Shown here: positions 1 through 64,000 of the stretch, piece by piece | Numbering within the stretch: the stretch's first letter is position 1 | Layout: each line of letters begins with the position of its first letter | Source: Hormiphora californensis | Lineage: Eukaryota > Animalia > Ctenophora | Assembly (NCBI GenBank): GCA_020137815.1 | Contig: CM035351.1 | Location: forward strand, 3,844,001-3,908,000 | Direction: 5' to 3' | DNA: 64,000 bases | The notes under the pieces: generated by a model | The model's input: only the letters and a program-made list of their open reading frames with translations | The model's database searches: none | Told to the model about the DNA's origin: nothing | Translations under genes and position numbers: made by a program

Positions 1-3000
1 CTTCATCCTGCTCTTCCGAATCCTGTGCGGAGAATGGATTGAGTTGTTGTACGAGACGCTCAAGGCCACGGGACAATATTACCCTGTTATCTTCTATCTT
101 GGATCCCTTGTTCTCGGTAACTTCCTCGTTCTCAACCTGTTTCTTGCGCTCCTCCTCAATGCGTTCGGGGAGGAATCTATCAAGGAGAAGAGCGGGGCAA
201 CCGTGGACTCGGACGATGGGAAGCTCAGTTTATCCACCAAGATCAAGAATAAACTGTTCAACTTACGGAAGAAGAAACATCGCCTCGCCTCTGAGATTAG
301 GATGTCGTCTCTGGCGCTCGGTCCTTCTGACCAGATGAGATCACCGTGTCGGCCGAATGGGAACCCCTCAGATATGGAGGACCAAAGCAACAATAACAAT
401 AACAACAACAATAATAACAACAATAACAATAACAACAAGCCCGATCACGATGAATGTAAGTTGCACCCCATCTGTTATATAGCACCCATTTATCCCCCTC
501 TTGTAAAACAACCCTCCTTATTACCAGTCTTCCAAACCCCCTCCCCCTTCAGATATGTCCAGTATTGATGAACACGAGGACAGGGACAAATACAGCTGTG
601 ACGATTGTTGTCAATGTTGCATGATCTGCTGTCGGCCCTTCTGTGTCTGTTGCTCACGATTCCGAGCGGGAGTCAGGAGGGTTGTGGAACACCGTGCCTT
701 CGAGTGGACCATTCTGTTCCTGATTATGGCCTCCAGTCTTACCCTTGCTTTTGAGGACGTCACGCTGGAGAAATCGCCCGTCCGGAAACAGATTGTCACG
801 ATTCTGAACATCTTCTACGTGGTCGTCTTCACCATTGAAATGTGTCTGAAGTTGTTTGCCTTCGGAGTTTTCACCTACTTTGAGTCAGCATGGCATTGGA
901 TCGATTCTCTTGTCGTGGGGGTAAGTAAATTTTGACATGATTTTGTAAGTCCGTTAATCATATCGTTGTACAGTCGGACCCCGATTTAGGGCCCCCCGAT
1001 TTAGTGGCACCCCGATTTAGGGACAGCATTTTTTTTCCCCGATATAGGAAATTAACCTTATTTGACCCCGATTTAGTGGACACCCCGATTTAGTGGACAA
1101 GCGCCTTTCCCCCGAGGGTGTCCCTAAATCGGGGTCCGACTGTAATTACTAGTTGGTAACACTACTTTCCTTTTTTAGATTTCCATCGTCAGTCAAGTGG
1201 TAACTAATGTCGGTGTGGGAGGACTAAAGGCCATTCGAGCCCTTAGGGCCCTTCGACCCCTCAGGGCTATCTCACAGTGGGAAGGAATGCGTCTCTCCGT
1301 CAACGCTCTCATCTCCTCCATCCCCTCTTTCGGAAATGTCTCCCTTGTGTGTCTTGTTCTTTGGCTAGTTTTCTGGTGAGTTTAAATCCCAACTACAAAT
1401 TACGATTGCTGTCCCCATCCCCATTTTATTAATTTGACCTCAATCGCAGTATTCTGGGAGTGCAATTCTTTGGTGATAAGTTCTACAAGTGTATCCACAA
1501 TGGGGAGAAGGTGAACGCTAACGATGTCAAAAATAAGACCGTGTGTATCCAGTTGTATGGGGTTGAGGCTTGGCAAAACTCCAAGATTAACTTTGATAAC
1601 ACCGTCATGGCTTTCTTTGCCCTCTACCAAGTGGTATGTAGTTTAGTTAGAGAGTTAGTTAGAGAGTTCCCTAAATTTGGCCTATTCTTCCCCCGCACGT
1701 GGTACCCCTTGAATCCTAACACCCTCCCTCTCTCTTTCCCCACTTCATTCACCAACACAATATGACTCTCCCACTAGGCCACATTTGAAGGTTGGATGGA
1801 GGTGATGGAGGATGCGGTGGACTCTGTTGGTGTGGATCAACAACCATCATTTGAAAACACCTTCACAGCATACATTTTCTTCCTTATATTCATCTTTGTG
1901 GGATCATTCTTCACCCTCAATCTTCTGGTGGGAGTCATCATTGATAACTTCAACCGACTTAAAAAGGAGGTTAGTGCCGCTTCAATTTTTAGTTTTTTGT
2001 GAGGGTGGGCGATAAAATATTTATTTCTGACGTGTGTTATTTTCTCTCTAGTACGAGGAGAAAGGTCAGCTGGGAGTTTTGCTGACGCCCGCTCAGCGTC
2101 GTTGGATGTCCACATTCCGTAAGATGGCAAAAACGAAGCCCATCCGGATGGTGACACGTCCCAAGAACAAGTTCATGAAGTTCTGCTACGACATGTCGGA
2201 GAACCAGAAGTTTGAGGTGGTTATCACCATTATCATTCTGCTTAACATGGTCCAAATGAGCATGGAACACGACAACGCCAAACCCGAGTTTGAGGAGGCC
2301 ATGTTGATCGCAAATTTTGTCTTTAGCATCATCTACACGCTGGAGGCAATTTTGAAAATTATCGGAACCCGAAAATTCTACTTCTATAAATCGTGGAACA
2401 TTTTTGATTTTGTCATTGTCGTATTCGCCTGGTTGGGTATCGCCATGGACAAAATCCTGCAAAACAGTGTTATTGACCCCTCTATATTGCGGAGTTTCCG
2501 TGTGTTCAGAGTGGCCCGAATCCTCCGAATTATACAGATGGCTAAGGGTATCAGGAGGCTCCTTTACACGCTCATCTGCTCCCTTCCTGCTCTTATCAAC
2601 ATCGGGACTCTTCTCCTTCTTATTATCTATATCTACGCTGTTGTGGGTGTGGCCATGTTCGGTTACGTTCGACGCCAGGGCATTCTCAATGACCAGGTAG
2701 GGAAATTACCCCCCCCCCCCCTCTCTCTTCCAATTACCCCTCTTAGACTGGGATGTTATGGATTAGTTCGTAACTAATTATTGTAGGATTCTTGTATATC
2801 TGATTTCCTGTACTATACATATCTCTAACACCCTTTCTCTCTCTCCAGGTGAACTTCGAACAGACACCCGCGGCTATAGTCCTGATGACCCGGTTAGCAA
2901 CCTCGGCCGGATGGAACGACGTCCTCGACGCCATCATGGTCAGCCCACCTGACTGTGATCCAAACCTTTACGAGGCGGCGGGCATGTCCGGGGACTGTGG

Positions 3001-3610
3001 TTTCGGGGGATTTGCCATCGCCTACTTCTCTTCCTTCGTATTGATCGCCTTCCTTATTATGATTAACATGTATATCGCGGTTATCCTAGACAATTTCAGC
3101 GAAGCCCAACAGCAAGATGAGATCGGTATCGATGAGGATGATATTAATCTCTTCTATGAAAAATGGAAGGTCTTCGACCCCAAGGCGACACAGTTTTTGA
3201 ACGTTAGCAAGTTACGAGATTTGGTGGGTCAATTATCGTTGCCCCTGGGTATTCAGAACGTCACGGAAGATGACATCCTTCAACTGGACATCCCTCTGTA
3301 TCCGGGAGATCGTGCCCATTGTATTGACGTCCTCCAGGCTCTCATTTCACGGACTCTAGGCCCTAACAACAACCCAGAGGAGTTCGATATGATCAAAGAA
3401 CTCATGGCTGAGAGCTTCAGGGCTGCTTTCCCAACACTGGCGGCCGAGGTCGTTGAAACAACTACAAAACAGCGGCTCAGAGAAATCCGGGCGGCCATTG
3501 TGCTACAGAAAGCGTTCCGGCGATTCAAAAACTATAAACGCACCGAGGCTATGGATAATGTCCAAAACAACGTAGCTTCACCCGACTCACAGCGGCATAT
3601 AAAGGTGTAA
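1..3610 (+). CDS. Voltage-gated sodium channel alpha subunit, Nav2-type (partial: DII pore to C-terminus). Exons <1-455, 553-920, 1179-1375, 1450-1633, 1778-1969, 2052-2696, 2849-3610
   Basis: Spliced translation (GT-AG, phases consistent) gives DII pore [15 protein letters not shown]4 [20 protein letters not shown] pore QVATFEGW, DIV S4 [18 protein letters not shown] pore [10 protein letters not shown]-like C-terminus and IQ motif [13 protein letters not shown]. Confidence 0.96.
388..437 (+). repeat. (AAC/AAT)n microsatellite coding poly-Asn in the channel DII-DIII linker
   Basis: Run of AAC/AAT codons inside the first visible exon, upstream of the donor at 456. Confidence 0.85.
971..1142. 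mobile_element. Tc1/mariner-pogo-type MITE (172 bp), TIR CAGTCGGACCCCGATTTAGGG, TA TSD, in a Nav intron
   Basis: Terminal inverted repeats flanked by TA on both sides; internal CCCCGATTTAG repeats; near-identical inverted copy at 51723-51894. Confidence 0.9.
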
Positions 3611-4090
3611 AGCAGTCTGTGTGTGTGATCGGTTAGTGTGTGAGTGTGTGCGTGTGTGTGAGTGAGTGTGAGTGTGTGAGTGTGTGGGTAATACACGAGA
3701 GAGAATGAGAGAAAGAGAGAGAGCTTAGCGATACCGGGCGACGACAAACCTGTGCGATACACTCTGAGCTATACAAAATGAGGATGAGATCTGACCGTAG
3801 TGGGATCAAAGTACGCTGCTAGTACGTTTTGAACTTCATACAACACCCTCAGTTTTCAGTCTAGCAGTGACTTTGATCTCCTATATCGAGTCTCCATCTG
3901 AACCTGTTAGTGTTAGCCGTTCTCTTTTCACCGATCATCTTTTTTTCTTTTTCTCTGTCAGAAGTTTTAATATTATACACGTATATCTCTACCGCAAAGC
4001 AAAGGCTGGATTTTTGTGTTTTTAATTCCAAAGTGAACTTCCTTGGCCTTCGTTTAGTTGGCTGTTTCATTTCCCTAACATGAAAAAGAG

Positions 4091-4194
<104 letters not shown>

Positions 4195-4884
4195 CCTACA
4201 CTAATACATAAATCTTCTATCTAATTCTGCACCATTGTAATATCAACTCAAAAGTGAAAGAGCACAAAATAAGAGGGAGAGAAAGAGACAAAGATGATAA
4301 GGAAGAGAGAAAGAGAAAGAAAGAATGTCGCCCCAGGATTTTGTAAGCTAACTTATTTCGCCCCAAGTGTAGGTTTCTACCGAAGATTTATGTTTTTTAA
4401 GAATTTTGTATGAAATTAACGTTTTTTAGTTTGTTTTACACAGTACCATTACCCACGGCCACCCCATAAATTCACTAAAACATATTGGTGGGAGGTGGGA
4501 AGGGGTCATATAAAAGATGATCAAATAAAACCAGCTATACGCCCTTGTTGAGTAAGTGACTCCTTACTCAATTGGCTCCATTGCAACCTATTCTCGCTCC
4601 GCGAAGAATATGTGAGATCGATCTCACTCAGGTATCAATATGGCCAACTTACTCAACAACTATGCCCTGATCTGGCTTTTTACCCAGGCCAAATACCCTG
4701 TCAACATAATAGGATGCCTGACAGCAAATACCGTATCATGACTTGGTATTCATGTACTAACTGTAGGCAAAGCATTTCGATTTTTACAAATTTAATTTTC
4801 AAATTTACAATTAATTAATTTCATTGTCCAAAATATACATCTACAAATGATTTCACTAGAATGTGAACTGTCTTACTGTCCTCT

Positions 4885-6054
4885 TTACAATAGAACTACT
4901 CCAACAATCAAACTGAAAAGAGTGATTCCAACTGTAGCCATGGAAACAGCACCCGATTTAACTTTGTCCGGGTCTTCGGTATTGTTGTTGTTGTTGTCCC
5001 CATCTCCTCCGTTGTTATCGGTGTTATTGTTATCAGTATTATCAGTGTTATCAGTGTTATCGGTATTGTTGTTATCGGTATTGTTGTTATCAGTGCTGGT
5101 GTCCAGGGGTGCGACTTGATTGGCGTATTGACCCTGGTAATTCCCGGGCGGGTAGTACTGACACACTACGTAGTAACTGTTCATCCCGTTCTTGACAAAT
5201 GTTGCGTAGCCACAATTCAACTGTTTGCTGTTCTTCCATACCACCTGGAGGGAAAGCAATGGATGAGGATCAAATCCGGCCTAAAATCCGGCCAGAATTG
5301 ATTTGGATTTAGATCAAATTTCATAGATCAAAAGTGACCAAAAATGAAAGTGGAACATCATCAAAAGTGATCAAAAATTTGGATCAAAACTGCCCTAAAT
5401 TCTTTGCTACAACCGGGAATATATCCAGCTTTTATAAATAGGTTTTTGGTAAATTTTTATTAAAAAAGCCAGATCAAAAGACGTGACTTGGCGTGGGAGG
5501 AGATTGGAGACATTATCCTTCCACGTCAAGCCACTTCTCGGAGAAATATAATAGATGGACTCTGTCTGGCGCCGCGGACCTCACTGTAAAATCGGGGTCT
5601 GGCACCGCCAGACAGGGTGGACTATAAGAAGGGTTGCCATAGCAATCCCCCCACAAACCTGTGTAAAATGTCCAGTTACTCCACCGGTAGATTTGCTGGT
5701 ATCAAAATCCCAGTTATCGATTTCATTGTACCACGCCTGTGTGGATCCCTCGTAGGCAGGAATTATGGTTGCCACGGTTCCAGTGGTCCCCGCCATTGCC
5801 AGATTCTCCCCGTAACTTCCCGAGCTGTGTTCCATGGCCTTGTTGGCCGCCATTGAGTCAGCCCATGACTGAGCGGTGAAAGTGACGTCATTGCCGCTCT
5901 CTCCATAGCACAGATCGGATGTACCCTCGTGCAGGGCTCTGAGGGCATTGTGCTTATCTAGAGCAGCTTGTTCTGCGGCAGTGAGGGAGCCTGTCTTGCA
6001 TACTGCGTAGGTAGTACCCAGGAAGAGGGATATAAGGAGTACTAGACGTGCCAT
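4885..6054 (-). CDS. Secreted, probably GPI-anchored CAP/SCP (PR-1/GAPR-like) domain protein, ~251 aa; exons 6054-5659 and 5244-4885
   Basis: Signal peptide MARLVLLISLFLGTTYA; CAP motifs HNALRALH, GENLA, GHFTQ|VVW, VVCQYYPPGN; Asp/Asn/Thr-rich linker; hydrophobic C-terminus; phase-0 GT-AG intron joins GHFTQ to VVWK. Confidence 0.92.
5562..5615. mobile_element. Tiny MITE (CTGTCTGGCG...CGCCAGACAG family)
   Basis: TIRs plus near-perfect 8-bp TSD GATGGACT/GGTGGACT; family also at 23709, 41109, ~35520-35885, ~41410-41453, ~59560-59612. Confidence 0.75.
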
Positions 6055-6928
6055 GATATCTGGAAGGGGGGGATATTTTTTAAAGTTTGGCACACACTAG
6101 ACCTAAGCCTATAGTAACCTGTCAAAGACAGAGCAAACTGTGACGATAGAACTAGACCAAAAGTTGTGGGTTAGTATGTACTGGGTTGTTATTGAACAAA
6201 GCACTATGTGGTAACCGGTAAATTGGTCTAGTGGTTACACACACACAATGACAATCAAAACAATGCCGATCTACAGAGCTATATGAAAGTAGCCCTGTAG
6301 CAAGGCAGGCTGAGATACCATCTCATTCTCCCAAAACAAACATGGAAGTGTGGTATAGCTGTGATATCATTGACACTTCCAACTTGCATGTATCATGGAG
6401 GGTGTGCTACTGCAGAACTGTGTACAGCCAAATAGCTGATATCACAGCTGTGATATCAGCTATTTGGCAGATACGAATTCTGGACAATTAGTAGATACGT
6501 CACCCAGTTAAACACATGGTAAATACACCCAATCACATTGCTCGTGCTACAAGAACATGTACTGTTCTACTCACTGGTACATTTAGAACATACCTCACCT
6601 GATAGATCAGATCCACTTGATAGATCATGTCCATTTGAGTTATCTAGCTAGCTCTAGGCTAGCATGTCAATCGAATTACAGTCGATCATCGTCACCATGC
6701 AAAAGCCCCGGAAGTGGCTCCATTCTCTCTCCGCTGACTTCTGCAGACATCTTTGTCTCGAAACAAATTTGTTCGTGACCATCTGAAATTCTGTACTTTG
6801 AGCGCGCGTGTTTAATTTGCGCGTTCGTATGCGCGGCGCGGTATAGCGCAATCACGAAAAATGTGGTCTCTCAAAATAAAAACTCGCGATTTTCAAAATT
6901 TTCCTGGTATAAAAAGTTCGGCCAGCGT

Positions 6929-7495
6929 TTGGAATGCGCTGCAGCCCCCTCATGCGCGCACCCCCGCAACGAGGGGACTGGAGGGAATGCCGCGCGCGCG
7001 TTTGGCCTGATCCCGGCTGGGTCGAAGATAACTTTGCGGTCGAAAAAACGGCGGTGCTTATAACTTTGGCTCCTGAAGTCCGTTTGACTTGATTCTTTCA
7101 CCAGTTGTTAGATCTGACGATTATCTACCTTGCTGTTTTTGAGAGAAGTTAATTGGACTTGAGGAGGCTGAGCAATAGCCGTTGAAAGATGGGTTGTTTT
7201 CAAAAAGTGACGTCACAGATTCTTGCAGGGACACCTTTTTTAAAATTTCATTCAAATTTTGATTTTACCGCACTCGATTTTGCGGAGTTTGGTTCATATC
7301 TCCTGTTCCTGATAAGATAGAGACCTAAAACCGGTTGCATTTGAAAGCTGTTATCTTCCTCTTTCCAACGCTACCAAAACGATTTCTGTACCTTATCTGG
7401 AACCGGAGATATGATTGATTATGTATTCCCCCCTAGCGCGGTATTCCCTCCAGGCCCCTTATTTTATATTATAAGGGGCCTGCAACGTATGCCAA
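6929..7495. mobile_element. Non-autonomous Mutator-like DNA transposon, imperfect TIR TTGG(A/C)AT(G/A)CG(C/T)TGCAG
   Basis: Ends are reverse complements; flanked by duplicated GCCAGCGT(T); both ends recur fused as a 65-bp element at 28032-28096. Confidence 0.75.
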
Positions 7496-7542
7496 GCCAG
7501 CGTTAAAATCTGGGTGTTTCGTGAGTGCTGACAAACGGTTTT

Positions 7543-7600
7543 TTAGGGTTAGGGCTAAAGTGGGGTTAGGGTTAGGGTTGGGGGTTTGGGTTGGGGTTAG
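7543..7600 (+). repeat. Degenerate interstitial TTAGGG-like repeat
   Basis: ttagggttagggct...ggggttagggttagggttgggggtttgggttggggttagg. Confidence 0.6.
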
Positions 7601-7912
7601 GCCTTGACATTCCCTACCAGATAAACTTTGAATCAGCCAAAACGGTTGAGTGGTTTGGCGGTTAGAGCCATTTTAGTGAATCAAATTTTTTGGCAGCGCG
7701 CACCTGTAAACAGGCCACCAAACACCCAGATCGTAACGGCGCCCAAAAAGTTCGGCGTGAGCTTGGTGTGCTCTTCCGGCTGAACTCTGAAGTCCCCTCA
7801 TGGCTCATACTCGCAGCATGGGGCCTGTAGCGTAAGCGTGAGCTGCCGTGGATGGGGTGAGGACATTGCCACTCTTCCTTGAAAATGTCGGGGCAGTGCC
7901 GCTTTAGAAGGC

Positions 7913-8944
7913 TTGTTAGTGGTGGGTGCGTTGCTTCAATCGACTGATTGAAACGGCGTCCTCCTAGCACTAACAATGCATAGGCCCAAAAGCGGGATAT
8001 AAATTATAATTGTATTTGTATTTGTATTTGTGCGCTGGCCGTGGCCCTGTCTAGACTCTATGTCTCACAAATACAAATACAAATACAATTATAATTTATA
8101 TCCCGCTTTTGGGCCTAGGGTAAACCGGGGCAAAATGGTTAACTTTTTACTTAATCGGTTCTCACTCCCATTTAAAAAAAGATACAATGAAAAAAATTAT
8201 ATAGGATTAAAGTTCATTATTTTATCTTTCAAATAAGATAAATTTCAACTCTAGGGACCATCATTTACTTAACTAAATAACTAATTTAAAAATTTTGGTC
8301 GGAAAAAATGGTACCGGGGCAATTCGAACAACACCAATAGGAGCGCTTTATTTCGTCACGTGGGAGTCACGTGAACGTCCTCACAACACCAGAAGAAGAT
8401 TCCCGCGTGGTGTTGTTAGAGGTGGGGGCAATTCGAACAATGTAATCTACACGCAATCTACACGCTGGTGGTTCTTGCTCGAATTGCCCCGGTATCACGC
8501 GTGATCACGTGGTACAAAGAACTGCACATCATTGGCCCGGGTGTTAACCAAATTGCCCCTGTTCGAATTGCCCCGGTTGTTCGAATTGCCCCGGTAATCT
8601 TAATTTACCAGAATTTGGAATGAAAACATGCGAATATTTAAATAATTTTTATACCATCTGAAAGCTGATATTATTAGCTTTCAGCTGGTTTTTTCAAATC
8701 GGAAATTGACCAACTTAAACCGGATCTAGAGCCTATTTAGTGGTAACGGGCAGGCTCGAACGAGCAGTTTTCTTCTGGAGATAGGATGACGTCATTATGA
8801 TAGCTTAACTAGGTGAGAGACGGGCAGTACATTGTTCGAATTGCCCCGGTTGTTCGAATTGCCCCGGTTTACCCTATGCATTGTTAGTGCTAGGAGGACG
8901 CCGTTTCAATTAGTCGATTGAAGCAACGCACCCACCACTAACAA
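7913..8944. mobile_element. Foldback/palindromic element (~120-bp arms, 33-bp spacer) interrupted in its right arm by the 8118-8874 element
   Basis: 7913-8032 is the reverse complement of 8066-8117 plus 8877-8944. Confidence 0.85.
8118..8874. mobile_element. Non-autonomous TIR element, TIR GGGTAAACCGGGGCAA, TA TSD, internal TTCGAATTGCCCCGG repeats
   Basis: TIRs, TA duplicated relative to the intact opposite arm of the host palindrome; second copy 42682-43460. Confidence 0.9.
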
Positions 8945-9792
8945 TTGGTCAATGGTCACTGAGCACACTTAACACTATGTAGAATTATGGGGAATGGATA
9001 CAGATCTTGTTCAGGAAGTGGGAGACTTTGAACTTTGAAACTCGGGAGCTGAAACCTTTGCAGCCTCCCTCCGCTCGAACTCCGAAGATCGTAACTGATT
9101 ACTGAGTGAATTGTGAGGGCCATCTTTCGAGATAAAATTAGTTTGAGATATTCTAAGGGGGTACATGATAGTATGATAAAATTTCCATACCTGCCAAACG
9201 ATGCCTCAAACTCTCAAATCAGTAGTATGCATTTTCTCTCTCAGAATGAATGTGCAATTATCGAAGTATTAACAAGTTCGCATTACACTTGTTAATCTCC
9301 CGCCTCCAAAGGCACGTGTCCATGCAACGACGGTTAATTTGTTTTCAAAGTAATAATAATGTTTAGGTTCCTTATTGTTTCCTTGACCCATATTATGTTC
9401 TCTATCTTTCTATCTCTCCATTCTCTCTCCCTCCCTCTCTTAGCGCCGTCCTTCTACCTATATCCACCTCAATCTCCTTCTCTCTATCTCGATCTACTTC
9501 TCTCTATCTCGATCTCTTTCTCTCTATCTCAGCTCCCTCTCTCTATCTCAGCTCCCTCTTTCTGCATACTATGCATTCTGTTTTGCGTGAGTGGCCATGA
9601 TTTGTTTAACGATCGTCACACGTACACCGTGAAGCTTGGCGTTCCCTCAGAAAAACTGAGAGCTGTAGTGTGTTTTATCTTTATCAAATTACAGGTCCGG
9701 CCTCCCCCGCCCATGTATGCAATGGTCCAGGTGTAATTCCTCATAAACTGGTACTTCTACTCCCATTTACCACCCCTCTTTATGTTATAGTG

Positions 9793-26280
<16,488 letters not shown>

Positions 26281-26320
26281 CTCACTGTTCATATCAGTCA
26301 AATTTTTAGCGTCATTTACA

Positions 26321-27144
26321 GGGGGGGGGCCAACGAATTTTTTATATATTTCCTTAATTTTGGAATTTTTTATATATATATAAAAATATATAAAAATATA
26401 TAAAAATATATAAAAATATATAAAAATATATAAATAATATATAAAAATATATAAAAATATATAAAAATATATAAAATAAACCCTTTTTTCACCCCTTTTA
26501 CTTTCAAAAAAGGGGATAATTTCCATCTATTGTTCACTTGAATATGTTTCATAGAGTTAATTTAAGTGTTTGAGAGGGTGATAAGCTGTTTTACATAATT
26601 GAGAATGTGTTCAAAAGTGAATTATGCACTGTCAAAAGTAGAACTGGTGAAGAGAGGTTCCGGCCTAATAATATCTACCAGTTTTGGTGTGATTTCAATC
26701 ATTTTTTGTATGTTGATCCGTGCAGATGTACTAGAACTGGTCAAGAGAGGTTGGGATCGCGAAACTAAAAAACAAATCATTTTTGACGTCATTTTGACGT
26801 CATGACGTTATTGACGCGACGTCACGATGTTACAAACGTCACATTGATGACGGAAAATCATCAGGATTATCTAGATGAAGATGCTGACCAAGTTTGAGAT
26901 CAATTGAATGATATTTGATCCCGCTATGGCGAAAAACAGCTTTCTGTTTTCACACTTTCGGCACAATTTTTTATATATTTTTATATATTTTTTATATATT
27001 TTTATATATTTTTATATATTCATATGTATTTTTATATATTTTTATATATTTTATATATATATAAAAAATTATGTTTTTTTTTTTCAAAAAAAAGGTATAT
27101 AAAATATATAAAAATATATAAAAAATGAGCGTTGGCCCCCCCCC
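26321..27144. mobile_element. TIR element with G9CCAACG termini, subterminal AAAAATATAT arrays, 8-bp TSD CATTTACA, 40 nt after the CLUH stop
   Basis: Exact TSD at 26313-26320 and 27145-27152; mirror-image AT-rich arrays at both ends. Confidence 0.85.
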
Positions 27145-28031
27145 CATTTACATATAACACCTAATTTATTACAAACTCAATTGACGATTTTTACCAGCTG
27201 AGAATGGAGTCAATGTAATTTCTAGTTTTGTATATCGATAGATCGTTGGATATAATTGAGTGTGTTTAGGTAGTTATGGTGTTTTCTCACATCTGCCTGA
27301 CCTTCAATATAATACACTAAACCACTTTTATTGTAGTTCCAATAATTGGATGGAGAATATATTGTGATTTTTAGAGTGGAACCCGGTTTATAATGTATAC
27401 CCACGCACACACTAACTAGTTTGAAATTAGTTATTAACTTTTGTATCGAATGAGTTATGAGCCCCTAATGTGTATGTTCTTCCTCTATATTAGGTTATTG
27501 TTATTGATCGAATGGTGTGAGTTGGTTTGGGCTGTTTAGTTGTCCATTTTGTGCCAATTTATATCAGAATTAGGCAAGGCTTTCCCGTTTTTTTGGGTGT
27601 TTTTGAAAATCGATGTTTGTTATGGACACCGTATGCATTGTCTATCAGTGTCTTGATCTGGGTCACCTCTCCAGCAGAGGTGATGATACTGTTCTTAGCT
27701 ACTTGTAGCTTCCGAGTGTGAAAAGTTGTGTGAGTGTATCTTATCATTTTTCGTGTACCCTCTCTCTCGAGTCTTAACTTATTACCCCCATGAATATAAT
27801 GGTTGTGTTTTAGTTTGTTTTGGGAGTCCCATTTCCCGATGAAAATGTGGCATGAAGATCGTAGTTTCAAGCTGTGAAACTGAAACCAGTATCTTGGAAA
27901 ACGCGCATTTATTTCAAATACACTGCCTCTTGAAACGCGCGTTAAGATGCGCGCCGCGCAGTTATTTGAAAATCGTAGTTTCAGCTCAAAACATTTTCCT
28001 TCCTTTTTTTAAATGAGCGAAACATTTCTCG

Positions 28032-28096
28032 TTGGAATGCGCTGCAGCCCCCTCATGCGCGCACCCCCGCAACGAGGGGCCTGCAACGTATGCCAA
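28032..28096. mobile_element. 65-bp internally deleted derivative of the 6929-7495 element, 9-bp TSD CATTTCTCG
   Basis: Left part matches 6929-6977, right part matches 7474-7495, joined at AGGGG; TSD 28023-28031 / 28097-28105. Confidence 0.85.
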
Positions 28097-28189
28097 CATT
28101 TCTCGTTTTCTTTATTTTCAGTTTTTACTTGCCTGAACCACTTGATGATGAAAAACACCCATTGATTTATCCTTTTGACTATTTAGGTG

Positions 28190-28869
28190 ATGTGGAAGGG
28201 CAAAAACTCGTTTGGAATCGTCGGAAAAGACGGGGAAGTTAACTTTTCAAAGCTTGAGAGACAGATTGATACCGCTGTTGCGGCAGATGAGCGTTACTGG
28301 ACCCAAAATCAGGCGAAAATCCGAGCAGTTACCAACAAAGTTGCCTCCTACGAAGAATTTGAAGAAATTGTGAAAGCTAGCCACCTGAAGCCGTTGGAAA
28401 AGGGCGATCGGATTAGTGACATGGACGTGTTTACTCAGCCATGGAATGTAGCGTCTTCCAAAGATAATTACTCTTTACAGAACCAGCACAATCAGACCTC
28501 AGTACCAGTTCTCTGAAAACCCTGACTCAATTCAACCGAGAGTGGAGAAAAGGAAAACAACCCTCCGATCGATTTCAGTTACTACTATCGATGGCAGAAG
28601 TAGACGTTCTTCGAGTTTTTCATGCTGAGATTGGACTTGGTCTTCTCGGTGAAATTATCGAAGTTATTCAAATTTGTTTCAGTGAAGATCAAACGGAAAA
28701 AGTTTGTGAACTTTTGACGGCTTTACCAAAGTGTGGGCGATTTGATTTGTCTCTTAATTTCCTGTCTCAGAAAGAGAAACTTGCCCTCAAATCCGTTTTG
28801 GACAGTGTTTCCTCTTATCTAGGCCCTGAGAAAGTAGCTGAACTATCTACTCTATACCAACTCATTTGA
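28190..28869 (+). CDS. CCDC103: Dynein axonemal assembly factor CCDC103 (DNAAF19), intronless, one frameshift at ~28468-28513
   Basis: N-terminal ADERYWTQNQAKIRAV...SYEEFEEIVKASHLKPL (dynein attachment factor N) and, in the next frame, QFNREWRK...FHAEIGLGLLGEII...GRFDLSLNFLS (RPAP3_C-like). Confidence 0.9.
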
Positions 28870-28995
28870 GTGTTTTCAATGTTTTTTGACTGTGTGTTCC
28901 CTGATTGTTCTGATTTATTTTAAAACGAATCCCAAACTTTTTTCCATCGATAACATCTCTAAAAACGCCATTTTCCTCTCTGAAGCTCAGAAACC

Positions 28996-29305
28996 ATGTC
29001 TTCTGCATTTCACGATGAAGCTCTCCGCAAGGCTCGGTGCATGGAACGTAAAACAGCTGGCCTAGTGGAGGCAGCAGTAGCTCCAGTGGTAAAGGCAGCA
29101 CCCGCCCCACTACCGGAGAAAGAGTATCTGCAGTTCTTGGAGCAGGAAAACAAACAGAAATGCAAAATAAGGTTGGTGTTGTAACTCTGAATTCTGAAAA
29201 CTTCTAAATCAATTGAATTTTGCAAGTTTTGTTGTTGAATCACTCCGTTCTCAACAATGATGCTTCCCCAGGTTTTCGTCCGTGAACTATGCTCAACAGT
29301 GGTGA
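28996..29305 (+). CDS. Unknown 69-aa microprotein; exons 28996-29171 and 29272-29305
   Basis: ATG in AAACCATG context after an acceptor AG; phase-2 GT-AG intron gives MSSAFHDEALRKARCMERKTAGLVEAAVAPVVKAAPAPLPEKEYLQFLEQENKQKCKIRFSSVNYAQQW; no family recognised. Confidence 0.62.
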
Positions 29306-29524
29306 TACCAAAGCTGTAGGCAACGATTGTAGTTTCAATTTCGTGCTAGGGATTTTTTATAATCAAGTAATATTATCTTTGATAGAGAATTGTGTATTTA
29401 AAATCGATTTTACAAATTTCAAACCATTACAATAGTTTCATTACAAAATGATGTACCCATACCCCTGTCCTTAAATTATTGCCTCTGTTTAATTTCATTC
29501 TCCCTTACATTAGTGCCGAATGTA

Positions 29525-31679
29525 ATGGCACAGTATGTGCTTGCAGGCATAGCCCAGTGTCCCAACTATGCCAGAGCTGAAATTTTAGCAGACAAACTCT
29601 CCATCAATCTTCCAGATTTCAAGGTCAGTATGGTAGCTTAATTATGCCAGGTTACTTCTAATTCGTTTCAATTAGTTTCTAACATCCCCTAACCCCACCA
29701 GGTCCATAAAATAGTGCTATCAGAATCCCAATGGAAAGACTGGCTAAACAAGACATGCTCAACCCAGGGCTGGTCTCATGGCGAGTCGCCCCTGATATGG
29801 CGAGAGCTGGTTGACCGGGGTGGGGCTGGGACCTACCTGGGAGGGTGGAAGGAATTTAGTGACATGGCGGGCCACTGGTACAACTATTCAGACACGCTAG
29901 AAAGTGGTAAGGTGACTGAGATTTGTGGGGAGAACAAGGCAAGTCATGAGGCCAGTGTTGCTAGTTCTGTAAAACCCGCTGTGACAAAGACTACTATAGC
30001 GGTCGTTGGGGCGACTCTCCCCCTCGCTTACTCAACACTACCCCTCCTTCTGGGATCTTGTTTTGAGGAACATAACCTGGTCCTGGCCCTACAGGGTGAT
30101 AACAGCGGTGTACTTGAAGGTAACTACCATTTTCCATGTTTGTATTTTAACAGGCACCCTGTTTTGTCTGACTTAGCTCTACCACCTACCATCTCTCTAT
30201 TTTGTAAAAGAAGGATTAGAACATTTTAATCCCCTCAATTACAGGTATCAAGATGGAGCTAGAGGATTGTGCTTTTCCTGAACTGCACGAGATCACAACC
30301 ACCCAAAGTGTCGGATCTGCAGTGGCTACTGCTGATTTCATTCTAGTTCTAGACCCCCTGGACACATCCTCCCACCCTAACAAGTTCCAGTTAATAAAAG
30401 CTGTAAACCTGTTCTACAAGTCTTTAGCTGAGGACTTGAAGGGCAAGATGAAAGCAAATGCTCAGGTAAGCAGGTTTTACAGACTGCCTCTTTGACGTTC
30501 GTCCCTATTTGTCACTTCCAAACTTCTCTAAAAACCTGTCTAAAAAAGTGTCTAAATCTTGTCCCATTTCCGTCAGGTGATAATCTCAGGTTACAAGTCC
30601 AACCTTGGTGGCATGCTATTACGTCACTATGGGGCCACATGGGGGTACCATAACAACAGTCCTAAACCAAGATGAGCAACTAATGAGGTCCATACTTGCC
30701 CTAAAACTAAACGTTCTACCCTCTGATATTGTGGATGTTGCTGTGTGGGGAAACGTCCCTGTATACGATCCGGCTAGTGCAGGTTATGGCTACTGTTTGT
30801 AATCATGTTGGGGCTATAACTGGACCTCCAAACTACCAGAAAACTGTGGCCTGTTGCTTTGAATGAGGCTGCTTGGGAAGATAAAAACGTGCCTAGTAGG
30901 GACACACGAGATAAGCAAATATCGGAGTTGTCAGGAAAACCACCCTGTTCTATCATCCGCTTTGGCGATATTCCGACATATCTCAGCGCTGGCTAGCGGC
31001 TGTGTATCGAGTACGATGGGAATTGTGAGCGAGGGACAGTGTGGGACGACAGGCTGGAAGTGTCTTTGGGTTCCCAGTCACTGTGTCTGGAGAGGGTGTT
31101 GTGACTGTGAAGGAGTACGGGGAGTTGCCAGAGACGATAAAACAACTCGTCTCCTTGCAGGATAATATGCTGCTTGTAGAGAAAAAGGTGAGAGAGAGTA
31201 GAGAGTGGTACATTTTATGAGCTTCATTGCTCATTAGAAAGCATCCAATATCATCAAGACTGCCAATAAATACCCCCGGCCCTTAGATGCCTGATGTCTC
31301 TATTGCATCTCTATTGCCCCCTCATATTGTCTTGGTCATGTTTCTATCCCCTTATTTTCCTATTTTGTTCACCAAGTCCGTTCACCAGGTTGCGTTGGGT
31401 GAGTGTGACGATTACGAAACGGCCATGCTGCACTGTGAAGCTGCACTTTGGTCAATCCTGGAGAGTCCAAAACTAAAACGAGAGCTAGAGGAGAGGGAAC
31501 TGACTAGATTAGCTGCTGAAGAAGCAGAGAGGAAGGCGGCTGAGGCAAGAGCAAAAGAAGAAGCTAAAAAGAAAGCTGAGGAGGAGGCTCTAAAGAAGGC
31601 TGAGGAAGAGGCAGCGGCAGCGTTAGCAGCGGAGGAGGCAGCACAGCAGTTAGAGGAAGATGAGGCAGATGAGGACTGA
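29525..31679 (+). CDS. MDH1B: Malate dehydrogenase 1B-like protein; exons 29525-29623, 29702-30119, 30245-30465, 30577-~31186, 31389-31679
   Basis: [37 protein letters not shown]...[13 protein letters not shown] matches the MDH1B N-terminus; [26 protein letters not shown] motifs; charged helical tail; frameshifts in exon 4. Confidence 0.9.
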
Positions 31680-31800
31680 GAATATGATGAATTGGGACTG
31701 ATAGTGTTTTTAGTTGTAAATACTCATTTGATGTTGCGTTTGTTAGTCAATTCAACCCCCTTTATAATTCTGGGAATTCATCTTATAGCACCTCACAACA

Positions 31801-31897
31801 CCCTAGTAACCCCCTAGTAACCCCCTCCTAGTAACACCCTAGTAACCCCCGTCCCCCTAGTAACACCCTAGTAACCCCCTAGTAACGCCCCAGTAAC
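31801..31897 (+). repeat. Tandem CCCTAGTAAC array (7 exact CTAGTAAC plus 1 variant) just upstream of the MYCBP acceptor
   Basis: Direct reading of the sequence. Confidence 0.9.
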
Positions 31898-31928
31898 CCC
31901 TAATCCTCTCTAGCTAAGAACCCAAACC

Positions 31929-32246
31929 ATGTCTGCTACCTACAAGACGTCTGAGTCCAAGAGGGAGGAATTCAGGAAGTATCTAGAGAAGGAGGGGGTT
32001 TTGGATAACCTGACCAAGATTCTAGTTTGCCTGTACGAAGAGCCAGAGAAGCCGATCAATGCCCTGGACTTTGTAAAGCACCATCTGAGTGGGGGAGCAG
32101 TTGAGAGCAGTGATGTTGAGAGCCTCCGATTGGACCTCCAGGAACTGCGAACAAAACACGAGTCTGTGGTGGCTGAAAACGAGGCGCTGAAAGAAAAGCT
32201 AAAGGAATACGAGGCACCCGCTGAGGAGAAGGAAGCCGAGAGTTAG
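31929..32246 (+). CDS. MYCBP: c-Myc-binding protein (AMY-1/FAP174 homolog), intronless, 105 aa
   Basis: YKTSESKREEFRKYLEKEGVLDNLTKILVCLYEEPEKPINALDFVKHHL is the conserved MYCBP core, followed by a coiled coil. Confidence 0.95.
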   Translation: MSATYKTSESKREEFRKYLEKEGVLDNLTKILVCLYEEPEKPINALDFVKHHLSGGAVESSDVESLRLDLQELRTKHESVVAENEALKEKLKEYEAPAEEKEAES

Positions 32247-32470
32247 ACACTTTGTTCAGATAGAAAAACTGTATGATATTTCCCCGATTTATGAGATAAC
32301 ATGTGTGTGTAAAGTTTGCTGGTCGATATCTCTCTCTCAGAAAATACGTTAGAATGTTGCATGGCAAATGTTGTGTCCGCTGTGTGACAATCGATTGACA
32401 CAAAGACCGAGTATGTTCGTTGTAGCGCGCGGTGAATGTTGAACGGAGGATTGCGCGCGCGATCCTCCAA

Positions 32471-32484
32471 ATCTCCATAGCAAC
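32471..32484 (+). promoter_or_regulatory. Candidate RFX X-box (ATCTCCATAGCAAC) ~95 bp upstream of STYXL1 ATG
   Basis: Fits the RTHNYYWTRRNRAC X-box consensus at all positions; lies beside a CG-rich patch (GCGCGCGCG). Confidence 0.45.
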
Positions 32485-32579
32485 ATAGCATCGTGAACTG
32501 CTTGTTGTCAACAAACCTTCCCAATCCTTCCTCCATCGGATTTCTAAACCACTTCTAACATCTCTCCTATTTTCTAGCC

Positions 32580-33941
32580 ATGTCGGGTATACAACTGTGT
32601 GAGCCGACAGAGCTTTACAACATTCTCAATCAGACAGATCTCCAGGGACTGCCATGTATCGCAAACCGGACCTACCTTCTCTTGCTAGGTAACCAAAACA
32701 AACCGATAAACTCAAAAAGGTTTTTCTGATACTCTTTTTCACGGTTCTCGCATATTTTCAGATGTTCGAGAGTACAGCGCCTATGAGGAATCTCACATTC
32801 TCACATCGAGGTGAGTAACATGAAGCCTCCAGGTTCAAATTGAATGTTTATCACACGTAACCAAACCGACAGGCATTCCCCACAGTTGAGTGATGGTGGT
32901 GACTTCCAAATTCCTGTGGATGCGGAGGTAGAGACGAAACAGTATTGTGTAGTGTATGATAGCTGCACTGCGGATACTAACAACAAAGAGAGTGAGTCCC
33001 GCCCCTTTATATCACCAAAACACCTGACCATTTCGGGTGGGGGTGGGAGGGGGGTTGATCACCAATTCGTCCATTTGTAGCCCCCAGTTTCTATCATTGT
33101 TTTGACATCTTCTACCCGCCAGGTCCGGTTTATCAATGTGCTAAAATGCTCGGAGAGCTGACTTCCCGAAAATCTATCCTAATTCTAAAAGGAGGCTATG
33201 AGTCATTCTCTGCGTTGTACCCTTACCTAAAATCAATTCAGATATTCTACAGCCCTCGGGTAAGTCTGGAGACTAGAGATATAACTTTGCCCACTTGAGA
33301 TGTTAGCCCACAGTTCAATTTCCCTCTGTTGAGAGGGATGAAGAAGGGTTGGGTAGGCAACTTCAACTTTTATTTGTTTAAACTAGATGAATGTGAAATT
33401 GAGGTACCATCACCTCGCTAATTTGCCCCTTTTGATCCCCATTCCTCCCCCAGGAAATGGAATCCCTGCCTCTCTTTCCTCTTGAAGTGTTCCCTGGTAC
33501 TGTCTACATTGGAACATCCAAACAGGTCTCCAATGGATCCCTAATGAAGAGTCTTGCAGTTAAACATATCATCAATGCTTCCCCTGACACCCCCGTTAGG
33601 TACATATTGTGTGTATAAGAACTTGAGTATTACCCACCCCCTACTCAACAAATAAAAACGGTTGATACTGAGATTTCGGATAGATCTCGGTATCTCCACT
33701 CGGCAGTAGGTAGTATACTGGCAAGTGGAGATATATCGAGATCTTCCTAATCGTGATAGTTGAAGTAATGAAGTGGTCATGTTCTGTGTATGACTTCATT
33801 GTGTGATTCCACTCCCGCCATTTCCACATGATGTATGGTGTGGGAACCCATACAACCCCAGATCCTTATCTTTGTACACGTGTACAATACTGTTATACAG
33901 AGACGCCGACTCTAAGAATAAACTTCACTATAACTAATCTA

Positions 33942-34000
<59 letters not shown>

Positions 34001-34574
34001 TCTGTCTCTATCTCTCACTCATTCTAAATCACTATATATATTCTCAGTGTCGAGGAAGCGATAAGTGTGAAGAACGTCACCATGGGAACTGACAGCCTGG
34101 CTCAATTCAGGGAGATCTCCCAGTTGATTGAGAACTATCGAGCCAAGAAGGAGCCAGTAGTACTTGTTAGTGATTTGGGTATCAGCAGGAGCATTGTACT
34201 GATCTTGGCATATCTCATCAAGAGGAATAAATGGACATTGGAGGTAAATACCGTCCAACTCCCATCCAGCCCCTTTAAACTAACCCTCCCCAATACACTC
34301 TGACCGCGGTTCTCGATTGCTGAGAATAGGTCAGGCCAATGCTCTGACAGCCCCCATACAAAAAGGAATAATATTTAGTAAATCAACATCGCTCCAATTT
34401 AAAAAAAAGGGGTTCTGACTAAACACTGACCTATTTCAGAAAGCGTGGAAAGTTGTAAAACATACCCAGAGCTACATCAGGCCAGAAATATCCTTCATGC
34501 GTCAATTGTCCGACTTCGAATTGGAAATCTGCGAAGAGAGAACCACAAACATCGCCGTCCCAAACTTGATGTAG
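32580..34574 (+). CDS. STYXL1: Serine/threonine/tyrosine-interacting-like protein 1 (rhodanese + pseudo-DSP); multi-exon
   Basis: MSGIQLCEPTELYNILNQ...LLLLDVR...YEESHILT, ILKGGYESFSALYPYL, degenerate signature VSDLGISRS (Ser for catalytic Cys), IRPEISFMRQLSDFE; last exon 34440-34574. Confidence 0.92.
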
Positions 34575-34758
34575 GGGAAACCTGAGGAGGGGATATAATG
34601 TGGGAATTATCTAGAGATAACTGATGAAGAATCCATGCAGTTAGGATAACAGGATGTTTGAATGCACTTGAAGATGAAAGAGAGACTGATTGAGTGAGGG
34701 GGATAAATTATGTGAATATTGGACTTTGAGAGAATTAAATAGAGACTGTAAAATAGCT

Positions 34759-34822
<64 letters not shown>

Positions 34823-34864
34823 CCCCTCTCTATCTCTCTCCCCCTCTCTCTATCTCTCTCTCTC

Positions 34865-34897
<33 letters not shown>

Positions 34898-34943
34898 CTC
34901 TCTCTTCTCTCTCTCTCTCTCTCTCTCCTCTCTCTCTCCTCTC

Positions 34944-34974
<31 letters not shown>

Positions 34975-35911
34975 TTCTCTCTCATTCTCTAGCTCTTGCT
35001 TTTCCATTGTATTACTAACCACTGGCATATAGATTGCATAAATATGAGATTTACCAGTGCAGTAATTTAGCCCTGGATCGAGCGTGAGAGGGATGACAGA
35101 GAGATAGACAGAGAGATAGAGAGATTAAAATAGAGATAGAAAGATAGAGAAGGTGAGAAAGAAAAGTTAGTTGTTGTCCGTGTGTCCATGCACCTGCTTC
35201 AGCTTTGTCTGCACCTGGCAGAGGAAGAAAATGTGTGAATTAGAGCTATAGTTCCCTATATTTATTTTGCTGTTTTAGAGCGAAGGGTCCTGGTTGTTCG
35301 CCTTGTACATGTATTGGCTGCATAGTTATTGGGCGATTGTACGTTTAGAGAATCTACCCAGCCAATAAATTGTGTGAACTCTTACAAACGGAGATTTTAT
35401 AAAGGGAAAAATTGATGTATAAATAGAACACAATATATATTTGCTGTTAGCAGTTCTCTTTAAATATCTCATTTCCATTCTCTCTCTGGTAAAATATAAA
35501 AGCTGAGGTTACCATGGAACTTTCTGGCGGCGCCAACCTGATCTTAGCACACTGTCTGGCGGCTCTAACCTAATCTGAACGCACTGTCGAATCGAAACAG
35601 AGTCGCCAGATAGGGTAGGAGAGCTGCTACAGGCACAGCTGCAGACGGTACTTTGCCTCATCTAAGACTATTTTCTAACTCGAATCTTTCACCTTCGATC
35701 AAAAATCATATTTTCGTCGAAGTAAAACACCTGTCTGGCAGCGGCGACCTGATCTGAGGGCACTGTTTGAGAATCAAAATAGGGTCTGGCGCCGCCAAAC
35801 AGCAAAAAACCCAATGGGCGGGATTTTGGTGAATCTCTGTCTGGCGGCGTCAGACCCCTCAGATAGGGTCCGCGGCACCAGACAAATGAATCTCTAAGTT
35901 CTAACTAAAAT

Positions 35912-36017
35912 ACAGACAAACCTCGATTTACCGGAATCGCCGGGGGAATGATTTTGCACGCAGCACGGAATATCGAGGTTCCGTTAAATCACGGTCCTAT
36001 GAATCGAGGTTTGACTG
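35912..36017. mobile_element. Degenerate pogo-type MITE (CAG.CAAACCTCGATT...AATCGAGGTTTGACTG); relative at ~48744-48883
   Basis: Imperfect TIRs. Confidence 0.5.
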
Positions 36018-36541
36018 CAGTAGTAGCTTATATTTTAACTTACAATATAGCTTAACAAATAATATATCATAGCTCGGTAGAAAATTCTCTGGCCACGATC
36101 CTCAGATAGGATCATCGACCCTAATACATATAATCGATTGGAGCTCTAAATTTACGGTAGAATGGATAAAATGACAGTTTTTGACGGTTTTTACCCCAAT
36201 CGTAATTTAGAGGTAACAGAAGGTTAAATCTGTAATGTGGGCAATAGTTTCTACCGGGATACAGTGTACGGTCAGGTCCTTTAACCTGGGCATAATCAGG
36301 CAATATTAGAAAAACGTAGGGTTTGTAAATATAAATCTGGAGTCAGAAATTGGAAACGGGATATATATCTGTCACCGATCAATTTCACTCGAATTTCGAA
36401 AATTCTCTCTTCTTCGCCTTGTACAATTCCAGATATGTATAAGCAGTTCGGTATTGTGCTGCAAGTAGTGGAACGAGAGATATGAAATTGTTCAATGTAA
36501 TTGGATCACGTGTCAGTGTGTGTCGCTCCATTCCGCACCCT

Positions 36542-38896
36542 TCAACCGTTGTTGCAGAAGCTGTGGGGTCGACAGACACCGTCCCCAAGACACCTCACGT
36601 TCCCCGGTGGGCAGTCACCTAGTGGGGGGGTTACCATGGTTACCAAATAGTTGGGAATAGAGGGGAGTTACCATGGTTACCAAATATTTGAAAATGAAGG
36701 GGGTTGCCATGGTTACCAATTGGTTACACATTATGATTGGTTACACATATTTACACTGCAGGCTCGGTAATACACACTTACTTAAATGAAATGCGATAAC
36801 CTTGACCTCCGATAGCACCAGAGGGGCCTGTTCTTCTTGGTTGATAACAAATCGATCAATTGTAACTTTGGAGCCAACGAAATGTTCCCCATTCCTCGAT
36901 TTACAGACAACGTTAACAATGCCATTCCGGGCAGTACTGTAGTTAACTTTACCGCATTCCGTGTCCGCCCAGTTTCCCCTGCAGAGTGGGATAATGCTTG
37001 TTAGAAAATAAAAAGGCCTTCGTAATCTTACTCCTGGCATTTTCTCGCGATCAAGGAGTTCAAATTCAATATTAGAAAACAAAATGAAGAAACAGGATAA
37101 TTCAGATTTTAGAACTATAGAAGTGGCCGTGGAGGTACGGTGTGGATGAGTTTTATCCATGTCTTTGTGACGTGGTTTGTCGGATAGGAGAACTCAGAGT
37201 TAAGTAAATGAACTCGTGATGCTGCACCAGATGTCCCAGGCCATGACTCACTAAATAAACCGCGTTATGTGTGATATTTCATTCAACTCTGATATAACCA
37301 CCCCCTCCGCTTTGTTGTTGATATTGTTTTTCTCTGGGCAATGAGCAATATTAGCTCCAAAGCTGCTCTCTATGCAGCACAATATGGAGCGTATTGATTG
37401 CGCCACGACTAAAGTTATCAAATCAAGAGCGTGAGAGGGTGAGAGAGAGAGAGTGATGGAGAGGGAGATAGAGAGAGGGAGAGAGAGGGAGAGAGAGATG
37501 GATAGAGATAGAGAGAGAGACAGAAAGAAAAAGAGAGGGAGAGAGAAAGATAGAAGAAGATAGAGGGAGAGTTGAGTGGTCAGGGAGAAAATCACAATGT
37601 CAATACACATGTGCTACTTCTGCAAGTGCAGCAGGGATGGAGGGAGAGGGAGGGAGAGACAAAACAGGGAGAGAGAGAGAAAGAGAGAGAAAGAGGGAGA
37701 CTAAGAGAGCGAGAAAGAGAGGGGGGGGTGCCGTAAAAGTTACTCTTTGCTGGACTAGCTTACTTTACCTTAACATTAATAAATGTAAACCCTTTGTCAT
37801 GCCTTGAGAGCTCCCTTTTTGGATCCTTATCCATTTATACAATCCGAGTTATCAATGTACATGATGTACAATTCCAGTTCGATGTTTGGCAATTGACCCA
37901 TGATGTTATGTCATTGGATAAATCTTTTGACTTTTGCATTTGCCTTTGTCTAAAATGTACGCGATTGCCGGGCTCGGGCTGCTTTATATTCTTTGCTTTG
38001 GTTTGCTCCCTTAGAGTATTTCTATTTCGATTGTCGATATATCTTCCTCGGTTTCAATCACTCCCCTCCCTGATCCCTCTCTCTCTTTCTCTCCCTCCCT
38101 CTCCCCTCTCTTTCTCTCTAGTCTCTATTTTACTCTCTCTTTTTCTATCTATCTCTGCATCTGTCTCCCTCTTTCTATCCCTATGACTCTCTATTTATTT
38201 CCACTCTGCCAGGCTGCATTTAGTGTGTTAATAAATAGGATTAAAGAGCACAAAAGAGCACAAAGGACTCCAATTTAAAATCATTGTCATCCTGACCTGG
38301 ATCAGGGAGAGGCGCAAGCTAATAATGTACGCCTTAGCCGCTGAGTCAGCTGTAGAGAGAGAGGGGGATAGAAATGATAACCCGCGGCCTGTTTTGTTTC
38401 GTTTATCTCTTCTCAAGAATTAAGATACAGGTGAAACTGTAGTTGAAGTTCAATGTGTCTCAGTTGCAGGAGTCTAGTACTGGAACAAAGACTTTCTGTC
38501 AGTTTCAATAGAATACCATTAAAGAAATTGTATAAGACAATTGACGGCTCCGTTAATTTGCTTTTTATTGAACTTCCAGTTTATTTCACATTTATTTCTA
38601 CAATAGCCATGTGTGTTTGATTTCTAGAAATCAAACACACTAAATCATTAGACATGTGTAATCGTTATAACAGCTGTAGTTAAGTCACCATACTGTTGAC
38701 TGAAGACCATTTTTGCTGGTCTTGATCAGAGTTGTCACTGAACTCTCATCAGAATACATTTAGAGCTGTGTACGATTGTGGTCAAGGAACATTTAATATC
38801 GTGATGGTTTGACCTTCTCGACTTCCGTACATTAATCCGGGGTCTTCAGGCCAGAGGAAGACAATGGCAGAGAGAGCGAGGAGAGGAGAGCGGAGG

Positions 38897-38948
<52 letters not shown>

Positions 38949-38949
38949 C

Positions 38950-38988
<39 letters not shown>

Positions 38989-39037
38989 CGAAAGCGCGAT
39001 GGAGCGCGAGCGATCGCGAGCGAGCGGGAAGAGAGCG

Positions 39038-39123
<86 letters not shown>

Positions 39124-42100
39124 TCTCTCTCACACAGTCTCTCCCCATCTGTCTTTATAACTCCTTCTCTCTTAGGCTCTAGAGATCTCTGGGCTCTGAT
39201 TCAATATTTTTCCGGCTGCCAGTCTCATTTTCATTCTTAGTGTATTTGTCATGCTCTTCGGATTTAATTGTTTGAAGCTCAATCTGAATCAACAATCACT
39301 GTCACACTAAAAGTTCGATCGGTTAGACTTGTCTTTGCGAATGGTTTAATATCTAACAGGAACCCACCCATGCTCATTGAATTGTTCAACTTGCGCACAG
39401 GATATGATAACCTCAAGGACAAGCTTTGAACTTAAGAGCGGTAACTATCTTAAACTCCCTAGCTGGCAGCTGCACTTACTTGTCTCCAACGTGCACGGTT
39501 GCTCCAGTGATGGCCTCAGGTCTGTAAGTTGGGACAGTAGATGGATTTTCCTCTGGCACGTATATCTCAACTCTCTTGACGTCATACGCACGGTCCAATG
39601 TCACCGTCCACCAAGCTACGTAGCCCATTCTGAGGGTGGTGATATATTTTGAAAAGCTCTGCCTTATCCCGCGCTGCATGTGGCCAGCAACGTTTGCCAA
39701 TAATATATTCAGTGGGGAGGATGAAAATAGCTGTAATGGATCCGAGTTATAATTGGGACAAAGATAATGCTGGATGATGTTCAGAAGGGGTAGTATATAT
39801 CTTACCTAACCATACTGGAGTGATGGGGTGAAAGGGTTCGGTTTATGAATCCATCAGTAGCTAACTCTGCCCTGTAATCGTCTCCCCAAATCACCTGTCG
39901 CTGGGGTCCTTGTTTAGCAGGTCGGAGATGTGCTACGTTAACTAGAGGGGGAAGGGTTTAGTTGGAGATACATCTCTTGTCCTCGATCTATAGGTCTAAT
40001 ATATGCTTAGATAGGACCAACATATTATGCATGGACGTCATAGTCGCCACAGAACATAGGAATGCATTCTAAAAAACCGGTCTCTAGTAGATTTACCATC
40101 ATCAACAGTGCGTTGTAACTATTAGGTTGCCCAGTAAATATTTTCGTTTGGCTTTTATTGGGAAAATGGTTTGAGATAGAGCAAAATGGACTTCACCACA
40201 GTTTTTCTCACGCGATTTTGGATCGGAATATCATGCCTGATATCGGTATTTGGCTGTTCTCGGTTCCCACCAGGCTATTTACTCTACACCACTCTTGATG
40301 CTGCTGCATATGAAAAATCGCGATTTTCGAGTTTTAGCACTAAAGCTGCTGTACTTCCTAAAAATGGTACCTGAGTGATGTTTTGTTGCATCAAGCTTGT
40401 TCATTGGACAATTATCTATCGTTTAAGATGTAATAAAAGATTCTATCTTTATTTTGTCACTGAGCAATGGGCCTCCAAAAAGTTTTGGTCAAAATTAGAA
40501 ACTTTCAATTCCGGGTCTCACCAGGATTGGCTCATAATCAAAAACTCTGCAGTAAAAGATAGTTCTAAGTCAGTTCTACGACGTAGTGAACCCAATTATG
40601 TGATTGGTTGACTTAAAAAGTGAGTTATTGACGTTTTCGAACACACCCGTAAAACAGGCCAGATTTTTTTGCGCTTTTTCGATTTTTGATGTTACATTTA
40701 CTGTTCTAGTGGTTACTATCGAACGCGTAGAGACCCAAATCGCGTATACATTTTATCCTTGGACGATTTGCTATCGATTAAGCACCATTGGAGCTAAAAA
40801 GACTGTACCAGTTTTCTTAGGGAAGCGTTTAAAAAACTTTGGTGACCCCGTGCAGCGGCAACAACAGTGGGGTAGAGAAAATAGCTTGCTGGCACCCCAG
40901 AAAAACTATATACCGATATCAGGCATGATATTCCGATCCAAAATCGCGTGAAAAAAACTGTGGTGAAGTCCATTTTGCTCTATCTCAAACCATTTTCCTA
41001 ATAAACACCAAACGAAAATATTTACTGGACAACCTAATACAATAAAAACCTTCTTCTAGATCCTTCTAAATCTATTAGCGAAAGGACAACACTAAACGTG
41101 CTCAGAGACTGTCTGCCGGCGCCGACCCGATCTGAGCGCACTGTATCATAATCAAAACGGGGTCCGACACCGCCAGACAGCTCAGAGAGATCGCGGCTGC
41201 TTACCCTCAACAGTTTCATGAACGTCGTCCATATCTTCCTCAGCCCCCTCAACTACCTCGACCAGTGGGTAGTAGGGGTACTTTGTTATCTTGCACGAAT
41301 CCTGTTTCCGGTCTCGAGAGAGTCTGAGATACCCTTGCTCTCCCCAGTCTATCCCCCAGCTGCAGGAAAGTGAGAGTGAGGGAAAGGTTTTCTCTGCCCC
41401 AACATTTGTATCGCACCGACCCGATCAAAACAACGTCTAGCGCCGCCAGACAGCCCATTGATAGCTTGTATGTTACAAGGTCAGGTATAAAAAAGTCTGA
41501 AGTTGTACCTGTTTTTGATGGTCCAGTATTCCTTAGTAAACCCGGTAAGAACCACAGCATGGTTAATATTAGCGTGTTTCCTCGGACCTGGACAGCCAGT
41601 GAAGATACCCGAACGATACCCAAACATAGTCGAGGCATGGATGGCCACCGCCAGGACCCTAGTCCTCAGGGCTTCCTCAACTGCTGCTTGGTTATCTCGG
41701 ACTACTCTATACCCGGTTACCCTAGCATTCTTCATTCCGTCAGGCGGGAGGGTATCTCGGTTACACGTCGCATCTGTGGGGAGGTAATTTATTAGTGTGT
41801 TGAGTACAAACCGCAACTTCATGGTTTATTAAAAGGGAATGCATACAACTCCACTGCAGCACTATATCTATAATTGTTTATCAAAAGGGGCTCCACAACA
41901 ATGTAGAGATGAGAAACCTAGACTTAATATATTGCAACACCATATGTTAGCCCTATATCGTTTAGTTAGAGACATGAGAAACCTATAAGTGATATTGCTT
42001 CACTTATATGAGCCCTGCCCCTATAATAGCCTTCTTCGAGCAAGCCTTGTAGCTCCTAGCTATTTTTACCAAGCCTACTTCTAAACATCACATCCAGTAT

Positions 42101-43859
42101 GAAGCTATCATACCCCCTACCATTAATTATGTAAAGTGCTATATAAATTATTACCGAATCCCGTGTATGGGTAAGAGTTGTAGGTTGCCAGTCGTTGCTG
42201 CTTTTTCACATATCCATACACTGTGTAGTACCAGCCCCCTGATGAACACGAGTCCCTGTGTTCTTGGAGCTCGTACATGCAGTCAATAAGCTCCTGTGAG
42301 AGATATAACATGTCAGGAACCGAATACATGGTCCCTGATTGGCTAATAACCAGTCACGTGACCTAAATAACGAGTTCTGATTGGAGCTCGTACATGCAGT
42401 CAATCAGCTCGTGAGAGATACATGTGGTTAGAATGTTTGTGATATAGGGTAAACCGGGGCAATTCGAACAACTGGGGCAATTCGAACATAGTACTGCCCG
42501 TCTCTCACCTAGTTAAGCTATCATAATGACGTCATCCTATCTCCAGAAGAAAACTGCTCGTTCGAGCCTGCCCGTTACCACTAAATAGGCTCTAGATCCA
42601 AACCACTATCAGAACTATGAGAAATATTCAAAGATATATATACAGAGGTTTGAATAATATGTTATGGGACTAAAGTACATAGGGTAAACCGGGGCAAAAT
42701 GGTTAACTTTTTACTTAATCGGTTCTCGCTCCCATTTAAAAAAAGATACAATGAAAAAAATTATATAGGATTAAAGTTCATTATTTTATCTTTCAAATAA
42801 GATAAATTTCAACTCTAGGGACCATCATTTACTTAACTAAATAACTAATTTAAAAATTTTGGTCGGAAAAAATGGTACCGGGGCAATTCGGACAACACCA
42901 ATAGGAGTGCTTTATTTCGTCACGTGGGAGTCACGTGAACGTCCTCACAACACCAGAAGAAGATTCCCGCCTGGTGTTGTTAGAGGTGGGGGCAATTCGA
43001 ACAATGTAATCTACACGCAATCTACACGCTGGTCTTTCTTGTTCGAATTGCCCCGGTATCACGCGTGATCACGTGGTGCAAAGAACTGCACATCATTGGC
43101 CCGGGAGTTAACCAAATTGCCCCGGTGTGTTAACCAAATTGCCCATGTTCGAATTGCCCCGGTTGTTCGAATTGCCCCGGTAATCTTAATTTACCAGAAT
43201 TTGGAATGAAAACATGCGAATATTTAAATAATTTTTATACCATCTGAAAGCTGATATTATTAGCTTTCAGCTGGTTTTTTCAAATCGGAAATTGACCAAC
43301 TTAAACCGGATCTAGAGCCTATTTAGTGGTAACGGGCAGGCTCGAACGAGCAGTTTTCTTCTGGAGATAGGATGACGTCATTATGATAGCTTAACTAGGT
43401 GAGAGACGGGCAGTACTATGTTCGAATTGCCCCAGTTGTTCGAATTGCCCCGGTTTACCCTACGTATATTTTCGAGTTCTAACAGATAGATAGAGAATGG
43501 AGAATCTCTATCTCTATTAGAGATTGCTTTGAAGTTTTGAAGTGAGGCAATAAAATTCAAATAATATATTAATATCATGACTCATAGGAATATTATGACC
43601 GGGAAATGACTCCCCTGTCATCGTTTTTTTTCACATTCAATAGAGCTCTATTGTATTTACCGCGTCATACTCCGTACTTATAATGAGTCATAGTGACGTC
43701 ATAATTGCCAAGAATAGCCGTAGGGGAAGGACAGACGCAGAGACCGACAGTGGCGAGCGCGAGAGAGGAGAGAGAGAGAGAGAAGAGAGAATGAGAGAGA
43801 AGAAGAGAGATAGAGAGACAGACGGAGAGAGAGAGAGAGAGAGAGATAGCGAGAGAGAG

Positions 43860-43896
<37 letters not shown>

Positions 43897-44002
43897 ATAG
43901 AGAGTAGAGAGGCATAGATCAGAATCGATATAGAAAGCGCGAGAGACGACGCTCTCTGAGATGTATCTCAATCTCCCTCCTATCTTTTATCTCTCTCTCT
44001 CT

Positions 44003-44094
<92 letters not shown>

Positions 44095-47000
44095 TTCTCT
44101 TTCTCTCTCTCCCTCCCTCTCACTGGCTCTGGTCTTTTGTTAGTGATTCCATTGTGTTACAAAAGCATGAGCGTCAGCCACAAACATATTTGAGGAGTCC
44201 TTACCGCTCTGCATTTTCGTTTTTCATCAATACCAGGAATTTTCTTCTTTTGATAGTCTTAAACTCTCTTTTAACCGATATATAATTGATGTCTCCACTA
44301 CATATAACACTTAGTACAGCTTCGGTGGCCTTGTATACATGATCTGTTTAAAGCGCTTTCCTGGGGCTTATAACTGAGTTCAGGCCATAAATTATTCCAA
44401 AGGGTCCATTTGAGAATTCAATCTGGTTCCAGTTTGCATAAGCTTTTACACACCTCATGTTCATTGTTCTAAAAATTATAAACGGAAGTTCCGATACATT
44501 TATATCGGAAGTTCCCTCCCCTATTGTCGCCCCTATATTGTCAGTTATCTCCATTGTTTTTGGTATCTGGGGAAACTGCCATGATCTGGTAGTGGTCCAT
44601 GGGGGTATAACTGCTGTGTTATTGTCTTATTAAGCTGTTCTTTTGTATCTTTCTTTTTTCTCTCTCTCACTCTCTTTCTCTCTATCTCTCTATCTCTCTC
44701 TCTCACTCTCTCTTTCTCTCTATCTCGGTTAATTTCTCTCACGCTAGTGCTCCGTTAATAATGCAGTTATGACAGAGAAAGGTAGACCATCCAGCTATCT
44801 TGTTAGTTTACATGACTCATTTTGTCGGAGAAGGAGAGATCGTTTTATATTTGCAGATCAAATGACCCAGTCTTTTTTTGCAAAGCACTTATTCTATTTT
44901 TAGAATGCCATTATTTTGTGTTTGTTGTTTAATAAAATCCTGTAACTCTTCATAAAATACATAGATTCATCTGAATTACAGCGTAATATCCTAATCCCTC
45001 TCTCCATGTATAGGCCGTACTCTAGGCACACAGCATATGACATACCATAATTATAACTTAAGTACTTTACAATAGTGTCGGCTGCCACGACACACACACT
45101 GTAGTAGCAGTATAGTTGTGTAATAGTTGTGTATGCAGGCATGTTTTCCAGAGCTCCATAGATCTGAACTTTATACGAAACACTGATCCAGTGTGCTATG
45201 ATCTGGTTCTTCTGTAAATCTCTTGCATCCACAATTTACCTCTTTTCCTTGTGACTTGTGTGTATGTATTGCAAAACTAAGAGATTTCTTGGAATTTATA
45301 GCCATTGCTCCCTAAAGATTCCTTCCAATTTTAGACTGTCTAGACCTAACTGTTTACTTGAAGTTGAAAAAAGCAACTGTTCGGTTTGTCTCGTCTGGAA
45401 AGGCCCTTAGTCCACTAGTTTCTTTACCTGTTCAGAGAATGATTTCAGGTAACCGGTTTCCTGTTTGTAAGCACTTTCAATAGATCCAACCTAAAAGGAA
45501 TTGCAGGTCCATCATTAAAGTTGAGTAGTGTCACTGTCAGTTGAAATTGTTCGCCCCATGGGGCCCCAGGGACAAGCTGTTTAGTAGGATCAGTTTCACA
45601 ATTATTGTTCACATAGTGCAGGGTTCTGTATTGCCTTTACCAAGAAGGCAAATTTACATGGTTGTGAATGTGCAGGCACTTACCGCAGCGAACGCCCAGC
45701 AGCTTTTACACGCGTTTTGATTCTTCACAGGAGTCACAATACCAGTAGCACGGTGGTCTACCTAGATGGAGATGGGGATTGGGGCTGTTAGGCTAAATAT
45801 TCTATAACATAGTTCAAGCATCGAACTAATCGTGCAGGCTCTGTTTCTCGTAATATCTTGGCCATGAATATACGGTGTATCCCAATAATTTCAATTTACC
45901 TCCTCTGTACCACTAAGTGATTGGCCCAACAGGGGTTTATACAACTACTCTTTTTAAATCAGTGTTTACCTCATCAGGGAGTTCCACCATGTTGCTCATC
46001 TCATCTCGTTTGTGAACAGTTGTTACCTCCTCCATCTTCTTCATCTGCTCGGTAACGTTTCCCAGACCCAGATAGCTGTCCAACTCTGTGTCCGTCTGTG
46101 TGTGGGACGGGGTGAAACATACCATGAACAATGGATATTATATCCGGGGGGGGGGGGGGGATCAAAAGAGTGTGATCTATCCTCTTCCGTATACGTGTAA
46201 AATGATGTGTCGAGGTTTATACAAAACGTGGGATGTTTCTGACGTTATTCTCTTGCTCCATTGTAATAATAGAGCTCTGTTCCGAGTCACTGGATGGCCC
46301 TCTAGTCTCTCTTTCTATCTTTCTCTCTTTCTATCTCTTTCTCTCTTTCTATCTATCTTTCTATCTCTCTCTCTCTCTCTCTCTCTCGCTCTCTCTCTCT
46401 TTCTCTCTTTCTATCTCTCTCTCACTCTCTCTCTCTCTCACTCTCTGTGTGTTGTACCTGCCATTACTTCACCCAGAATATGCATCATTCATAAGTATAA
46501 GCCTAGCTCGCTGTTTACAAAGGCCTAGACTTTATACTTAAATGGTCCTGTTTATGCTCTAAAACTCTATTTTTAAGTCGAAATGATTCCTACATTGTAC
46601 CAAATGTGCCTAATCCTATTATTTGAATTCAACTTGATAAATTTGTAGTTTAAAATTGTTTAACTTACCAAGTCGCTGAATTTGTTAATTTCCATCTGAT
46701 AGAACGTGTTGTGGCCTCTGTTATGGTGTTTCACTTCCTCGTAGCGCTTCCTAAATTGTTGTAGCCTCATTTCCTCCTCCTGTCTGCTTGCGTACTTTCT
46801 ACCAAACTCTCTGTGATAAGTTATGTTACCATGGTAACAGTGTGATGATACGTAATGTTACCATGGTAACAGTGTGTGATACGTAATGTTACCATGGTAA
46901 CATTGTGGTGATACGTTAATCAATCGTTAATCAATCGAACGTCGAACTAAATTTTAGTAGGGGTGTAAGGAAAGATGATTTATAGAATTGTTGAAGGGAA

Positions 47001-47186
47001 TGTTTGAAAATTTAATGGAAACACAGCTGTATAGCTAACTGCGCTTCATTCAACTTACTTTTCAAATCTATCGAAGGCTTCTCTCGTTCTGAGTCCAAGG
47101 TGTATGTGATTGGCATATGTAGATTGGATGGTTAGCAGTACCAGGGTAACCAGGGTTTTTAGCAGGACGCTCAGGTTTACAATCAT
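36542..47186 (-). CDS. Papain-family (C1A, cathepsin L-like) cysteine protease with I29 propeptide, C-terminal F-type-lectin/discoidin-like domain and Cys-rich tail; 12 exons
   Basis: Signal peptide (47186-47059), propeptide EINKFSDL, QNACKSCWAF (~45761-45684), FSEQ|ELIDC, NHAVVLTG, WTIKN|SWGIDWGEQGY; then exons 39941-39806, 39629-39480, 36978-36755, 36618-36542 with matching phases (one indel needed near 41245). Confidence 0.88.
40122..41037. mobile_element. Mariner-like non-autonomous element with long (~130 bp) TIRs starting TTAGGTTG, TA TSD
   Basis: Ends are reverse complements; related subfamily copy at 51492-52580. Confidence 0.85.
41109..41180. mobile_element. Tiny MITE (72 bp, CTGTCTG family) with 8-bp TSD CTCAGAGA
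   Basis: Exact TSD at 41101-41108 and 41181-41188. Confidence 0.85.
42447..42599. mobile_element. Truncated, inverted right end of the GGGTAAACCGGGGCAA element
   Basis: Reverse complement of ~43309-43460. Confidence 0.8.
42682..43460. mobile_element. Second full copy of the GGGTAAACCGGGGCAA element, TA TSD
   Basis: Near-identical to 8118-8874 with one extra internal repeat unit. Confidence 0.9.
46825..46901. repeat. Three ~31-bp tandem units each containing the palindrome GTTACCATGGTAAC
   Basis: Copies at 46825, 46857, 46888 in the first intron of the protease gene. Confidence 0.85.
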
Positions 47187-48408
47187 GATATATCGTTCTG
47201 GGGAACAGAAATAAAAGTAGTTAGCTTAGTAGTAGAATTCTTTATCGTTCCTTGTAAATATATGCAAATATGTAAATATGATCATAGAATGTTGAATAAA
47301 AGTAGCTCAACTGCTATAGTAGTTCAACTTTGTTTTGTTCAAACAAGGCAAGTTCAACTGGCGCATAGCGATTTTGGCGAAAGCAGCTACAAAGTCAGGT
47401 CAATGGTAGTAAGGCATATCACAGTGGCCACGTTGCCCGGGTTAAAAATAGGATTACAGCATAATGGCCTTTAAAACATAAGGTAGCTTCTACAGCTGAA
47501 GGGCCTCTATTTTATCCCATTCCCATAGTATAAGATGAACACACAGAGCTGGTCCAGGCTATTGTTATAAAGAAGAAAATCTAATCACAGAGCTCTTGCA
47601 ATTAGATTTGGCTGCATATTTCTGGGATCCTGACATTCTAAAACCAGATGAAGATGGTCAGGGTGTAGTAGTGATCTTTTGGGTGGAAGAGAGAGAGGCT
47701 AGGGGAGAGGAATGAGCAATAATCCCCATACCTACAGACATGTGACCATGCGAATTTACGTCTGCGGAATGGAAATTAGACCCGAGGTGGGTGGTCCAAA
47801 CAGTTCAAATCTAAATTAGGATATGATTATCACGATATCACTACAGGCAATCCCTAAATTCCAAAGGGGGAGAAGGTCGAGGTATGCATATGTTCAAGTG
47901 TTTTACATTCCATATAAAGATCACTAAAATAATAAAGTTAATGGTAAGATCACAGCAATAATATATAGACCCCGCCGGCTCAAATAGACGCACGGCGCGC
48001 TCAAACAATTTGCACTGGTCTATTGGGCCGTGCACTGCCGTAAGTTTGTGTCTCGATAGACGCACGCCCTCTGACAGATTTGTGTAAAGATCACAAAGAA
48101 TCACTGGAAACACGATAAAATGACTTGGTAACTCAAGAGGGAGTGTGTGCACAACCTACAACGCTCTCTGTCTAGATTTGGCGCCCGCCAGTCTGTTGCA
48201 ACTGTTGCTCATGACCCACAATTAACTGTAATCTCTCTCTGCATTCCACGCTTTGAAACTGTTACAACGATTGTTACGAGTGTGTAGGAATGTAGAGAGG
48301 CACTCTGTAGCTTCATTTCTAACTGTTTGACCCGTTTTGTGTGAGCTCTCTGTGTGTCAACCACCTAATTTGTGCTTGTTTTGCTTCTAGGTGCCCGCCA
48401 GCGGGGTC

Positions 48409-48591
48409 TATAGAACACAACTCCCTCCCTTACGTGCAGATATACCTGTAAACCCCTCGCTGACGCTCGGGATTTACAGGGCTGTAACGCACGGGTCCCT
48501 TCGGGACCCGTGCATTACAGCTCAATAGACGCACTGCTCTGCAGTGCGTCTATTGAATAGATGCCCGCGCGGGAGGGAGTTATGTACTATA
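48409..48591. other. Multi-hairpin structured element (outer 21-bp stem enclosing three hairpins)
   Basis: Stems 48409-48429/48571-48591, 48445-48480, 48481-48521, 48522-48556 read directly. Confidence 0.75.
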
Positions 48592-51491
48592 TAAGGGGTG
48601 AATAATATGATCACAGCAATTAACGTATAACTTTGTGGGAGCAGTATCAAAACTGACTATCAAATAGGCACTACGCCGCCCGGATATTTCAGACTTCAGT
48701 ATCCCGAATCGTTAGTTCCGATTGAATAATAATGAGAGTAACTCAGTCAAATTAGTTTACCAGAATCTCGATTTACTGGGACCGGACGGATAGATATCTC
48801 CTGAGCTTTAGTGTTATTTCACATCTATCATATACCGTGCAAAATCTCTTCGCCCGACGAGTCCCGGAAATCGAGGTTTGACTAATAATATAAGAGTGTT
48901 GAATAGGTTGTTGAGCAAGTATTTAGTTGATGACTAGTGTTGATGTTTGAGGCGTTTGATTTACTGTCCCTCATTGTTGAGTTACTCAACAAGTCCCTCC
49001 GCGGTCTAATATGGAGGTCCACGATAAGTAATAACACCGATAAGAGAAGCATTGCACGATGCAGCTGGAGCGTCGTACTGACTTTAATCCTAAATCCTAA
49101 ACTGCACACAGATCCTAATTCTCACGAAGTGCATGGATCCTAATTCTCAGCATCTCACACGCCCACATCTCTAACAGTACCGCGGGTGAGGTGGTTTGAA
49201 TGGCTTCCCTCAGATGAAGAACCTATAATACTAATATAGTAGTAATATATAATAGTCTAGCTTGATGAAGACGATCCCCATGTGGTCTAGAAGTTATCAG
49301 TCTAGCATTACACAAGGCTCTGGCCGCGTCTAGTACTACTGAGTACCATATGGAGAGAAGACCTCTCAGGGTAGTAGGTACCCTAGCATAATAACCCGCA
49401 TGTCTAGTTGGCCTTAGTACGAGGGGGGCTTCTGCCCCAAATCTCATTTGGGTCATCCCTACTTTTCGGGCCGTCCATCGCTTTCTCCCGCTCTAGGGTT
49501 CCTAACAAGGTTTCAAGTTCATAGCAACTAGCAAGTGCACTCAAATCAAATGTCTAGCTGCCATATAAAGAGGTCTGTATAACTTCTGGGAAGTCGTTGC
49601 TGCAGGAAAGTTAGGGGAAGTTAGGGGAAGTTAGATACTACTGATTCGATAAAACTACTGATTCGGTAGTACTGAATATCGCTTAATTTGTCACGCGGCC
49701 GGCCTTCTTCTAGCGTGTGTATCAAAGCTAGGGGGGGGATGAGCCAATACTAAATCATGATATCTGAGACTCGTGTGAACTATACATTAAAGCAAAAAGT
49801 AATATGCATAATTGCATATCAATAAGTAGAAACATCTATTAGACATCTAATGATAGCGGGTGTGATATCTGTGGTATGCATGGCTGCTGTTCGGGTACAG
49901 CAGCCATGATTCAGCCTGCAGCTCGACAAGGCATCTGGGTTGAGGAATTCAGGTTCTGACTGTCATGGTCTGGAAATCCTTAGCTCAACAGACCTTTATT
50001 AAATTAGCTTTTGAATACAACACAACCCCCACGCAACCCGAAGCTTTCTATCTTAACGGAAAGTCTAGGCTTTGAGCCAGAATATTTCGAAATACAGGCC
50101 TCTGATTGGCTCGCACACCGAAAAAATGACCAAAAATTCATGTCTCATTTAAATGAGGGCTCATAAGACTAGACTTCCTGATAAGACAGAATGCTAAATC
50201 TGATTGTATTGGATTCTCAGAAAAGCTTGATTCAGTAAAGCTCTGTTGAGCCAGTTTCCTTATAGAAACTGGTCTGGCCCATCTCATTCCCAACAGACCA
50301 CTGCACTCACAGACACTAACGATTATCAAACTAACTCAATGTCAAATGTCTTAGGGTTAATGCAGTAGTAGTCTCGGTTATAGGAGAGCGTTATAAAGCT
50401 GTTACAATTGCTACGCCGGCGGGGGTAAGAGCTGCCATGTCACACGCACTGTCCGCGTCAAATCCAGAGACCTAACAACTGCAGCGATCATGATCTCATA
50501 TAATGTTATCTTGCAGGGTTGTATTAGCAGCTCCCTCCCTGTGGTGAGCTAATTTAGCTCACCACAGGGAGGGAACTAGGTCTAATAAGAGTGGCGATTA
50601 GTTATCGATTAAATGGTGCTATAGGGTTAGATTCAAGATAGATATAAGACACTCTACAAGTGCATGTCAAGAAAGTGTCGGTGCTACAGTGATATTCTCT
50701 TTATCTCTCCCTCAGTGGTACATCATCACTACAACACTTGTGTGCCACAGTGAGTGATGAGTTAGAAGCCCTGTGGTGTAAACAACTCTCTCTCAGCTCT
50801 CTTGCTAAACTGTAGCTAGACACACTTTGGCCGTTGAATGAATTTTATGAACTGTCGCCGCTCAACACGATTATTGAACTTCAATTGTGCTGAGCCGGAC
50901 AATTTGAAGTGCATGGGTGATTCGAGAGTTAGGCAGAATTATACTCTCGTTTATGCTACAATGAGACAATACGGCACCAATCCCCTAAACTCGTTAAGTC
51001 CAAATCCTATCAGACCTTATAGCCGTTTGTTCTTTACTCCGACTCGCACGAATAAGCTGAAATATGGGTCCCAGTGTCCCACAGATTATGAAATAAATCC
51101 CTAGAAAAATGGCCTAAGAAAATGAGAATTTTGGACAAATGCCTTCTATTCTTACCAAAAAAGAGGTGTAATTAAGATTTTATTCGTTTTCAGCCACGTG
51201 CCCCTTATCACATGCAGCATTTTAACTTCTGAAGAACAACGAAAAGACACGAGTTTTTGTGCTCATGTCTTCTGAATATGAGCGTTAGAAAATCTAGACA
51301 GTCACGCAAATTAGGTGGCAAATACGCGGAAAAGATTCCGCTGTCTTCTGAACCGTAAAACTAGACACTATTACGTAAACTTTTTTGTTTGATGGAAGGT
51401 GAAGAAAGTAGTTATGCTTGACTGAAACAGCCAAACTTTTTAGTTCTTGGCTAAAACTTTGAGCAACAAGCACTATTGCATTGCTAGAATA

Positions 51492-52580
51492 TTAGGTCAT
51501 CCAGTATTGATTGTCGTTGGGCTTTTATAGGAAAACGGTTTGAGATATAGCAAAATGGACTTCACCACCGTTCTTCTCACTCGATTTTGGATCGGAATAC
51601 AATGCCTGATATTGGAATATGGTTGTTCTCGGTTCCCAGCAGGGTATTTTCTCTACCCCACTCTTGTTGCCGCTGCAAGGGGTTACCAACCTTTTTAAAA
51701 CGAGTCTCTAGGAAAACTGGTACAGTCGGACCCCGATTTAGGGACACCCTCGGGGGAAAGGCTCTTGTCCACTAAATCGGGGTGTCCACTAAATCGGGGT
51801 CAAATAAGGTTAATTTCCTATATCGGGGGAATAAAATCCTGTCCCTAAATCGGGGTGCCACTAAATCGGGGGCCCCTAAATCGGGGTCCGACTGTACATT
51901 CTTTTAAGCTCCCATGGTGCTTAATCGATAGCAAATCGTCCAAGGATGATTTATATGTGCGATTCAAGTCTCTGCGAGTTCACTAATAACCTCTAAAGCA
52001 GCAAATGTTACACAAAAAAGCGAAAAAGTGAACAAAAAACTGGCCCGTTTCGGGGGTTTGTTCGAAAACATCAATTAGTCAATTTCAAAGTCAACAAATT
52101 ACATAATTGGCTTCACTATGTCTTAGAACTTACTTAGAACTATCTTTTACTGCAGAGTTTTTGATTATGAGCCAATCCTGATGAGACCCGGAAGTGAAAG
52201 TTTTTAATTTTTACCAAAACTTTTTGGAGGCCAATTGCTCAGTGAAAAAACAAAAGTAGGATGTTTTATTACATCTGAAACGATAGATAATTTTCTAATG
52301 AACAAGCTTGATGCAACAAAACATCACTCAGGTACCATTATCAAGAAGTACAGCAGCTTTAGTTCTTAAACTCGAAAATTGCAATTTTCCATTTGCAGCG
52401 GCAACAAGAGTGGGGTAGAGAAAATTGTCTGGTGGGAACCGAGAACAACCATATTCCAATATCAGGCATTGTATTCCGATCCAAAATCGAGTGAGAAAAA
52501 CAGTGGTGAAGTCCATTTTGCTATATCTCAAACCATTTTTCCTATAAAAGCCCAACGACAATCAATACTGGATGACCTAA
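51492..52580. mobile_element. Mariner-like non-autonomous element (TIR TTAGGTCATCCAGTATTGATTGTCG), TA TSD, carrying a nested MITE
   Basis: Long TIRs; interior is an inverted homolog of 40122-41037. Confidence 0.85.
51723..51894. mobile_element. CAGTCGGACCCCG MITE, inverted copy, TA TSD
   Basis: Reverse complement of 971-1142; empty site visible in the paralogous element at ~40800-40815. Confidence 0.9.
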
Positions 52581-55093
52581 TATATGAAACTGCATGGACG
52601 TGTATATTGCCAAAATTTCGTAAATTATTCCTAGTCCAACCTGAGGCTGCATAACGGTAGTAGCTGACACGCTCGAACTTGCCCGCAAGGTAATCTCGTT
52701 ACCAAGGCCAAGCTATAGTCTATAAGATTGACGAATCGTGGGCGATTGGCAGAGAGAGATATTGGGTAGAAAAGAGAACTAACCAAGAAGGACAGAAGGG
52801 TAGGATATAGTTTAGACAGGATAATTCATCAACATATCATTCCATATTCAAGCTAGGGGGATAAGGAATTGTAGGCTTGACAGTTCTGCCGTGCTATATC
52901 GTCTAGACTCCCAAATCGAACTTTCGCCGGCCACGCACTATACGATTAGGTATGGACAATGTCCATTGGACATAACTGTGGAGCCGACTAATGGCTAAAG
53001 TTCTTAAAGCCAGGGGCTTTGCGGTATACTGATGGATATAATGTCAAAATGCCTTTTCAAAAGGCGGTACGTTGTGTTTGATATCTCTCAGATTCTCAGA
53101 AATGAGAAAACAAGGATTATAGGCATTGCCGAACCCTGGAAAAATTTGTCAGAGCATGACCCTATTCTCATTTCTTTCGGAGTGCACGAGAACTGTGGTC
53201 ACTGACAGCGAACTCTAGAACTCTAGAACAATAATAATAATAATACTTCATGGTCATGTTGACTAGCTCTGCACTTATGAGATAGTTAGCACTATTCAGT
53301 GCGTAGTATACACCTTTTCTCCTCCTTTTCTTCTCCTTTCTCTCTATCTGTCTTTGGCTCTTTCTATCTCTTTCTAGCTCTCTCTGTCTCTCTTATCTAG
53401 ATATCCGACTACTAAACACACGTCACAAGTTGCACTTTATTACTTGTTGAAGGTTGCATAGGATAAACTATGTGAAATTAAGAATTCGATAGGGTCCCGA
53501 CTCGCGGGCCTCAGGCGCAAGTTATTTACGGCACGACAAAAGGGCCCTATATATGTTGAGCCGTCGGGGAAAAGGCATTTCAAAGTACTAAAATAACAAA
53601 CTTGGCGGCACTTTGTTTGTATAACAAGATCAGTGGACCCGGCGTAGCTAAAAAAGTTTTAAATTTGACAAATTGGAGCATCTAATTATTTTACTGTACT
53701 TTTGCCGAAAGGAACTATGATGGAGATCACTATGGAACTATGACAAAGTGTAACGTCATGGTGTTGGCAGTAGACACGTTGGCATGGTTACCTAGTAAAC
53801 GCAGGATCAAGGGGCAAAGTACTGAGGTATCCTGAGGCTGAGAATCATGAATAGTTTCTAAGCCTATTGCAATACGTGGACAGAATTCTAGCAAGTAGCC
53901 TATCTCAACCCGCCAGGTTTATGGCTCTTGATTGCAGGCCGCCAAGTGCTTAGTGAAATAGTATCTGATATACGTGACATACCAAAGGGTGGGTGGGTGT
54001 TTGAATCGATAACGATGGGGGGAGGAGGAGCTAATTTTGTGCGATTCTATTGCAACAGACTACAAGGTGTTAGATATCTAGCTCTAGGCAATATAATAAT
54101 CAGTACTGCTGCAGGAGGAGCATGTAGAATACTACTGCAGCAGCAGCAGGCTACTATAACTTATACAGAGTCGAATCTCTGGGTTATCGATAGTAGACTT
54201 GGTTTCCTCTTAATGCCATTCTAACCGTCACTCTAAAACAATGCGGAGAGTCACAATGGGGTACTGTGTTTCAGGAAATTATTAGAAATCAAGGGAGACA
54301 GTGTTCTAGAACATAGATTATAGAAAGGACGGAACCCCCGGGCACACACACCGACATGGTGTGATGATCCTAGTGCTAATATATATTAGGGTTCACTAAA
54401 CATATGTCATATATAAATTACTAACTAGTTAGCCAGAAAGTCCTCAACTAATATATAGTGTTGCATCATGTGACGTGTTATATCAGGCCATGTGTGTTGT
54501 AAGGGGTGAGAGAAGAGTGAGAATGCAAGATGAGGTTAATTTATAGTGCTATTGAGGTCGCCGCGACATACAATCTACTAGTGGGAGAGAGAGAATTGTA
54601 GTAATATGAGTGAGAGTTGTAGTAGGAGTTAGGAATTCTAGAGTTGAATCCTCTGCAAGATGGCGCTGTTGACGATAATCATCATTTGGGCGATAAAAAC
54701 CTAAAATAGGGATGACAGTTGTCCCATGCCCCAGCTAGGATTTAATTCTCAATCCAGTTCAGCCATACCGGCTACTAGACAAAGACGACTCTGAACAGGA
54801 CTCTATCTCTACTGACTGTGAATATATTATGTGATCTAATATATGTTCACAGCTTCGGCTACTAAATACAATGATGAAGTTTGACAATGACATATACCAT
54901 ACCACTCCCATATTTCTCGTAATCGTCGCGGACCATGACACGACGTCACCCGTTTAGGTACAAAGCCACTGAACCGCTCTCTAACCATGCCCCCTCCTCC
55001 ACTATCTCTCTCTCTAACCATGCCCCCGTCTCTTTAGCTGTTGTCTGCATGTCATGAGTTAGCGTGGGAGTGGATGTGATCTCTACCAACAGC

Positions 55094-56978
55094 ATGGACA
55101 GATTTGCAGATTCATTCTTTGATACCCTCAAGAAGATCAAGGATACCCTCCTAGATGAGGTAAAAACACGTGATATATCCCCATGGCAACCGTTCTTATC
55201 AAATCAAAAACGTGATATATCCCATGGCAACCGTTCTTATCAAATCAAACACGTGATGTATCCCCATTCTAGTTTACCGAACAACCTCCAAGTACTTGAA
55301 ATAGTTTTTCCTTACAGTTACAGAACACCATATAAACTATTCAACCTGTGTCTACTGATACAAACTACATTTCAGGACGATGCAGAGAAGGCTCCGTCAG
55401 TGTGTATCTCTGAATGCAACTCTGAGATCAGTGTCGGAGCGAGCTCCCAGCATGACCAAGTAGTAGTGCAGGAGAAGAAGGAATCTACAACAAGCATCCC
55501 CGAAATTAGAGAGGAAGCAGTCCCAAAACTCAGGGTAATAATAATAATAGGGCAGGGAATAGGGATCAGAAAGTTTTCCCAAAACTTAGGGTAGGGAGAA
55601 AGTTTTCCAAGCTAAGACATAGTTGCTCGGACCCCAGTTGGGATCACGGATTGGTAGGGTACCAAAAGTAAGAGGTTACAATAATTGAACGGTGCCTCCC
55701 TCTGAGTGTTGCAGTAGCTGTGTCCTATCAAGGATATGTTTTATAGCGACTGAGAGCTCCAACCCGGAATTATATAATGCAATGATGGGCCGCCTTGGCA
55801 AATTAGGAACTCTGGCCATTGTTGTGAAAAACATGCCACTGACAAATTGAAAATTCTCATGTCTACTTTGGAAGTCGACAGGGCCGTGAATCGCCCCTGA
55901 AAGATCGAATCACGTATTCCAGCTATAAAAACAACAAATTTCCAGTAATGAAGGAAAATAAGCCGGTGACTAATTACATAACTTTTCAGAAAATAACTCC
56001 AGCGTACGAAAGCTCATCGAAAAAAGCAGACTCAACTCTCCTAGCAATATCGCAGCAGGAATCAAGCGGTAAGCGGGATGTGAATCTTTTATCCTTTCAT
56101 TCTCTCTCTATCTTTACCTCGTCATGTTCTCTTCCTTTCTCTCTCCCTACCGATTTAAGGCACACTATCTCTCTATCTCTGTCTCTCTCTCTTTCTATTT
56201 TCCTCTATCATTCACTTCAAGAAGTAGACTCTCTCTTGCAGCAAGCTTAGTAACTGTAGAGAATTCGTGACAGGAAGTAAAATATCATTCAATGAATAAA
56301 ATGACTTTTATCGGAGTTATAGAATTAGCTGTCATTGCTGTCAGGCCAATCATGTTCTAGCCGCGGTTCTCGCGTGCTCCGCGTACAGAACTTATTTGGA
56401 AGAACTGAGAATAGAGTCAGCCGTCAGGCCACTGCTCTGACGACTGGCAGCATTGACGTTACCCAACCCAAAGGCCAGATCTAAACCACATCATAAAACC
56501 TTTAAATAGAATATTCTAGGACACACCCTCTAGGCAACACGCCATCGATTATCACCCATGCAACTGGGGAGATTAAATTATGATTATGTCGGCCAAACTA
56601 ATTAGAAACCTAATAATCCCTCACTCATAATTTTTTCTGTACTCATATTATCTCTTATTATCTCCCGTCTCACTTGAACGGCAGAAGGACTTCAAATTCA
56701 TATTTAAATACTTTCCTATAGAATACACTAGAAGCGAAACCTAAACAACCTTACCTATATTTCCCCCTTTACAGGCCCAAACACAGAATCCCAGAAGTGA
56801 AACCTAACCGATATCCCCCTTAACAGGCCCAAACACGGAATCCCAGAAGCGGAACAGGAGTATGAGGATGGCAGGGAGTATGCAGAGTGTTTATCGGAAA
56901 ATTAACAAGGACCGAAACGTGCATAGCGACCGGCATTACCTTGTTTCTGTCACCGAACAAATAAAGGTATATGCGTAA
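55094..56978 (+). CDS. Hypothetical protein of unknown function; candidate exons 55094-55159, 55376-55534, 55990-56068, 56827-56978 (5' end uncertain)
   Basis: Four segments bounded by GT/AG splice in frame to MDRFADSFFDTLKKIKDTLLDE-DDAEKAPSV...PKLR-KITPAY...ESSG-PNTESQ...VYA*; no domain recognised. Confidence 0.4.
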
Positions 56979-58120
56979 CTGACAAGGCCGGTGGCTTATA
57001 CTACAAGTCAAACACTGTACTACAACACGACCTATCAAAGAGGTTGCCGCATATAGAGTCTAATTGGCATATTATAAGAGTTGTAAATAGTTGTACGGCA
57101 TGGGTGGTCGACTAGTCGAGCTATACAACAATGCAGATACACACATAAAAAGTAGTAGTAAAGTAATTAGGTAAAAAAGTGTAGTAGTAAACAGTTGTAA
57201 AGCTAACAATAATGTGATTCAATTCTATATATCAGATCCTATTCTCATTTCTTTCGCGAGAACTGTGGTCAGAGCGTTGGCCTGACAGAATATACGAAAC
57301 ACTTTTGGAGAAAGTGAAGAGCCGGGTTTATGTAGGTTTATGCTGATTACCGGCATTCCACAAATAACTGAGAGAGAGAGAGAGAGGAGATAAAATCATT
57401 GCCAATCAAGTAGTCTCCAAAACTGAATCATCGACTTTTCCGGCTCAGTTATCACATCACGTTAATTAACTAATTAAGCTTGATCAACCATGGTCCGTTA
57501 ATTTGACTTTTAGAATTCGTCATCGAACAATCAGCTGAGTTTCATAGCACGTCATGTGGGACAACTGTAAAGTCATATCCTCATTCTCTAGATAATAACA
57601 TGATCCCACTCATGCAAGTACCCTGAATATACTCAAAAGGGAGCTGAATATCATGACGTGATTTCTTGAGTTCTCCACCCCTTACTCTGAGTAGCAATTC
57701 AGAAGGCCACTGTTTGTTGCTCCAAGAATTAAGATGGCTGTATACAGATAATATCTGGTACCTAAACACATGTTCTACATGGTATTATGTCAATAAAAGA
57801 ATTCAACCCAATATCTAGCCCTATTTTTCTCACTCCCCTTCAAGTAGAATCTCCCTTTTTCAACCAAATATCTAGCCCTATTTTCTCTCTCCCCTTCAAT
57901 TCAAGTAGAATCTCCCTTTTTCCCTCCTTCTCTCACAGAGAGAGGAGAAAACAGAAACTATTTAATCTCGACCTATATTTCCCTTCATAATTCCTCCCTT
58001 TCTCTCTCCCTGCATGCAAGAGAGATCGCGTGATCAGCAACGCAACTGATTAATTTCCAACATCCAGTTCCTACCTCAGTATCAATTCAGAAGGCCACTG
58101 TTTGTTGCTCCAAGAATTAA

Positions 58121-58555
58121 GGCCGGGTCCAGACGAGTAGTAGGTAGCTACTATGGTAGGCTACTATGGTAGATATCTACCACAGCTACCACTCGTCTGT
58201 ACACCTATATCTACCATAAGCTACTATGGTAGGCGGTTATAGGTCGAGGTATTACCGCCTACTATAGTAGCTTACCATAGTAGGCTACTATAGTAGGTGG
58301 TCACTCGTCTGTTCACCCTCTGACCGCCTACCATTGTAACTTGTTATCACATCTTTCTGCATGGGGCATCAGAAATTTGATACCCCGATGATTACAGAAG
58401 TATCGTGGTAGATGTGTCAGAGGGTGGCCAGACGAGTGGTAGCTAGCCTACCATAGTAGCTTTACTACCACTCGTCTGGACAGTTCCCAGCTACTATGGT
58501 AGCTTACTATGGTAGCCTACCATAGTAGCTACCTACCACTCGTCTGGACCCGGCC
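58121..58555. mobile_element. PIF/Harbinger-like MITE, TIR GGCCGGGTCCAGACGAGT, inside one copy of a local duplication
   Basis: TIRs with CTACTATGGTAG repeats; empty site at ~57696-57786. Confidence 0.85.
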
Positions 58556-60362
58556 TTAGATGGCTGTATACAGATAATATCTGGTACCTAAACACATGTT
58601 CTACATGGTATTACCCCTTCAAGTAGAATCTCCCCTTTTCAACCAAATACTATACCTAGCCCTATTAGCCTCCACCCACCCCGAACCACCCCACCCACCA
58701 CCAATATATACATACTAAACACAACTGTGGACTGAGAACAAATCCTTGCTAGTTTAGCCTTCTAACCTAATTGAACCTAATCAGACAGATAGGTCTCACA
58801 TATCCCGTATCAAAGATTAATTGAAAACGAAGACGAAACTGTGGTTCAAGATCAAAGTATAAACGTTCCTGGTAAAAATAACCACACAGGACTAGAACAA
58901 CCCCGAGAAGAGCCCCACTCCAAATCTCCCGTTATATTGTGAACCTGCCAGATGGTAGTTCCATGCGAGGGGAGAGGGCGGGGGGACTCTTCTCCAGTGC
59001 CGGCGATATCGCTTTGCGATAGTCCCTGTGGGCTTGCCGCAGGCAAGCCCAGGCACTCAGAGTAGTAGTAGTAGTAGTACCCCTTACTCTACAAGATACG
59101 TGATTGTAATCCCGGTTTGTTTTTCAGAGCGACGAAGGAAGTTCTCGGACACCCTCGCCAACCGCAGGGCAACACCACCATCGGCGGAGACAACTCAAAT
59201 AATAACCATGGCAACAACATGGTAACCATGGCAACTGTGTTTCTACTACTAAATATAATTAAACAAATTGAATCGAGTGATTTGAAATGTGTATTGGGGG
59301 CTTATGGAGAACGATCTTTAGAGGAGGGGGTACTGCACTGGAGACTCTCCGATAAGAACAAATGCGGGGGAGGTGAGATCCAGCCAACATGAACAACGGG
59401 GGAGGGATAGCTCGAGGTTGAAGGTTTCTTAAATATAATGTGTATTGGAGGCGAAGGAATCAAGGTTTCTTATAACACCGGGTTGAGTTCCTGCATGCCA
59501 TGCTATATGGAGGAGGGACCATGGTCACTAGGTATAATGCTGATCCACAAGGGAGTTCTGTATGGCGGCGCCATACCCCATTTGCGCTCAGATGGGGTCG
59601 CGGCGCCAGACAGAGGGAGTTCATTTATTTAAAAGCAATTATTGTATCTGAGAATTCGAAGGAATTGATATCATGGTAGTGCGTAAGTCCAAGGAGGCGT
59701 TCGAGTGAAGTTAGCGTATACAAGTAGAGAAATGGAAATATTTTGAGAGATTTTGGACCAATCAAGTGTTTGAGTATAGAATATGTGAGGTGCAGTTTTA
59801 CGGCATTTAACGTAGCAATATAAACGACCTTCTAAGGAACTTTAGAATGAAATTATTCTTTACTGATTTCACATTTACCTTCCGTGACAGTTGTCATACA
59901 AAACAAACGAATTATTAATTTTGTACTGGAAATAATAATAATAACGCCTTTGAGAACATGTCAATGCCGATCCAAAGCTGTATCAGCATATCATGTCGAC
60001 ATGTCCCGTAAGATTAGTAGCAGGCTTCAAAGTGTCACAAGTGTCACAGTGCAGTGATAGTCACAGAGCTGATCTGCACTGCATTTTCTTTCTCTATTTC
60101 TCCATCACTTTTCCGACAGACGGAATATCGTAATTATGATAGACATTTACCCGTTATGCATGGAACAACTAACTATATTGTTCGTGACTTCTGAACGCAA
60201 GATCTCCTCAAATTCGGGGAATTCCTTGTTCATGGCCGTGATTCATTGTTCTCTCAACTATTTATTCAGCGACAATGCTAAAGTCTGTGAGAATGTCAGC
60301 GACTAAAGTCTGTGATCTCTTCATTCCTTTCTCCCAGTCTGTGATCTCTCCATTCTCCCATA

Positions 60363-62818
60363 TCACCATGGCTTCCAGTAGGTGTAGGGGGTGGGTTGCG
60401 GAGCTGGGTTGGCGGCGGGGGATGGGTAGTAGAAGTTGTACTGGGCGGTATTGTCCGATGAGTTGGTTGCTGGGTAGTAAAACTGGGACCTTCTACCGTA
60501 CTCTGGAAGGGATAAACAAAGAATTAGCACCAGAGTTCGTCTTGCAGTTAAAAATTTGTTCTACCGAACCCGCACTGCTTCACAGAGCGTGTTCGTCATT
60601 TTTTGAAAGAAAATGACGGTGTGAACTTTGAGCTACACAGTTGAAAAGCAGCTCGGGCAGCAGACCATGTCTGATCATAAGATGGGCGTTCCAAACAAAT
60701 AATTTTTGTTCAAGTTACCTTGCCTCTGTGACATGTACTGGGCGAGGTTAGTTCCGGTTTCCCTGGTTCAGTGCCATGTTCTGCACCAGAAGTCTCCGGG
60801 CATCCCTGACACTGTCGTTGAATCCCGCACTGTAGTGTCCCGTGATGGGGAGTCTGCTGGAAACCACCTGGGGCAGGGATCAGAGGGTCAGTGAGAGGTG
60901 GGATCAAAGAGTCAGTGAGAGGTGGGATCAGAGGGTCAGTGAGAGGTGGGATCAGAGGGTCAGTGAGAGGTGGGATAAGAGGGTCAGTGAGGCCATGAGG
61001 GGTGACTCAACAAGGGATCAGAGGGTCAGTGGGGTGGATTCTGGAGGATTGGTGAGGTGGATTTAGAGCAAAAATGTTCAATTACAAATATTGGCTGAGA
61101 TTATGACACACATACCGTTAGTTGCCTGATTTTGTCCGTGGATAATCCTTCTCTTCTCCCGACTGTTCTGCAGATGTCGAAGTGCGCTCTTTAGCGGGTT
61201 TCCTCCCTCTACACCGCCCTGATTTGGTAGGATCTCCTGTAGTCGTCTCATTTTTTCCCTTATTTCACGAGCCTTTTTCTCCTGTTGGCATATATAATGA
61301 GCGTCAGGTGAGCTGTCACGTGATAAGATATGGCCCTCAGGGCAGTTGTGGGGTGGTTAACAAGAGCGTAATTAGGCGGGTAAATGTAATTCAAGAGATG
61401 AAAGAGAGAGAGAGAGAGATGAGAGAAGAGAGAAAGGTAGTAGAACTTCAACGTTGAGCCTCATTATGCCATAATGATCATGAAAGAGGCATCTGAATAG
61501 CATGAAAAAGAGGGCTAGCGGGAGAAAGAAGAAGAAGAATTGAGCGGGAAAACTTTGTTTGTAAGGGGGGGATTAAAGAAAACTGGGGCTCTTCGACGAA
61601 ACTTTAAACACACTTAAAAACGTTGCGTAACTCTCCTTTCACACCTTCTAATTGATTTTCACACCCCTTAAGCATGGTTTGTGTCGACGAAACTTTTTAG
61701 AAATCTTGCTTAGTGAAAATTGAGGGGTAGTAAGTGAAGTTTTACACAAGCTCTCCAAACCTTGCGTAACCCCCTAATCACGTGGTAAAATCACGTGATT
61801 TGGGCCAAATTGAAGCGATAATGACGTCATAGTTCACGCAATATCTCACTCAAATATCGAGAAAAGTGAGGTTTGTTAAGTCTCCTCCAGAGGAGACTTA
61901 ATGGTAGACAAGACAGCGCTGGCAAGTAAAAGATGCTACAAAACAGTGTATATTTTGCTTCTCGCATGTAGAAAAAAGATAAAATGGCACTCCTTGTCCC
62001 CCAGTTAGCTATCTCTACTCAACCACAATATTGAGGCACTAGTTTGGGGTTTCAGCCAAGCCCATACTGCATAAACCATCTGTATTAGACTCTCACAGTC
62101 AGATGAGATGTGGATGAATTCAGTTGTTTTCCTTCTGGCAGGACAATATGAACAGTGAACTACTACTATACTTTCACTGTTTATCTCTTCATCTAGCAGC
62201 CTATCTATTCATCTCACCCGGCCTAAATAATATTGCAAGTTATAAGTGTATAGGTTTATTGATTTTTCATAATGAGCATGAGCAATCAATGTTAGATCTC
62301 TATTGACTATTTGTCCGCTATAACATTCATTGCCAGCTACTGTAAGAGTACACAGAGTTTTGAAGATTTGAAATTTCTTGAATCTTGAGAAATGGAAGTC
62401 AAACTTCTTCTTCACCCCCAATCTGGTGTGATATCTCGCTAACACTATTGGCTGGTGAACCCTACACGTGACCAAATTGACGCCTGTGTAAACCCATGTA
62501 ATGGAAATCCTATCACGTGTCCAGTTTCGATCCCCTGATTGGTTTTCTACACCCATACACGAGGGGTGATCCGGGGCTTCACGAGGTATACACGTGGTTC
62601 ACACCAAGGACCTAAAGTGAGGTTTTGGAAAGCGTTCGACGACACCCCTCTCGAGACAAGTCTGAAAAATTTTCCTTGTGTAACTCTAAAGAGAGCTTAT
62701 TTATTAAGTGTGCTTAAAGTTTCGTCGAAGAGCCCCTGACCTGTGAGGTTCCTCCACGGTTACCGGGGGCGGCAGTGGGTGCTCCTGTTGTTTGGTACAT
62801 TTGCTGGGGGTTCTGCAT
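60363..62818 (-). CDS. Divergent Hairy/E(spl) (HES) bHLH-Orange repressor ending in WKPW; exons 62818-62741, 61281-61116, 60867-60719, 60502-60363
   Basis: EKKAREIREKMRRLQEILP...LKSALRHLQN (HLH-like), YSAGFNDSVRDARRLL...NLAQYM (Orange-like; needs two 1-bp corrections), Pro/Tyr-rich tail ending YWKPW*. Confidence 0.75.
60876..61032. repeat. 24-bp minisatellite (GGGATCAGAGGGTCAGTGAGAGGT), ~5-6 copies, in a HES intron
   Basis: Direct tandem units. Confidence 0.85.
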
Positions 62819-63811
62819 GCTTGGTATTATAGCTAGAGAACCGGAGGGAGTCGAGTTAGTTTTTGACAAAGTAACAGCTGCAACAGCAAACAAGATAGAT
62901 CGGCAACAAGCTGTCAAGAAAGCACATATTATTAAAGATCAAAAAGCAGCCGGTAGATCTATCGGCTAGTATGCCCGCGTGCGGGATCCATGCGATCATT
63001 CAAACATTATCTGAATTTCTTTCTATCTCTCTTCCTCTCTCTCTCATATTGCTAACATTCTCTCTCTCTCTCTCTCATATCTCTGGAGTGACCAGCGGCG
63101 ACGGGGGGATAGTGATGACAGGGGCCGGGATAATAATAAGGAAACCCTGTAAACTGCAACCGGGACGATAGCCTTCACACACGTGTACATGTTGTAACGG
63201 TCAACTTTTTATCAATATGACGGCCTGGGCATGACACTTTCAGAGAGATTACAGATGAAACACTGTATCAATATATAGAGTGGTTGTCAGGCCAATGCTC
63301 TGACAGCATAGTGGTACATGTACCACTGAAATCAGTAACGCGAAGTTTGCTGTTCGCCTTACAATGTATCTGCGAAGTACCGATACGAGCAAAGAAACAC
63401 TTTGCAGTTAAATTCTGAGTAACACGGGTTGCTAAATCCTCATGCTCAATTGCCTATCAATGCGTAACAATGAGAGAGAGAAAGAGACAGGGATTTGAGA
63501 AAATACATACAATAGAGACGAAGTTTATAGTAAGAGGGGAAGAGAGTTTTATGCAACAACATCTTCACTGCACGACTAGGCCATGACGTGTTGACGTGAT
63601 GCAGGTTTAAAAGGTGCGTCTCGAAGACAGCTCTTTCACTATTTACTACACACACAGTCTCTCTGTAGATAGATGGAGAGACGTTAGGGAACTTGGAATA
63701 ATGGAACATATTGTTTGGGAAACAATATATTGTCCAGAGTTGGACTCAAACAAAGATTTGGAGCGTAGAGCCATAGTTGAGAGCTCCTAGGTGAGAGCAT
63801 TGGCAGAGCGA

Positions 63812-63840
63812 AAACTGTGGTCAGAGCATTGGCCTGACAG
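63812..63840. repeat. Short interspersed repeat (AACTGTGGTCAGAGCATTGGCCTGACAG); related pieces at ~34300-34350, 53160-53208, 56338-56440, 57236-57288, 63285-63306
   Basis: Recurrent motif on both strands. Confidence 0.55.
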
Positions 63841-64000
63841 ACACATGGAATTTGAACTGTGAAATGAGTCTGAGAGTGGAACGCTCTTTATATAGGTAAG
63901 TCTAGAGATGAGTAGAAGCTACTCAAATAGCGAACTATCTAAACTGAAAATGAAACATGAGGTATTTCTTGATGAGGGAGTGGGGACCGCCTAGGAGAAT

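Follow-up and report, generated by a model that had tools for sequence, protein, structure and literature searches.

A candidate operon of motile-cilium genes resolved by spliced-leader trans-splicing in the ctenophore Hormiphora californensis

In C. elegans operons, the intercistronic spacing is about 100 nt, and the hybrid operons of this species carry internal promoters. In the chaetognath Paraspadella gotoi (PMC12460157) and the tunicates Ciona and Oikopleura (PMC7986045), same-strand genes lie less than 250 nt apart and the downstream gene receives the general spliced leader (SL); in the chaetognath operons, genes for protein metabolism are over-represented and cell-type specificity is low. 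A non-bilaterian example is the Hydra RFC140-flp operon (PMC3273482), proven by transgenes, which joins two functionally unrelated genes, the SL acceptor lying in the short T-rich spacer that separates them. SL trans-splicing is already known in ctenophores as well, and no ctenophore operon was found in the literature searched.

The locus described here lies in a window of 64,000 nt (the whole stretch of H. californensis DNA that was analysed), in which CCDC103, a microprotein gene, MDH1B, MYCBP and STYXL1 follow one another in this order on the + strand, within 28190..34574. This layout, and stop-to-ATG gaps of 126, 219, 249 and 333 nt, had been put forward in a first-pass annotation and proved exact on recheck. 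Gap 1 (28870-28995, + strand; 126 nt) is 40% T and CpG-poor, with an acceptor AG at 28989-28990, while gap 2 (29306-29524, + strand; 219 nt) is 38% T and contains the MDH1B acceptor AG at 29512-29513. Gap 3 (31680-31928, + strand; 249 nt; 28% T) has a CpG observed/expected ratio of 0.29, and gap 4 (32247-32579, + strand; 333 nt; 31% T) is the longest of the four. The cluster thus resembles the P. gotoi and tunicate operons in its spacing and in the general leader found on a downstream gene, but its polycistronic precursor is putative and, in contrast with the chaetognath operons, its content is specific to the motile cilium. It likewise shares with the Hydra locus a non-bilaterian host and an acceptor in a short T-rich gap, but, as a putative operon, would unite four or five functionally related genes. 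As in C. elegans, one spacing is of about 100 nt (gap 2) and another gap may hold an internal promoter (gap 4), although no SL2-type leader was seen, the leader on MYCBP being the general Hormiphora one (one contig).

We lean, if only just, towards reading CCDC103, the microprotein gene, MDH1B and MYCBP as an SL-resolved operon, followed by a STYXL1 gene that is probably separately promoted. One promoter upstream of CCDC103 would drive a single pre-mRNA of the first four genes, from which 3'-end formation and SL trans-splicing would release the individual mRNAs. For STYXL1, gap 4 would provide a separate promoter of RFX type, whether or not transcription also reads through from the genes before it. 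Selection to keep components of the motile cilium expressed together would underlie the arrangement.

The window has four more junctions of identified genes, of about 1.9-6.6 kb, a local background that is thin since just one of them is a same-strand tandem junction (from the CLUH-like stop at 26277 to CCDC103, 1.9 kb). The window had been described as full of transposons and the gaps as free of them, and both statements need amending: microsatellites are indeed common, as are both dispersed and inverted repeats, but none of the 211 ORFs checked outside the cluster (120 + 91) matches a transposon protein family in Pfam, and gap 3 is not repeat-free, harbouring an 11-nt tandem array (31797-31900) with a DNA depth of about 570 vs about 35. 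Two further properties ascribed to the gaps were found as described, and say less than they might. AATAAA is absent from all four, which is uninformative since only 0.54 occurrences are expected from composition alone. A pyrimidine tract plus AG is present 2-15 nt ahead of each downstream ATG, and this acceptor-like AG is generic rather than cluster-specific since an AG right before the ATG also occurs at both non-cluster starts inspected, those of the CLUH-like gene (9793) and CAP (6054, - strand).

The identities of the genes have a firmer basis, and the ciliary assignment of the four named ones was upheld. CCDC103 (DNAAF19; 28190..28869, + strand) is a single exon spanning 680 nt and encoding 226 aa once a base missing near 28472 is restored. 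It consists of a Dynein_attach_N domain (PF15867, E 6e-25, 87.5 bits against a cut-off of 27) followed by RPAP3_C (PF13877, E 3e-16, 60.1 bits against 23), both above cut-off, which bears out its naming. The gene as assembled contains one frameshift; real frameshifting or a tiny intron was ruled out, since DNA run X1 and RNA run X8 each carry the extra base at 28472. Upstream of CCDC103, the CpG/CGCG-rich stretch at 27851..28150 is the candidate promoter of the unit. Its CpG peak includes a 63-nt dispersed repeat (28032-28094; other copy at 6929), in a region of very high DNA depth for which one X1 contig has other sequence. CpG marks promoters poorly in this window, since CGCG clusters also occur within two introns of the CLUH-like gene (12740, 22244) but not at its start, and since the upstream peak is partly repeat.

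The microprotein gene (28996..29305, + strand) encodes 69 aa in two exons (28996-29171 and 29272-29305), the splice being visible as a loose end of RNA contig 23 from X8. Judging from sequence comparison, the protein is conserved, although unannotated, in ctenophores, at a size of 69-73 aa: a word-index homologue search gave no match, and an HMM search gave five homologues of 49-54% identity, among which Mnemiopsis KAL5257269.1 ends in the C-terminal residues encoded by exon 2 of the window. Pfam has no family for it, its atlas matches are all below 0.9, and a single-sequence PDB search (window exon 1; P0139) returned nothing ciliary. A profile match to 8snb_1o, a chain of the sea-urchin doublet structure 8SNB, has E 0.0086 and covers 23 N-terminal residues. 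A structure model of the Mnemiopsis protein consists of two unpacked helices (pLDDT 71, pTM 0.27). The 3' UTR of the microprotein RNA reaches at least 29424 (X8 contig 23), so that no more than 88 nt separate it from the acceptor of MDH1B.

MDH1B (29525..31679, + strand; exons 29525-29623, 29702-30119, 30245-30465, 30577-31187 and 31389-31679) has an extra N-terminal domain before the MDH fold, and its best PDB matches are the MDH1B chains 9fqr_Xq (E 7e-19) and 9d2f_F (E 5e-17), in agreement with its earlier identification. Its exons are supported by tblastn with lobate orthologues, of which that of Bolinopsis is named MDH1B, and two of its introns are visible as RNA joints. Exon 4 as assembled contains five +1 frame steps. 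A pseudogene is unlikely, because RNA contig 17 from X7 has four gaps, spanning four of the five steps, and because the corrected gene (1640 nt minus 5) encodes 544 aa, the size of the Bolinopsis protein. The frameshifts in CCDC103 and MDH1B are thus likely to be assembly errors, although those in MDH1B may alternatively represent a null allele.

MYCBP (AMY-1, the FAP174 homologue; 31929..32246, + strand) is a single exon encoding 105 aa, with a 3' UTR that extends to at least 32321. CFAP91/AAT-1 is named after this protein. Its PDB matches are solely 7som/7sqc and 2yy0, and both its identity and the central-apparatus placement proposed for it were sustained by homology. A metagenome scan with the MYCBP alignment returned 11 loci of 37-76% identity, none ctenophore-like and none with a match to the other four cluster genes.

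It is at MYCBP, a downstream gene of the cluster, that SL trans-splicing, known from ctenophores at large, was observed. The 23 loose letters of RNA contig 20 from X7, together with the AG, are the last 25 nt of the Hormiphora leader (PMC8527503), joined at the acceptor AG at 31912..31913 (+ strand), 234 nt past the MDH1B stop. This is one contig of one metatranscriptome, whose source animal is about 99% identical to the window. The leader was found on one of the four downstream genes, RNA contigs reaching just two of the five acceptors (28186, 28990, 29513, 31913 and 32577), namely the last two, of MYCBP and STYXL1; the 64-kb window contains no copy of the leader sequence and no Rfam match. 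With gaps 1-3 under 250 nt and an SL on one downstream gene, the cluster falls within the working definition of chaetognath operons (PMC12460157). However, an SL on MYCBP alone is no proof of co-transcription, since 56% or more of the long reads from Hormiphora carry the leader (PMC8527503).

Near-ubiquitous SL in Hormiphora is indeed what would be seen if each gene had its own compact promoter, located partly in the 3' end of the gene upstream, with the SL added to a short outron and no polycistronic RNA, the genes being packed and perhaps co-regulated. The acceptors before ATGs of non-cluster genes and the existence of SL without operons in cryptomonads fit this explanation, as does the outcome of a search for gap-spanning RNA: none of 60 contigs (18 from X7, 6 from X8 and 36 from X10) covers a whole gap, which mature low-depth RNA is not expected to do. 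The mature RNAs are of monocistronic size. The read evidence comes from four of 19 listed runs, the DNA run X1 and the RNA runs X7, X8 and X10. We nevertheless rate separate promoters as rather unlikely, for no more than 88 nt lie between the end of the microprotein RNA and the next acceptor, gaps 1-3 are devoid of the CpG/X-box signature of gap 4, and the linkage is apparently retained in lobates. Gap 4 itself, whose 333 nt accommodate a promoter-like stretch, does suit such an explanation, and it is there that the polycistronic unit originally proposed may have to be redrawn: ctenophore origin, the ciliary identity of four genes, the radial spoke 3 (RS3) pair and the SL at MYCBP are borne out, and the promoter-like look of gap 4 argues for four genes plus one.

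STYXL1 (32580..34574, + strand) has seven exons, six GT-AG introns (intron 1 visible as an RNA joint) and an open frame of 296 aa. It encodes a pseudophosphatase, with a DSPc domain whose signature loop, when aligned, is without the catalytic cysteine. Its PDB matches, 9fqr_Xs and 9d2f_H, confirm the name given to it, the two N-terminal exons matching STYXL1 chains alone (E <=0.0016). The CpG/CGCG-rich part of gap 4 and its border (32301..32600) is a candidate STYXL1 promoter: CpG density is 5.1 per 100 nt in gap 4 and 5.4 upstream of CCDC103, against 1.2-2.4, and no CGCG, in gaps 1-3. Positions 32471-32484 exactly match what we take to be the RFX X-box consensus, and an X-box-like site is found at 32356. 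A 333-nt stretch with an exact X-box and at least 17 CpG occurs at two places in 64 kb, one of them gap 4 (0.5% of 6367 sliding windows, with thresholds chosen afterwards). No paper on ctenophore RFX or comb-cell promoters was found in the literature search. These motifs suggest that gap 4 may be STYXL1's own promoter, which would argue for four genes plus one over five.

The reverse, that all five genes form one operon under one promoter and that the CpG/X-box signal of gap 4 is due to chance or an enhancer, appears improbable given that this gap is the longest and the sole CpG-rich, X-box-bearing one. It does draw on some evidence besides the common strand. The MYCBP RNA end (32321) is at most 255 nt from the STYXL1 acceptor AG (32576..32577, + strand), where RNA contig 21 from X7 begins exactly, with 19 further letters; and an X-box match occurs in 4.8% of 333-nt windows anyway, the window containing 12 distinct sites, 6 within tandem repeats and 2 coding.

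The presence of MDH1B and STYXL1 in RS3, which the first-pass annotation had put forward, is borne out by PDB 9D2F and 9FQR. Both are subunits of the RS3 neck/stalk and contact CFAP91 (bioRxiv 10.1101/2025.05.19.654877; PMC11779644), although just 2 of the 14 RS3 genes sit in the cluster. The microprotein, CCDC103 and MYCBP have no matching chain in these RS3 models, and MYCBP has no mention in the two RS3 papers. A 55-gene list of comb row vs aboral organ from Beroe and Mnemiopsis (PMC11184263) contains none of the four named genes. Could the cluster be an ordinary by-product of short same-strand gaps, its ciliary content a coincidence and MYCBP non-ciliary here? If 3-5% of genes are motile-cilium genes, 0.05-0.6 five-gene windows with at least four of them are expected per genome, and MYCBP also binds Myc and AKAPs. 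Coincidence is nonetheless very doubtful: two of the 14 RS3 genes within two positions of each other are expected 0.02-0.03 times per genome (computed afterwards), and no other identified junction of the window is shorter than 1.9 kb.

Gene order in other ctenophores points the same way as far as accession order goes. In Mnemiopsis, the microprotein is ACHWQZ_G012256 and MYCBP is ACHWQZ_G012260; in Bolinopsis, MDH1B is XP_063673922-924, three isoforms, and MYCBP is XP_063673927. Three further ENA records each for the microprotein and MYCBP are on contigs of the same sizes (618,211; 1,108,857; 1,439,950). This suggests that the microprotein, MDH1B and MYCBP genes are neighbours in these two lobates too.

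A broader proposal, which we make tentatively and with the balance somewhat against it, is that the cluster is a functionally coherent operon of axoneme genes and the first from a ctenophore. It would be retained in a cydippid-type ctenophore and in lobates, and would co-produce a factor for dynein arms, as many as three partners of CFAP91 (MDH1B, STYXL1 and MYCBP/AMY-1) and a new axonemal microprotein. The locus nominates a ctenophore microprotein of 69-73 aa as a ciliary candidate, and is a concrete one, with orthologue identifiers in Mnemiopsis and Bolinopsis. If the operon were proven, the sister group of other animals would join the operon-bearing lineages, with a rare animal operon devoted to the parts of one organelle rather than to mixed housekeeping genes. 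If true, operons would be a way to dose the parts of the giant comb cilia.

The five genes proposed in the first-pass annotation as an operon-like ciliary cluster (CCDC103, a microprotein gene, MDH1B, MYCBP and STYXL1, 28190-34574) do lie in that order on the + strand, with stop-to-ATG intervals of 126, 219, 249 and 333 nt (gaps 1-4), and the four named identities are equally sound. CCDC103, also known as DNAAF19, has both defining Pfam domains. The first large exon of MDH1B finds its best matches in the MDH1B chains of PDB 9fqr and 9d2f, two N-terminal exons of STYXL1 (a seven-exon model with an open 296-aa frame) match the STYXL1 chains of the same structures, and MYCBP shares 86-87% identity with XP_063673927.1 of Bolinopsis microptera and KAL5257273.1 of Mnemiopsis leidyi, against at most 64% over full length for named non-ctenophore matches. 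This similarity assigns the window to Ctenophora. A loop alignment revealed no cysteine in the STYXL1 phosphatase loop. Contigs from 4 of 19 listed runs supplied the transcript and DNA evidence: three of these runs are metatranscriptomes of marine origin and the fourth is DNA. CCDC103 as assembled contains one frame change at 28472, where the DNA run (X1) and an RNA run (X8) each carry one more base, giving 226 aa. MDH1B exon 4 shows five +1 frame steps relative to the Bolinopsis orthologue; 1640 nt less 5 would encode 544 aa, the orthologue's length, and contig 17 of RNA run X7 aligns across this region with 4 gaps. We read these frame changes as assembly errors, a broken allele being a residual possibility.

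The microprotein (69 aa, two exons) has its splice confirmed by X8 contig 23, in which its 3' UTR extends to 29424 or further, leaving at most 88 nt to the MDH1B acceptor. Among six matches are five homologues at 49-54% identity, and the Mnemiopsis protein (KAL5257269.1) shares its closing exon-2 residues. It matches no Pfam family, its atlas neighbours in molluscs and rotifers are weak and unnamed (0.88-0.89), and its predicted structure consists of two unpacked helices. A weak profile match (E 0.0086) links it to a chain of 142 aa in 8SNB, a model of the sea-urchin doublet, and a ciliary role is a guess.

The most direct evidence concerns the fourth gene. X7 contig 20 spans 31912-32321, differing from the genome by 3 substitutions and 2 gap letters, and 23 loose letters precede the acceptor AG at 31912-31913; together with this AG, they reproduce the 3'-terminal 25 nt of the Hormiphora californensis spliced leader (SL; 44 nt, PMC8527503), which is encoded nowhere in the 64-kb window. 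MYCBP mRNA therefore acquires the SL by trans-splicing, 234 nt past the stop codon of MDH1B. Judged by this leader, the window would belong to a Hormiphora-like cydippid. X7 contig 21 starts exactly at the STYXL1 acceptor, with 19 further letters, making SL addition likely there too; the leader expected at downstream acceptors is thus seen at one gene and likely at a second, RNA cover reaching these two of the five acceptors only. The spanning precursor implied by a polycistronic unit did not appear, no RNA contig crossing any of the four gaps end to end in the depth table of the three metatranscriptomes, which offer assembled contigs only. Ten MDH1B-type transcript-sized contigs (Logan and JGI) measure 1578-1920 nt for 495-545 aa, a monocistronic size predicted alike by an efficiently resolved operon and by separate genes. 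Separate compact promoters for each gene, combined with generic SL addition, are possible if rather unlikely; the leader is present on 56% or more of the long reads from Hormiphora (PMC8527503). Two further features surround MDH1B: a start-stop mini ORF (29520-29527) after its acceptor overlaps its start codon and would be met first in a trans-spliced mRNA, and X7 contig 18 departs from the genome at 31684, 5 nt behind its stop, with 22 letters that could represent adapter, poly(A) or an allele difference.

Other signals put forward initially weigh less. Gaps free of AATAAA, a poly(A) hexamer, say little because only 0.54 occurrences are expected by chance, and an acceptor before the ATG is shared by CLUH-like and CAP starts, as expected where most mRNAs are trans-spliced. 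The gaps are not repeat-free, gap 3 containing a repeat, and in the supposedly transposon-rich window non-coding repeats abound while the 211 ORFs outside the cluster encode no transposon protein. Between the CLUH-like gene (9793-26277), which lies on the same strand, and CCDC103 downstream of it there are 1.9 kb. An element in this interval has tandem arms rich in AT (26371-26476 and 26968-27124), and a formerly shorter gap may have been enlarged by an insertion. Elsewhere lie the end of a voltage-gated Na/Ca-channel-like gene (507-3610, +), a single-exon CAP-domain gene (5581-6056, -), a papain-family protease gene (41185-46857, -) and a probable unannotated multi-exon gene (60360-61356, -) with coding-like exons lacking Pfam matches.

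Base composition sets gap 4 apart. Per 100 nt there are 5.4 CpG upstream of CCDC103 and 5.1 in gap 4, against 2.4, 1.8 and 1.2 in gaps 1, 2 and 3; CGCG occurs 6 and 5 times in the first two of these regions and is absent from the other three. The peak upstream of CCDC103 is partly a dispersed repeat, and CGCG clusters also occur in two CLUH-like introns, with none at the CLUH-like gene start. In gap 4 the RFX X-box consensus is matched exactly 95 nt ahead of the STYXL1 ATG (32471-32484), and an X-box-like site lies at 32356. Matches occur at 12 distinct sites in the window, half inside tandem repeats (18 matches versus 4.4 expected from shuffles); X-box-like palindromes stand in the repeat units at 36626-36719, 46812-46916 and 55164-55267. 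With thresholds set afterwards, an X-box match plus at least 17 CpG within 333 nt is found at two places only, the other being 58900-59240, beside which no gene was identified. This pattern is a lead towards separate promotion of STYXL1, and a single operon of all five genes appears improbable.

MDH1B and STYXL1 are, as first proposed, radial spoke 3 (RS3) subunits, and each contacts CFAP91 (PMC11779644; bioRxiv 10.1101/2025.05.19.654877); MYCBP is not mentioned in these two papers. MYCBP matches central-apparatus structures and its own fragment only, and its homologue FAP174 is tied to the C2 microtubule. CCDC103 is, as claimed, an outer-dynein-arm factor, and it binds the axoneme. By after-the-fact calculation, four ciliary genes in five neighbours are expected 0.05-0.6 times per genome (assuming 3-5% motile-cilium genes); for two of the 14 RS3 genes lying no more than two positions apart, the expectation is 0.02-0.03. 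That the ciliary content is coincidence, which is compatible with the other explanations, seems very improbable. The 55 orthologues listed in PMC11184263 as enriched in the comb rows of Beroe and Mnemiopsis include none of the four named genes; that list contrasts comb rows with the aboral organ, also ciliated, and contains six unnamed, unmapped genes. In Table S2 of the same paper, DNAH12 and LRRC74A, both comb-row-enriched, bear consecutive identifiers in each species (Beroe 0009.g74 and g75; Mnemiopsis ML329912a and ML329911a), which makes them a possible second conserved ciliary neighbour pair.

Among other ctenophores, the Mnemiopsis microprotein and MYCBP are ACHWQZ_G012256 (KAL5257269.1) and G012260 (KAL5257273.1), with three tags between them, and Bolinopsis MDH1B and MYCBP are XP_063673922-924 (three isoforms, one protein) and XP_063673927; each pair lies on equally long contigs, as do three ENA records each for microprotein and MYCBP. 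Taking accession order to follow gene order, we infer from these near-consecutive accessions that the pairs are linked.

We somewhat favour a four-gene operon, CCDC103 to MYCBP: its precursor would start from one promoter ahead of CCDC103 and extend across MYCBP, single-gene mRNAs would be freed as each upstream gene forms its 3' end and the following acceptor receives the SL, and STYXL1 would be driven mainly from the RFX-type site in gap 4. Hybrid operons exist in C. elegans. No ctenophore operon is reported in the open-access literature searched, though the principal work on the ctenophore SL, Derelle et al. 2010 (RNA 16:696), may discuss candidates, and the word 'operon' has 0 occurrences in the Hormiphora (PMC8527503) and Beroe genome papers. 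The cluster would work as chaetognath and tunicate operons do, which take the general leader; the 25 nt seen at MYCBP, on one contig, equal the general Hormiphora leader. Its first four genes fall within the chaetognath working definition of PMC12460157 (gaps below 250 bp and at least one SL gene). Operon membership proper requires a single promoter or precursor. The cluster is accordingly a real and well-anchored operon candidate in a ctenophore, with direct evidence of SL addition at one downstream gene and indirect evidence of conservation.
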